DNA of 47,277 nt from a virus. Below the pieces are notes generated by a model. The model saw nothing but the letters and a program-made list of their open reading frames with translations, was not told the origin of the DNA and did no database searches. The stretch's first letter is position 1. Every line of letters begins with the position of its first letter. The DNA lies in IMG/VR virus record IMGVR_UViG_3300048837_000371, positions 1 through 47,277 of that record, one strand, 5' to 3'. Below are positions 1 to 47,277 of this stretch, in pieces. Both the position numbers and the translations under genes were made by a program.

Positions 1-127
1 TCCCGGCCTGCCGTTCGATGGCCGCTTCGAGCGCGTCAGCGGCGCCGCGATACGCGAGCGCGGCTTGCTCCGCCTCGAGCACTCCAATGCCGCTGCCGCC
101 CATCTCGGCCTGCTTGAACAGCTTGGA
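1..127. repeat. Terminal overlap: bases 1-127 are identical to 47151-47277 (circular closure / assembler k-mer overlap); unique genome length 47150 bp
   Basis: Direct comparison of the first and last lines of the window: tcccggcctgccgttcgatgg...cttgaacagcttgga is present at both ends, 127/127 identical. Confidence 0.95.
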
Positions 128-1225
128 GGCGTCCTGCCGATACGAGCGGATCGCGTCGAGCGCCTGCTGCGTCGGGACGGACTCCATGTTCAAGAGTCGG
201 TCGCGCACCTGCTCGACAGCCGTCGTGGTGCGCAAGAGCGGGTTGTCGCGACGCGCGGCGCCGAGCACGTTGGCCGCCTGCATCAACTCAGGGTCGCTGC
301 GCAGCACCGGGAGGGACTGCGCAACTTCGTTGAACACCATGTTGTGCGGGTTCTTCGCGAACTGCAGCCCCATCGGAGTCAGTTCGGTCAGCCCGAGTTC
401 GCGTGCCGCGAAGGCGTTGGTGCGCTTCTGGTTGTCGATAATCGCGCGCACATGGAAGTCCGGGCCGGTGAACGCCTCGCGCAGCGTGCCAGGCACGGAG
501 GGGCCGAAGTCGCCGATCGGTGCGTTCGCCTGCGCTTTGGCGGCCACTTGGCTCGGCGTCACGCGATAGTCCAATCGGCGGGCCTGCTCCACCTCCGGGC
601 CGAAAGGACGAGGAACGCCGCCCGGGTCAGGGATGTCGGGGCGAAGCGCACGCGTGCCGAGACGGATGCCCCTTCCAGCGCCCGCCAGTCCGGCCGCGTC
701 CGCGACCGTGCCGAGCAATTCCATGCCGAACTGCACCGCCTCTGGCGGCAGCCCGGTTGCGCCGAGCGCGTCGCCTGCGGGCTTGAACACCGCGCCGGCC
801 GTGTCCTGAATCGCCTTTCCAGTCGGCGTCACGGGTTCGCGTGTCAGCCACGTCGGATCCGTCTTGCCGCCGCGAGCGCCGGTGAACGCCATTCGCGCGA
901 GGCGCGGCACAGCCGTCACAGTGTCGGAGGCGGCCGACGCCGCGAAATCCGCAACGCCCGCGGCCGCATCCACCAGCGGGATGCCCGTCGGGCCGCCGAC
1001 GGGTTGCGTCGCGGCGTCCTTGACGCCCTGCCCCCACTCGGCGAGGTAACGCCCTCCCTCGGCGAGGTAGCGCCCGCCGCGCTCGAGCAAGCCGGGTTGG
1101 TTGCCGGGCTGCGCCGAGACACGAGCCTCTTGCTCTTTCGTCTCGATGATGGCCGAAACCTCGTCGTCCGAGGCGTCGTCCGGCACGGCGATTGTCATGT
1201 CGTTGTACTTGACCTGACGAGCCAT
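1..1225 (-). CDS. Large internal virion/ejection protein, N-terminal part (gene wraps through the circular junction into 45109..47150; about 1088 aa in total)
   Basis: ATG at 1225-1223 overlaps the TAA of the upstream gene (TAATG). The minus-strand frame is open to base 1 (MARQVKYNDMTIAVPDD...KLFKQAEMGGSGIGVLEAEQ) and reads through the duplicated end into the 714-aa ORF 45109..47253. It is absent from the ORF track only because it runs off the window edge. Its size and position (last of the core-protein block, just before the tail fibre) match T7 gp16-type proteins. No lytic transglycosylase motif seen. Confidence 0.7.
   Translation of the reverse strand, partial: MARQVKYNDMTIAVPDDASDDEVSAIIETKEQEARVSAQPGNQPGLLERGGRYLAEGGRYLAEWGQGVKDAATQPVGGPTGIPLVDAAAGVADFAASAASDTVTAVPRLARMAFTGARGGKTDPTWLTREPVTPTGKAIQDTAGAVFKPAGDALGATGLPPEAVQFGMELLGTVADAAGLAGAGRGIRLGTRALRPDIPDPGGVPRPFGPEVEQARRLDYRVTPSQVAAKAQANAPIGDFGPSVPGTLREAFTGPDFHVRAIIDNQKRTNAFAARELGLTELTPMGLQFAKNPHNMVFNEVAQSLPVLRSDPELMQAANVLGAARRDNPLLRTTTAVEQVRDRLLNMESVPTQQALDAIRSYRQDASKLFKQAEMGGSGIGVLEAEQAALAYRGAADALEAAIERQAG
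1037..1078 (-). repeat. In-frame 21-bp tandem duplication (2 copies, 19/21 identical)
   Basis: ctcggcgaggtaacgccctcc followed directly by ctcggcgaggtagcgcccgcc; encodes GGRYLAE-GGRYLAE in the large ejection protein. Confidence 0.85.
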
Positions 1226-2547
1226 TACTGGACCCTCCGCAGCTTGCCGTCAGGGCCGCGTTCCCACACCTCGTCGGCGACGGGCGCCGGAGGAGCGGCC
1301 GCAGGCGGCGGGGCGCCGATGCCGGCCCCAGCGCCTTCCCGCTGTAGGCGTTGCTCCGTCGCCTCGCGCAGCGAGCGCGCCTTGCCGAACTGCAGGGCGA
1401 TCACGTCCTCCACTTCGAATGGGATGGACGCATCGAGGCGGTCCATCAACTCGCGGATGGCCTTCTTCTGCTCCATCGGGACGCGCGGGTTGGAGATGTG
1501 CGGGGCGAGGCCCGCTTCCACGGTCTGCTTCATTTGCGCCATCTTGTACATCGCCATCTCGAGCGACTCGCCCGGGCGCAGCAGCAACGTGTCGTAGCTC
1601 TCGGCGATCGTGTTGGAGCCCACGAGGCCCTGCCCTTCGATGAAGCTCAGCGCGCGGTTCATGCCACCCAGCGAGGCGTTGTACGCCTGCGTCTCCGGCT
1701 CGGAGAGCTGGTACTTGAGCGCACCGGACAGCGCGGCCGGGCTCGGCGTGCCGTGCTGCGCAGCCGGGCCGACACCGAGGACGCCGATGCTGGTGCCGAA
1801 GGGCATCTGCATCAGGTTCGACAGGTCGCGCTCCATCGCTACGGCGGAGCCGTACACGCGGTTGAAGAACGCCGACTCGCGAGCGCCCATGACGGGCTGG
1901 CGCGCGTCGAGGTACGGATAGTTGCCCTCCCCGATAGGCTGCGACGAGTCGTAGTCGGGGTTGAGGATGTACCCTCTCGGCGGCTCGCCAGGCGCTCCGG
2001 GCGCTCCGCCCGCTGCCGGCGCACGAGCGCGCTGGTCGGCGAGCGCGTTGGCCGCCGCAGTCTGCGCCACGTTCTCGTCTATCAGCGACTCGCCGAGCGC
2101 CGTCGTGTTGAGCCCGGCGTCCGGGTTGCGAAGATCGGCGAACTCCGCCTGCCCCACCATGTCGAACGGGTTGAGCACCTTGCCCTGCACGCCTTGCGCG
2201 GCAAGGAAGCGGTCGGTGCCGCTGGCCTCTGGATTTGCGAGCGTACCGCGGAAGCCATGCTCCTGACCCTTCAACCGGCCGCTCATCACCTGATCGTAGT
2301 TCCCGTAGCCCGCCCCCATGATGTCCGCGAGAGGCACCTTATCGATGCCTTGCTCCGCCTCCGTGCGGCGCACGCGCTCCTCGGTAGCGGCCCGCGTCTC
2401 CGCGGCGATGTTTCGGAGTTGCCGCTCCTGCGCTTGGAGAATCGCGTTCTCGGTCTGCGCCGTGCGCAAGCGGCCTTGCTCGAAGGCGCCCGCGCGGTCA
2501 ATACCGCCGCCGAGCACGCCGCCGACTGCTTCCCATCCGCTTGCCAT
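1225..2547 (-). CDS. Internal virion/ejection protein (T7 gp15 position)
   Basis: 440-aa ORF. GAGGT RBS about 9 nt upstream of ATG 2547. Gly-rich N-terminus, Q/E/R-rich helical stretch, Ala/Pro-rich tail. Function is inferred only from its place between the nozzle and tail fibre genes. Confidence 0.6.
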   Translation of the reverse strand: MASGWEAVGGVLGGGIDRAGAFEQGRLRTAQTENAILQAQERQLRNIAAETRAATEERVRRTEAEQGIDKVPLADIMGAGYGNYDQVMSGRLKGQEHGFRGTLANPEASGTDRFLAAQGVQGKVLNPFDMVGQAEFADLRNPDAGLNTTALGESLIDENVAQTAAANALADQRARAPAAGGAPGAPGEPPRGYILNPDYDSSQPIGEGNYPYLDARQPVMGARESAFFNRVYGSAVAMERDLSNLMQMPFGTSIGVLGVGPAAQHGTPSPAALSGALKYQLSEPETQAYNASLGGMNRALSFIEGQGLVGSNTIAESYDTLLLRPGESLEMAMYKMAQMKQTVEAGLAPHISNPRVPMEQKKAIRELMDRLDASIPFEVEDVIALQFGKARSLREATEQRLQREGAGAGIGAPPPAAAPPAPVADEVWERGPDGKLRRVQ

Positions 2548-2558
2548 GTTCGTTTACC

Positions 2559-3248
2559 TCACGCCAGCAAGGCGCCGCTGAAAGCCGGGTTCGCTGTGGT
2601 GGCCGGTACGGCTCCGCCGCCCGCGCCGAGCCCGCCAGCCGAGCCCGCGCTTGCGCCGCCGGCCGCGCCCGCCGCTCCGCCAACGCCATAGGCCATGCCC
2701 GCAGCGCGCAGGGCGATGCCGAGCGCCTTGAGCCACGGGTCCTCAGTGATCGAGCTGGCCTTGAGCTGGGTCACATAGTCGTCGCCTCGGGCCTTGCGGC
2801 CGATGAGTCCGACATCCGCGCCGGTGCGGCCACCGGAAATGCTCTCGCCGGTGCGCTGCCGGATCGGCGCTGCGATGCGCGAGGCGGTGTCCGCCCGGCG
2901 CATACCGAAGTTCTGGATGCCCGCCTTCGCGCCGGCCGAATCCGTCTGGTAGCGGCTGCTCGCGGTCGGCACGTCGCCGGTCCCGCCGGCCGGGCCACGC
3001 GCACGCTTGAGCTGCGCCATGAACTGCTCCATTGACGCCTTGCGCTCGTCGTCCGGGTTCGACGCGGCTCGCGCGTCGAGTTCCTGATTGACTCGCGCAT
3101 CGGCTTCGCTCTGGCGCTGTCGCTGGCGCTTGATGCCACCAGCAAGCACACGGTCGCGCTCGCTGGCCGCTTTCTGGCCGGCGTAGTAGTCGACGCCCGT
3201 GCCTGCAGCGGCGAGGGCAACCGGGATCCAAAATGCTTCCGTACCCAT
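2559..3248 (-). CDS. Internal virion protein with N-terminal hydrophobic helix
   Basis: 229 aa. GAGGTAGGA RBS before ATG 3248. N-terminal FWIPVALAAAGTGV helix, Gly/Ala-rich C-terminus. Synteny with podovirus core-protein genes. Confidence 0.6.
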   Translation of the reverse strand: MGTEAFWIPVALAAAGTGVDYYAGQKAASERDRVLAGGIKRQRQRQSEADARVNQELDARAASNPDDERKASMEQFMAQLKRARGPAGGTGDVPTASSRYQTDSAGAKAGIQNFGMRRADTASRIAAPIRQRTGESISGGRTGADVGLIGRKARGDDYVTQLKASSITEDPWLKALGIALRAAGMAYGVGGAAGAAGGASAGSAGGLGAGGGAVPATTANPAFSGALLA

Positions 3249-3256
3249 GTCCTACC

Positions 3257-3856
3257 TCACGAGAACGCCGTGCGGCGACCGTAGATGCTGTCGAAGACGG
3301 CCTTCTCTCCGCGGCGGCGCTCGGCGCCTTCTTCCTGCCGCTTGTAGATGGTGGCCGTGTTGCCGAACACGTCGCCGAGCGAGTCGGTGAGCGCCCCGGA
3401 GCGCGTGCGCTCGAGGTTTGTGCGCAGTGCAGACTGCGCCCGGGACCCGGCGGTAGCCGCGTCCATGCCGGACTGCACGAGCTGCAGGAGCGCCAACCGG
3501 CTCTCCTCGTCCTGCGCCATCAGGTCAGCACCGGCGCCCTGCGCGCGGTTCTCGGCGTCCACGAGCCCGGCCATGTAGTCCTCGCCAAGCGTGCGGTTGG
3601 CGTCCACCGCGGCGCTGCCGCCGGTGAGACCGTTGCGGGCTAGAGCGAAGCGGAGGCGGCGATCGGCAACCATCTTCTGTCGGTCGAGCTGGTCGCCGTA
3701 CTGTGCGCGCAGTGCCGTCACGAAATCGTCGCGCTGGCCCGCTCGCGCCGGGGCGTCGTAGACAGCGTTGACCCTGCCGGTGCCGAGGTCGATCGCCGCC
3801 TGCCGCTCCTGCTCCTGGCGCTTGGCCTGCTTTACCGCCCGGTTTGAACTACCCAT
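3257..3856 (-). CDS. Internal virion protein (T7 gp14 position)
   Basis: 199 aa, charged and helical (KQAKRQEQERQAAIDLG...). GAGG RBS. 8-nt overlap with the upstream gene. Synteny inference only. Confidence 0.55.
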   Translation of the reverse strand: MGSSNRAVKQAKRQEQERQAAIDLGTGRVNAVYDAPARAGQRDDFVTALRAQYGDQLDRQKMVADRRLRFALARNGLTGGSAAVDANRTLGEDYMAGLVDAENRAQGAGADLMAQDEESRLALLQLVQSGMDAATAGSRAQSALRTNLERTRSGALTDSLGDVFGNTATIYKRQEEGAERRRGEKAVFDSIYGRRTAFS

Positions 3857-4334
3857 TGGAGGACCTCAGTCGCGCAAACATGAGCGCATCTTCGCCGTTG
3901 ACGCCGTACTCGCGAAGCGTGCCCTCCAACCGCAGCCCGAGTGGACGGTACCATTCGTGCGCGCGGCTTCTGCTCGCAAGCGAGACGCATTGTAGCCGAT
4001 GAGCCTGCGAGTTCAACATACCGTCCATAACACGGCGGCAGACCTTTGTCACGCTGCGCCAGTAGGCCGGGCCCCACGCCTCCGGGGTCGAGAATAGCCA
4101 GTCCTGCCACACTCCGGGGCGGATCATGTCGAATCCGCCAACCACAAGGGGGCCGGATTCGCCAACCACTACCCACTTCGGGCAGTCGCGCAGGTAATAC
4201 GCGGCGGCCACGAGGGCAGGGTCGAACTCCTCTCCGGCGAAGGCGCGGTACTGTTCGCGCTCGTCCTCGCACAGCGCATGGCAGACCATGTAGAAGTCGG
4301 CAAGCTGCGGGGTGCTGTACACCCGCACCGTCAC
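3849..4334 (-). CDS. GNAT-fold protein in the T7 gp13 position
   Basis: GTG at 4334 overlaps the TGA of the nozzle gene (GTGA). The ORF-track start at 4385 would overlap by 55 nt. The C-terminal AHRLQCVSLASRSRAHEWYRPLGLRLEGTLREYGVNGEDALMFAR looks like the GNAT acyl-CoA-binding region (N..A...Y...GF..EG). Confidence 0.5.
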   Translation of the reverse strand: MTVRVYSTPQLADFYMVCHALCEDEREQYRAFAGEEFDPALVAAAYYLRDCPKWVVVGESGPLVVGGFDMIRPGVWQDWLFSTPEAWGPAYWRSVTKVCRRVMDGMLNSQAHRLQCVSLASRSRAHEWYRPLGLRLEGTLREYGVNGEDALMFARLRSSNG

Positions 4335-6175
4335 GTGCCGGCCCCCATGTCCTGCACGTAGAGCACTGACGCGAACCACTCCCACGCCTGATTCGGCTCG
4401 AACGTGAGCCTGAAGTCGAACGAAGGGCCCGCGACCGGGAATGGCACCAGCTTGCCGGGCAGACTATCGGCGTCCATCGCGTAGTCGGCCGTGCGCGCCG
4501 CCACGTTGCGTTGGTCGTAGCCGATGCTGACGGAGACACCCTCCGGCGCATCGGCCACGAGGTCGAACCCGACGAACTGCTTTTCGGTGCCGAGCGAGCC
4601 GAGGTCCATGTGCGGCCAGTGTGCGACGCCATAGAACTCGACGCCGTACCCGAGGTAGTAGTCGTCGACCAGGAACTCCTCGGAGACGCGCCAGACCTTG
4701 TGCGTCGCCGTGCGCACGTACAGATCGTTGTCGAGCAACGTCGTGTCCGTGATCGCTTCGGGGAACACGTATCGGCTCCACTTCCCCTTCTTCCCCTCGT
4801 TCGTCGTGAGCACGAACACTTCGGGGCCGAAAATGCACCAATACTGGCCGTAGGCCGGGATGAACGTCGAGATCGGCTCGTACTCCCGAGCGCGCATCTT
4901 CGGCGTCACCAGCGGGTCGATCGGCTCGCCGGTGGAGCCCGCTTGCAGGTTGGTGCTGGCGCCCGCGATGCTGATGTTGCGGATGCCGACCGAGTTGGGG
5001 AACACAAGGTCGTTCACGAGCGGCTGCACACCGCGCGCTTCGGTGCTGCCGACAGGCGCGGCGTCGAGCAACGCCATGTTCTGCGGGTCCTGATCCACCT
5101 GCCACATCTGGTAGCCGGCAGAGTTGAACGCCACGAGGTTGCTGCGGTACAGGCCCATCGCGCTGACCGGGTTCGCGCCGTGCGTCTGCAGGCCGAACGG
5201 GAGGTACCCGGCGTCGTCCGGCGTCGACCAGTCGAGCGGGTTGTTCGTGGCGCTGTACGGGATGATGTCGTTGTCGCCAGCGAAAATCTTGCTCGCGGCG
5301 ATGGCAACCACCTTGCTGTTCGGGCAGCGCGCGTCCTTCACGCGGCGCGAAGCCGCTGTCCACACGATCGACCCGTCTACCACGGATCCGCCGACTTCGG
5401 TCGGCCACGTCGGCTCGGCAGCGCCAGACTTGAGTAGCGGCACCGCTTCCCACGTCACGCTCGAGCCATACTGCGTCGCCCACGTCACCGTGCCGTCAAC
5501 GACAGTCGAGTCCGCGGTCTGCGGCCACTCGGGCTCGGTGGAGGCGCTCACGCCATCGCCTTCCTGCACGGCGGTGTAGATGAACGTCGAGTACGCCGGG
5601 CGGTACGAGTAGTCCCACGTGAACTTGTCGACCGAGACGCGCTTGTTCTCGGTCTGGAAGCCGCTCGCGCCGATGCGCACGTAGGCTGTGCCAGCGGGCG
5701 CCGTGGCCGTCACGGTCGAAATCTTCCACGCGCCGTCGGAGCCCTTCTTGACCAGATTGCCGTCATCGACGCGCAGGCTGACCATGCTCGAGTCGAGCCA
5801 CTCGAGCTGCACCATCGCGCCGGCATTGCCCGCGGAGGCACCGCCCTGCTGGACCATGCACGAGGCCGTGATCGTCTGGTTCGGCAACGCCGCGAACGGG
5901 ACCGTAGCGTAGATACGCTTGTACACCGGGTCCGCGAGCCCGATACCTGTCTTGCGCAGCCGCGCCGAGTACGCCCCCTCGAACGCGCTGTCGTGCGTTT
6001 CAATGGCCCACGTCTGGTAGCCCGGGTCGGCGGTTTCCTTCGTCCAGTCCTGATCGCCGTCCTCGAACCCACTGTTTGCGGGGGCGGCGACGACGATCGG
6101 CGGCACCGTGGCGCGGATCACCTGCGCCCCGGGGCTGTACGTGGTCAGCGGTTGCCAAGCGGGTACGTTGGTCAT
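4331..6175 (-). CDS. Tail nozzle (tail tubular protein B-like), C-terminal ORF with carbohydrate-binding-like insert
   Basis: 614 aa; ATGA overlap with the upstream ORF at 6172-6175. The N-terminal third has a CBM4/9-like module (NSGFEDGDQDW...YVRIGASG...VSVDKFTW) and EP(T/E)WP..G..V.DG.V.W repeats. The C-terminal ~330 aa (KIFAGDNDIIPYSATNNPLDWSTPDDAGYLPFG...YQMWQVD) resemble the propeller body of T7 gp12-type nozzles. Confidence 0.6.
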   Translation of the reverse strand: MTNVPAWQPLTTYSPGAQVIRATVPPIVVAAPANSGFEDGDQDWTKETADPGYQTWAIETHDSAFEGAYSARLRKTGIGLADPVYKRIYATVPFAALPNQTITASCMVQQGGASAGNAGAMVQLEWLDSSMVSLRVDDGNLVKKGSDGAWKISTVTATAPAGTAYVRIGASGFQTENKRVSVDKFTWDYSYRPAYSTFIYTAVQEGDGVSASTEPEWPQTADSTVVDGTVTWATQYGSSVTWEAVPLLKSGAAEPTWPTEVGGSVVDGSIVWTAASRRVKDARCPNSKVVAIAASKIFAGDNDIIPYSATNNPLDWSTPDDAGYLPFGLQTHGANPVSAMGLYRSNLVAFNSAGYQMWQVDQDPQNMALLDAAPVGSTEARGVQPLVNDLVFPNSVGIRNISIAGASTNLQAGSTGEPIDPLVTPKMRAREYEPISTFIPAYGQYWCIFGPEVFVLTTNEGKKGKWSRYVFPEAITDTTLLDNDLYVRTATHKVWRVSEEFLVDDYYLGYGVEFYGVAHWPHMDLGSLGTEKQFVGFDLVADAPEGVSVSIGYDQRNVAARTADYAMDADSLPGKLVPFPVAGPSFDFRLTFEPNQAWEWFASVLYVQDMGAGT

Positions 6176-7062
6176 GGCTCGTTGTAGTTCACAGGGTTGC
6201 CGTCGCTGATGTTGCGCACGGCGGAGTAGTCATAGCGGTCAACGATCTCCGTCGTCGGCGAACTGGTCGGCGAACTGGTCGGCGGCGCGCTGCCGGCAGG
6301 CGGCGGAGGCGTGCTGTCGACCACGATCTCCTCGGATACACCAGTGTCGGTGCGCTCTGTGACGGTGCCGCCCTCGAAGGTCGGCCACGTCGGCTCCGTG
6401 GTGCCAGAGCGCGGGTTCGGGCCCTGCGTCTCGATGCACACGTAGTAGAAGCCGTTGTAAGTCGTCGGCTCGACAACGCTCTGATCGTAGGCGTCGCCGA
6501 TTCCGTCGTAGCGCGCTTCGTCCGGTTGCCACGGCGGGTACGGGTCGCCGAAGCGCGACGCCTGATACACGAGGCCGTTCGCTGTCGTGGGCTCCACGAG
6601 GTCGCCGGGGCTGTAAATCGTCTCGGCTTCCCACGTGTCGCCGGGCTGCAGCCAATAGTGGTATACCGCGCCGTCCTCGAACTCGGCAACCACGTAGAGG
6701 CCGCCGAGGAACGGCTCGGAGAAATGGATCGTCTCGAGCGGCACGCCTTCGTATGTCGAGTAGCCGATTGCGTAGCTGTACTCGTCCGGCGGGTCCGGGT
6801 GCACGAGGATGTTGAGCGTGTAGCCCGTCGGCACGACGACCGACTTGTGGCAGAACACGTGCAGCGAACCATTGAACGAGCACAGTCCGCGAGTGGCCGG
6901 GTCCAGTGTTGCAACGCGCTCAGTACCGGGGCGCACCTTGAGCGTACCGCTCTCGGTGACGTAGGCGTTCAACAGGTCGTAGAGCTGATCGTTCCGTGCT
7001 CCGCCCTTCGTGCGAAGCCGGTTGATGCCGCCGTTGACCGTTGTGAGGACGACGGGGCGCAT
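6172..7062 (-). CDS. Tail nozzle, N-terminal ORF
   Basis: 296 aa. MRPVVLTTVNGGINRLRTKGGARNDQLYDLLNAYVTESGTLKVRPG resembles the N-terminus of T7 gp12-type nozzle proteins. It is followed by W....Y.PGD.V...NG..Y (CBM5/12-like) repeats and a Ser/Thr/Pro linker. Confidence 0.55.
   Translation of the reverse strand: MRPVVLTTVNGGINRLRTKGGARNDQLYDLLNAYVTESGTLKVRPGTERVATLDPATRGLCSFNGSLHVFCHKSVVVPTGYTLNILVHPDPPDEYSYAIGYSTYEGVPLETIHFSEPFLGGLYVVAEFEDGAVYHYWLQPGDTWEAETIYSPGDLVEPTTANGLVYQASRFGDPYPPWQPDEARYDGIGDAYDQSVVEPTTYNGFYYVCIETQGPNPRSGTTEPTWPTFEGGTVTERTDTGVSEEIVVDSTPPPPAGSAPPTSSPTSSPTTEIVDRYDYSAVRNISDGNPVNYNEP
6254..6284 (-). repeat. Perfect 12-bp tandem repeat, 2.6 copies (gtcggcgaactg), in frame
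   Basis: gtcggcgaactg gtcggcgaactg gtcggcg read directly; encodes the PTSSPTSSPT part of the Ser/Thr/Pro linker of the 296-aa nozzle ORF. Confidence 0.9.
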
Positions 7063-7065
7063 GGG

Positions 7066-7782
7066 TTAGCTCACCGGCAGGAATACGGGCTTGGAGGCCG
7101 GCACTTCGGGATCCATCCCCGGCACGTAGCGCTTGGCGCCGTGCGAGTCCGCAATGATCTCCCGCAGGTACGTGTTCGCCTGCGCGGCCACGTCCGGGGC
7201 GTCCGCCTGCCGGTAGTGATTCTTCGCGTTCGCGAGCGCCCACAGGAACAGCAACTCGCTGTCGATCGTCGCGGTGTCAGTGTCCTCAGTGAAGCGCTCG
7301 AGGCCGAAGTGCCCCTTCACGCGCAGCGTGTAGGCCGCCATCGGGGCGGGGAACACTTCGATGCACTGGCGCAGCTCGAAGCGCGCCGGGAGTCCGTTGA
7401 AGTCGACCGAGGTGTAGAACTCCGGTGGGATGCCCTGCGTCAGCGGGAGCCACGTGCCGTTCAAGTCCTCGACCCACGCGCCGGTGATCTTCCCGGCGTC
7501 GAGTTTGCGCGGGCAGTCGTCGATGTTGTCGCGGATGCCGTAGAAGCGCTCCCCCACCGCCATCGTCCAGCGGTAGAAGCGCTCGGTCTGCAGCGCACGG
7601 TAGCGGCGGTACAGGAACGCCTGCCCGCGCTGCAAGAAGCTGTTGAGCAACTCGGCCATGCCCGGCGGCGGGTTATCCGCCTGCGCTGCGTACCCCAAGC
7701 GAACGAGGACGTCACGGCGCAAGTCGCCGAGCGTCTCGGCACCGTAGAACCCCTCGTCACACTCGCAGTTGAAGTTCGGCAT
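7066..7782 (-). CDS. Head-to-tail adaptor candidate (T7 gp11 position)
   Basis: 238 aa. GGGGGAGGAG RBS before ATG 7782. Lies directly downstream of a terminator and directly upstream of the nozzle ORFs. Assignment is by gene order and size only. Confidence 0.45.
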   Translation of the reverse strand: MPNFNCECDEGFYGAETLGDLRRDVLVRLGYAAQADNPPPGMAELLNSFLQRGQAFLYRRYRALQTERFYRWTMAVGERFYGIRDNIDDCPRKLDAGKITGAWVEDLNGTWLPLTQGIPPEFYTSVDFNGLPARFELRQCIEVFPAPMAAYTLRVKGHFGLERFTEDTDTATIDSELLFLWALANAKNHYRQADAPDVAAQANTYLREIIADSHGAKRYVPGMDPEVPASKPVFLPVS

Positions 7783-7802
7783 GGCGCTCTCCTCCCCCTA
7801 TC

Positions 7803-7838
7803 GTAAAAGAGGGCGGGCCAGTTTCCTAGCCCGCCCCC
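7803..7838 (-). terminator. Rho-independent terminator after the capsid gene block
   Basis: On the minus strand: GGGCGGGC-taggaaactg-GCCCGCCC followed by TCTTTTAC (8-bp GC stem 7811-7818/7829-7836). A second 8-bp hairpin cccgcacg/cgtgcggg lies just upstream at 7845-7872. The location (after coat and small head proteins) parallels the T7 terminator after gene 10. Confidence 0.7.
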
Positions 7839-7880
7839 GGCAGGCCCGCACGCCAGGAGGGTAACGTGCGGGTTCCACTC

Positions 7881-8294
7881 TCACTCGTCGATCGACGAAA
7901 CGCCGTCGCCGTCATCCGGGTCGAGATCGAGCCCAGCGAGCGGGTCGGCGTCCTCCGACGGGGCGGCGGGCGCGGGCTTAGCGGCAGCCGGCACCGAACT
8001 GCGTGTCGCCTTTGCGATTTCGGCCTGCAGTGCCGTCACGCCTCGCGCGCCGACACCGTATACCATCGCGACGTACTCCTGCCCGTTCTCCTCGTCCTTC
8101 CCGTACTTGTTCGCCAAGCGCTCGTACTCCGCCGCGGCCTCCGGCAGTTCCCGTCTCACGGGCGTCACACCCACGACAGATGTGATGTCCCCGCCGTGAA
8201 CGGCCGCCAGCACGGCGACTTCCCAAGGCGGCACCGTCACATTGGCGGTGGTGGTTTCCGAGCGCGCAATCTGGACCTGTGAATAGTCGAACAT
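7881..8294 (-). CDS. Small structural-module protein with acidic Pro/Ala-rich tail
   Basis: 137 aa. Strong AGGAGG RBS before ATG 8294. C-terminus VPAAAKPAPAAPSEDADPLAGLDLDPDDGDGVSSIDE. No recognisable family. Confidence 0.7.
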   Translation of the reverse strand: MFDYSQVQIARSETTTANVTVPPWEVAVLAAVHGGDITSVVGVTPVRRELPEAAAEYERLANKYGKDEENGQEYVAMVYGVGARGVTALQAEIAKATRSSVPAAAKPAPAAPSEDADPLAGLDLDPDDGDGVSSIDE

Positions 8295-8317
8295 GGAACA
8301 ACCCTCCTGTGGGTAGG

Positions 8318-8584
8318 TTAGTTGCCGAGCAACCAGACCGGATCGCCAGCGGCGCTGGTCCGGATGTACTGGTAGGTCGGGGTCACTTCCTGACAGCTAC
8401 CGGCGGCGCCGGCGGCGGCCAAGGTTGCGAGCGTCACGGGGCTCGTGAACGCTTCATCGACCGAGCCCTGAAGCACGCGCTGCTCCGCCGAGGTGTTGAT
8501 CGCAACGACCGTGTAGTTCGGCAGGAACGGGGCGTTCTTCGTCGCGAGGTCGATCGCGGTGTTGTTGACTTCGAGAACCTTCAT
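8318..8584 (-). CDS. Small head-module protein (possible decoration protein)
   Basis: 88 aa. GGAGAT RBS. Immediately follows the coat gene. No recognisable motif. Confidence 0.65.
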   Translation of the reverse strand: MKVLEVNNTAIDLATKNAPFLPNYTVVAINTSAEQRVLQGSVDEAFTSPVTLATLAAAGAAGSCQEVTPTYQYIRTSAAGDPVWLLGN

Positions 8585-8618
8585 GTCTGCATCTCCGAAA
8601 AGGTGGCGGTGGCCGGTG

Positions 8619-8641
8619 CCCGGGGCGGTGGCCGCCCCGGG
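8619..8641 (-). terminator. Strong GC hairpin immediately downstream of the coat gene (attenuator or RNA-stability element)
   Basis: cccggggcgg-tgg-ccgccccggg: 10-bp perfect stem with a 3-nt loop. A short CTTTTC run follows about 20 nt downstream on the minus strand, so it is not a canonical terminator. Confidence 0.4.
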
Positions 8642-8650
8642 CGTCCCGGG

Positions 8651-9703
8651 TCAGTAGATCGACAGGACGGCGTGCGCGTTGCGCTTGCCGGTGGTGAGCG
8701 CGGCCTTCGAGGTCAGCGCCCAATAGTGCACGTAACGGTCGTACACGCGAGGCGGCTTGCGCGACACCATCCAGTGCCCCTTGATCGGGCGCAGCTTCAG
8801 GAAGCTCGTGTTGATGAAGTAGCAGCGCTTCGACCACTCGACAGTCGGCGCATCCGCCGCGTCGAGGTCATCGAACACCGGGTCCCACACCAGCTCGACG
8901 CCCTTGAAGTAGACGCCACTGACCGACGCGTCCAGCCCCGTCTGGCCGTTGCCCAACGTGTTGAGGCGACGGTTCACGGTGTCGCTGGCATCCCGGCGAT
9001 ACGCGTCGAGGAAGTCGGCGCCAACCAGGATGAAGTCCGGCTTCTTGCCGCCGCGGCGGGTGCACTCGCGCCACGCGATCTCCATGCGGTCGACGAGGTT
9101 GCCCGAGGTCGCCGTGGAGATGTCGATGTCCGCGTAGTTCCTCCACCACGAATAGGTCTGCTGGTTGAGGGCGCCGATCGTCGCGCTGGCGCTCGGAGTC
9201 GTCGAGATCAGGCTGTCGAGGCCCGGGATGTCCGTCGCGGACGCCGTGCCGTCGCGGTGCAGCATGAGGTCGAAGTTCTCCTCGAAGCCCAGCTTCAGCG
9301 TCTCCATGTTCTCGGACAGGAGGTTCGTGAGCTGCACCTTCTCGGCATCGGTCGGGACGGCGTTCTTGTCGTCCGTCATGGTGATGCCGTTCTGCGCCAG
9401 CTCGTCCTCGTTCAGACCGAAGCCGTCGTGGAAACTGCCCCACGTGAACTTCGCCTGCTGCAGCGTGCGCTTGCGGTTGTAGGAAACCTGCGAGTCGCCG
9501 AAGTACGACTGGAAGTTCGAGTCGTTCTGATAGCGGAGCTGCTCGGTGACGTACTGCAGGCCGCCCGCGTAGGGCGACTTGCCGGCCGTCAGCTTCTTGA
9601 TGAGCGGGCGCTCGGTGTTGATCTGGTCGATCGGGTCGTTCTTGAGGAAGTAGTCGATCGCGTGCTTACCAGCGTAGGCAAGCTGTTCGGTATTGAAAGG
9701 CAT
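8651..9703 (-). CDS. Major capsid protein
   Basis: ATG 9703 is preceded by a GGAGAA RBS. The ORF-track start at 9748 lies 15 codons upstream without an RBS. 350 aa (MPFNTEQLAYAGKHAIDYFL...). A hairpin and then a terminator follow it. It sits in the portal-scaffold-coat order. No enzymatic motifs. Confidence 0.7.
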   Translation of the reverse strand: MPFNTEQLAYAGKHAIDYFLKNDPIDQINTERPLIKKLTAGKSPYAGGLQYVTEQLRYQNDSNFQSYFGDSQVSYNRKRTLQQAKFTWGSFHDGFGLNEDELAQNGITMTDDKNAVPTDAEKVQLTNLLSENMETLKLGFEENFDLMLHRDGTASATDIPGLDSLISTTPSASATIGALNQQTYSWWRNYADIDISTATSGNLVDRMEIAWRECTRRGGKKPDFILVGADFLDAYRRDASDTVNRRLNTLGNGQTGLDASVSGVYFKGVELVWDPVFDDLDAADAPTVEWSKRCYFINTSFLKLRPIKGHWMVSRKPPRVYDRYVHYWALTSKAALTTGKRNAHAVLSIY

Positions 9704-9838
9704 GGTCGTTCTCCAAATGACAAAGGAATTACGCTTTGCCAGGAGCAACGAGCCTGGAACTTTGCCGGTTGCGAACCCGGTCGCCCTTGCGGGTAGGGGT
9801 GCTCCCCTCGGCGCAGTTGCTTTGCGAACGGAATGAGA

Positions 9839-10624
9839 TCACGGTGCAACGAGGCTGTCAACTTTTTCTATCAGCCCCCCGCGCTCGTACAGCGCGACCT
9901 CCGCCTCGTCGGCTGGGAACACGTATCCGGCCGGTATCTCGGTGCGAGAGTGCTTGCACAGGAAGGCGCGCTTGGCGCGCACGTGCGACCACCTCATCGT
10001 CTCGTAGGGCTGCAGGCTCGTCGGCATGTGGAACGGGCCGGGCGCTTCATCCGGGCGATACGCCGGGAACAGGTTGAACAGTGCGCCGAGCGGCGGGCGG
10101 ATCATGGCGCCGGTGAGCCGCGACTGCAGCCGTTGGTAGCGGCTGCGCCAGTGGCTTTCGGATAGCCCCTTGCTGACGTTGCGATCAGCCGGAGCGTAGA
10201 AGTACGTTCCGCCCTGATAGCAGTCGAAGCCAATCGGCACTATCGGGCGACATCCGAGCAACGCTGCCAAGCCTATCGCCATCATCCCGCTGTTGCCTTG
10301 CACCGGCCACGCGCCGAGGCGGAAGTCCGCCCAATGCTGCCGGCTCACGAGCGGCACGCCGTACTTGCGCATGACGGGCTCCATCAACTCCTGCGTCTCG
10401 GTGTGGCGATGATCCTTGCACACGACGTAATGCGGACGGATGCCAAGCCGAAATGCGTGCGCGTTGGCCGAGATGATGACGGCGTTCTTCGGGAACGCTA
10501 CGAGCGCTGCGAGCTGCTCCGGCGCGCTCGGCCCGCCGCCGATCACGAGCGCCAGGCGGTCCTGCGCAGCGCGATACAGCGTCGAGACGTGGCTACCGTT
10601 CGGCACGAGTCGCGCGTCAGACAT
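9839..10624 (-). CDS. Cst-II (GT42) / Maf (DUF115)-like glycosyltransferase
   Basis: 261 aa. The start overlaps the upstream stop (ATGTCTGA). Motifs in order: LALVIGGGPSAPEQL, VIISANAHAF..GIRPHYVVCKD, NSGMMAIGLAALLGCRPIVPIGFDCYQGG. Compare my recollection of Cst-II: IAGNGPSL and GIDFYQ. Confidence 0.55.
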   Translation of the reverse strand: MSDARLVPNGSHVSTLYRAAQDRLALVIGGGPSAPEQLAALVAFPKNAVIISANAHAFRLGIRPHYVVCKDHRHTETQELMEPVMRKYGVPLVSRQHWADFRLGAWPVQGNSGMMAIGLAALLGCRPIVPIGFDCYQGGTYFYAPADRNVSKGLSESHWRSRYQRLQSRLTGAMIRPPLGALFNLFPAYRPDEAPGPFHMPTSLQPYETMRWSHVRAKRAFLCKHSRTEIPAGYVFPADEAEVALYERGGLIEKVDSLVAP

Positions 10625-11456
10625 AGTGCTTCGTGATCCAGGGCGACATTGCGTGCGCCCGTGGATCCCAAGGCTTGTACTCGCCTGCGAATATCACGAC
10701 GCGAGAACCCTTCGGCAGAGCCCCCGGCGGGTCGTAAACCGGGGCGGCGGCTTTCGGTTGGCCGGAACCGTGGGTTACGACTGACCGCCGCGATCCGTGC
10801 GTCTGGTGCTCGCGGCGGCGACGGGGCTTCCGATATGCGCGGTACGCGCGGTGCGACGGATGGTTTGCGATCATATGCAGATACGCATGTACGCCATCCG
10901 CGTTCGTCCACGTCGCGGCGTCCGGCGACAGGCAGTATCGGATCCACGCCTGGTCCGAGCCACGCATCCCGGCCCTGGTGGTGAGTTCTGGTGAGCGCAC
11001 GGGGTCGAACTCGCTCCAGACCTTCTCGCGGCTGCCGGCAGTCTGGAGGAACATCGAGCCGTTGTAGTGATCGTCGCCGCGCGCGTCGTAGATGATGAAG
11101 TCGTCCGGCCGACGCCACAGCGGCGCCACGTCGTCAACGAGCACCATATCGAGGTCGAGCGACACGAAGCGGCGACCAAACACCTTCTCCATCTCGCCCG
11201 AGAACAGTTTGAGCCGCGGGTAGCAATTCGGCCTTGATGTCGGGTGCGACGGATTCACTAAATCGAAGTGGTCCGGCCACAGGGGGACGTACTCGATAGC
11301 CGGGTCGAGGCCGGTCGGATCGTCCGTCACGCAGAAAAAGCGGTGCGGATGGTTGTAGCACCGCGCCACCATGCGCCGCAACGTGTTGACGTGCTCGGCA
11401 GAGTACGCCGTCCGATAGGTCGGCTTGACGTACTTGAACGTGATGACGGAAATCAT
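10617..11456 (-). CDS. GT-A type (DXD) glycosyltransferase
   Basis: ATG 11456 overlaps the stop of the MTase gene (ATGA); the ORF-track start at 11549 is further upstream. 279 aa. FFCVTDD, CYPRLKLFS, FVSLDLDMVLVDDV (DXD) and YNGSMFL are typical of GT8/GT32-like nucleotide-sugar transferases. Confidence 0.6.
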   Translation of the reverse strand: MISVITFKYVKPTYRTAYSAEHVNTLRRMVARCYNHPHRFFCVTDDPTGLDPAIEYVPLWPDHFDLVNPSHPTSRPNCYPRLKLFSGEMEKVFGRRFVSLDLDMVLVDDVAPLWRRPDDFIIYDARGDDHYNGSMFLQTAGSREKVWSEFDPVRSPELTTRAGMRGSDQAWIRYCLSPDAATWTNADGVHAYLHMIANHPSHRAYRAYRKPRRRREHQTHGSRRSVVTHGSGQPKAAAPVYDPPGALPKGSRVVIFAGEYKPWDPRAHAMSPWITKHYV

Positions 11457-12142
11457 GTTGGCAGCAGGAAGGCCACTGCGACATCCGGCAGCGGGCGTTC
11501 TATGCGGACTAGCAGACCCTCCTTCACATGGCGCATCACCGCCTCCCACGGTCCCGTGATCGTGTCGAGCCCGGGCTGTAGCTTGAACCCAGGGGGTTGC
11601 ATATCATCCAGGAACATGAACCCCCCGTCGTTTATCCGGGCGAGCGACAAAGGAATCTCGGCGTACACCCCGCGCGGATCATGCCAGCCGTCGATCGAAA
11701 CGAAGTCGAACTTCTGCCAGGTGTGCTTCAGGTACTCCACGGAGTCCTGCGTCACGAACTCCACCCGGTCGAGCACGCCCGCGGCCTCGAGCATTTCGCG
11801 CGGGGATTGCGGCCGCTCGCGTAGGCGCCAATGGGAGTCCGGTGCGTCGTTGGCGTCCCTGATGTCCACCGTCACGACCTTGCCATCCGGACCTACGGCG
11901 AGCGCATAGGCGAGCGCGCTGGTGCCAAGGAAGGTGCCGATGTCTAGTACCGTCTTGCACCCCGCGGCGCGGATTACCTTGAACAGCATTTCGCGCGTGT
12001 CAATGCCCATCGCACACGACACACCGCGCACGCCGAGTCGATCAATGACGGAGAGGGCCTCGCGCCACTGCGCGTCGAGTTCAGGATCCGTTTCCCAGTC
12101 AGGAAGGGCGCCGCGGAGGTGCCCAGTCGCGATAACAGACAT
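11453..12142 (-). CDS. Class I SAM-dependent methyltransferase (O-MTase family 3 / Methyltransf_24-like)
   Basis: 229 aa from ATG 12142. Motif I VLDIGTFLGTSALAYA, VVTVDI, and FDFVSIDGWH (post-II acidic motif). Confidence 0.7.
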   Translation of the reverse strand: MSVIATGHLRGALPDWETDPELDAQWREALSVIDRLGVRGVSCAMGIDTREMLFKVIRAAGCKTVLDIGTFLGTSALAYALAVGPDGKVVTVDIRDANDAPDSHWRLRERPQSPREMLEAAGVLDRVEFVTQDSVEYLKHTWQKFDFVSIDGWHDPRGVYAEIPLSLARINDGGFMFLDDMQPPGFKLQPGLDTITGPWEAVMRHVKEGLLVRIERPLPDVAVAFLLPT

Positions 12143-12350
12143 TTTCAGGCTCCGGGTAGAGGGCCTCGCGCGCCTTCGCTTCGAGGATTGCGGTTGCAAT
12201 GCAGTGATCGACCTCGTGCGGGTGGAGCCAGTCGACGAAGGCTGCCAGCCGCTTGAACCTGCCGTTCGACACGTTACGACCGAGGAACCCCGAGATAGTC
12301 TCGCGCGGCATCGTATCGAACGGCCACAGCAAAAGGGCGCACCACAGCAT
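12099..12350 (-). CDS. Small hypothetical protein with hydrophobic N-terminus
   Basis: 83 aa from ATG 12350, 9 nt after the ATP-grasp stop: MLWCALLLWPFDTMPRETISGFLGR...HPHEVDHC. It fills the 217-nt space between the ATP-grasp and MTase genes. The start is uncertain (ORF-track start 12437). It overlaps the MTase start by 44 nt. Confidence 0.45.
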   Translation of the reverse strand: MLWCALLLWPFDTMPRETISGFLGRNVSNGRFKRLAAFVDWLHPHEVDHCIATAILEAKAREALYPEPENVCYRDWAPPRRPS

Positions 12351-12358
12351 GTTGAGTG

Positions 12359-13309
12359 CTAGGCGAACGTGGTAGGCGATTCTGCACGCGCGTCGGTCCA
12401 TGTCCCAGCCTCGTATTCGTCGAACATCAGGTCCCACAGTTCAGCCCACTTGCGCGTCGTCGGTCCAAAGAACTGCGCCTCCATGCAGTTTCCTGGCGAC
12501 GGCCAAGGCCATCCGAGGCTGGTCTCTAGCAGTTTCCATGAGCCCCCGTAGCGTAGAATGTCGAGGGCGCACCACCTTGTTCCTATCGCCTCGAACACCT
12601 CGTCAGCGAAGTCTAGGAGACTGGTGGTGGTCTCGTCCAGCGCAGTTACCCCATCCACATTGCCGGTCTGCGCGACGTGCGTTCCGGGGGCGTTATATCG
12701 CTTGAAGATGGCGCGACCGCGGCCGATGATGTTGACGCGCCACGTTATGTCGTGCTGGACATACTCCTGCAGAAGCACATAGCCGCGCTGCCGCGACTTC
12801 GCCTGCTCCCCTGCACGACCGCCCGCGCAGTGGTCGACCTCGATGCCTCGCCCGAATATCTGCCGGCAGTGCTCGATCAGTTCCCGGCGTGTGCGCAGGA
12901 TGCGGACATTCTTGCTGCTTGCGCCAACGTCGGCCTTCGACACGATCCAGCGGCCCTCGATCGGAAAGTGCCGCGCGAACTGCAGCGCGTTGTCCAGCTT
13001 CTCGAAGCGCCAGGTCTGCGGCATCCACTTCGCCCACCGGAAGAACTGCGCGCTCTTGTCGTCGTAGACCTCGACCTGCGCGTAGTCCTGCACCATCGTC
13101 AGGTGCTCGGCCATCTGCACCCAGTCGAGATGGTTGCGGTCGAGGATCGCCGGGATGGCGTGCGGGCGGATGAAGCCGAGCCCGCTCCGCCCACGCGCCT
13201 GCCCCCCTCGTGTGATGCGCTTCGCGTCGTACCCGCGGCGCACGGCCGTCTCGATAGCGGGGCCGTGCCAGTTGCCCCGCTCGTCTAGGATCGTGAATTG
13301 CGGTGCCAC
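12359..13309 (-). CDS. ATP-grasp family ligase
   Basis: GTG 13309 is preceded by AAGGAG at 5-nt spacing; the ORF-track start at 13384 lacks an RBS. 316 aa. WIVSKADVGASSKNVRIL (ATP-binding Lys region), YVLLQEYVQHDITWRVNIIG, WCALDIL...KLLETS (Mg-binding acidic residues) follow ATP-grasp order. Confidence 0.65.
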   Translation of the reverse strand: MAPQFTILDERGNWHGPAIETAVRRGYDAKRITRGGQARGRSGLGFIRPHAIPAILDRNHLDWVQMAEHLTMVQDYAQVEVYDDKSAQFFRWAKWMPQTWRFEKLDNALQFARHFPIEGRWIVSKADVGASSKNVRILRTRRELIEHCRQIFGRGIEVDHCAGGRAGEQAKSRQRGYVLLQEYVQHDITWRVNIIGRGRAIFKRYNAPGTHVAQTGNVDGVTALDETTTSLLDFADEVFEAIGTRWCALDILRYGGSWKLLETSLGWPWPSPGNCMEAQFFGPTTRKWAELWDLMFDEYEAGTWTDARAESPTTFA

Positions 13310-13542
13310 TTGCGCTCCTTGGGCTGCAGTTTCCCGGGCCTGCGCGCAGCGAACAGCGCAATCGGCGCCGCGGAAAAGTCCCACGAGTAGTCTATTGGAT
13401 TCTCGAGCGACTTGAGGTGCCTGGCGATGGCGCGTTCACGCTCTTTGCCGTGCAAAACGCGCCCGACGACGGGAATTCCCAATTCCGCTTCAGGGGCAAC
13501 CGAAGGGGCTGCAACCTCGCCGTCGCCGGGCGCGCGATCCAC
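13285..13542 (-). CDS. Possible 85-aa ORF between scaffold and ATP-grasp genes
   Basis: GTG at 13542 starts 1 nt after the scaffold TAA and is in frame with ORF-track entry 13285..13752. By my count about three quarters of its third codon positions are G or C. No motif. The stretch could instead be non-coding spacer. Confidence 0.3.
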   Translation of the reverse strand: MDRAPGDGEVAAPSVAPEAELGIPVVGRVLHGKERERAIARHLKSLENPIDYSWDFSAAPIALFAARRPGKLQPKERKWHRNSRS

Positions 13543-13543
13543 G

Positions 13544-14719
13544 TTACCGGCTCGCCGCGGTAATGCCTGCGCTGACCGCATCGAGCAAGTTCTTCGGCTC
13601 CGGGCGCGCGCCGCCAGCGGGTTGCTGTGCGCGCAGAGGGGTGTTGCCGCCCCCGCCGCCGGTCGCTGGTGCTCGCGGTGTCGGAGTGGGTGTGGGCACG
13701 CTCGGTGCGGCGGGGACGGCGAGTTCATTATACGCCCGTCGGAACGTCGCAACCCACTCGCGCGGAGGAATCGTAGCGAACACGGGTTTCAAAGTTTTGA
13801 CGAGGATCGCCTTTTTCGTCGGGTATGCCGGATCCCGCATAAGCTGCTGCTCGAGCGCCGTGAGCCCGGCCCTCGCGGACGCAATCTCGCGCTGCGTCTC
13901 GGCCGTCACGCGCTGCTGCTCGGCGGTCATCTGCGTCCTGCGCTGCTGGAAGTTCCGCGCCTCGCGCGAGGCCGCGATCTCCTGCGCATCTTCGATCGAC
14001 AGCTTGCCGGCGCCGACTTTCTGGATCAGGTCGTCATGGCCCTCGAGCATATTCACGCCCGGGACCGGCTTGCCGATCATCTTCGCAATCGAGATCGTCT
14101 CGCGCTGCAGGAACTCGAGGAGCTGTTCCTTGTCCTCGCGCGCATCGCTGTTCACGAGTCGCAGGTAGTCGAGCGCCTGCGCATACTGCTCAGGCGTCGC
14201 GTTGGTCTGCTTGATCTCGTGCATGATGAACGAGTAGTTGCTCTCGACGGTCTTGAGCTTCTCGTCCTTCTCCTGGACCATGCCGATCAGCGTCTTGATG
14301 CGCTCCTTCGTCTCGCGCTTGAGCGCGTTCGGGAGCGGATCATTCAGCGGATCAGGTTCCTTCGCTCCGGCGGCAGGAGGCGTGTCACCGTCGCCGTCCA
14401 CAGGCTTATCCTTGCCGTCGTCAGCTCCAGGATCAGCGCCCTCGCCATCGCCTTCGCCCTCAGCGCCCTCGGTACCGGCCGCTTCGCCAGCCGGTGCGCC
14501 ATCATCTGCGCCCTCGCCTCCTGCAGCCGTTGCCGGTGCACTGCCCCCTCCATCAGCGCCGTCCACAGCCGGAGCTGCATCTGTTGGAGTAGCAGGTTGC
14601 GCATCGTCGGTGCCTCCTGTAGCAGCCGGGGGCGGGGTGGGGTCGGCGGCCGGCGGCGATGACGCCTCGGCGATACCGGAACTGATGGCGGCCAACAGGC
14701 CCTCGTTCTCTCCTGACAT
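13544..14719 (-). CDS. Scaffolding protein
   Basis: 391 aa. AGGAGG RBS. About 130 aa of acidic Ala/Gly/Asp/Pro low-complexity sequence is followed by a long helical, charged region. Lies directly after the portal gene. Confidence 0.6.
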   Translation of the reverse strand: MSGENEGLLAAISSGIAEASSPPAADPTPPPAATGGTDDAQPATPTDAAPAVDGADGGGSAPATAAGGEGADDGAPAGEAAGTEGAEGEGDGEGADPGADDGKDKPVDGDGDTPPAAGAKEPDPLNDPLPNALKRETKERIKTLIGMVQEKDEKLKTVESNYSFIMHEIKQTNATPEQYAQALDYLRLVNSDAREDKEQLLEFLQRETISIAKMIGKPVPGVNMLEGHDDLIQKVGAGKLSIEDAQEIAASREARNFQQRRTQMTAEQQRVTAETQREIASARAGLTALEQQLMRDPAYPTKKAILVKTLKPVFATIPPREWVATFRRAYNELAVPAAPSVPTPTPTPRAPATGGGGGNTPLRAQQPAGGARPEPKNLLDAVSAGITAASR

Positions 14720-14731
14720 GGGATCCTCCTG

Positions 14732-16948
14732 TTACATCAACGGCGGCTCGAGCGCGGGTGCGTCGAGCATTGGCGGTTCACTGACGGATGGCGCAACGCC
14801 CGGGACGCCGCCCGCGGCCGAATCGCCCGGCACCGGGGGCGGCATACCGCCCGCGGCCGGATCGCCCGGCACGGCGCCCGGGGCGCCGGGCATCGGCGGT
14901 AGCGCCGGCGGGGCCATCGGCGTCGCGATTTGCGGCAGGAAGCGGCTCGGGTCGGACTCGTCGCCCATGCGAACCATCGTTTCCTTGACCAGCTCCGAGA
15001 GCGCCTTGACGGTGTTGACGTCGCCCATCGCGGCGGCCTGCATGAGCTGGACGAGCGTTTCCTTGATCGTGGGGAGAATGACCGCCCACGCTTCCTTGTC
15101 GCCCGCGGCCTTCGGCTTGCCGGTCGTACCGGCCTCAATGTTGATCTCGACCATCGTGAGGAGGTCGTCGATTGCCATGCCGTGCGGCCAGAACGCCTTG
15201 GAGCCCGCGATGCGCTGTGCGTCGTTCCCGTCGAGCGCCTGGATGGCAAGCTCGGCGGTGTACTGCGCGAGGTCGTTCATCATCGTTTCGATGACATCGC
15301 GGTCAGCCGTCGTGCGCGAGGCGAAGCCGGACTGCTGAATCTCGGCCTCCGTCGCCGTTTTCGGCGCCGTCGAGGACTGCTGCAGCGCTTCCTGCACGCC
15401 GCTGATGCGCTCCATGTCGGCGAGGATCTGCGTCGTGTCGAACAGGCGCATATCGCCGACGGCGATCGGCTTCTCGGTGAACAGGTCGCGGAGCGGCTGT
15501 TCGGGGTTCGTCGGGTCGATGCCGACGAACTCCTGATGCACGCTCGTCTCGATGCGACGGGCATCTTCGGGCTTGACGCCCGACTTGTTGAAGATCGTCC
15601 CGGGCACCGCGCGCTGACGCGTCAGGCGCATGGACGAGCGGGCCGAGCAATACTCGTCCATCAGCTTCATCAGGCGCCACGGGAGCGACTGCGGGTGCCG
15701 CGTGCCGTCGACCGGGTAGAAGCCGATCGCGAAGTACGGGTAGAAGCGGCTCGAGGCGTAGTCGGGCTGGTACGGCTTCTTCGCCCAGCGCTTCACGCCG
15801 TCGATCATGGTGTGCACGTGGCCGGTGCGCTTGTTCCACAGCTCGACCACCTTGGCGTGCGGCAGGCCCTTGTTCCCGTCGTCGCCCGTGCCGGAGGTGT
15901 ACTGCTCGGCCTCCTCCGCGTGCGCATCGCCGTCGGCCATGCCGGTGAGCTTCACGCGCTCCGATAGCGGCTCGAGTTCGCGGGTAGCGCGCTGGTAGTA
16001 GTGCTTGGCCGCCTTCACGTCCTCCTCGGCCAAGTCGGGGAACATCGCGCGCAGCTCGGAGACGGGACGGTAGATCGCGTTCGCGTTCCACCCGGCGTCC
16101 TTGTGGTCGAGCACGTTGCGCACGTCGAGCGACACCTGCATGTCCTCGGGCGAAACGAAGTCGATCGCGAGGCACTTGCGCATCGCGACCTCGAGGCGGT
16201 TCGCCACGCTGTCCTCGAGTTCGCGCAGCTTCAACATCTCGGCGTCGTACTTCTCCGGCTCCATGCGCTCGGTCGAGTACGGCTCGGCGGGTTCGACCGG
16301 CTCCATGCCAGGCACTTCGAGCCCGGGGTCGGCGGCCGGGTCGAGCCCGTTCTGCGCCTCGGTCTGCTCCTGCATCTTGCGGCGCTGGTCCTCGAGCCGC
16401 TTGATGTTGTCGCGCACGTCGTCCAGCTCGCTCTTGAGCTGGGGGATGTTGGCGCCGTTCGACACCATGATGACCTTGAGCCAGCCGACGCCGGTGGTCA
16501 GGGTCGAGCGCACCTGCTCGCGGGCACGCGTCTTGAGCGCCGTCTGCGGGCGCTTCCACAGCGCCGAGACGATGAGCTGCATCGTCTTGGCGAAGTCGTC
16601 CTCACCCTGCGTGCCGGTGTTGTCAACGCGCGGCGCTTTCTTCGCCGACACGTCCGGGTTGCGGGCGTAGAGGAACGACACGAGGATGTCGATGAAGGCG
16701 CCGATCAGGTTCGCGCTCACTGCCCAATCGAGGTTCGCGGTGCCGGCGGCGTAGCGCCGGTCGACGGCGTACTGCGCGCGGATGGTCTTGTCGAACTCGC
16801 GCGCCTGCTCGTACTCCTTCCACAGCGCGCTGACCTCGTGCTCCTCCTTGAGCTTCTCGGCCGCCTTCTGCTCGTCGAGGTCCGCGTTGTCGGCGGCCTG
16901 CACGCCCTGCTCGACGACTTCGAGCATCTCCGGGTTGTTCGGGTCCAC
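14732..16948 (-). CDS. Portal protein
   Basis: 738 aa. GTG start with a GAGGT RBS, 11 nt after the terL stop. Size and the terL-portal-scaffold order are typical. Confidence 0.75.
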   Translation of the reverse strand: MDPNNPEMLEVVEQGVQAADNADLDEQKAAEKLKEEHEVSALWKEYEQAREFDKTIRAQYAVDRRYAAGTANLDWAVSANLIGAFIDILVSFLYARNPDVSAKKAPRVDNTGTQGEDDFAKTMQLIVSALWKRPQTALKTRAREQVRSTLTTGVGWLKVIMVSNGANIPQLKSELDDVRDNIKRLEDQRRKMQEQTEAQNGLDPAADPGLEVPGMEPVEPAEPYSTERMEPEKYDAEMLKLRELEDSVANRLEVAMRKCLAIDFVSPEDMQVSLDVRNVLDHKDAGWNANAIYRPVSELRAMFPDLAEEDVKAAKHYYQRATRELEPLSERVKLTGMADGDAHAEEAEQYTSGTGDDGNKGLPHAKVVELWNKRTGHVHTMIDGVKRWAKKPYQPDYASSRFYPYFAIGFYPVDGTRHPQSLPWRLMKLMDEYCSARSSMRLTRQRAVPGTIFNKSGVKPEDARRIETSVHQEFVGIDPTNPEQPLRDLFTEKPIAVGDMRLFDTTQILADMERISGVQEALQQSSTAPKTATEAEIQQSGFASRTTADRDVIETMMNDLAQYTAELAIQALDGNDAQRIAGSKAFWPHGMAIDDLLTMVEINIEAGTTGKPKAAGDKEAWAVILPTIKETLVQLMQAAAMGDVNTVKALSELVKETMVRMGDESDPSRFLPQIATPMAPPALPPMPGAPGAVPGDPAAGGMPPPVPGDSAAGGVPGVAPSVSEPPMLDAPALEPPLM

Positions 16949-16958
16949 TAGCGGTACC

Positions 16959-18632
16959 TCACGAGTATCTCGGGGTCATGGGTCGGTGATCCTCAACGGT
17001 TTCCAGCCAGGCCGCGGTGAACGGCTTGAGCTGCGGGCGCGTCTCCTCCGACGGCACGTGGGGCGACATCATTACATCAAGCCCGCGGCCTAGCAAGCCG
17101 CACACGTCCGCGGCGTCGTCGTAGCGCCCGGTCGGGAAGGCGCAGAGCTGGTCGACGAGGCGGTTGGCCCACGGGCGGCGGAGGGGGAGGTGGACGAGGC
17201 CCTGCGCGGCATACCACTGGAAGGCGCCGAGTTTGATGGCCTTGTTCTTGATCGAGGTGAGCGGGTCGATCGAGACGAACACGCGCGGATCGTGCTCCGA
17301 CATGGCCTTCTTGATCGACGGGCTCAGGGCGTTGTCGATCGGCCCGCCCTCGTTCCACCACTTGCGCGGCGCCCAGCGGTGCACGAGCGAGGTGAAGGCG
17401 TCGATCGACACGTCGGTGGTTTTCTGGCCGAACCACCAGTCGAGGAAGTACATCGGCGAGACTAAGGTCTTTTTCCCGTCACGGATGACCTCGATGTTCG
17501 CCGGGGCGACGCCCACGACGCCGTGCTCTGTGAAGTCGCCCTTGTCCTCCTTAGTCGCGTAGTCCGAGGCGCCGTACACGGTGATGTTGGTCGGCCGCCC
17601 GCCGGGCGTCCCGGGCGGCACGTCGGGGTCGTACCACTTGAACCATTCGCGCTTGAACTCGATGCCCTCGAGCGCCGACGGCCGCTGCTGGAACAGCGCG
17701 TTCCACGTGCGCACGGCGCGCGGGTTGTGCTCCCACTGCGCCCAATGCTCGCGCGGAAACCACTCCGGCCACAGGTACTCACCCGCCTTGCGGCCGAGCG
17801 GGTCGGTGGCGGCCTGTGCGTCGTCCTCCACCTTCGCGCGCAGGTTGAGCACGGTCCACCACTGGCCGTCGCGGCAGAGGATGCGACCTGAGCTGCCGTC
17901 GTAGTCCTCCGGCAAGATGCGCCCGGCGAGGTCGTCCTCGTGCCAGCGGGTCTGGATCACGATGATCCAGCCGCCCGGCAGGAGTCGGGTGGTCGCCGAG
18001 TCCATGAACTCGTCGTAGACCTTGTTGCGGATCGTCTCGGAGTCGGCCTCCTCGCGACCCTTGATCGGGTCGTCGATCAGCAGTCCGTTCGCGCGGTTGC
18101 CTGTGATGCCGGAGAGGAGGCCGGCAGCCATGAACTCCGAGCCGTTCGCCAAGCCCCACTGATGAACGGCGCGCTGGTCGCTCGCCAGGATCGGGATCGG
18201 GTCCTTGTGCGACCAGATGGAGAGGTGCTCCTTGGAGCGGCACAGCGCGCGGGCCTTGCGCGACTGTTTGTTCGCGATTTCCTGCGCGTAAGAGCCGAGG
18301 ATGATGCGGTACCCGTCGAGCCTCGAGAGGAGGTGCGCCGGGCTCACGACCGAGGTGTAGGACGACTTCGCCGAGCCCGGCGGCGCGAACATCAGCAAGC
18401 GGCCGAACGGCGTGAACACCGTTTTCTCGATGTGCTCGAGGATCAGGCGGTGGTGGAGCGCGAGGCTCGTTTCCACCGACTTGAAGTGCTCCGTCTCCGG
18501 ATCGGCGACAGCCGGAGCACCCGGGATGTTCACGGAGCGCGCGTATTCCACCAATGAGGCTCGCGCCCGCTGTCGCCGTAGCAACTCGAGTGCGGCCGCG
18601 CGCTGTGTGACATCCCCTCCCGTCGTGCTCAC
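16959..18632 (-). CDS. terL: Terminase large subunit
   Basis: 557 aa. P-loop-like FAPPGSAKSS, Walker B GLLIDDP, IVIQTRWHEDDLAGRI, and a C-terminal nuclease half (VYGASDYATKEDKGDFTEHGVVG). Confidence 0.9.
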   Translation of the reverse strand: MSTTGGDVTQRAAALELLRRQRARASLVEYARSVNIPGAPAVADPETEHFKSVETSLALHHRLILEHIEKTVFTPFGRLLMFAPPGSAKSSYTSVVSPAHLLSRLDGYRIILGSYAQEIANKQSRKARALCRSKEHLSIWSHKDPIPILASDQRAVHQWGLANGSEFMAAGLLSGITGNRANGLLIDDPIKGREEADSETIRNKVYDEFMDSATTRLLPGGWIIVIQTRWHEDDLAGRILPEDYDGSSGRILCRDGQWWTVLNLRAKVEDDAQAATDPLGRKAGEYLWPEWFPREHWAQWEHNPRAVRTWNALFQQRPSALEGIEFKREWFKWYDPDVPPGTPGGRPTNITVYGASDYATKEDKGDFTEHGVVGVAPANIEVIRDGKKTLVSPMYFLDWWFGQKTTDVSIDAFTSLVHRWAPRKWWNEGGPIDNALSPSIKKAMSEHDPRVFVSIDPLTSIKNKAIKLGAFQWYAAQGLVHLPLRRPWANRLVDQLCAFPTGRYDDAADVCGLLGRGLDVMMSPHVPSEETRPQLKPFTAAWLETVEDHRPMTPRYS

Positions 18633-18685
18633 CGCGTATCGCGCCTCGATTACGAACCGTTAAGCAAAAATTGAGCGTGCTGCGC

Positions 18686-19249
18686 TCATTCCCACGGTTC
18701 GGGAGAGTGCCCTATTTGGGGTGGCGGTGCAAATTGGGCGGAGGGGCCCCCCGAAATGGCGGGTCCCTTTTGGGTCCCATCGGGTCCCTTTTTGCGAATC
18801 GCGAGGAGCGGGTTGATCTCAGCGGGCGGGTCCTCCCGCGGCGCGGGTCCGTTTTGGGCCCCCTTCGGCGGCGTTTCACGTGGAACTACAGGCGCCTCCG
18901 CCGTTCGCCCAACGCTTGTGGCCGAGGCGCTCGTCGCTCTACCCGAGTCACTCATCGCTCTACCCGAGTCGGGGGAGCGCTGGTCATCCGTGTCCGATGG
19001 TACCGCACCAGCGCTGGGAGTCTCAGGGTCCCCTTTTCGGGGGGTGCCCCCCGTCCCGCGCGCAATGGCGAGCAGTTCCTGGTCGCTCAGCTCGTGCACC
19101 CCTCCGCGCGCTGCGGCCGTCACCTCTAGCTTGGCCACGACTTCGGCCGCGCGTAAGCGGTCGGCGGGCTTAGCGTCGGGCGCCCCTAGCACGTCGCGCA
19201 CGGCTTGCAGCGCATCGCGCCGTAGTTCGGCCAGTTCCTTAGCATTCAT
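18686..19249 (-). CDS. terS: Putative terminase small subunit
   Basis: 187 aa. First gene of the late arm, directly upstream of terL, with a GGAGG RBS. Helical N-terminal ~60 aa, then a long disordered Pro/Ser/Gly region. Assignment is by position only. Confidence 0.45.
   Translation of the reverse strand: MNAKELAELRRDALQAVRDVLGAPDAKPADRLRAAEVVAKLEVTAAARGGVHELSDQELLAIARGTGGTPRKGDPETPSAGAVPSDTDDQRSPDSGRAMSDSGRATSASATSVGRTAEAPVVPRETPPKGAQNGPAPREDPPAEINPLLAIRKKGPDGTQKGPAISGGPSAQFAPPPQIGHSPEPWE
18931..18972 (-). repeat. In-frame 21-bp tandem duplication (2 copies, 18/21)
   Basis: tcgtcgctctacccgagtcac / tcatcgctctacccgagtcgg; encodes DSGRAMS-DSGRATS in the putative terS. Confidence 0.85.
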
Positions 19250-19491
19250 CGCTTAGCGTGCCTCCTATGGGTGGGTAGCGGCTCGCAGCATACCATCCGA
19301 GCCGCGGAGCGCAATTCGCGCGTCACTGTTGCCCATCGTAACCGTTGAAACCGATGCACAAAAATACAGTTTCGCATCGTAAGCCATTGATGCTGCGAGG
19401 GTTTTTTCCAAACGTGTAACCGTGTTACCGAAAAACCGCGCGGCTCTACCCTACGTATGGCGGGGTATATATAGCTATTTTACAATAATGA

Positions 19492-19511
19492 TACTGTATG
19501 CCTATACAGTA
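19492..19511. promoter_or_regulatory. LexA (SOS) box, CTGT-N8-ACAG type
   Basis: TACTGTATGCCTATACAGTA matches the beta/gamma-proteobacterial consensus TACTGTATATATATACAGTA at 17/20 positions. Perfect 8-bp palindromic arms ATACTGTA/TACAGTAT. Lies in the AT-rich divergent control region. Confidence 0.6.
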
Positions 19512-19526
19512 TCCTCTTCCCCTACC

Positions 19527-19557
19527 ACTATACCAATTAGATAAGATACAGTTACAA
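19527..19557 (-). promoter_or_regulatory. Candidate sigma70 promoter (extended -10) facing the late arm
   Basis: Minus strand: TTGTAA - 19 nt - TATAGT, with TGg immediately 5' of the -10 (TGGTATAGT). The LexA box starts 15 nt downstream of the -10. Confidence 0.3.
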
Positions 19558-19606
19558 AGAATTGATTCCCTAGCGCAATCAGCAACTTGCGACGCGTTAC
19601 CCTTCT

Positions 19607-19630
19607 GTAACCGTAGTGCGGATCGGTTAC
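19607..19630. promoter_or_regulatory. Inverted repeat GTAACCG-N10-CGGTTAC (candidate operator)
   Basis: Perfect 7-bp arms. The same heptamer or a close variant recurs at 19338-19344, 19416-19422 and 19424-19430. Confidence 0.4.
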
Positions 19631-19640
19631 GCAAAAAAGC

Positions 19641-19693
19641 GACAAAATTTGTCACCTTTTCGCCCTTTTCGTCACTTTCTGACAAAAATTGTC
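19641..19693. promoter_or_regulatory. Two near-identical 13-bp palindromes spaced exactly 40 bp apart
   Basis: GACAAAATTTGTC (19641-19653) and GACAAAAATTGTC (19681-19693). A tandem CCTTTTCG CCTTTTCG lies between them (19655-19671). Confidence 0.4.
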
Positions 19694-19730
19694 GGGGTCA
19701 GGTTTTTGCAATTTGTTGTAAATCAATGGG

Positions 19731-19743
19731 TTAGCTGTTGGCA
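19731..19743 (+). promoter_or_regulatory. IHF-like site
   Basis: AATCAATGGGTTA fits WATCAANNNNTTR; it lies immediately upstream of the -24 element. Confidence 0.3.
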
Positions 19744-19748
19744 CGGGT

Positions 19749-19764
19749 CCTGCATTGTATTCAC
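19749..19764 (+). promoter_or_regulatory. Sigma54-type -24/-12 promoter element upstream of the first early gene
   Basis: TGGCACGGGTCCTGCA against consensus TGGCACG-N4-TTGCW: GG and GC are correctly spaced and there is one mismatch. The element ends 31 nt before ATG 19795, which has a GGAGGG RBS. Confidence 0.4.
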
Positions 19765-19794
19765 TGCGGCAATCCCGCCGCGGAGGGCTAACCC

Positions 19795-20166
19795 ATGACC
19801 GTGACTAACTACTCCGAAAAGCTTCGCGCCGCGGTTCGCGCGTTGCTCGCGCGGAATGACGCAAACGGAGACTTTGGCGACCTTGACGGGGACACTGCGC
19901 GCGTCTGCCTGTATCGCGCCACGCTCGCCGAACCCATCATCGAAGCGTATCACGCCATCGCCGAGAACTTGGCAGCGCGCGGATACAGCATGTGCCCGCG
20001 CGATGAGCTGCGCTGCATCGCTGCCGCGCGTACGGCCGACCATTCGGAAGGCGCCGAGTGCGAGGAATGGTTAGATGACATGGTGGCGCGCTGTGCTCTG
20101 CCGCAAGACTTAGCGGACGATTTGCTTGCCGCGATCGCGGATGACTTCCACGTTTTCAATAGGTGA
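19795..20166 (+). CDS. First early protein, strongly acidic
   Basis: 123 aa with a GGAGGG RBS. I count 23 D/E against 12 K/R. No recognisable family. Confidence 0.75.
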   Translation: MTVTNYSEKLRAAVRALLARNDANGDFGDLDGDTARVCLYRATLAEPIIEAYHAIAENLAARGYSMCPRDELRCIAAARTADHSEGAECEEWLDDMVARCALPQDLADDLLAAIADDFHVFNR

Positions 20167-20170
20167 ACGC

Positions 20171-20395
20171 ATGACTCGCAAAGACTACATCCTGATTGCC
20201 GATGCACTGCGCCGCGCACGTATCAGCGTAGCCAATGGCTACCCTGTAGCGTGTACGGATGCGGAGCGTGCGCGCGATGCACAGCGGATCGCGGTCCATC
20301 GCGCGACGTGCCACGCGGTCGCCGATGCACTGGCCACGGATAACCCGCGATTCGACCGTGCGAAGTTCCTTACCGCTACAGGGTGCGCAGCATGA
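20171..20395 (+). CDS. Hypothetical early protein
   Basis: 74 aa from ATG 20171 (AGGTGA RBS), 4 nt after the previous stop. The ORF-track start at 20126 overlaps the previous gene. Confidence 0.6.
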   Translation: MTRKDYILIADALRRARISVANGYPVACTDAERARDAQRIAVHRATCHAVADALATDNPRFDRAKFLTATGCAA

Positions 20396-20550
20396 GCCGC
20401 ACCATCCGAAACACGCCGCGCGCCAAGCGTAGCCGCAAAAACCAGGCGCCAGCCTACCGGCGCCATGTCCCCACAAACGTCACGCGCGCCATGCTGCGCG
20501 CATTGGCGTACGTAAACACCACCACGGATATTCGCAAACATGCGTGCTGA
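20392..20550 (+). CDS. Possible basic 52-aa protein
   Basis: Below the ORF-track size cut-off. ATGA overlap with the previous stop. MSRTIRNTPRAKRSRKNQAPAYRRH... It fills the gap to the next ORF. Confidence 0.35.
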   Translation: MSRTIRNTPRAKRSRKNQAPAYRRHVPTNVTRAMLRALAYVNTTTDIRKHAC

Positions 20551-20770
20551 TATTACTGTCCGCCTCTTGATAGGCGCGAGCGCCTACGCGTGCATCAAGT
20601 CACCTGAGTGCGAGTTAGACGTGCGCCTTGAACCCGGCCGCGGCGCCGCGCAATCGTTGCAGGAAACTGCACGCGAGCATCGCGAACAAGCCGCGCGGCT
20701 CATTGCTCGCGCCGACCTGATGGACTGCGCCGCGGATGTCCTGACGTTCGGCCATGACGGGGAGGGCTAA
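20540..20770 (+). CDS. Hypothetical early protein
   Basis: 76-aa ORF in series with its neighbours. Confidence 0.5.
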   Translation: MRADITVRLLIGASAYACIKSPECELDVRLEPGRGAAQSLQETAREHREQAARLIARADLMDCAADVLTFGHDGEG

Positions 20771-20773
20771 GCA

Positions 20774-21049
20774 ATGACCACAACCAATATGCTGCCGCGA
20801 TGCTTGCGCGCCGGGAGTCTCGCCTATCTAGACACGCTGGCCGGTTTGGTTCCGTGCAAGGTGCTAAGGGTATGGCGCGCGGATGAATACCCGACGATGC
20901 GCGCTGATGTAGTGTTGACTGCGACGCGCGGCGCCTTCCGGAAAGGCGAAAGACTCACCTACGCCGCCAAAGACTGTCCGCCGCGCGATGCGATTCGCAG
21001 GCGCGCGGGAGTTTATCGCGTGCTGCCGTTTACCTGCATCGAGGGTTAA
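20774..21049 (+). CDS. Hypothetical early protein
   Basis: 91 aa; GGGGAGGG RBS. Confidence 0.65.
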   Translation: MTTTNMLPRCLRAGSLAYLDTLAGLVPCKVLRVWRADEYPTMRADVVLTATRGAFRKGERLTYAAKDCPPRDAIRRRAGVYRVLPFTCIEG

Positions 21050-21052
21050 CCC

Positions 21053-21235
21053 ATGCGCGCCTTTCTTTTGTTTCTACTAGTAGCAGGCGCCGCGGTCTAT
21101 GCGGGTCTCATTGGGTATGAGCGCCAGGCGCAAGCATATGCGCTGCAATGTGCCCGCGCGTCGGACGGGACCGATAGCGCGATCGTGGATTGCTTCCACA
21201 GGTACGGATTGGAAACTCCGGAGGATTTGAACTAA
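21053..21235 (+). CDS. Small membrane protein
   Basis: 60 aa; GAGGG RBS; N-terminal TM helix AFLLFLLVAGAAVYAGLIGY. Confidence 0.6.
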   Translation: MRAFLLFLLVAGAAVYAGLIGYERQAQAYALQCARASDGTDSAIVDCFHRYGLETPEDLN

Positions 21236-21552
21236 TGAGCGGTCAACGATTCGTAGCGCGTGAGCGCTTCGCCTTCTCGAATGGCGCGATTGGCTGGCGG
21301 CCCGGCGGTCCGTTCGATTGCTTGGGCCCATATGCCAAAGTGCAGAATTGCCCGATTGATGGCACGACACTACGCCGCACAGCGTACGCAACTGGATATG
21401 CGGATACCTATTTCTCTATCCCCGCGCGCTGCACTGTAGGCGGCCGCACGATCCGCGGCTTTTTCACGGTTGACAGTGACGGCGCCGTGACGTTCTGCCC
21501 CATGAATTCCGAGCGCTCGAAACTGGGAGGGTATTTCAATGCGCAAGACTGA
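21235..21552 (+). CDS. Hypothetical early protein
   Basis: 105 aa from ATG 21235 (TAATG overlap, GGAGGA upstream); Cys-containing. Confidence 0.6.
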   Translation: MSGQRFVARERFAFSNGAIGWRPGGPFDCLGPYAKVQNCPIDGTTLRRTAYATGYADTYFSIPARCTVGGRTIRGFFTVDSDGAVTFCPMNSERSKLGGYFNAQD

Positions 21553-22165
21553 TCCCAAGGCGATCAACTACGGTCCCGAATGGACACCGGACGGCACGCG
21601 CGACCGCTATAGGTGGATCGAAAACGCGAGCCGCGGACTGCGCATCGTCGGCGCCGTGCACGATATTTGCAGGCGCGAACACTGGCGCACGGTCAAGCAT
21701 ATGGGATGGTTCCTGGACCCGTTCGGCGACGGGGAGACGGTCCACGGTGCTGTGTTGCAGATCCCAGCGCGCAACGGCGTGGTGCAATACGTGCCGGCAA
21801 TCGCGGATCCGTACGACCAGGATTGCTATTGCTGCGACTTCCGCAGTGTTACGGATGACCTTCGCGACGCGGTTCGCTGGGCGGACGACATGGCAGAGAG
21901 CTACGCAGAACGCGAACGGGAGTACCAGCTTAACGAATCTGCCAAGCTGCGCGCGGAGGAACTGCGCGAGGAAGCAACCACACTGCGCGCCAAGCATCGC
22001 GCGATCGTGGCGGACATGCGCGCCTTGCGCGAGCTGGCGCCGGATGCGCCTAACGCGTGCAGCGCACTGCGCGCCACACTGCGCAAGATGCGCGCCGACA
22101 TTCGCGACGCCTTGAAAGAGGCTGCGCGGCTCGATGCCGAACCCTGGACACTTCTGGAGGACTGA
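21539..22165 (+). CDS. Hypothetical early protein with C-terminal coiled coil
   Basis: 208 aa; GGGAGGG RBS; the C-terminal 80 aa are a heptad-like charged helix (EREREYQLNESAKLRAEELREEATTLRAKH...). Confidence 0.7.
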   Translation: MRKTDPKAINYGPEWTPDGTRDRYRWIENASRGLRIVGAVHDICRREHWRTVKHMGWFLDPFGDGETVHGAVLQIPARNGVVQYVPAIADPYDQDCYCCDFRSVTDDLRDAVRWADDMAESYAEREREYQLNESAKLRAEELREEATTLRAKHRAIVADMRALRELAPDAPNACSALRATLRKMRADIRDALKEAARLDAEPWTLLED

Positions 22166-22169
22166 GACA

Positions 22170-23057
22170 ATGCGAAAGGTATTCAACAATCGCCAACTCG
22201 CGCACGTATGGGCCCAACAGTCGCAGCCCGAGGGACGCGGTAACAACTTCTTTTTTGACGGGCCCGCGCTCTTTTCCTACGGCAGGCACTTCTGTGTTGC
22301 GCGGTACGTGCAGCCGGAGGACAAGGGCGAACCCGTAGTGCTCATGAATTCGAGCCGCTACAGCAACAGCACCAATCGCCACCAATCGTATGCGCGCGGC
22401 GCCGTGTATGGGCTGCCCGTGCGCGCGTTCAATGTGCCAGACACGGACGCGCACGGCCGCGAGCCGTGGCGCCACGCCGATAATCTGCGCTACTACGCCA
22501 GCACGATCGCCGCGCACGCGCTGCGCGCCGCGCGGTCGCGCGTCCACGTGGAGTCAGAGCTGCGCGCGGCCGAACGCGTTGCCGCAGAAGGCGCACGCTA
22601 CTGCCAGGCGTTCAAGCTGCCGAAGCGACTTTGGCCCAAGGCGCCGGACGTGTCGCCGGAGGCGATGGCCGCAATCCGCGAGCGCGACCGCAAGGCGCGC
22701 GCCGAGCGCGCTAGGGCAAAAGCGGAACTGGACGCCGCGTATCGGGAGGAATGGCGCCGGGGGAAATACCGCACGGCGCCGGACGGCGGCCCCACCATGC
22801 TGCGCGTGTCGCGCGACGGGATGCGCGTAGAGACTTCGCGCGGCGCTGAGGTGCCGGTCGAGGACGCGCGGCGCATCTTGCGCTTGTGGCGCGACCGCGG
22901 CGACACGAGCCGTGAATGGCCGCACGGTGAAGGGCCGCGTGTCGGCCAGTTCACGCTGCGCGAGGTGCGCGCCGACGGTGCGCTCATTATTGGCTGCCAC
23001 GTGTTCGAGCCCGAGGAGCTGGCGCGCATGGCCGACACGCTGGGGGTGACGGAATGA
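22170..23057 (+). CDS. Hypothetical early protein
   Basis: 295 aa from ATG 22170 (GGAGGA RBS): MRKVFNNRQLAHVWAQQSQ...FSYGRHF. Central Arg/Ala-rich helix. No family recognised. Confidence 0.7.
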   Translation: MRKVFNNRQLAHVWAQQSQPEGRGNNFFFDGPALFSYGRHFCVARYVQPEDKGEPVVLMNSSRYSNSTNRHQSYARGAVYGLPVRAFNVPDTDAHGREPWRHADNLRYYASTIAAHALRAARSRVHVESELRAAERVAAEGARYCQAFKLPKRLWPKAPDVSPEAMAAIRERDRKARAERARAKAELDAAYREEWRRGKYRTAPDGGPTMLRVSRDGMRVETSRGAEVPVEDARRILRLWRDRGDTSREWPHGEGPRVGQFTLREVRADGALIIGCHVFEPEELARMADTLGVTE

Positions 23058-23236
23058 CAGCCTATCTCGTCACCTGGAACATTGACATACAGGCCGACTC
23101 TGCCGAGGAAGCCGCGCGCATCGCCTTGGACATTCAGCGCGATCCGGAGAGCATCGCTACCGTGTTTTACGTGCGCGAGCACGGCGCGCAGCGGCCGACG
23201 TTTCTTATAGACCTGTGCGCGGGGGGTGAGGCGTGA
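23054..23236 (+). CDS. Hypothetical early protein
   Basis: 60 aa; ATGA overlap with the previous stop; GGGGGTGA RBS. Confidence 0.55.
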   Translation: MTAYLVTWNIDIQADSAEEAARIALDIQRDPESIATVFYVREHGAQRPTFLIDLCAGGEA

Positions 23237-23595
23237 GCCGCTATCGATGGGTCCGAATCACCGGCACTTACCCATGCCCGGACGGTCGGCGGCGCGCAGT
23301 GTATGCGCGCTGGCACGCGCACCGCTGGGCGGTCGCGCCCGACATGCAGGGCCGCGCGGTCTATGCCGTCACGATGCGCAATAGGCGCCTGACCGGAGAG
23401 CTACGCGCGGGGCGATTCGTGCCGCACGATACGCCGGCCGCGCGGCGCGTTGCGCTCGAGTGCGTGGCGCCGCTGATGCTGGCCGCGCTAGAAAGATGCG
23501 CGGAGCTTGACGTGCTACGCGCGGACCCCAGGTACCGGGGGACCATCGTGGCCGAGCTAGATGCATGCATTGCAGCCGCAAAGGGCCAAGCGTGA
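23233..23595 (+). CDS. Hypothetical early protein
   Basis: 120 aa; GTG start in a GTGA overlap; GGGGGTGAGG RBS. Confidence 0.6.
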   Translation: MSRYRWVRITGTYPCPDGRRRAVYARWHAHRWAVAPDMQGRAVYAVTMRNRRLTGELRAGRFVPHDTPAARRVALECVAPLMLAALERCAELDVLRADPRYRGTIVAELDACIAAAKGQA

Positions 23596-23789
23596 CGCGC
23601 GAGGAGGCAATGCAGGCGGCGCGCGAGCTGGGACATGAGCCGCGAATAGCGGAACCAGAGTTCCTGAATCGCGGTGCGCTGGAGTGTTGCCGGCCGGGGT
23701 GTAACATGGGGGCTTCCTACGCTCCAGACCATGCCAGCGGCGCGGCGCTGAATTTCGACTGTCCTGGGAGGGATCATGTCCAATCGTGA
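23592..23789 (+). CDS. Hypothetical Cys-containing protein
   Basis: 65 aa from GTG 23592 (GTGA overlap); the ORF-track start at 23565 overlaps the previous gene. Confidence 0.45.
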   Translation: MTREEAMQAARELGHEPRIAEPEFLNRGALECCRPGCNMGASYAPDHASGAALNFDCPGRDHVQS

Positions 23790-23997
23790 GAAATTGCTGA
23801 TACTGGCGTCGCTTCTCGAACTGGAGGCGGACTTTCTGGAAATGGGCTGCGCCGCCAACCCGGTGACGCTGCGCTCATACTCGCGCGAGCTGGAGCGGAT
23901 CGCGGCGCGCGACGCGTGGGCGCCGTTCGCGTTCGCCATGCTCATATTCACGGTCGGGGTATGCGGGGGGCTGCTATGGCACGCCTACGTACTGTGA
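23776..23997 (+). CDS. Small protein with C-terminal TM helix
   Basis: 73 aa; GGGAGGG RBS; FAFAMLIFTVGVCGGLLWHAYV. Confidence 0.6.
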   Translation: MSNREKLLILASLLELEADFLEMGCAANPVTLRSYSRELERIAARDAWAPFAFAMLIFTVGVCGGLLWHAYVL

Positions 23998-24131
23998 AGC
24001 GCCGCACGGCGCGCAATCGCCGGCATAAGTGCACGTGCAGCGGTTGGTGGTTCCCGCACCGCGCGGGCTCGCGCAGCCTCTCGAGCAAGTGGCCGGGGTG
24101 CCTGTGCGAGAGCAAGAGGGCTGCGTGGTGA
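23976..24131 (+). CDS. Possible basic Cys-rich 51-aa protein
   Basis: MARLRTVKRRTARNRRHKCTCSGWWFPHRAGS...WPGCLC. This is an internal ATG of ORF-track entry 23916..24131. Confidence 0.4.
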   Translation: MARLRTVKRRTARNRRHKCTCSGWWFPHRAGSRSLSSKWPGCLCESKRAAW

Positions 24132-24229
24132 CGGTGCTGCTAGGGATCGCGGGCGCCGCGCTCGCCGTCATCCTCGCGCGTAACTTTTTCGTGCTGTGGG
24201 ACTACTTCATGGGAGGGGGTAGGCGATGA
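24128..24229 (+). CDS. Possible 33-aa TM peptide
   Basis: GTG in a GTGA overlap: VTVLLGIAGAALAVILARNFFVLW. Very short, so low confidence. Confidence 0.25.
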   Translation: MTVLLGIAGAALAVILARNFFVLWDYFMGGGRR

Positions 24230-24468
24230 CGTTGGATACCGTTTGGTTCGCGAAACTGCCCGCCGATAAAGGGCCGGGAGTCATCTACGCACGGCCGGCC
24301 AGCAACGCGCGGGCCGCCTGGAATCTGGCGTGCATCCGATACTACGGCGCGAGAAACATTATGCGCGTGGAGCCCGAGGAGCGCGAGGCGCTATTGGCAC
24401 GGTGGAAACGCTCGTTGCACAAGGCCGGCTATCGCGCCGTGCGCTGCCGTATCGAGGTGGCGAAATGA
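24226..24468 (+). CDS. Hypothetical early protein
   Basis: 80 aa; ATGA overlap; GGGAGGGGG RBS. Confidence 0.6.
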   Translation: MTLDTVWFAKLPADKGPGVIYARPASNARAAWNLACIRYYGARNIMRVEPEEREALLARWKRSLHKAGYRAVRCRIEVAK

Positions 24469-24632
24469 CACTCGACGACGTGAGACAACTGGCAGAACGG
24501 TTACAAGCGGCCGGCGCGAGCACGGTTGCCTTGCCGATCGCCGAGCTACTGGCCGCGATCAAAGCCGAGCGCGAACTGCACGCGCGCCAGTTGAACAAGC
24601 TGGCCGAGGCAGCCGGGGGCGGCTCGCGATGA
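24465..24632 (+). CDS. Hypothetical helical protein
   Basis: 55 aa from ATG 24465 (ATGA overlap, GAGGTGG RBS). Confidence 0.5.
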   Translation: MTLDDVRQLAERLQAAGASTVALPIAELLAAIKAERELHARQLNKLAEAAGGGSR

Positions 24633-24649
24633 TGTTACATATCCCGCTG

Positions 24650-24674
24650 CGCGCGAGGCTCAACCCCTCGCGCG
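24650..24674 (+). promoter_or_regulatory. GC hairpin at the end of the small-ORF early block
   Basis: cgcgcgagg-ctcaacc-cctcgcgcg (9-bp stem, 7-nt loop), 18 nt after the stop at 24632. No U tract follows. Confidence 0.3.
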
Positions 24675-24736
24675 AGATGCCGCGCCCTGAATTTCGTCCG
24701 GCCGGCGGCTTCCTCTGCGATCAGCCGCAACCGAAG

Positions 24737-24766
24737 TTGCCGCCGCTGCCCGCGCGGTGCTATGGT
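24737..24766 (+). promoter_or_regulatory. Candidate sigma70 promoter for the replication block
   Basis: TTGCCG - 18 nt - TATGGT with TGc immediately 5' of the -10 (extended -10). Lies in the 166-nt gap before the primase gene. Confidence 0.3.
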
Positions 24767-24798
24767 CGCTCCCCCGGCAGGCAAAGCAAAACCGTGTA

Positions 24799-26931
24799 AT
24801 GACAGAGGGCCGCTCAATTCTGGCGGACTACGCCCGGCACGGCTGGGCGTTGGTCCCGATCCCCGCCGGTCGCAAGGGACCCATCACGGCGCGCTGGAAT
24901 ACGCGCGACATGGTGATAACCGACCCGGCCATCGCCGAGCATCTGGACGGCAACGTGGGGCTTGCGCACGCATACAGTGGCACGTGCTGCATAGACGTGG
25001 ACGACCTGACGCGTGCGGTCGCTTGGCTCGAGGAGCGCGGGCTGCACCTGGACGAGTACCTCAACGCGCACGACGCGGTGCGTATTGAGTCTCGTCCCGG
25101 TCGAGCGAAATTACTCTACGCACTGAGTAAACCGCTGCCGTCGTTCAAGCTCGGCAACGGCGCGCTTGAGTTGCGCTGCGCTTCCGCGGGCGGGCTCACG
25201 GTGCAGGACGTGCTGCCTCCGAGCGTGCACCCCGACACGCGCAAACCCTACACCTGGGCGTACAACGCCAAGGGTGCACACTGGTCCAAGCTGCCGCCGA
25301 TCCCGGGCTCGCTGCTCTCGCTGTGGCAGGGGCTCATTACGACGCAGGCGCCGACGCCCCCGCGCGCAACGGCTCGCACGACGGTCGAGGATGCGCCGCG
25401 ACTGCGCGCTTTGCTCGAACTGCACGACCCGGACGGCCCGTATGACGACTGGCTCGCGGTCGGCATGGCCTTGCACCACGAGCTGCGCGGCCATCAGTCC
25501 GGACTCATGCTCTGGAACGAGTGGAGCGCGAAGGGCCAGAAGTACAAGGGCGTCGGCGACCTCGAAACGCACTGGCGCAGCTTCCGGCTCGACCACGACA
25601 ACCCGCGCACGCTGGCATCGCTGCGCAAGTTCGAGCCAGCGACGGCCGACGAGTTCCCCGACGTGCCGGAGGAATACGTATCGCGCGGGCCGCGCAGCGC
25701 GCCGCTCGCGGATCCACCGCCGAAGATCGCCGGGCGCGGCAATCGCGACGTTGCGCTCGAGGCGCTGCGCACGGTCAAGCGGTCGAAGCTCGGCACCATT
25801 GAAGCGAGGATTTCCAACGTGACAGCGGTCCTGAGTGTGTCGGACGTGGCGGGCGTTGACCTGATGCTAGACGACTTCCTGGACGCGATCATGGTCGCCG
25901 ATAAGGACAGCAACCAATGGCGCCCGTTCACGGACTCGGACTACACGCAACTGCGCATCTGGCTTGAGACGGGCGCGAACTGCGACCCGATCAGTAACGA
26001 GATGATGCGCCATGCGGTGCGGCTCGTGGCCGAGCGCAATCGGCAGGACACCGCAAGGCTGTGGCTCGAGGGGCTTGAGTGGGATGGCGTCGAGCGGATC
26101 GACACGTTCTGCCCACGCTACTTCGGCACCAATGATGAGGAATACGAGCGCGCCGTCGGCCGGTACCTATGGACGGCGCTCGCCGGGCGCATCATGGACC
26201 CCGGCTGCCAAGTGGACATGGTGCCCGTGCTGATCGGCGGGCAGGGCATCGGCAAAACGCAAGGCGTGAAGGCGCTGGTGCCGGCCTCCGACCACTACGT
26301 AGAAATCAGACTCGACGAGCCCGACGAGGCCATCGCGCGCAAGCTGCGCGGCACGCTGATCGGCGAGCTGGCTGAAATGCGCGGCCTGCGCGCGGCGGAC
26401 ATCGAGCGCGTCAAGGCGTTCATTACCCGCACGCACGAGAAGTGGACGCCGAAGTACCAGGAGTTCGCCACGACCTACGCGCGCCGTCTCGTGATCGTCG
26501 GCACTACGAACGACGAGGAATTCCTACCGGCGGACACCGAGCACCGCCGCTGGCTGCCGCTGCACACCGGGGGCGTTGACGTGCCCGGGATCCGCCGCGA
26601 CCGCGACCAGCTATGGGCGGAGGCGCTCGTGCGCTGGACCGTCGAGGGCATCCATTGGCACGGCTTCGAGCGGCTCGCCGCGCCCGCTCGCGAGCAGGCA
26701 GCCGGCGCCGACGTGTGGGAGGAACTGGTGGCCGCCTACATCTACGAACACAAGGGCGCCATCACCATGCACGACATCCTCACGAACGCGCTCGGGCTCG
26801 ACGTGCGCACCACCAACCGGACGCACGAGCTGCGCGTGGGGAAGATCCTGCGCTCGCTCGGCTACTCCAGGACGACTGTGCGCGATGGCGGTAAGGTCCG
26901 TCGCGTATGGGCGCTTGATGTGATTGCCTGA
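24799..26931 (+). CDS. Primase-polymerase (AEP) fused to PriCT-like and VirE/D5-type P-loop NTPase domains
   Basis: 710 aa from ATG 24799 (alternative GTG at 24757). YARHGWALVPIPAGRKGP, CCIDVDD, LPPSVHPDTRKPYTW (Prim-Pol motifs). YDDWLAVGMALHHE (PriCT-like). VPVLIGGQGIGKTQG Walker A and a VIVGTTND Walker B region. Confidence 0.85.
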   Translation: MTEGRSILADYARHGWALVPIPAGRKGPITARWNTRDMVITDPAIAEHLDGNVGLAHAYSGTCCIDVDDLTRAVAWLEERGLHLDEYLNAHDAVRIESRPGRAKLLYALSKPLPSFKLGNGALELRCASAGGLTVQDVLPPSVHPDTRKPYTWAYNAKGAHWSKLPPIPGSLLSLWQGLITTQAPTPPRATARTTVEDAPRLRALLELHDPDGPYDDWLAVGMALHHELRGHQSGLMLWNEWSAKGQKYKGVGDLETHWRSFRLDHDNPRTLASLRKFEPATADEFPDVPEEYVSRGPRSAPLADPPPKIAGRGNRDVALEALRTVKRSKLGTIEARISNVTAVLSVSDVAGVDLMLDDFLDAIMVADKDSNQWRPFTDSDYTQLRIWLETGANCDPISNEMMRHAVRLVAERNRQDTARLWLEGLEWDGVERIDTFCPRYFGTNDEEYERAVGRYLWTALAGRIMDPGCQVDMVPVLIGGQGIGKTQGVKALVPASDHYVEIRLDEPDEAIARKLRGTLIGELAEMRGLRAADIERVKAFITRTHEKWTPKYQEFATTYARRLVIVGTTNDEEFLPADTEHRRWLPLHTGGVDVPGIRRDRDQLWAEALVRWTVEGIHWHGFERLAAPAREQAAGADVWEELVAAYIYEHKGAITMHDILTNALGLDVRTTNRTHELRVGKILRSLGYSRTTVRDGGKVRRVWALDVIA

Positions 26932-26971
26932 CCATGCTACAAGTCCACCAACCCACAGGAGGGTTCACCCC

Positions 26972-27418
26972 ATGACCGTTACCGTTACCTTTGCGGGCGA
27001 CGTGCCCACCATCCTTTCCGAAATGCGCGACTTCCTCGGCGCAGTTGCGAACGATTCGCAACCCGCCCCGGCGATGCCGGCGCCCGTCGAGCTGACCCCG
27101 AAGCCCGCCGCGCGCCGCGGCCGCCCGCCGAAGGCTGCCGAAACGGCCCCGGAGCCGCCGGAGAGCCCGCAGGAGCCGACCTCCCCGGAGCCCGAGCCGA
27201 CGCCCGCCCCGCCCGCAGTCGAGGCGCCAGCGGCCGCGAGCGTTGACGTGGCGGAGGTCCGCAAGGCTCTGATCGCCGTCGTCCAGAAGGTCGGCAAGGC
27301 TGAGTGCGCCGCGCTCTGCCAGAAGCACGGCGGCGCCAACCTGACCGCGCTCGACCCGGCGGTCTACCCGGCGCTGCTGGCCGACGCCCGGGCCATGCTC
27401 GAGAAGGCGGCGGGCTGA
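26972..27418 (+). CDS. Hypothetical protein with AT-hook-like motif
   Basis: 148 aa from ATG 26972 (AGGAGG RBS). ARRGRPPKA is embedded in a Pro/Ala/Glu linker. Helical C-terminal domain. Confidence 0.65.
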   Translation: MTVTVTFAGDVPTILSEMRDFLGAVANDSQPAPAMPAPVELTPKPAARRGRPPKAAETAPEPPESPQEPTSPEPEPTPAPPAVEAPAAASVDVAEVRKALIAVVQKVGKAECAALCQKHGGANLTALDPAVYPALLADARAMLEKAAG

Positions 27419-27421
27419 TTC

Positions 27422-28684
27422 ATGCCGGCCGCACACGCCAGGTTCTCGCCCAGCGCTGCTGAGCGCTGGGTGAACTGCCCCGGGTCCGTTGCACTGTCCC
27501 GGGACCTGCCGGCCCAGCCTCCGTCGCGCTATGCGGCGGAGGGCTCGGCGGCTCACACGCTGGCCGAGCGCGCCATTGCGCACGGCAAGCCAGCCGATTT
27601 CTGGATCGGCGAGCAAATCGAGCACGACGGCTTCGTGTTCACCGTGGACGCCGACATGGCGGCCTACGTGCAGGTCTATCTCGACGAGGTGAACGCCCGG
27701 GTGGGCGACGGCACGTTGCTGGCCGAGCAGCGCGTCGGGTTCTCCGAGGCGATCGGCGTACACGACCAGTTCGGCACGTCGGACTGCATCATCCTCTCCG
27801 CCGACGGCAAGCGGCTCGTGGTGGGCGACCTGAAGTACGGGCAGGGTGTGCAGGTGTTCGCCGAGAACAACCTGCAAATGCTGACCTACGCGGTCGCCGT
27901 GTTCGAGACGTTCGACGCCGTGCTCGACTTTTCGGCGGTCGAGGAGATCGAGCTGTTCATCTGCCAGCCACGGCTCGACCACATCGACTCATGGGTAGCG
28001 ACTCCGGAGCAGATTCGCGAGCACGCGGCCAAGCTGCGCCTTGCGGCCGGAGCCGCGATCGAGGGGCTGTACGCACTCGACGAGGGCGAGCCAATCCCCG
28101 ATGAGCTGTTCCGCGTCACCGAGAAGGGGTGCCAGTGGTGCCCGGTCAAGCCGACGTGCGCCAAGCATCGCGAGTTCGTCTCGGCCGCCGTGTTCGACGA
28201 CTTCAAGGCGCTCGAGGACCCGGAGAGCGTCGCCGTGCTCGGTGCGCCGCCCGTGCCGGGCAGCCCGGACAAGCTGGGCAAGCTGTTCGGCGTGCTCGAC
28301 ATCGTGGAGGGCTGGTGCCGCTCTGTGCGCGCGGAGGTCGAACGGCTGGTCATGGCGGGCACCGAGGTCATCGGGCCGGACGGCGAGCGCATGAAGGTGA
28401 TCGAGGGCAAGAAGGGCAACCGCTCGTGGTCGGACAGCGACCAGGCAGCCGCCGTGCTCTCGACGCTACTCGGGCCGGACAATGCCTACACGCGCAAGCT
28501 GCTGACCCCGGCGCAAGTCGAGAAGGCGATGGGCAAGAAGCGCAAGCAAGAGTTTGCCGACATGCTCGCGCCGCTCACCACTCAGTCGCCCGGCCGACCG
28601 AAGGTGACGCTGGGGAGCGATCCGGCACCGCCGTGGACTGGCAGCGCGGATGCCGACGAGTTCGAGGCGATCGGCGATGACTAA
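27422..28684 (+). CDS. PD-(D/E)XK exonuclease, Cas4-like (DUF2800 family)
   Basis: 420 aa. N-terminal RFSPSAAERWVNCPGS, TSDCIIL...VVGDLKYGQG (D...D.K) and C-terminal CQWCPVKPTC form a Cas4/AddB-style Cys cluster. Confidence 0.8.
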   Translation: MPAAHARFSPSAAERWVNCPGSVALSRDLPAQPPSRYAAEGSAAHTLAERAIAHGKPADFWIGEQIEHDGFVFTVDADMAAYVQVYLDEVNARVGDGTLLAEQRVGFSEAIGVHDQFGTSDCIILSADGKRLVVGDLKYGQGVQVFAENNLQMLTYAVAVFETFDAVLDFSAVEEIELFICQPRLDHIDSWVATPEQIREHAAKLRLAAGAAIEGLYALDEGEPIPDELFRVTEKGCQWCPVKPTCAKHREFVSAAVFDDFKALEDPESVAVLGAPPVPGSPDKLGKLFGVLDIVEGWCRSVRAEVERLVMAGTEVIGPDGERMKVIEGKKGNRSWSDSDQAAAVLSTLLGPDNAYTRKLLTPAQVEKAMGKKRKQEFADMLAPLTTQSPGRPKVTLGSDPAPPWTGSADADEFEAIGDD

Positions 28685-28814
28685 GCATCGCAACCCGATC
28701 CTGCAGCGCGCGGTGCGCAAGGCGCTGCAGGACGCGCGCCGCCCGCCGCGCCGCCCGATGGGGCCGGAGGTGTTCGCGATCATCAAGCGCATCGTGGACG
28801 ATGCAACGCGATGA
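28677..28814 (+). CDS. Possible basic 45-aa protein
   Basis: The ATG overlaps the nuclease gene end by 8 nt, and the stop overlaps the next start (ATGA). Below the ORF-track cut-off. Confidence 0.3.
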   Translation: MTKHRNPILQRAVRKALQDARRPPRRPMGPEVFAIIKRIVDDATR

Positions 28815-29011
28815 TTACGAATCCGCCGTTCGTGCCACAGAAAGGTCAGCCCGCCTACCATCTGCGGGACTCGACGCCGGAGGAGCTGGAACAGCACCGC
28901 CGGATGGTGGCGAAGATGGAACAACTCAGGAATTGCAGCGCCTCGAGTCGCTGTGATACGCTGATCGCGCCTCTCGAGGCAGAAACGCGAAACACGACAC
29001 TCGAACCCTAA
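28811..29011 (+). CDS. Hypothetical protein
   Basis: 66 aa. It begins MITNPPF (see rejected items). Confidence 0.45.
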   Translation: MITNPPFVPQKGQPAYHLRDSTPEELEQHRRMVAKMEQLRNCSASSRCDTLIAPLEAETRNTTLEP

Positions 29012-29032
29012 CCACGAATGGAGAACCACGAA

Positions 29033-29608
29033 ATGACGACCGCAACTCTCGACAAGCGCATCCTCCTGCAGAACGTGCGCCTCGCTTTCCCGAACCTCTG
29101 GCAGCCCCGCGCATCGCAGGACGGCGGCAAGGCCAAGTACGGCGCCTCCCTGATCCTTCCGCACGACCACCCGGCCGTCAAGGCGATCCGCGCCCTGCTG
29201 CCGAAGGTCGCCAAGGAGAAGTGGGGCGACAAGGCCGACGTGATCTTGAAGGGCCTCGAGAAGCAGGACCGCATCTGCCTGCACGACGGCGACGTGAAGG
29301 CTCAGTACGACGGCTTCGCCGGCAACCTGTTCGTTTCCGCGAACAGTGACGGCCGCCCCAGCGTGCTCGACCGCGACAAGACTCCGCTGGCTGCGACGGA
29401 CGGCAAGCCCTACTCCGGCTGCTACGTGAACGCCAGCATCGAGCTGTGGGCGCAGGACCACCCGAAGCACGGTAAGCGCATCAACGCGCAGCTCCGCGGC
29501 GTGCAGTTCTTCAAGGACGGCGATGCGTTCGCCGCGGGTAGCCCGGCGTCCGAGGACGAGTTCCCCGACCTCGGCGATCAGGGCGACGACCAGGATCCGC
29601 TGGCCTGA
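29033..29608 (+). CDS. DUF2815-type ssDNA-binding-like protein
   Basis: 191 aa from ATG 29033 (GGAGAA RBS); the ORF-track start is 29018. VRLAFPNLWQP...KYGASLILP and an acidic tail DEFPDLGDQGDDQDPLA. It sits between the DUF2800 and polymerase genes, as in known DUF2800-DUF2815-PolA modules. Confidence 0.7.
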   Translation: MTTATLDKRILLQNVRLAFPNLWQPRASQDGGKAKYGASLILPHDHPAVKAIRALLPKVAKEKWGDKADVILKGLEKQDRICLHDGDVKAQYDGFAGNLFVSANSDGRPSVLDRDKTPLAATDGKPYSGCYVNASIELWAQDHPKHGKRINAQLRGVQFFKDGDAFAAGSPASEDEFPDLGDQGDDQDPLA

Positions 29609-29614
29609 CGAGCC

Positions 29615-29678
29615 GCGCCGGGCCGCAAGACTAGATGTTCGGACTAAGTTCCCCGACTTCATAGAAGCGGCCCGGCGC
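29615..29678. promoter_or_regulatory. 12-bp perfect GC-rich inverted repeat enclosing a 40-nt loop, ending 10 nt before the polymerase start codon
   Basis: gcgccgggccgc (29615-29626) and gcggcccggcgc (29667-29678) are exact reverse complements. The loop is visibly more AT-rich. Confidence 0.5.
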
Positions 29679-29688
29679 ATCTCTACCC

Positions 29689-31734
29689 ATGCTGTTGTTC
29701 ATAGACACCGAGACGTACAGCCCCGTCCCGATCGACCGCGGCCTTGCGCGCTACGCGACGCAGGTAGAGGTCATGATCGTAACGTGGGCGCTCGACAACG
29801 GCCCCGTACACGTGTGGGATCGCACGCGCGACCCGGCCATCCCGCCCGCGCTGCTGACGGCCGCGCTGCAGTGCGATCGTGTCGTCGCGCACAACGCGCA
29901 GTTCGATTCCTACGTGATCGAGCACGACGTTCCGGACCTTGCGGTGGCGCTCGATGGCAAATGGTACTGCACGATGGCCGCGTGCCTGCGCCACGGGCTC
30001 CCGGGCGGGCTCGACAAGCTCTCGACGATCTTCCGACTCACGACGGACGCGAAGCACGACGGCAAGGCGTTCATTCACTTGTTCTGCAAGCCGGACAAGC
30101 ACGGCAAGCGCAACACGCGGCTCACGCATCCCGAGGCGTGGCGCGACTTTCTGGCCTACGCTAAGAATGACATCGCGGCGATGCGCCAGGTCTACGCGAA
30201 GTGCCCGAAGTGGAACGACTCGCCGTTCGAGCTGGCGCTGTGGGACCTCGACCAGAAGATCAACCGCCGCGGCATCGCGGTCGACACGGCGTTCGCCGCC
30301 GCTGCGGTGCGCGCGACGACCGCCGAACAGAAGCGCCTCGGGCAGCGCACGAAGGAACTCAGCAACGACGTGCTGGACCGCACCACGCAGCGCGATCGGC
30401 TGCTGGCATTCCTGTTCGCGGAGCACGGCGTTGACCTGCCGGACCTCAAGGCCGACACGGTGCAGCGCCGCCTCGACGACCCCGAGCTGCCGGACTACGT
30501 GAAGGAACTGCTGCGCATCCGCCAGAAGGCAAGCAAGGCGTCCACCAGCAAGTACAAGCGCGTGCTCGAGCAAGAGGTTGCCGGCCGCCTGTACTTCCTC
30601 CTGCAGTATTGCGGCGCGCTGCGCACCGGGCGCTGGGCCGGGCGCAGTGTACAGCCTCAAAATCTCCCGCGCCCGGCGCACGACTTCGACGAGGTGCTGT
30701 TCGCGATCGACGCCGTGCTGCAGGGCGCCGAGGACGTGCTCCTGGACGACATCATGGGCATCATGTCGAGCGCCATCCGCTCAGTGCTCGTAGCTGCGCC
30801 CGGCCGGAAATTGTGCGTCAGCGACCTTGCCAACATCGAAGGCCGGACGCTCGCGTGGATCGCCGGCGAAGAATGGAAGCTGCAGGCGTTCCGCGAGTAC
30901 GACGCCGGGACGGGTCCGGACCTCTACAAGCTGGCCTACGCGCGATCGTTCCGCATCGCGCCGGAGGACGTGGACAAGCCGGGCCGCCAGATCGGCAAGG
31001 TGCAGGAGCTAGCTCTAGGGTACGAGGGCGGCGTCGGGGCATTCGTCGCGATGGCCGCAACCTACGGCATGGACCTCGAGGAACTCGCCGAGCGCGCCCG
31101 GCCCGCCATCCCCGCCAACGTGCTCGCCGATTCCGAATCGACATGGCAATGGGCCAAGCGGCACAACCGCACGTTGGGGCTGTCGCAGGACGTGTACGTG
31201 GTCTGCAACGCGCTCAAGACGCTGTGGCGCGAAGCGCACCCGCAGACCGTCTCGCTCTGGTCGAGAGTCGAGACGGCCGCGCGCTGCGCGATTCTGAATC
31301 CGGGCGAGGTGTACACCGCAGGGCGCCTAGCGTTCGACCGCAAGGGCGCCTGGCTGCGGATGCGGCTGCCCTCCGGGCGCTACCTGTTGTACCCCAACCC
31401 GAAGCTCGAGGGCGAGAAGCAGCAGATCCACTTCGCCGCGTGGAACGTCTACCGCAAGGCATGGAGCCATGAGCCCACCCACGGCGGCAAGATGGTCGAG
31501 AACGCGTGCCAAGCGATTGCGCGCGACGTGATGGCGGACGCCATGCCGCGCGTTGAGCAGGCCGGCTATCCGATCGTGCTGACCGTGCACGACGAGCCGG
31601 TGACGGAACCGCTCGACTCCGACGTGTTCTCGTCGGACGGGCTCAGCGCGATCCTTGCCACCAACCCCGAGTGGGCTGATGGCTTACCGCTCGCCGCGGC
31701 GGGCTTCGAGACTACGAGGTACAGGAAGGAATGA
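29689..31734 (+). CDS. Family A DNA polymerase with 3'-5' exonuclease domain
   Basis: 681 aa. Exo I LFIDTET, Exo II HNAQFD, Exo III YAKNDIAAM. Pol motif A VSDLANIEGR, motif B RQIGKVQELALGYEGG, motif C LTVHDEPV. Confidence 0.9.
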   Translation: MLLFIDTETYSPVPIDRGLARYATQVEVMIVTWALDNGPVHVWDRTRDPAIPPALLTAALQCDRVVAHNAQFDSYVIEHDVPDLAVALDGKWYCTMAACLRHGLPGGLDKLSTIFRLTTDAKHDGKAFIHLFCKPDKHGKRNTRLTHPEAWRDFLAYAKNDIAAMRQVYAKCPKWNDSPFELALWDLDQKINRRGIAVDTAFAAAAVRATTAEQKRLGQRTKELSNDVLDRTTQRDRLLAFLFAEHGVDLPDLKADTVQRRLDDPELPDYVKELLRIRQKASKASTSKYKRVLEQEVAGRLYFLLQYCGALRTGRWAGRSVQPQNLPRPAHDFDEVLFAIDAVLQGAEDVLLDDIMGIMSSAIRSVLVAAPGRKLCVSDLANIEGRTLAWIAGEEWKLQAFREYDAGTGPDLYKLAYARSFRIAPEDVDKPGRQIGKVQELALGYEGGVGAFVAMAATYGMDLEELAERARPAIPANVLADSESTWQWAKRHNRTLGLSQDVYVVCNALKTLWREAHPQTVSLWSRVETAARCAILNPGEVYTAGRLAFDRKGAWLRMRLPSGRYLLYPNPKLEGEKQQIHFAAWNVYRKAWSHEPTHGGKMVENACQAIARDVMADAMPRVEQAGYPIVLTVHDEPVTEPLDSDVFSSDGLSAILATNPEWADGLPLAAAGFETTRYRKE

Positions 31735-31997
31735 GCGTCGACATCTTGGTGGGCGATTGTGTCGACCTCATGCGCTTGTGCCTGCCGAATCAGTCGGTGC
31801 ATTGCTGCGTCACCTCGCCGCCCGACCTGATCGAGCCTTGCGTCTTGGCAGGGTGCCCGGTGGGCGGAACGGTACTGGACCCGTTTGGCGGCGCTGGTAC
31901 TACTGGACTCGTGGCCCAACGCCACGGTAGGAATGCGGTGCTTTGCGAGATCAACCCTGGATACGCCGCGTTAGCGGAAGCGAGGATGAAAGAATGA
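31731..31997 (+). CDS. Collapsed N6/N4 (beta-class) DNA methyltransferase remnant, 88 aa
   Basis: The N-terminal 32 aa, ILVGDCVDLMRLCLPNQSVHCCVTSPP(D), correspond to the region up to motif IV (D/S-PPY). They are joined directly to GGTVLDPFGGAGTTGLVAQRHGRNAVLCEINPGYAALAEARM (motif I FxGxG and the C-terminus). The 150-200 aa normally between them are missing. ATGA overlaps at both ends. Confidence 0.7.
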   Translation: MSVDILVGDCVDLMRLCLPNQSVHCCVTSPPDLIEPCVLAGCPVGGTVLDPFGGAGTTGLVAQRHGRNAVLCEINPGYAALAEARMKE

Positions 31998-32320
31998 TCG
32001 ACCCAGGCCCCAATCCGAAGAAGCGCGCGCGCAAGATCCGTGAACGCGACGTGGAGGCGTACCTCGTCAAGCGCGTCGAGGGGTTCGGCGGCACGTGCGA
32101 GAAGTTCTCGAGTCCGGCGAAGCGCTCGGTGCCGGATCGCCTCGTGTGCTGGCCGGAGCCGAGCGTGTGTTTCGTCGAGTGCAAGGCGCCAGGCGAAGTA
32201 CCGACGCCGCCGCAGGCGCGCGACCACGAGCGGCGCCGCAAAATGGGCTTCCGAGTGTATGTTGTTGACACTAAGGGAGCGGTCGATGAGTTCATCCAAA
32301 AAGAGGTATCCAGTCTGTGA
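31994..32320 (+). CDS. VRR-NUC domain nuclease
   Basis: 108 aa from ATG 31994 (ATGA overlap, GAGGA RBS). ERDVEAYLVKRV...PDRLVCWP...FVECKAPG (D...E.K) and GFRVYVV. Confidence 0.7.
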   Translation: MIDPGPNPKKRARKIRERDVEAYLVKRVEGFGGTCEKFSSPAKRSVPDRLVCWPEPSVCFVECKAPGEVPTPPQARDHERRRKMGFRVYVVDTKGAVDEFIQKEVSSL

Positions 32321-32466
32321 AGAACCGAATCGAAATCCCCGAAGCGCCCCGCGGCAAGCGCGGCCGCCGCGAGCGTGACGACGAGCCCAAGGCGGAGGAC
32401 AAGGCGCCGCGCAAGTGGAAAGAGCGCGATGGCTTCCATCAGGGCGCCAAGGTGACGCGTCGATGA
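32317..32466 (+). CDS. Possible highly charged 49-aa protein
   Basis: The GTG is in a GTGA overlap with the VRR-NUC stop and the TGA is in an ATGA overlap with the next start. It exactly fills the 142-nt gap. Below the ORF-track cut-off. Confidence 0.35.
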   Translation: MKNRIEIPEAPRGKRGRRERDDEPKAEDKAPRKWKERDGFHQGAKVTRR

Positions 32467-32711
32467 GCTACGTGGATCACGTACTGGCGATCTCCGCCCG
32501 GTTGGAACGCGAAGGGAAGGACATGCCGGATCGCATAGTGGTGTCGCCCGCCGTCTGGGAAGCGCTCTTGCACGAGAACGCAAAAGAGCTTCGCTACGAC
32601 GCATTCACCGATACCCCGCGGTTAGTCGGCCTTGCGATACGACGGTCGCCTGCGCTCGCGTCCGGTTTTGCCTTGTTCAAAGGCGACAAGCTCTTGACGG
32701 CGGTCCTGTGA
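32463..32711 (+). CDS. Hypothetical protein
   Basis: 82 aa from ATG 32463; the ORF-track start is 32415. Confidence 0.5.
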   Translation: MSYVDHVLAISARLEREGKDMPDRIVVSPAVWEALLHENAKELRYDAFTDTPRLVGLAIRRSPALASGFALFKGDKLLTAVL

Positions 32712-33286
32712 AGGTCCTCGTAGCGTGCGAGGAGTCCGGCATCGTGCGAGAGGCGTTTCGCGCCCGCGGCCATGACGCGTTCTCGTGCGATCTCGAGCCC
32801 GCGCGCGACGGCAGCCTGTACCACTTACGATTCGACGTGCGCGACGCGCTGATCCCCGGGCAGTGGGACCTGATGATCGCCCACCCGCCTTGCGACGACA
32901 TCGCCTGCAGCGGCGCCCGATGGTTCCCCGAGAAGATCGCCGACGGCCGGCAGCAGCGTGCGCTCGACTTCGTGCAGCTATTGATGGACGCGCCCGTGCC
33001 GCGCATCTGCATCGAGAACCCGGTGAGCGTCATATCCTCTAAGATTCGCAAGCCTGACCAGATTATCCAACCGTGGCAATTCTGGCACCTCGACGTGCCC
33101 GGCACTGGCGAGGTGAAAACTACGTGCCTGTGGCTCAAGGGTTTGTCGCCGCTGGTGCCAACAACGCCGCTCGAGACAGGGCGCTATCAGGCGTGCTGGC
33201 TCATGGGGCCTAGTCCTACGCGCAAGCGCGACAGGGCTACCACGTATCGCGGCATCGCCGATGCGATGGCACAGCAGTGGGGTTGA
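32708..33286 (+). CDS. Short C5-cytosine-methyltransferase-like protein lacking a target-recognition domain
   Basis: 192 aa; GTG in a GTGA overlap. KVLVACEESG occupies the motif I position but without FxGxG. IAHPPCDDIACSG is PC motif IV-like. ICIENPVS is ENV motif VI-like. KTTCLWLKGLSPL follows. Confidence 0.55.
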   Translation: MKVLVACEESGIVREAFRARGHDAFSCDLEPARDGSLYHLRFDVRDALIPGQWDLMIAHPPCDDIACSGARWFPEKIADGRQQRALDFVQLLMDAPVPRICIENPVSVISSKIRKPDQIIQPWQFWHLDVPGTGEVKTTCLWLKGLSPLVPTTPLETGRYQACWLMGPSPTRKRDRATTYRGIADAMAQQWG

Positions 33287-34661
33287 CGTGAGCAAAGCGT
33301 TCACCCCTCGCGAGTACCAGCAAATCGCGCATGACTTCATGCTCGACGTGCCGCGCTCCGCGCTACTCGCAGGGATGGGTACCGGCAAGACCGTCTCGAC
33401 ACTGACGCTGATCGACACGCTCCATCTGGTCGGTTGGAGTGACCCAATCCTCGTGCTCGGCCCGCTGCGCGTGGCGCGCGACACGTGGCCGGAGGAGGGG
33501 CAGAAGTGGGACCACTTGAAGCACCTGATCGTGAACCCTGTCATCGGCACCCCGGCGCAGCGCCGCGCCGCGCTGCGCACGCCGGGCGATGTGTACACCA
33601 TGAACTACGAAAACCTTCCGTGGCTCGTGGAGACGATTGGCAAGCGCCCGTGGCCCTTCCGCATGGTGGTGGCCGACGAGGCGACGCGGCTCAAAGGCTA
33701 CCGCTTGACGCAAGGCGGGGAGCGCGCACGGGCGCTCGCGCAGGTTGCCCGGCATACGGAGCGCTGGGTCAACCTGACAGGTACGCCGGCGTCCAACGGG
33801 CTCAAGGACCTGTGGGGCCAGTATTGGTTTCTGGACTTCGGCGACCGTCTCGGGCGCACGCACACCGCCTTCATGCAGCGATGGTTTCACACGAAGTACA
33901 GCGGCTTCGGCGTGGAGCCCAACCCGGGCGCCGACGACCAGATATACAGTGCGATCGACGACATTACGCTGTCGATCAACCCGAAAGATTGGTTCGACAT
34001 CGACGATCCGATCGAGAAGATCGTCACCGTTCATCTGCCGCCCGCCGCGCGCAAGCGCTACCAGCAGCTCGAAAAAGATATGTTCACCGAGTTGGAGTGT
34101 GGCACGGCCATCGAGGCGTTCAATGCCGCCGCGCTCACCAACAAATGCCGACAGCTCGCGAACGGCGCCGTCTACACCGAGAACCCCGCGTGGATCGGCG
34201 TACACGACGAGAAGCTCGAAGCGCTCGACAGCATCGTGTCGGAAGCAAACGGGGCGTCAGTGCTCGTGGCCTACGATTTCGTCAGCGACCGCGAGCGCAT
34301 CCTCACAGCGTTCAAAAACGCCGTCGACATCTCCAAGCCCGCGGGCTACAAGGCGTTCATTTCCGGTGAGAAGCAAATCGGCGTGGCGCATCCGAAGTCG
34401 ATGGGCCACGGTATCGACGGGCTGCAGGACGTGTGCAACATCCTGGTGTACTTCGGCCACGACTGGAACCTCGAGGAGCGTATGCAAATCCTCGAGCGCA
34501 TCGGGCCCGTGCGCCAGAAACAAAGCGGGTACGACCGCCCGGTGTGGGTGTACTCTATCGTCGCCGAAGGCACGCTGGACGAAGTGGTGCTCGAGCGGCA
34601 CAAGAGCAAGCGGCTCGTGCAGGACCTATTGCTCGAAGCCATGAAAGGGAGGAAAGCGTAG
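33261..34661 (+). CDS. SNF2-family helicase
   Basis: 466 aa (alternative GTG start at 33288). LLAGMGTGKT (I), VVADEATRLKG (II), NLTGTPASNGLKDLWGQYWFLD (III). C-terminal helicase motifs HPKSMGHGIDGLQ. Confidence 0.85.
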   Translation: MRWHSSGVDVSKAFTPREYQQIAHDFMLDVPRSALLAGMGTGKTVSTLTLIDTLHLVGWSDPILVLGPLRVARDTWPEEGQKWDHLKHLIVNPVIGTPAQRRAALRTPGDVYTMNYENLPWLVETIGKRPWPFRMVVADEATRLKGYRLTQGGERARALAQVARHTERWVNLTGTPASNGLKDLWGQYWFLDFGDRLGRTHTAFMQRWFHTKYSGFGVEPNPGADDQIYSAIDDITLSINPKDWFDIDDPIEKIVTVHLPPAARKRYQQLEKDMFTELECGTAIEAFNAAALTNKCRQLANGAVYTENPAWIGVHDEKLEALDSIVSEANGASVLVAYDFVSDRERILTAFKNAVDISKPAGYKAFISGEKQIGVAHPKSMGHGIDGLQDVCNILVYFGHDWNLEERMQILERIGPVRQKQSGYDRPVWVYSIVAEGTLDEVVLERHKSKRLVQDLLLEAMKGRKA

Positions 34662-34885
34662 TGCAGACCAGACTCGGCTCGTGGCTCGAGGCGTGGGCCA
34701 ACATCCTAGTTGGATTTGCGATCAACTGGACCGCGAATATGCTGGTCTTTCCGCTATTCGGGTTCAATATCACAGCGGGGCAAGCGTTCCATGTGGGGCT
34801 TATTTTTACCGGCATCTCTCTCGTGCGCAGCTACGCTCTGCGCCGCATCTTCAACCGCATCAAGAGGCACCACCATGCCACGTGA
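34661..34885 (+). CDS. Small two-TM membrane protein
   Basis: 74 aa from GTG 34661 (TAGTG overlap) with a strong AGGGAGGAAAG RBS. WANILVGFAINWTANMLVFPLF and FHVGLIFTGISLV. Confidence 0.6.
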   Translation: MQTRLGSWLEAWANILVGFAINWTANMLVFPLFGFNITAGQAFHVGLIFTGISLVRSYALRRIFNRIKRHHHAT

Positions 34886-35063
34886 TTACTACCAGCGCGA
34901 CGTGCGTGTCGACCCCGATACGTTCGTCGGGCTGCGCAAAGAGGATGTCGTCGAGTGGCCGCCGATCGCCGTGAGTGAGCAGCGCATCTCGACCGACGTG
35001 TTTGAGACCCTGCAGGCTGAGTGGTTGGAATCCATAAGGAGGAGCAATGCTGCCGACCGATGA
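34875..35063 (+). CDS. Hypothetical protein
   Basis: 62 aa from ATG 34875 (AGAGG RBS). Confidence 0.5.
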   Translation: MPRDYYQRDVRVDPDTFVGLRKEDVVEWPPIAVSEQRISTDVFETLQAEWLESIRRSNAADR

Positions 35064-35370
35064 CAAGGAGCGCAAGGCGCTGCCACTGTGGGACTTCATG
35101 TTCGGCTACTTCCCCGACGCCTGGCTGGCGGTGGTGGATGTAGCCGTGCAGGGGAATAAGCAGCACAACCCGGGAGAGAAGCTGCACTGGGCGCGCGGCA
35201 AGAGCATGGACCAGCTCAATACCGCGTTCCGCCATCAGTTCGATTATGGCACCGGCACGAAGCTCGATTCGGACGGCGTGCCGCACCTCGCCAAAGCGAT
35301 CTGGCGGCTGATGGCGCAACTGCAACTAGACCTGGAGGCGGATCGAGTGTCCGGGGAGGGTGAGCGATGA
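35047..35370 (+). CDS. DUF5664-like all-alpha NTP pyrophosphohydrolase-like protein
   Basis: 107 aa; AGGAGG RBS. DDKERKALPLWD...AVVDVAVQGNKQH...W......LNTAFRHQFDY....DSDGVPHLAKAIWRLMAQLQL matches my recollection of the dATP/dGTP diphosphohydrolase N-terminal domain pattern. Confidence 0.45.
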   Translation: MLPTDDKERKALPLWDFMFGYFPDAWLAVVDVAVQGNKQHNPGEKLHWARGKSMDQLNTAFRHQFDYGTGTKLDSDGVPHLAKAIWRLMAQLQLDLEADRVSGEGER

Positions 35371-35753
35371 AAGCCTACGTGATCGAGTTGCAGGAGGAAC
35401 TGCGCAAGTGCCAGCAGGACGCCATCGCAATTCAGGTCGACAACGAGCGCCTGCGCAATATGGAGGAGGAATGGAGGCACGGAGCCGGCGAGCTGGCCGC
35501 TGAGATCCAGCGCCTGCGCGGGCTGCTGCGGGAGGCGCGGGACCGATTGCGCGGGTATCCGCTCAACACGTATGAGTCACACTTGATAGACCACATAGAC
35601 GCCGCGCTCGGCACGCAAGCGGATCAACCGGACGGTGGTGGGAAATGCAAATGCGACGACCACGAAGCAAAGTATTGCGTAAACCGGATCAGCCGAACCG
35701 ATCCGTGCCAGTGCGGGTGTCATCGTGGGGCCAACGCTACCGCAACGCCTTGA
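35367..35753 (+). CDS. Coiled-coil protein with Cys-rich C-terminus
   Basis: 128 aa; ATGA overlap; GGGAGGGTGAG RBS; KCKCDDHEAKYCVNRISRTDPCQCGCH. Confidence 0.65.
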   Translation: MKAYVIELQEELRKCQQDAIAIQVDNERLRNMEEEWRHGAGELAAEIQRLRGLLREARDRLRGYPLNTYESHLIDHIDAALGTQADQPDGGGKCKCDDHEAKYCVNRISRTDPCQCGCHRGANATATP

Positions 35754-35791
35754 TGCGCGGCTACGACCACGGGTATGCCGCATACCTCGCA

Positions 35792-35990
35792 GACAAGCCC
35801 ACGGAGGGCGCATGACCCCAGAAGACTTTGCGCGGTGGAAAGGCGTGGACGAGCGGTTCGTCAGGATGGCTGCTGACGCCATACGCGGAGAGCGACAGCC
35901 GATTGATGGCTTCACTGGCCTTCCGCGCTTCGCCTCTCTGGTAAATGCGTGGCGTGAATATAGAGCTACTGACAAGCCCACGGAGGGCGC
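35792..35990 (+). repeat. 20-bp perfect direct repeat flanking the last plus-strand ORF
   Basis: gacaagcccacggagggcgc at 35792-35811 and again at 35971-35990. Both copies encode the C-terminal DKPTEGA of an ORF. Confidence 0.9.
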
Positions 35991-35994
35991 TTAG
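35812..35994 (+). CDS. Hypothetical protein (last gene of the plus arm)
   Basis: 60 aa from ATG 35812. It is preceded by a 20-codon mini-ORF (35753-35815, MRGYDHGYAAYLADKPTEGA) that is chained to it by TGATG and ATGA overlaps. Confidence 0.45.
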   Translation: MTPEDFARWKGVDERFVRMAADAIRGERQPIDGFTGLPRFASLVNAWREYRATDKPTEGA

Positions 35995-36000
35995 CTGAGC

Positions 36001-36204
36001 TTACCGCCCATACGGGGGCCAGCGCCGAGCGATAGGTGCTTCTGAGAAGTCCCGTCGCTCGTCGCGCAGCGCCTCGCTCGGTTCGCGGTTGTTTAGCCAC
36101 CGCAAATGCGAGAGGAGGGCGCGTGCCTGATCGTCGCTGTCGACGAATACAGGCAGGCGCCCTCCGAGTCGCTTCAACAGCTCGATTCGTTGCTCCGGCG
36201 TCAC
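36001..36204 (-). CDS. Hypothetical protein (last gene of the minus arm)
   Basis: 67 aa from GTG 36204 in a GTGA overlap with the upstream stop. Confidence 0.45.
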   Translation of the reverse strand: MTPEQRIELLKRLGGRLPVFVDSDDQARALLSHLRWLNNREPSEALRDERRDFSEAPIARRWPPYGR

Positions 36205-36512
36205 TCGACGGACAGCACCAGCGCGGTCAACGCGCCGGGCGGCGAGTTGTCCTCGACGATGGCGCTCGCCGTCACCGGGGCCGATCGGCGACCTGCGGTA
36301 TCGACCACGACGCCCTGTGCGAACCAAGTGCCGGGCTCCACGTCCTGCACGATGGTCTCGAGCATCGAGGGCGGCAGCAGGTCGATGACGCCGTAGTTCG
36401 CCCCGCCGTCCGCGGAGAGCGAAATCTCGACGTGCTGGATGGCGTCGATCGCCAGCGGCTTGCCGCTCTCGCGCGTGGTGGGCAGAGCCCACTGGATTTT
36501 CAGATTTGCCAT
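36201..36512 (-). CDS. FN3/Ig-like single-domain protein
   Basis: 103 aa. LKIQWALPTTRESGKPL...VEISLSADGG...EPGTWFAQGVVVDTAGRRS has an FN3-like pattern. Confidence 0.55.
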   Translation of the reverse strand: MANLKIQWALPTTRESGKPLAIDAIQHVEISLSADGGANYGVIDLLPPSMLETIVQDVEPGTWFAQGVVVDTAGRRSAPVTASAIVEDNSPPGALTALVLSVE

Positions 36513-36594
36513 ACGTTCAACCCCTTGAGCGGCGACGGCCGCTGCTTGTCTGGTTTGCGGAACAAGGAAAGCACCCAGTCGATGACGGCGCGGA

Positions 36595-37179
36595 TCAGGT
36601 GCATTGCGCCACCACTACGTCGGGTCGGACGTTGCCGCTCCACGTCACCGCAGCGCGCGGCACGACGAAGTAGCCGTTCACGCTCTGGTCAGTGATGCAG
36701 GCAGTCCCAGCCGGGACCGTGCCGACCGGCAGCATCACGAAGCGGTCCACGCGTTTTACGACGGTGTACACGGTGAGCGCGGAGACGACGAGATTGCTCG
36801 GCGGGTTCGGCATGACCGGCGCAATCTGCTTACTGGCGACGCCGCTCCAGGCCGACTCCCCGTAGGTCGTCGAGGCAGAGACGCGGAAGCACCAGTCGCC
36901 GGTCGACAAGCCCGTCACCGTGAACCATTCGATCGGCGTCTGCGCGACGTGCTCGCTGACGAGCGTGCCGAAGTTGCCGTTGGTGGTGCATTTGCTCCAC
37001 TGCACCCGATTGCCGACCAGCCTCCCCTCGCCGCTCGGCGGGATGAAGGTGCCGTCGACGTTCTGCGTCGGGTTCTGCCAGTTGAGCAGCGCCTCGCCCG
37101 GCCCGGCCGGGGGCGGCGTCTGCGCGTAGGCCGATGCGAAGGTGAGCAGCGCCGCGAGGGCGACGAGGTAACGCTTCAT
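36595..37179 (-). CDS. Secreted FN3-like protein with Sec signal peptide
   Basis: 194 aa from ATG 37179 with a GGAGG RBS; the ORF-track start is 37371. MKRYLVALAALLTFASAYA/QTPP (AXA cleavage site). LNWQNPTQNVDGTFI...TGDWCFRVSASTTYGES. Five Cys residues. Confidence 0.65.
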   Translation of the reverse strand: MKRYLVALAALLTFASAYAQTPPPAGPGEALLNWQNPTQNVDGTFIPPSGEGRLVGNRVQWSKCTTNGNFGTLVSEHVAQTPIEWFTVTGLSTGDWCFRVSASTTYGESAWSGVASKQIAPVMPNPPSNLVVSALTVYTVVKRVDRFVMLPVGTVPAGTACITDQSVNGYFVVPRAAVTWSGNVRPDVVVAQCT

Positions 37180-37208
37180 GGGTGCCTCCGGATTATGTAA
37201 CGAGAAGT

Positions 37209-37418
37209 CTACTTCTGGCGGCGGGCTCGTGCAACCTTCGTCCGCCTGGCGTCGCGCCGGTAGCGGATCCAGAAGCGGCCGTTCTCGACCTTGAAGTCCG
37301 TGACGTGGACAAGTCCGCAGTCGCAACACTCCTCGGTGAAGGGTGCCTTGCCAAAGGCGATGGCGTACCACTTCCCGTCGATAATCTGGATCGGTTCGCG
37401 CTCCGTCGGCTTAGCCAT
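37209..37418 (-). CDS. Hypothetical small basic protein
   Basis: 69 aa; 8-nt overlap (ATGGCTAA) with the upstream gene; CCDCG motif. Confidence 0.55.
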   Translation of the reverse strand: MAKPTEREPIQIIDGKWYAIAFGKAPFTEECCDCGLVHVTDFKVENGRFWIRYRRDARRTKVARARRQK

Positions 37419-38898
37419 CGGTCAGTCTCCACTTCCCATCAACGATGGTCACTAACTGCCGCTTGCCGTCGGCGTGCAACAGGCAGTGCGTGTTGAGCCA
37501 GGCGCTCGGGCCGGCATTGTATTCGAGGCGGAGGTGCGTCGAAGTGCCGACCTGATAGCAACCCTCGTCGATACAGGGCGTGTGGCTGTGGCCCACAATG
37601 CTGCGCACGCCGATGCGCCGCAGGTTCGCCGCGCTGCCCCGGGCACCGTTCGGGCCGCGGTCGCCGTGCATCCCAAGTTCCACCCCGCCGAGCACGAAAC
37701 TCTCGTCGGCACCGAGCACCGTCGTCCGCGGGATGTTCGCCTTGCGCAGCCAGTAGCCGAACGGGTCGGGATACTCGGTGCCGTGCCCCATCAGCCGGGT
37801 GCCGCGGGTCATGGCGAGCGCCGTCTCGAGGTAGAACTCCGCGTTCACCGGGTCATGCCGCCAGTCCGTGTTGAGCACCCAGCGTCGCAGGAAGTCGTTG
37901 TGGTTGCTCCCCACGACGACGGACGTGGCGCCTTCTGGCGTCCTGTCGGCGACGAACTGGATCGCCCGGTCCACCTCGGCCCGCACGCTGTCGCGGCCAG
38001 CTTGGCGCTTCGCGATGCGCGAGAAGGGGTTGCCGAGGTGGTGGGGATTGCACGAGTAAGCGTCGAGCAAGTCGTGCCACACGAGGTTCAACGGGCGGAG
38101 TTGCTGCACGATGCCGTCAGGACCGAACGTGGCGCGTTCTACGAAGGGGTCAATCGCATCGACGTGCGTATCCCCCATGACCAGCGCGAGCGGCGGGCGA
38201 GCCGCTACGTGGCCTGTGGGGGACCATTCCGAGCCGAGATCCGTGGCCGCTCCGTGCTTTTCGGACCAGTGGACGTGCCGGAGGTGGAAGTGTGACCCGT
38301 CCAGCTCGACGATGACGGCCGAGAGCGAGTGGTGGAACTCACCGATCCGGCCGGCGCGCGAGTCGGTGTAGTTCTCCACCGTGCACGCCCCGGTCGTGGT
38401 CAGGATCTTCGCCATCTTGTTCGAGGGCGTTGGAACGCAGCGCATCTGCAGCTTGGTGTGGCCGATGATGCCGGAGGCAGCGTGCGAAAGCGCATCCGCT
38501 CCGGTCAGCGGGCTCGAGGCCGTCGGCTGGATCTTGATGTCGCCAAGCAACATCAAGTTGCGGTTGATATTCATCCGCATATTGCACAGGTACGGCCGGA
38601 CCTCAGCCGCCCAATGCTCGGCGTTCCGCTGGCTGCCGGACCACTGACTCGTCGGATTCTTGTAGCGCAGGGGGATGACGACGAGTTCCGCGCCGAGGCA
38701 GCGCGCCATCATTTCCAGCGTCGCCCACCACCGGGCGTGCACCGGAGTCGCGTTTTGCGCAGCCGTAACGATGATCCGCTTGGCGTCTTTCGGCAGCTTC
38801 CGCTCGAACCGCACGTCGACCGGCTCGACCTTGTGCGTCGGGTCGTGGGCGGCGCGGAAGGCCGCCAAGCTGTTGCCCGCGGCCTTCCGGCGGCTCAT
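37411..38898 (-). CDS. Calcineurin-like metallophosphoesterase with a large unknown N-terminal domain
   Basis: 495 aa from ATG 38898 (ATGA overlap). LVMGDTHVD (D.H), VVVGSNHNDF (GNH[DE]), GMHGDRG and VGHSHTP (GH.H) occur in canonical order in the C-terminal half. Confidence 0.7.
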   Translation of the reverse strand: MSRRKAAGNSLAAFRAAHDPTHKVEPVDVRFERKLPKDAKRIIVTAAQNATPVHARWWATLEMMARCLGAELVVIPLRYKNPTSQWSGSQRNAEHWAAEVRPYLCNMRMNINRNLMLLGDIKIQPTASSPLTGADALSHAASGIIGHTKLQMRCVPTPSNKMAKILTTTGACTVENYTDSRAGRIGEFHHSLSAVIVELDGSHFHLRHVHWSEKHGAATDLGSEWSPTGHVAARPPLALVMGDTHVDAIDPFVERATFGPDGIVQQLRPLNLVWHDLLDAYSCNPHHLGNPFSRIAKRQAGRDSVRAEVDRAIQFVADRTPEGATSVVVGSNHNDFLRRWVLNTDWRHDPVNAEFYLETALAMTRGTRLMGHGTEYPDPFGYWLRKANIPRTTVLGADESFVLGGVELGMHGDRGPNGARGSAANLRRIGVRSIVGHSHTPCIDEGCYQVGTSTHLRLEYNAGPSAWLNTHCLLHADGKRQLVTIVDGKWRLTDG

Positions 38899-39182
38899 GT
38901 GAGCGTCTCCCTCAACCGCTTGGCGAACGCCTTTGTACCGGCCCACACGCGCTTGCCGCGCGCTCCGCCGGTGCCGCCCGTCTCGAGGAAGAAGTCCGCG
39001 AACTGGTCGCGGTAGGCTGCGAAATCGGTCTGGCTGACGCCACAGCGCTTGATGAACTCCGCCTCGTACTCCCACGAGTCGCCGAGTGCCGCGAGCCCTT
39101 CCTGGATGCGCTTCGGGACGATGAACGACTTGTCGTGCATGGCTCGAAACGCCTCCAAGTCCTTACCGCTTACTTTCTTCAT
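38895..39182 (-). CDS. Hypothetical protein
   Basis: 95 aa; strong AGGAGG RBS; overlaps the o-spanin end by 20 nt. Confidence 0.6.
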   Translation of the reverse strand: MKKVSGKDLEAFRAMHDKSFIVPKRIQEGLAALGDSWEYEAEFIKRCGVSQTDFAAYRDQFADFFLETGGTGGARGKRVWAGTKAFAKRLRETLT

Positions 39183-39459
39183 TGGTGGGGCCTCCTGTGG
39201 ATAGCGCTGCCTCGCGGCAACGGTAGTAGATCCCGCTCACCTCGATCAGCTTGAGCGTCGTCGCTCCGAAGCTATCGTCGGTCAGCGGGGTCAGTTCGGG
39301 GCAGTTCGCGACGATCAGCGGGTTCGGCTGCGCTCCCGGCGAGGGCCTGATCGACCAGTTGCAGCCAGTCAAGGCTGTAACGACGAGCGCCGCAAACGAC
39401 GCGCTGCGCCATACGCTTGCTGGTAGCGTCGTACCTTTTCTCTGTTCGCTTCCACCCAT
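39163..39459 (-). CDS. o-spanin (outer-membrane lipoprotein, Rz1-like)
   Basis: 98 aa from ATG 39459 (start uncertain). Lipobox ALVVTALTG/C. The mature part is Pro-rich with three further Cys residues (SPGAQPNPLIVANCPELTPL...YYRC). Confidence 0.6.
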   Translation of the reverse strand: MGGSEQRKGTTLPASVWRSASFAALVVTALTGCNWSIRPSPGAQPNPLIVANCPELTPLTDDSFGATTLKLIEVSGIYYRCREAALSTGGPTNEESKR

Positions 39460-39914
39460 CGTCGCCTCCGTACTCGCTCGCGTTCGCGCTGCTCCTCGAT
39501 CGACACCGGCGCTCCTGTGCGGAGATATTTGGTGCCGTCCGCGTTCAGCAATCTGTTCTGCGCCTCGTACTTGGGCCTTCCGCGCCTTTTCAACGCCGCC
39601 TCGCGCGCTACCGCTAGCCTCGCCAACCGCCGCTCTCCCAACCACGGCGCAAGTTTATCAGCGACGCGCAGAAACTCGTCTCTGTTGTACACGCCCCACT
39701 CGTGTACAACTTTCCGGCCCCCGGCGGCCGGCTTTTTTCCGAACACCGTTGTCCCTGCGCCTGTAACCTTCGCGAGCCGCGCTATCACATCTGAATCCGT
39801 CATCTGGACGCAAAGGACGCCTCTCGTACCTATCCACCCCTCGCCCTCAACGATCCCGGCTACCCACGCCCACTGCTCCGGCGTCGTCTCTTTTTTGTCC
39901 AGCGAGTGCATCAT
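39369..39914 (-). CDS. LAGLIDADG-family homing endonuclease (free-standing)
   Basis: 181 aa. A single motif WAWVAGIVEGEGWIG near the N-terminus. RLAKVTG...HEWGVYNRDEFLRVADKLAPWLGERR. Basic C-terminal tail. Visibly more A/T-ending codons than its neighbours. Confidence 0.65.
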   Translation of the reverse strand: MMHSLDKKETTPEQWAWVAGIVEGEGWIGTRGVLCVQMTDSDVIARLAKVTGAGTTVFGKKPAAGGRKVVHEWGVYNRDEFLRVADKLAPWLGERRLARLAVAREAALKRRGRPKYEAQNRLLNADGTKYLRTGAPVSIEEQRERERVRRRRWVEANREKVRRYQQAYGAARRLRRSSLQP

Positions 39915-40221
39915 TGACCAACCCTAGCAGGTCGGCTTCCATTTTGCAATCACGATACACCTCTCGCTCCCTTGTTATCGTCTCAGCCTTCTGACGGATG
40001 GTGACATTCTTCACCTCGATTTTCCGGATCTCCTCGGCCGCGCCCGCGATGGCGGCGTCCCGTGTGCGAACCTCCACGGCGACGAGCTTCGCGTTCTCCG
40101 CGACGCAGTGATCCTCCCCCATGCGGTAGCCCTTGTAGCCAACGGCGGCGTAGGAAGCCACGACAGCGGCGGCCAGCGCGAGCACCACGTAGGGGTTCGA
40201 GAGGACGAGTTTACCCAGCAT
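39847..40221 (-). CDS. i-spanin (Rz-like)
   Basis: 124 aa from ATG 40221. N-terminal TM helix LSNPYVVLALAAAVVASYAAV, then a charged helical periplasmic domain. Confidence 0.6.
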   Translation of the reverse strand: MLGKLVLSNPYVVLALAAAVVASYAAVGYKGYRMGEDHCVAENAKLVAVEVRTRDAAIAGAAEEIRKIEVKNVTIRQKAETITREREVYRDCKMEADLLGLVNDALAGQKRDDAGAVGVGSRDR

Positions 40222-40453
40222 TTGGCGGCTCCGGCGCCGCCACGGCGTTGCGCTGCCGGGCGAACCAGAATGCAATCGTCATGGTGAACGCGGCCCCGAG
40301 CACGCCGACCATCGTGTCGATGATGCGCAATCGCTCCGGGTCGATCTCGTGGGGCGAAAACCATGCCAGATACAGGGCGACGTGGAAGCCGATGAACAGC
40401 AGAATCGACAGAGCGATCTGCGCGCCCATCGTCACTTTGTCGGTGGTGCTCAT
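40211..40453 (-). CDS. Holin candidate (two TM helices)
   Basis: 80 aa from ATG 40453 (ATGA overlap with the endolysin stop). IALSILLFIGFHVALYLAWF and MVGVLGAAFTMTIAFWFA, with a charged C-terminus. Confidence 0.55.
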   Translation of the reverse strand: MSTTDKVTMGAQIALSILLFIGFHVALYLAWFSPHEIDPERLRIIDTMVGVLGAAFTMTIAFWFARQRNAVAAPEPPNAG

Positions 40454-40938
40454 GCTTCGTTGGTGCTCGAGGCTTGATTCGACGCCAGCCGGGGCGGTGC
40501 CACGCGGGGGTCCATTATAGCCTCGATCGGCCAACGATATCCAGCGAGCCTGTCCGTTTGAAAGGGGGCCACCGACACCCGGTTGCCTTGGTTCCCGCCC
40601 AGCACCAAAAGCCGGCCCAGCTGGTCGCGACCTACTACGTAGCCCACATGACCTCCGCCGGAGCGCTCGAAGACGACCACGCAGCCAAAGGCCGGCTGGT
40701 CGAGCTTGACGCCCCAATCGAGCCACGCCTTGGCGCGATACCAGTGTTGGGGGAGGGCGTAGCCGGTCTCGCGGAACACCGCGGCAACAAACGTGCCGCA
40801 CCACGGGGTTTCGTCGTCGCTCCACCACGCCTTGAGGTCGCGCAGCCAGCGAGAGATCGTCGGGTTGTGGGCTTTGCCCGGAATCTCGGGGAGCCCGACG
40901 TAGCGCCGGGCGATGTCAAGCCACTTGGGAGGGGTCAC
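40450..40938 (-). CDS. Endolysin, NlpC/P60-CHAP-like (TIGR02594-type)
   Basis: 162 aa from GTG 40938 (GTGA overlap). WLDIARRYVGLPEIPGKAHNPTISRWL...DDETPWCGTFVA (catalytic Cys), GGGHVGYVVG (His), LGGNQGNRV. Confidence 0.65.
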   Translation of the reverse strand: MTPPKWLDIARRYVGLPEIPGKAHNPTISRWLRDLKAWWSDDETPWCGTFVAAVFRETGYALPQHWYRAKAWLDWGVKLDQPAFGCVVVFERSGGGHVGYVVGRDQLGRLLVLGGNQGNRVSVAPFQTDRLAGYRWPIEAIMDPRVAPPRLASNQASSTNEA

Positions 40939-41192
40939 GGGCTCGAGCCCCCGAGAAAGAGCTGCTTGACGAACGTGGTCACGAGGGCGCCGATACTGCC
41001 GGCGATGACGGTTATGGCCGCGAGCCCGCCCTTCCATTTGTTCATGTTGTCGGTGAGGGGCTTGAGCGTTTCCTGCAGGTGCTCGCGAGACACCATGTTC
41101 TGGTCGAGTTTCGCGATGACGGTGTTCATTCGCTCGTCCAAGCGAGCTACGGTGACGCGAAGTTCGGTCAGGGTGTCATCTTGCGGTGGCAT
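40935..41192 (-). CDS. XhlA-like small membrane protein (N-terminal coiled coil, C-terminal TM helix)
   Basis: 85 aa from ATG 41192 with a GAGGA RBS; the ORF-track start is 41363. LTELRVTVARLDERMNTVIAKLDQ...WKGGLAAITVIAGSIGALVTTFV. Confidence 0.45.
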   Translation of the reverse strand: MPPQDDTLTELRVTVARLDERMNTVIAKLDQNMVSREHLQETLKPLTDNMNKWKGGLAAITVIAGSIGALVTTFVKQLFLGGSSP

Positions 41193-41272
41193 GATCGGTC
41201 CTCGTGGACATGGGCGTAGGTTCCACGCGGATGTTACCAAAATCGTGGGGCCTGGAAAGCCGCATTTAACCG

Positions 41273-41782
41273 TTACAGGTACTGGCAGACCGGGGTCGCC
41301 ACGATGTACGAGCCCCTGTATATCCGACCCGAGAAAGCGGGCCCTCCACCAGACACGCGCCACTGCAGGCTGAACGTCCCGCCGACCGATACGTCGATCG
41401 TCCCCGTCAGCCGCATGAACCCGCGAGCCGCGGAGTTGCCAAACTGCCCCGCGTAGGTGGTGAAGCCTCGCTCCTCGTGCATCGCATTACGGTACACGCG
41501 CTGCGCCACGTCGCGACCGTCGGAGTTATTGATGTTGTACGGATCCACAAGAATGGCTTTGTCGTTCGCGACGAGCGCGGCTTTCGTGAACGTGCCGTCG
41601 AAGGCCGTAGCGAACGCGATGGTTCGGGCGAAGGCGCTAGGGACGTTGGCGGCGATAGCCAAGTACAGCATGTACGAACCGGGCGGCAGGTACAGCGTCA
41701 GTTCCGCGTCGTCAGCCAGCGGAGCGGAGGGGTTGGACCGCGCTTCGTCGGCCTGCTTCACGACATAGAGAGGTGCGGTCAT
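41273..41782 (-). CDS. Tail-tip paralogue 3
   Basis: 169 aa; ATGA overlap with the upstream gene. It shares the D.(E/H)L....(G/A).Y and G(T/C).(F/A).(L/I/F)..W pattern with 41779..42270 and 42267..42803. Confidence 0.6.
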   Translation of the reverse strand: MTAPLYVVKQADEARSNPSAPLADDAELTLYLPPGSYMLYLAIAANVPSAFARTIAFATAFDGTFTKAALVANDKAILVDPYNINNSDGRDVAQRVYRNAMHEERGFTTYAGQFGNSAARGFMRLTGTIDVSVGGTFSLQWRVSGGGPAFSGRIYRGSYIVATPVCQYL

Positions 41783-42270
41783 GCGAGCCTCTGCGCCAGC
41801 AAAAAGCTATCTTGCTCGAGCGTGGTGGCGGTCGCGCTCGACGTGCGTTGCGCCCAGCCGATGGAGAAAGTGCAGGCTCCCGAGATCTCCATGACCCCTC
41901 GCAAGAGGACGTGCTGCACCTCGCCAGACACGTTCGACCCGTTTCCGCCGGTTATCTGATCCGCGGCCACGAGCGAAGTGTTCTGCCACACTGCGCCGCG
42001 CCCGCCCACGTCCCGCCACGAACTGGACCCCTCCTGCTCGTTGTTATTGATGAGCGCATCGAACAGACTGAGTACCGGCACGGAGGTGCAGAGCGGGGCG
42101 AACGAGAACCCCGGAGTGGCCGGCGCGGTGAAGCGCAGGAACGCCTCTATCAGGTACACGCCGGCGTCCGTCAATGCGATGGTGAGGTGCGGATCCGCGG
42201 CGGATATGGCGACCGCAGTGCGCGACGTCGCCGCCGACTTCGTCACGAATTCGCATTGTCCGACGTTCAT
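41779..42270 (-). CDS. Tail-tip paralogue 2
   Basis: 163 aa; ATGA overlaps on both sides. Confidence 0.6.
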   Translation of the reverse strand: MNVGQCEFVTKSAATSRTAVAISAADPHLTIALTDAGVYLIEAFLRFTAPATPGFSFAPLCTSVPVLSLFDALINNNEQEGSSSWRDVGGRGAVWQNTSLVAADQITGGNGSNVSGEVQHVLLRGVMEISGACTFSIGWAQRTSSATATTLEQDSFLLAQRLA

Positions 42271-42803
42271 GCCGACACCTTCTGGTAATAGATGCGGCTT
42301 CCAGCAACGACTTCTGCTCCGTCACCGACGCCAGAATCCGCCTCGTTTTCGCCCCACCAGAATGCCAGCGTGCCGGGCGTATCACCGATTTTCACCATGC
42401 CCTCCGCGAAGATCGAAGCTGGCCTTTGCGGAGAATTCAGCGCCACACCGAGGTATCCGTTCTGAGCAAGCGTCCTGAACCTGGCATAGCTGACCGCCGC
42501 GCCACCGGAAGACACGGCGAACCCTTGTGACGATATGGACCTGTGCATCAGGGAGTCGGTGTCGCCGCTGTGGGCGAGCTTCCACGTCAGCGTGGCGCCC
42601 GTTGTAGGCGAGTCTATTGGGTAGTTGATCGTGACGTCGAGCCACACACGGTAGACGGCATTCGCCTCTACGTTGAACTTCAGTTCGGCGTCCGCACCGT
42701 ATTGTCCGTTGATGCGGTACTCCGTCTCCTCTTTCTCGACGGCGAACAAGCACGTGCCCGTAGGCGCCCGCGCCAGCCCGTGAATGAAGAACGTCGGCCA
42801 CAT
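42267..42803 (-). CDS. Tail-tip paralogue 1
   Basis: 178 aa; the start lies 3 nt after the LamG gene stop. Confidence 0.6.
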   Translation of the reverse strand: MWPTFFIHGLARAPTGTCLFAVEKEETEYRINGQYGADAELKFNVEANAVYRVWLDVTINYPIDSPTTGATLTWKLAHSGDTDSLMHRSISSQGFAVSSGGAAVSYARFRTLAQNGYLGVALNSPQRPASIFAEGMVKIGDTPGTLAFWWGENEADSGVGDGAEVVAGSRIYYQKVSA

Positions 42804-42805
42804 GG

Positions 42806-43543
42806 TTATGCGTCTGGGAAGGCGGCAGTCGGCGGGGTGAAGTCGGCCGTGTACCGCTCAACTCCCTTGGTGATGCGCACTTCGTCCACGTACGCTTTGA
42901 TGTCGCCGCCGAAGCATCGGCCGATGGTCAGTGGCCAGCCAGTGCTGTCCTGCGGGGTGGCGACGACCGCGGTGTAGGAGGCTGTGCCGATTCCGTTGAC
43001 CCACAGCTTGATCCCGCTCCCACTCTTGTGGGTCATGGCGATGTGGTTCCAAGCATCAGCCGTCACGAGTTCTGTGCTGGCAATGCTTACCTCCGATCCG
43101 CGCCAGTAGAAGAAGCGCACCTTGCGATCGTTCATGGGCCCGAAGGCCCAGTACGCGGCGCTCGCGCCCGTGGAACAGTTTCCGATGAGACCGGGGATAG
43201 TCGTGCTGGCCTGTAGGTCGAGCGTACTGATCGGATAGATCCACGCCTCGATAGTGAAGTCCGTGTCCCACCACCGAAAGTCGGCGGTCGCATATGGCAC
43301 GGTCAGGTAATCACCCGTCCCGTCAAAATACCCGGATGCCGTCCCAAACTTCTTCTCGCCTGTCTTGGTGACCGCATTCGCGCTAGTAACTGTCTTCCCG
43401 GTGACGTCAGTAAACGTGGTGCCGTTGTCGCTGCCGTCCATGTGCAGGAGCAACTTGACGTTGGCGAAATACGGGTCTCCGCCGCCAGCAGGAGCGTGAT
43501 ACCGTGCGCGGCCCGCGCCGCCGAGCTGCAGCGTCGGGATCAT
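42806..43543 (-). CDS. LamG/concanavalin-like lectin-fold tail protein
   Basis: 245 aa; ATGA overlap. LLLHMDGSDNGTTFTDVTGK...GYFDGTGDYLTVP...DFTIEAWIY...WNHIAMT...IKLWVNG...GGDIKAYVDEVRITKG is the classic Laminin_G_3 pattern. Confidence 0.7.
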   Translation of the reverse strand: MIPTLQLGGAGRARYHAPAGGGDPYFANVKLLLHMDGSDNGTTFTDVTGKTVTSANAVTKTGEKKFGTASGYFDGTGDYLTVPYATADFRWWDTDFTIEAWIYPISTLDLQASTTIPGLIGNCSTGASAAYWAFGPMNDRKVRFFYWRGSEVSIASTELVTADAWNHIAMTHKSGSGIKLWVNGIGTASYTAVVATPQDSTGWPLTIGRCFGGDIKAYVDEVRITKGVERYTADFTPPTAAFPDA

Positions 43544-44229
43544 GCGTCGTTCCCGGCGTTGGTGGTGATGTAGAGCGTGATGCCGTGCAGGCGCGCGTCA
43601 ATCGCCATCGTGTCGCTACCGTCAGCCGGTACGCGAGCGACGCGGAAGAACACCACGTCCTCTGCGGCCGGCGTGCCGGCGATGGTGATGGCAGACGACT
43701 CTGGCCCGACGTACAGGTCGTTCGTGGTGCCTCCGGTATCGGTGCTGGTCTGCGCAGTGCCGTAGGCCGCAGCGATAGCGTCGTCGTTCGAGACAGCGAC
43801 GCCTTGCAGACCCCACACCACACCGAAGTTCGTCGTGGTCGCGGCGTGCGACCACACCGGAACGAACGTGACCGTGCCCTCGTCCCAACTCTTCGGCATT
43901 CGCAAGCTGAACTGCGCGAACTCCTGGGTCGTCGGGTCGAAGTCAAGGGTCTGGATGTCGGGCTGGTTCGCAGCAGACGCGATGGTCGCGAGCGCAGCGC
44001 ATCCCCCGGTTGCCGATGGTGACATCGCTGCGGCCGGCACGAACACAGCGTGGCGCCCAGCGGATGTGCCGGCTTGTATCGGCCCGTACTCCGTGCCGGC
44101 GTCATCAATCACGTACAGGCCGCCGGACTTGAAATAGAGCTTCCAATCGCCGGTGGACGGCGTGGAAGGAGCGCTTCCCGTCTCGTCGAATTTGATTGCC
44201 GTGATAGCGGCGTTGTCGATGCGGGGCAT
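43540..44229 (-). CDS. Tail fibre/receptor-binding associated protein
   Basis: 229 aa; GGAGTAGGAA RBS. The N-terminal PSTGDWKLYFKSGGLYVIDDAGTEYGPI motif is common in podovirus fibre proteins. Confidence 0.55.
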   Translation of the reverse strand: MPRIDNAAITAIKFDETGSAPSTPSTGDWKLYFKSGGLYVIDDAGTEYGPIQAGTSAGRHAVFVPAAAMSPSATGGCAALATIASAANQPDIQTLDFDPTTQEFAQFSLRMPKSWDEGTVTFVPVWSHAATTTNFGVVWGLQGVAVSNDDAIAAAYGTAQTSTDTGGTTNDLYVGPESSAITIAGTPAAEDVVFFRVARVPADGSDTMAIDARLHGITLYITTNAGNDA

Positions 44230-44232
44230 TTC

Positions 44233-45105
44233 CTACTCCGTGATCACGCTGACAGATTCGTCGATCAGCAGCGCTTCGTTCTCGTCTAGGATGGGTTCAA
44301 ATCCGCCGGACACTGGCGGGGCGATCCAGACGGTATTGTAGTCGGTAGCGTCCACTTTCGACAGGATTTGGCCTGCTGTGCCCCCCGCGGCTACGCCCGG
44401 TCCCGTCGGACCTGTCGGACCTGTCGGACCTGTTGGGCCTGTCGGACCCGTTGGGCCTGTCGGGCCCGTGGGACCCGTGGGGCCCGTCGGGCCCGTCGGA
44501 CCCGTCGGACCTGTGGGGCCCGTCGGTCCAGCGGGCATCGAGCCCCAGCCGGTGCCGGATCCCGTGAAGTCAGGCAGGTAGCTGCACAGCCACTTCCCTG
44601 TCGACTTCCGGTACTGCATGGAAATCATGTCGGTGGCGCCGGGGCCACTCGACACGGTCGGCACCGATCCGATGATCCACTGATACGCTGTGCCGAAGGT
44701 CAGCTCGTGTCCGCCCACGGCATCCTGCGACACGATGACGTTGATAACCTGGCCGTTGTAGCCGTTCGTCGGGTTGCCGAGGAGCGTCGCGCCCGTCAGC
44801 GTTACTTCGAATACGTTCGACTTCTTGCAGTCGATCGGCGCAACGCCGTCTATGACCTGTACGGTGTGCGCCTGCGTGCCCTTGCCAGCGTAGTGCTGAC
44901 CGGGCCACCGGAAGCGGTCGTAGGCGTAGGCGCCTACGTCTGGGTTCAAGGCTTTCGTCTTGAGCACGCCCGCGTCGGTTTCTTCGCGCGTCGCCCACGG
45001 GATCGCGCCCGGCACTTGCTGGACGACGGTTTCCCCTGTGTCGAGGAACTGCATCCGCTTGATGTTGTCCTCAAGCGGGAGTTTCTTGCGCCGACGAACG
45101 GCCAT
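44233..45105 (-). CDS. Tail fibre protein with collagen-like (GPT)n repeat
   Basis: 290 aa; GGGGGAG RBS. 14 consecutive G-P-T triplets are followed by [20 protein letters not shown], a motif frequent in phage fibres. Confidence 0.7.
44399..44524 (-). repeat. 9-bp tandem repeat array (14 units) encoding the Gly-Pro-Thr collagen-like tract
   Basis: GGNCCNGTN units on the plus strand (ggacctgtc, ggacccgtt, gggcccgtg ...) with synonymous variation. The antisense ORF reads (GPV)14. Confidence 0.9.
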
Positions 45106-45108
45106 AGG

Positions 45109-47277
45109 TCACTCCCCCGGGCGGATGTTCTTGAACCACGGCTCTCCGCCACTCGCGCCACGGCTGATGCGCTTGCCACCGCTCTTCTCGAGCGCGGCGC
45201 GCGCCGCGGCGATGGCATTGTCCCAATCGTCGACCACGATCGCCCCGGACTGCACGGCGCGCTCCGTGGCGTCGATGGCATCCTTGGTCATGTCCGTGTC
45301 GCTGTGCAGCGTCTTGCCGAGATCGCGCGCATCCTTCGCGACCAGCGCGTAAAGTTCCTGCCCCGGCGGCCGCGTGTGGTCCTTGTTGACCTGTTTGAAC
45401 GCCGTGGTGTCGATGGACCGGATCTGCCACACGTCGCCCTTCTCTTCCATGACCAGCCAGCGCGTCGGGTTGCGCGCGGGGCCCGAATAGTAGACGACCG
45501 GGTTCGGCGGCAGCGGCTTGCGCGGAATCATGTCGGCCGGCGGGCGCTTGGTCCGCTTGATGCCGACGTCTCCGGCACGCTGCTCCGGCAGGTTCTCCAG
45601 CTTGAGCCCGTCGTCGCCAAGGTCAGTTGCGGGTTGGGTGCGCGTCACAGGCTCCTCCGCGAGCTGCAGTTCGTCGGCGATCGTCGCCGCGGGCGGACCC
45701 TCCGGCATCGCTGCAGCCGTCGGGGTGACGTCGGTCAGGCCGACGAGTTCGTCGACGAGCGACTGCCCGGCCGGGATCAGCTCGCCTTCGAGCGGGACGT
45801 CGCCAGCCGCGGCGCGGGCGCCCGGCGTGCCGAGCCCCATCTCGTCGAACTGCTGCGGGGTGCCCACCATGCCCGACTCCGTGCCACGCAGCGGCGCCGG
45901 TGCGGGCAGCGCGCGAGGCTCCGGCGGGGTCGGACCTTCGCCTTCGAGCGTCAGCTCGTCGGCCAGCGTGTTGCGCCCACCGGCGCGCGGCATGTTCCGA
46001 CGCTCCGGGTTGAGCGTCCGGCCGCGGCCGCCGAGCTGGAGATCGCCCGGCTGGAAGTCGAGGCCGCCCTGCTGCAGGAGGTCCAGTGCGCCGGCCAGCA
46101 GCGCGGGGTCCAGCATCTCCGAGGTAAAATCGATGACGTCGGCGCCGGGCTCGACCGGGTTGACGATGTCGAGCCCGCCCACGCTCGCGTCGGGTGGCGG
46201 CGGGAGCATGTCCGGGTTCGCCACAGGCTCCGGAACGAGGTCCATGCCTTCGGAGAGGCTCTGGCCGATGCGCATGCCCTCCGGGCGGGTCTGCACCGCG
46301 GGCGGCGCGCCGACGCTCTCAGCGAACGGCAGGGCGCCCCCGGGCGGGATCCCGAGCCCGGCCATGTCCTCGTCCAGCGGGCCCGGGAGCGCAACGCCGG
46401 GCGTCGACGGGCCGCCACGCGGGAACGGCGGGGGAGCATTCTCCACCAGCCCCATGTCGTCCGGCGGGTTGGCCGGCGGGTTGCGCGGGGTGTAGGGGAG
46501 GTCGCCGGCCGTCTGCGGCGCAACGTCCATGGGCCCGGCCAGCGCTTCCGCCAGGCCAAGGTCCTGCGCCGGCAGCGACCCGCCCATCGGCGGCGTCTCG
46601 GCGGTCAGGTCGCCCGGCAGCGCCTCGGCCGGCGGCAGCGTGTCGAATTCGTCAGCGAGGCCCACAGCCCCCATCCGGCCAACTTCAGGGCCGAGCACCG
46701 GGCCCGGCGGCATGACATCGGCGCCACCCGGGAGGTTCGGGTCCGGCGGCGTGAACTCCGCGAACGGCGACCCGCCGACTTCAGGAGGCGGCGTGCGCGG
46801 GTCGAAGTTCGGGTCGGCGCGGCCGAAGCGGTTTTGGAACGGGTCGTCGAGCAACGCCGGGCCTTGTGAACGGCCGACCGCGCGCCTCGCGGCGAGGCTG
46901 ATCGAATTGAGCGCGCCTTGCTGTGTCTGGATCGGCACGTCGAGCCCGGTCGCCGACTTCATCGTGTCGGGGAACGCCCGAGCGATGCTGGCGATCTCGG
47001 CGAGGTAGCCGGACAGCGGGTACTTCTCCGAGAGCCGCGCGAGCGCCTGCGGGTCGACGTTCGTCCCGTCGAACACGTCCTCGACGTTATGGATCTTCGC
47101 GAGCTGCGTGCGCGCATCGCGCAGCCGCGGCACGAGATCCGGGTACAGCATCCCGGCCTGCCGTTCGATGGCCGCTTCGAGCGCGTCAGCGGCGCCGCGA
47201 TACGCGAGCGCGGCTTGCTCCGCCTCGAGCACTCCAATGCCGCTGCCGCCCATCTCGGCCTGCTTGAACAGCTTGGA
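45109..47277 (-). CDS. Large internal virion/ejection protein, C-terminal part (continuation of 1..1225)
   Basis: 714-aa ORF. The frame remains open upstream to the window end (SKLFKQAE-MGGSG). A long acidic Pro/Gly/Leu-rich region is followed by a folded-looking C-terminal ~130 aa. Confidence 0.75.
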   Translation of the reverse strand, partial: SKLFKQAEMGGSGIGVLEAEQAALAYRGAADALEAAIERQAGMLYPDLVPRLRDARTQLAKIHNVEDVFDGTNVDPQALARLSEKYPLSGYLAEIASIARAFPDTMKSATGLDVPIQTQQGALNSISLAARRAVGRSQGPALLDDPFQNRFGRADPNFDPRTPPPEVGGSPFAEFTPPDPNLPGGADVMPPGPVLGPEVGRMGAVGLADEFDTLPPAEALPGDLTAETPPMGGSLPAQDLGLAEALAGPMDVAPQTAGDLPYTPRNPPANPPDDMGLVENAPPPFPRGGPSTPGVALPGPLDEDMAGLGIPPGGALPFAESVGAPPAVQTRPEGMRIGQSLSEGMDLVPEPVANPDMLPPPPDASVGGLDIVNPVEPGADVIDFTSEMLDPALLAGALDLLQQGGLDFQPGDLQLGGRGRTLNPERRNMPRAGGRNTLADELTLEGEGPTPPEPRALPAPAPLRGTESGMVGTPQQFDEMGLGTPGARAAAGDVPLEGELIPAGQSLVDELVGLTDVTPTAAAMPEGPPAATIADELQLAEEPVTRTQPATDLGDDGLKLENLPEQRAGDVGIKRTKRPPADMIPRKPLPPNPVVYYSGPARNPTRWLVMEEKGDVWQIRSIDTTAFKQVNKDHTRPPGQELYALVAKDARDLGKTLHSDTDMTKDAIDATERAVQSGAIVVDDWDNAIAAARAALEKSGGKRISRGASGGEPWFKNIRPGE
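47151..47277. repeat. Second copy of the terminal overlap (identical to 1-127)
   Basis: See the feature at 1-127. Confidence 0.95.

Follow-up and report, generated by a model that had tools for sequence, protein, structure and literature searches.

An ATP-grasp ligase, a small protein and a glycosyltransferase form a fixed phage unit, newly described here, within a five-gene cassette between the scaffold and major capsid protein (MCP) genes of the virus IMGVR_UViG_3300048837_000371. The window that we analysed comprises 47,277 nucleotides of this IMG/VR record. That the cassette builds or tailors glycans is well supported. We favor, with roughly even confidence, the explanation that it is a cytoplasmic glycan-building and -tailoring module, co-expressed with the head genes late in infection and most likely decorating the phage's own virion proteins.

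All genes of the structural arm lie on the minus strand, in the order terL (16959-18632), portal (14732-16948), scaffold (13544-14719), cassette and MCP (8651-9703). The gene at the scaffold position, the upstream boundary of the cassette, encodes 391 aa with long Ala/Pro/Gly-rich ends, and at least 30 IMG/VR relatives have a homologue of it between portal and MCP. It had no match in Pfam or PHROG, and its position suggests the scaffold function assigned to it. The downstream boundary, the 350-aa MCP, belongs to phrog_9953 (major head protein, E-value 4e-35) and shares 27-29% identity with its counterparts in Microcystis phage Mae-Yong1326-1 and Rhizobium phage RHph_N65. Between them, the five cassette genes overlap or abut on one strand. 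Both overlaps described in the first-pass annotation are exact: the methyltransferase stop overlaps the glycosyltransferase start in ATGA (11456-11453 on the gene strand), and ATGTCTGA at 10624-10617 combines the start of the Maf-like gene with the glycosyltransferase stop. The flanking gaps to which it had drawn attention, 13310-13543 (234 nt) and 9704-9838 (135 nt), are real and are the largest of the structural arm, the next being 98 nt. Since each cassette gene has many homologues, chance ORFs can be excluded; the ATP-grasp, glycosyltransferase and Maf-like homologues numbered 427, 1216 and 50 clusters, with E-values as low as 1e-219. GC3 is 0.76-0.83 in the cassette versus 0.85-0.93 in terL, portal, MCP and most of the structural genes nearby, and is also low in the low-complexity scaffold (0.75) and g137 (0.80).

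Eight nucleotides past the scaffold stop, a long GC-rich hairpin on the minus strand (CGCGCGCCCGGCGACGG...CCGTCGTCGGGCGCG, then UUUU; 13454-13536) has a minimum free energy of -70.2 kcal/mol (z = -2.9), and 2 of 200 shuffles folded equally well. It went undetected in a simple scan for terminators. The hairpin may be a terminator- or attenuator-like element preceding the cassette, and since it stands upstream, cassette expression may be low, which counts against our best explanation. Cassette and MCP start are separated by 135 nt of non-coding sequence (9704-9838, minus strand) that contains small GC hairpins and the MCP ribosome-binding site GGAG (9714-9711). The folding of this spacer was not better than that of shuffles (z = -0.7), so we claim no structured element there.

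The four enzyme folds initially proposed, ATP-grasp, SAM-dependent methyltransferase, DXD glycosyltransferase and Maf/Cst-II-like, were all confirmed by Pfam, PHROG, profile and Foldseek checks. The ATP-grasp gene (12359-13309, minus strand, 316 aa) starts with GTG at 13309, with AAGGAG upstream at 13320-13315, and its product had no match in Pfam or NCBIfam. In Foldseek, the AF2 model (pLDDT 89.5, pTM 0.88) had 300 PDB matches with E ≤ 1e-3, led by ArgX, LysX and RimK (E-values 4e-10 to 1e-8, TMt 0.64-0.74). The best six PDB matches of its profile were all ATP-grasp enzymes, with alignments spanning the ATP-binding Lys (K125). Among 185,579 species genomes, the family had one match, in a Burkholderiaceae MAG and there on a phage-like contig, and no cultured phage carries it. 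The ligase of this window is here the founding member of an essentially phage-restricted family, a restriction that we count in favor of a virion role.

The small gene (12099-12401, minus strand) lies between the ATP-grasp and glycosyltransferase genes. It had been annotated as encoding 83 aa; since the conserved family core reaches upstream of that start, we favor ATG 12401, with GAGG 8 nt upstream, which gives a protein of 100 aa and a 43-nt overlap with the 3' end of the ATP-grasp gene. An alignment of 48 distinct homologues revealed a hydrophobic N-terminal helix, possibly membrane-spanning, followed by the motifs PRETxSGxxGR, HC and E..AR..L.YP. The protein matches phrog_3342, of unknown function (E-value 4e-4), and nothing in Pfam or NCBIfam. 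The start of the methyltransferase was also corrected, most likely to ATG 12142 (GGAG upstream), so that this gene (11453-12142, minus strand) overlaps the small gene by 44 nt. Pfam places it among class I SAM-dependent methyltransferases of the Methyltransf_24/O-methyltransferase type (PF13578, E-value 1.6e-14, 55.1 bits versus a cutoff of 26.3; PF01596, E-value 2.6e-12).

The DXD glycosyltransferase (10617-11456, minus strand) belongs to phrog_1962 (glycosyltransferase, E-value 2.7e-9). The top 19 PDB matches of its family profile were glycogenin (E-value ~0.01), across DLD, GSDQ and F.G..KPW, while weak Pfam Glyco_transf_8 matches in 11 of 38 members did not reach the GT8 threshold; we call it a glycogenin-like, GT8-like GT-A enzyme. 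D101, D103 and S167-D168-Q169 are invariant in the family. The DXD, GxDQ and G..KPW motifs of glycogenin and GT8 align with the phage enzyme over 133 residues, whereas the phage consensus has Val or Ile in place of the His that binds Mn in the H.F.G motif. Glycogenin and Skp1 galactosyltransferase, which the phage enzyme also matches, both glycosylate proteins.

The last gene (9839-10624, minus strand) encodes 261 aa with a Maf/Cst-II-like core and a private C-terminal domain. It matches PF01973 (E-value 3.9e-10, 40.2 bits versus a cutoff of 34.6) and phrog_4603, and Foldseek matched its AF2 model (pLDDT 90.2) to Maf (5mu5, 1.2e-4), Cst-II (4.6e-4) and MptE HPPK (1.2e-3). Its profile aligns the NSG...D.YQ..Y motif of Cst-II, a GT42 sialyltransferase, and GGGPS, NSG and D.YQ..Y align with the Cst-II CMP-binding elements. 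However, the TM-score to Cst-II is only 0.45-0.47, and the phage family has no conserved His at the position expected for His188. The solved Maf chain has 632 residues, and both the flanking domains and the flagellin-binding domains of Maf are absent here. Flagellin O-glycosylation islands with Maf share with the cassette the MptE/DUF115 fold, a cytoplasmic location and the co-occurrence of a methyltransferase and an amide-forming enzyme, but the phage ORFs scanned included no pse, leg or neu biosynthesis genes. Considering the missing His188 equivalent, flagellin-binding domains and, in the ORFs scanned, nonulosonate synthesis genes, the earlier term nonulosonate-type transferase goes into too much detail, and we describe the protein as a nucleotide-dependent transferase of the MptE/DUF115 fold with Cst-II-like nucleotide-binding motifs.

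The cassette is accessory and its site variable: relatives carry zero, one, four or five of its genes there. A synteny comparison, as suggested by the first-pass annotation, placed scaffold directly beside MCP in the nearest isolates, themselves distant, and in metagenomic relative L032. The methyltransferase is an optional component, present in L014 and L039 and missing in the closest relatives (L003-L010) and in L040. The idea of an inserted module holds as regards an accessory gene set, but not as a recent one-off event: the module is old and widely shared, and its ATP-grasp is still 52-59% identical in siphophage-type contigs.

Within it, the ATP-grasp, small protein and glycosyltransferase stay together. 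In all 34 loci retrieved by ATP-grasp alone, the glycosyltransferase was encoded no more than 3.5 kb away on the same strand; the small protein lay between the two in 33. At least 11 cluster representatives were single-chain fusions of ATP-grasp and glycosyltransferase, in both domain orders. This constant adjacency and the fusions indicate that the two enzymes are functionally coupled. Further ATP-grasp fusions involved an FkbM methyltransferase, or ABC_tran, TPR and GT4. Recognised virion genes surrounded the unit in 19 of the 20 ATP-grasp loci with both flanks (13 of HK97-sipho type, 6 of podo type). Islands with the glycosyltransferase family directly follow a capsid or decoration gene in L041 (a Gp13-like siphophage), L042 (lambda-like) and the isolate Tetraselmis viridis virus S20. 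Sibling islands also carry GT2, GT-D, GT8-like, FkbM and Methyltransf_23/24 genes, a glycan toolkit.

A comparable cassette of one methyltransferase and three glycosyltransferases is reported to modify the capsid as well as the tail tube of cluster O mycobacteriophages such as Corndog (Freeman et al. 2023, summarised in PMC11600133). It sits between the portal and protease/capsid genes (in Corndog, portal gp34, methyltransferase gp35, gp36-38, protease gp39, capsid gp41). Both cassettes are phage-encoded, late and cytoplasmic, and wedge a Methyltransf_24-clan methyltransferase and several GT-A glycosyltransferases into the head-gene block. Their enzymes have no detectable sequence homology, and Corndog lacks the ATP-grasp, the small partner protein and the MptE/Maf-like enzyme. 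According to that summary, modification is demonstrated in Corndog, whereas here it is predicted. Corndog infects an actinobacterium, and our phage probably a high-GC proteobacterium. One relative was binned with a Burkholderiaceae MAG, a weak basis for the host.

The coupling of glycosyltransferase and ATP-grasp, here by invariant adjacency and fusion, is also found in Cj1438 of the Campylobacter jejuni capsule, where a GT2 domain is joined to a TupA-like ATP-grasp that amidates the GlcA C6 carboxylate once the sugar is in place (PMC11800397, PMC11800379). Unlike Cj1438, the phage glycosyltransferase is GT8-like, its ATP-grasp has no Pfam match, TupA-like included, and is structurally nearest to ArgX/LysX/RimK, and its substrates are predictions, while Cj1438 acts on lipid-anchored capsule.

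If virion proteins are decorated, the glycogenin-like retaining glycosyltransferase would take a sugar from a nucleotide-sugar of the host and place it on a Ser, Thr or Tyr residue in a head or fibre protein, or on a sugar attached there beforehand. The ATP-grasp ligase, genetically locked to it, would convert a carboxylate via an acyl-phosphate to an amide, most likely on the transferred acidic sugar, as in Cj1438. The MptE/Maf-like enzyme may attach a second nucleotide-activated sugar and the methyltransferase may cap a hydroxyl, with the small protein as a putative coupling or targeting subunit. The translations of the four enzymes, read by eye with no predictor, have no obvious hydrophobic signal-like segment at the start, which fits action in the compartment of virion assembly. 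No nucleotide-sugar synthesis genes were found in the window ORFs scanned, so all donors would need to come from the host. Virion proteins as the target are about an even call. The MCP is one candidate acceptor, but no acceptor was identified; the presence of g88, the gene after MCP, does not follow that of the cassette. Collagen-like (GPT)n genes occur commonly across viral contigs and show no enrichment for the module. These points, the dependence on host donors and the lack of detectable homology to the Corndog enzymes count against virion decoration.

Alternatively, late in infection the cassette could remodel a glycan of the host envelope (LPS O-antigen, capsule or some other lipid-linked polymer), for instance to hide the receptors of lysing cells and of debris or to block superinfection; virion proteins would then not be the acceptor. 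We consider this unlikely. GT8 enzymes include LPS transferases. The small protein's hydrophobic helix could hold the enzymes at the membrane, and together with the cellular-type fusion of ATP-grasp, ABC-transporter ATPase, TPR repeats and GT4, a typical surface-polysaccharide architecture, it points to lipid-linked surface polysaccharide chemistry and against virion decoration. Cj1438, the nearest biochemical precedent, likewise works on capsule (PMC11800397). However, the module is fixed within head and connector blocks of several unrelated lineages rather than at typical conversion-gene sites, the subset of ORFs scanned contained no integrase or repressor, and the family is nearly absent from bacterial genomes and hence not common in prophages. 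Co-expression with late capsid genes would also leave scant time for envelope turnover.

A protein or peptide ligation system appears quite improbable. In it, ATP-grasp would attach amino acids to the carboxylate of a protein, in the manner of RimK, LysX and ArgX, or cross-link a peptide; the small protein would serve as carrier or substrate, and the sugar enzymes would be tailoring steps or unrelated. The best structural matches are such protein-C-terminus ligases, yet these are also simply generic best matches for a compact ATP-grasp (TM 0.6-0.7, 12-17% identity). Remote family members do match the Pfam RimK domain, and translation of the small gene is coupled to that of ATP-grasp, whose invariant partner is nevertheless the glycosyltransferase. 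Many small-protein homologues end 0-2 residues past the conserved L-Y-P motif, but tail length varies and is here set by the methyltransferase overlap; moreover, the small-protein motif is absent from the ATP-grasp-glycosyltransferase fusions, and L024 and L027 have a small-protein homologue without ATP-grasp. We give very little credence to hypermodification of phage DNA, in which the MptE-like enzyme would activate a hydroxymethyl base as a pyrophosphokinase, and the glycosyltransferase and ATP-grasp would add a sugar or amine before packaging. Late-acting DNA modification occurs in other phages, and the MptE fold includes the hydroxymethyl-pterin pyrophosphokinase that was the third-best structural match. 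Against this, neither a dUMP/dCMP hydroxymethylase nor any other gene for base synthesis was among the ORFs scanned, the GT2, GT-D and FkbM genes of sibling islands are typical of glycans, the module lies among head and connector rather than replication genes, and Cst-II-type CMP-binding motifs are conserved in the Maf-like protein.

Virion decoration gains indirect support from the recurrence of the core module among head and connector genes in unrelated phages and from the equivalent position of the Corndog cassette. Considering that the core recurs within the virion-building operons of unrelated phages, we suggest that the particle is probably sugar-coated by its cassette.

An exact 127-nt repeat at the two ends of the window (1-127 and 47151-47277) indicates that it is a complete genome, circular or terminally redundant, of about 47,150 bp, and that its two arms on the minus strand (1-19249 and 36201-47253) join into a single uninterrupted late region. 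Genome GC is about 66%. The structural arm encodes, on the minus strand, terL (16959-18632), a portal protein (14732-16948), a gene in the scaffold position (13544-14719) and, upstream of further virion genes, the major capsid protein (MCP, 8651-9703). Directly between the scaffold-position and MCP genes lie five minus-strand genes (9839-13309), encoding an ATP-grasp ligase, a small protein, a methyltransferase (MTase), a glycosyltransferase (GT) and a Maf-like protein. No gap in the structural arm is larger than the two that flank this cassette (234 nt at 13310-13543 and 135 nt at 9704-9838), in agreement with the first-pass annotation, and the translational coupling described there is exact: the MTase stop and GT start share ATGA at 11456-11453, and the GT stop and Maf-like start are coupled through ATGTCTGA at 10624-10617. 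The length of 83 aa first assigned to the small protein was probably too short. It most probably has 100 aa and starts at ATG 12401 (MDRRACRIAYHV...), since the extra residues belong to the conserved family core and this ATG has a GAGG 8 nt upstream. This start places the small gene 43 nt into the 3' end of the ATP-grasp gene, which itself begins at GTG 13309 with AAGGAG upstream. For the MTase, ATG 12142 with GGAG upstream is the probable start, which gives a 44-nt overlap with the small gene.

GC3 ranges from 0.76 to 0.83 in the cassette genes, compared to 0.85-0.93 in most of the structural genes nearby, among them terL, portal and MCP; low values also occur outside the cassette, in the low-complexity scaffold gene (0.75) and in another window gene, g137 (0.80). 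At a distance of 8 nt past the scaffold stop lies a strong GC hairpin (13454-13536, minus strand; MFE -70 kcal/mol, z = -2.9), whose stem measures about 16 bp and after which UUUU follows; as an attenuator it could cut transcription of the cassette relative to the scaffold. The distance between the scaffold and ATP-grasp matches is only 0-14 nt in three related contigs (L006, L007 and L008). PF18909, the dATP/dGTP diphosphohydrolase N-terminal domain, is matched (E 5e-12) by a 107-aa ORF on the plus strand (35047-35370). This domain occurs in 2-aminoadenine (Z-genome) phages; the window ORFs scanned included no PurZ-like gene.

None of the 50,697 deposited phage genomes matched the region at the DNA level. 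Judged by MCP, the isolates closest to the window phage are Microcystis phage Mae-Yong1326-1 and Rhizobium phage RHph_N65 (27-29% identity), which encode terL, portal, scaffold-position gene and MCP without cargo between them. We compared the interval in 34 IMG/VR relatives with an MCP identity of 53-88%, among which it is a cargo hot spot. The closest relatives (L003-L010 and L040) carry the ATP-grasp, small protein, GT and Maf-like genes there and lack the MTase, while L014 has all five cassette genes and L159-L161 have four of them in another order (GT, ATP-grasp, small protein, Maf-like). In L016, L018-L020 and L034 the Maf-like gene is the only cassette gene, accompanied by small unrelated ORFs; L024 and L027 contain the small protein and a gene with an HExxH motif; L011-L013, L023, L025, L026, L028 and L033 contain unrelated small genes; and in L032 the interval is only 149 nt. 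The variable content of the interval, and the adjacency of scaffold and MCP in relatives, show that the cassette is not an ordinary conserved morphogenesis set. This synteny bears out the earlier impression of an inserted module: the cassette is accessory, and its site is empty in the nearest isolates and near-empty in L032.

Two other kinds of protein were seen at the hot spot. Zinc-metallopeptidase-like HExxH proteins of 95-180 aa are frequent in relatives without the ATP-grasp/GT core, some of which keep the Maf-like or small-protein gene (L023 9587-9877, L025 2488-3030, L026 9347-9829, L028 2430-2936, L024 7297-7827, L027 6199-6729, L018 5779-6240 and L020 8779-9063). Other cassette-less relatives encode a protein of about 110-150 aa with a conserved YPYGL motif (L011 9494-9823, L012 3099-3440, L013 3196-3549 and L033 9367-9819).

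The key new finding is that the ATP-grasp, small protein and GT form a fixed unit in the virion operons of unrelated phages. Homologues of the ATP-grasp with 52-59% identity were found in HK97-type siphophage contigs, which encode an S78 protease, a PF05065 capsid, portal, head-closure, gp10-like, tail tube and tape measure proteins. Two such contigs carry the gene orders MptE-like, ATP-grasp, small protein, GT, GT (L037) and MptE-like, ATP-grasp, small protein, MTase, GT (L039). To quantify linkage, we considered unique loci that were ascertained through the ATP-grasp alone and had enough flanking sequence. A same-strand GT of the window family was present within 3.5 kb of the ATP-grasp in 34/34 loci and the small protein was nearby in 33/34; an MptE-like gene occurred in 19/20 loci, and 19/20 lay amid recognised virion genes (13 sipho-type, six podo-type). 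The genetic coupling of ATP-grasp and GT is thus obligatory, and the unit is repeatedly embedded in head/connector gene blocks.

An exhaustive search with the ATP-grasp profile retrieved at least 861 clusters at 50% identity, and among the best 150 of these at least 11 were single-chain fusions of the ATP-grasp with the window GT family, in both domain orders. Further fusions join the ATP-grasp to an FkbM methyltransferase (P0391) or place an ATP-grasp-family domain at the C-terminus of a 1632-aa protein with an ABC-transporter ATPase, TPR repeats and GT4 (P0437). The small-protein motif is absent from the ATP-grasp-GT fusions, so that the small protein is not an obligatory domain; it may serve as a coupling subunit where ATP-grasp and GT are separate chains. 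In cellular genomes, representing 185,579 species, the ATP-grasp family had one match; it fell on a phage-like contig, related to the window phage, within a Burkholderiaceae MAG. In addition, tblastn did not find the ATP-grasp in any of the 50,697 deposited phage genomes. The family is essentially confined to phages.

The GT family comprises at least 1,216 clusters at 90% identity and 344 IMG/VR loci. Some of its members are found where no ATP-grasp is present, in islands of larger size with GT2, GT-D, GT8-like, FkbM and Methyltransf_23/24 genes that sit between capsid/decoration genes and head-completion genes (L041, L042 and Tetraselmis viridis virus S20). The S20 island (L314, NC_020840.1, 4125-9708, 5.5 kb) lies between capsid-region genes and head-closure Hc1 and contains two "alpha-2,3-sialyltransferase" (MptE-like) genes, two glycosyltransferases, one of which shares 37% identity with the window GT, and one methyltransferase. 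S20 is a tailed phage isolate that was deposited under the label of an algal virus; it is the most accessible experimental model.

The enzyme folds first read from the sequence (ATP-grasp, GT, MTase and Maf/Cst-II-like) proved correct by profile, Pfam, AF2 and Foldseek evidence. Single-sequence PDB searches were uninformative for the ATP-grasp, GT and Maf-like proteins, and we used family profiles and structure models instead. For the ATP-grasp, searches of Pfam, PHROG, NCBIfam and, with the single sequence, PDB all gave no match, and a 29-member family profile gave six PDB matches, all to ATP-grasp enzymes and with the ATP-binding Lys aligned. The AF2 model (pLDDT 89.5, pTM 0.88) has the three domains of an ATP-grasp fold. 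In PDB, Foldseek returned 300 matches at E<=1e-3, of which the best 50 all had this fold (ArgX, LysX, RimK, Ddl, CPS, synapsin, PurD and inositol-phosphate kinases), led by ArgX, LysX and RimK (E 4e-10 to 1e-8, TMt 0.64-0.74). RimK/LysX-type ligases are the nearest structural neighbours, but at 12-17% identity; PF08443 (RimK) was matched at about 1e-7 by the remote family members P0407 and P0412, while the window protein had no Pfam match. A structure search of BFVD found only remote viral ATP-grasp proteins (<=16% identity). The invariant K125 aligns with the Lys of the Ddl VVKP motif and with PurD, and invariant D250 and E262 would fit the Mg-ligand positions; at the place of the usual third ligand, Asn, is an invariant S264, as judged by motif position only. 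ATP-grasp enzymes convert a carboxylate to an acyl-phosphate, to which a nucleophile is then ligated.

The GT matches phrog_1962 ("glycosyltransferase"), and its family profile has glycogenin as the top 19 PDB matches over 133 columns that cover DXD, GSDQ and F.G..KPW. Invariant D101-L-D103 and G166-S-D-Q169 align with the glycogenin DAD and GGDQ, as in the DXD/GxDQ pattern of GT8, and G258 and P262-W263 are conserved at the C-terminus, where the GT8 metal-binding His position is Val or Ile. Pfam GT8 (PF01501) weakly matched 11/38 family members (best E 0.0018, below the gathering score) and did not match the window GT itself. The MTase is a Methyltransf_24/O-methyltransferase (PF13578, 55.1 bits, cutoff 26.3; PF01596, 46.9 bits, cutoff 22). 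In the small protein, a hydrophobic helix lies at the N-terminus and the motifs PRETxSGxxGR, HC and E..AR..L.Y are invariant; its only match is a PHROG of unknown function. NCBIfam searches with the ATP-grasp, the small protein, the GT and the Maf-like protein gave no match, and for the first three of these, out of five cassette families, neither Pfam nor NCBIfam has a model.

The Maf-like protein matches PF01973 (MptE-like/DUF115; 40.2 bits, cutoff 34.6, E 3.9e-10), which is also precomputed for most of its homologues. The closest structures to its AF2 model (pLDDT 90.2) are Maf (5mu5), Cst-II and archaeal MptE. The profile aligns the CMP-binding motifs of Cst-II (GGGPS; NSG...D.YQ..TYF vs SG...DFYQ..SYAF), and the structural match to Cst-II has a TM of 0.45-0.47. 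No invariant His was found in the region expected to hold the Cst-II catalytic base His188, a position extrapolated beyond the aligned stretch, where W159 is invariant and R162 nearly so. At 261 aa, compared to about 630 residues in Maf, the protein also lacks the flanking domains of Maf (5mu5 aligns over 185 columns, TMt 0.16), which have a flagellin-binding role. The initial label of nonulosonate transferase is too specific for these observations. The comparison to nonulosonate-type flagellin or pilin islands gained no support: among the window ORFs that were scanned with Pfam and PHROGs, no pse/leg/neu biosynthesis or CMP-activation genes were found.

Phage-encoded virion glycosylation is already known as a concept. 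To our knowledge, experimental demonstrations are limited to a small number of actinobacteriophages, whose recognition by antibodies it alters. In cluster O mycobacteriophages, an O-methyltransferase and three GTs are reported to add modifications to the capsid and to the tail tube (PMC11600133). We checked the position of the cassette in Corndog, a member of this cluster, and found it between the portal and protease/capsid genes. Like Corndog, the window phage has a GT/MTase cassette inside the head-gene block, here between scaffold and MCP. We detected no homology between the enzymes of the two: the GT family had an hhalign probability below 1% to Corndog gp36 and gp38, and BLASTP of the MTase against gp35 gave an E of 1.8. 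A parallel to the ligase exists in Campylobacter jejuni, where the capsule enzyme Cj1438 combines a GT domain with an ATP-grasp; once the sugar is in place, the latter amidates the C6 carboxylate of GlcA (PMC11800397, PMC11800379). Our literature search found no description of this enzyme set in phages, nor of DUF115/Maf in phages. What is new is an ATP-grasp that is restricted to phages and locked to a GT of glycogenin-like type, together with a small conserved partner protein and a transferase of the MptE/Maf-like kind; the spread of this set over virion architectures appears undescribed.

That the cassette builds and tailors glycans is very probable. Its acceptor may be the virion, which synteny and analogy suggest and which we consider an even call. 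Ser/Thr/Pro-rich linkers are often O-glycosylated, and one such linker, STPPPPAGSAPPTSSPTSSPTTE, lies near the C-terminus of g296 (6172-7062, minus strand); a repeated motif of phrog_20658 ("head decoration") is common to g296 and the downstream 614-aa tail-fibre-like protein (4331-6175, minus strand). A 290-aa protein (44233-45105, minus strand) contains an uninterrupted (GPT)x15 (Pfam Collagen, E 9e-6; NCBIfam collagen-like adhesin Lcl, E 1e-12). Near it is a Laminin_G_3/ConA-like lectin-fold protein (42806-43543, minus strand), and both are probably fibre proteins. The GPT repeats of Bacillus BclA are heavily O-glycosylated, which makes the (GPT)15 protein a speculative candidate acceptor. 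No correlation of this protein with the cassette was found through any of three routes: its N-domain had one IMG/VR relative only; a scan for (GPT)6-coding DNA gave at least 120 unrelated contigs without enrichment in module genes; and loci fetched through "DNA transfer protein" were mostly other phages, since the genomes are mosaic. Among the HK97-type contigs compared, all of them module-bearing, most but not every one encode a collagen-like GxDGxDG-repeat protein directly after the portal (L037, 6561-7505). We rejected g88, the gene after MCP, as an acceptor that co-varies with the cassette, because g88-like genes also occur in the cassette-less L028 and L033. Across L003-L036 the gene directly after MCP has two mutually exclusive forms, one of 80-115 aa ending in ...LLGN (the g88 type, window 8318-8584) and one of about 180-195 aa (MTILLPG...FKWRFNMAKTAAGT...), and neither tracks the cassette.

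In the mechanism that we propose, the GT would attach a sugar, probably an acidic one, to a virion protein or to a growing glycan, and the ATP-grasp would then amidate the acidic sugar. The MptE-like enzyme would add a nucleotide-activated sugar and the MTase would cap the product, all in the cytoplasm during head assembly. The cassette might instead remodel a glycan of the host envelope, as the capsule precedent of Cj1438, the ABC-transporter/GT4 fusion to the ATP-grasp and the small protein's hydrophobic helix would allow. We consider this unlikely given that the module is fixed in a head-gene position, is nearly absent from bacterial genomes and is accompanied by no lysogeny genes among the ORFs scanned.

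The resemblance of the ATP-grasp to ArgX, LysX and RimK raises protein ligation centred on the small protein as another reading; the ATP-grasp-GT fusions without a small protein and the variable tails of the small protein make it improbable. Hypermodification of phage DNA, for which the MptE pyrophosphokinase analogy is the sole point, is very improbable, as no base-synthesis gene was found among the ORFs scanned and the sibling islands are of glycan type. The most far-reaching reading is tentative, and we hold it with less than even confidence: the ATP-grasp, small protein and glycogenin-like GT, with the MptE-like enzyme and with or without the MTase, may be a widespread, previously unrecognised phage system with an essentially phage-confined ATP-grasp, which installs an amidated acidic glycan on the head proteins of phages with Gram-negative hosts. 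It would be a second type of virion glycosylation, of independent evolutionary origin and present in at least two unrelated architectures.

Models for the ATP-grasp, small protein and GT families would improve the annotation of many metagenomic phages, and the effect of virion glycosylation on antibody recognition bears on phage therapy. The obligatory GT/ATP-grasp pairing predicts unusual chemistry, an amide-decorated sugar. If the module does glycosylate virions, virion glycosylation would be far more common than is known, as indicated by the numbers of ATP-grasp and GT clusters, and would be carried out by a different enzyme set in phages of proteobacterial hosts.
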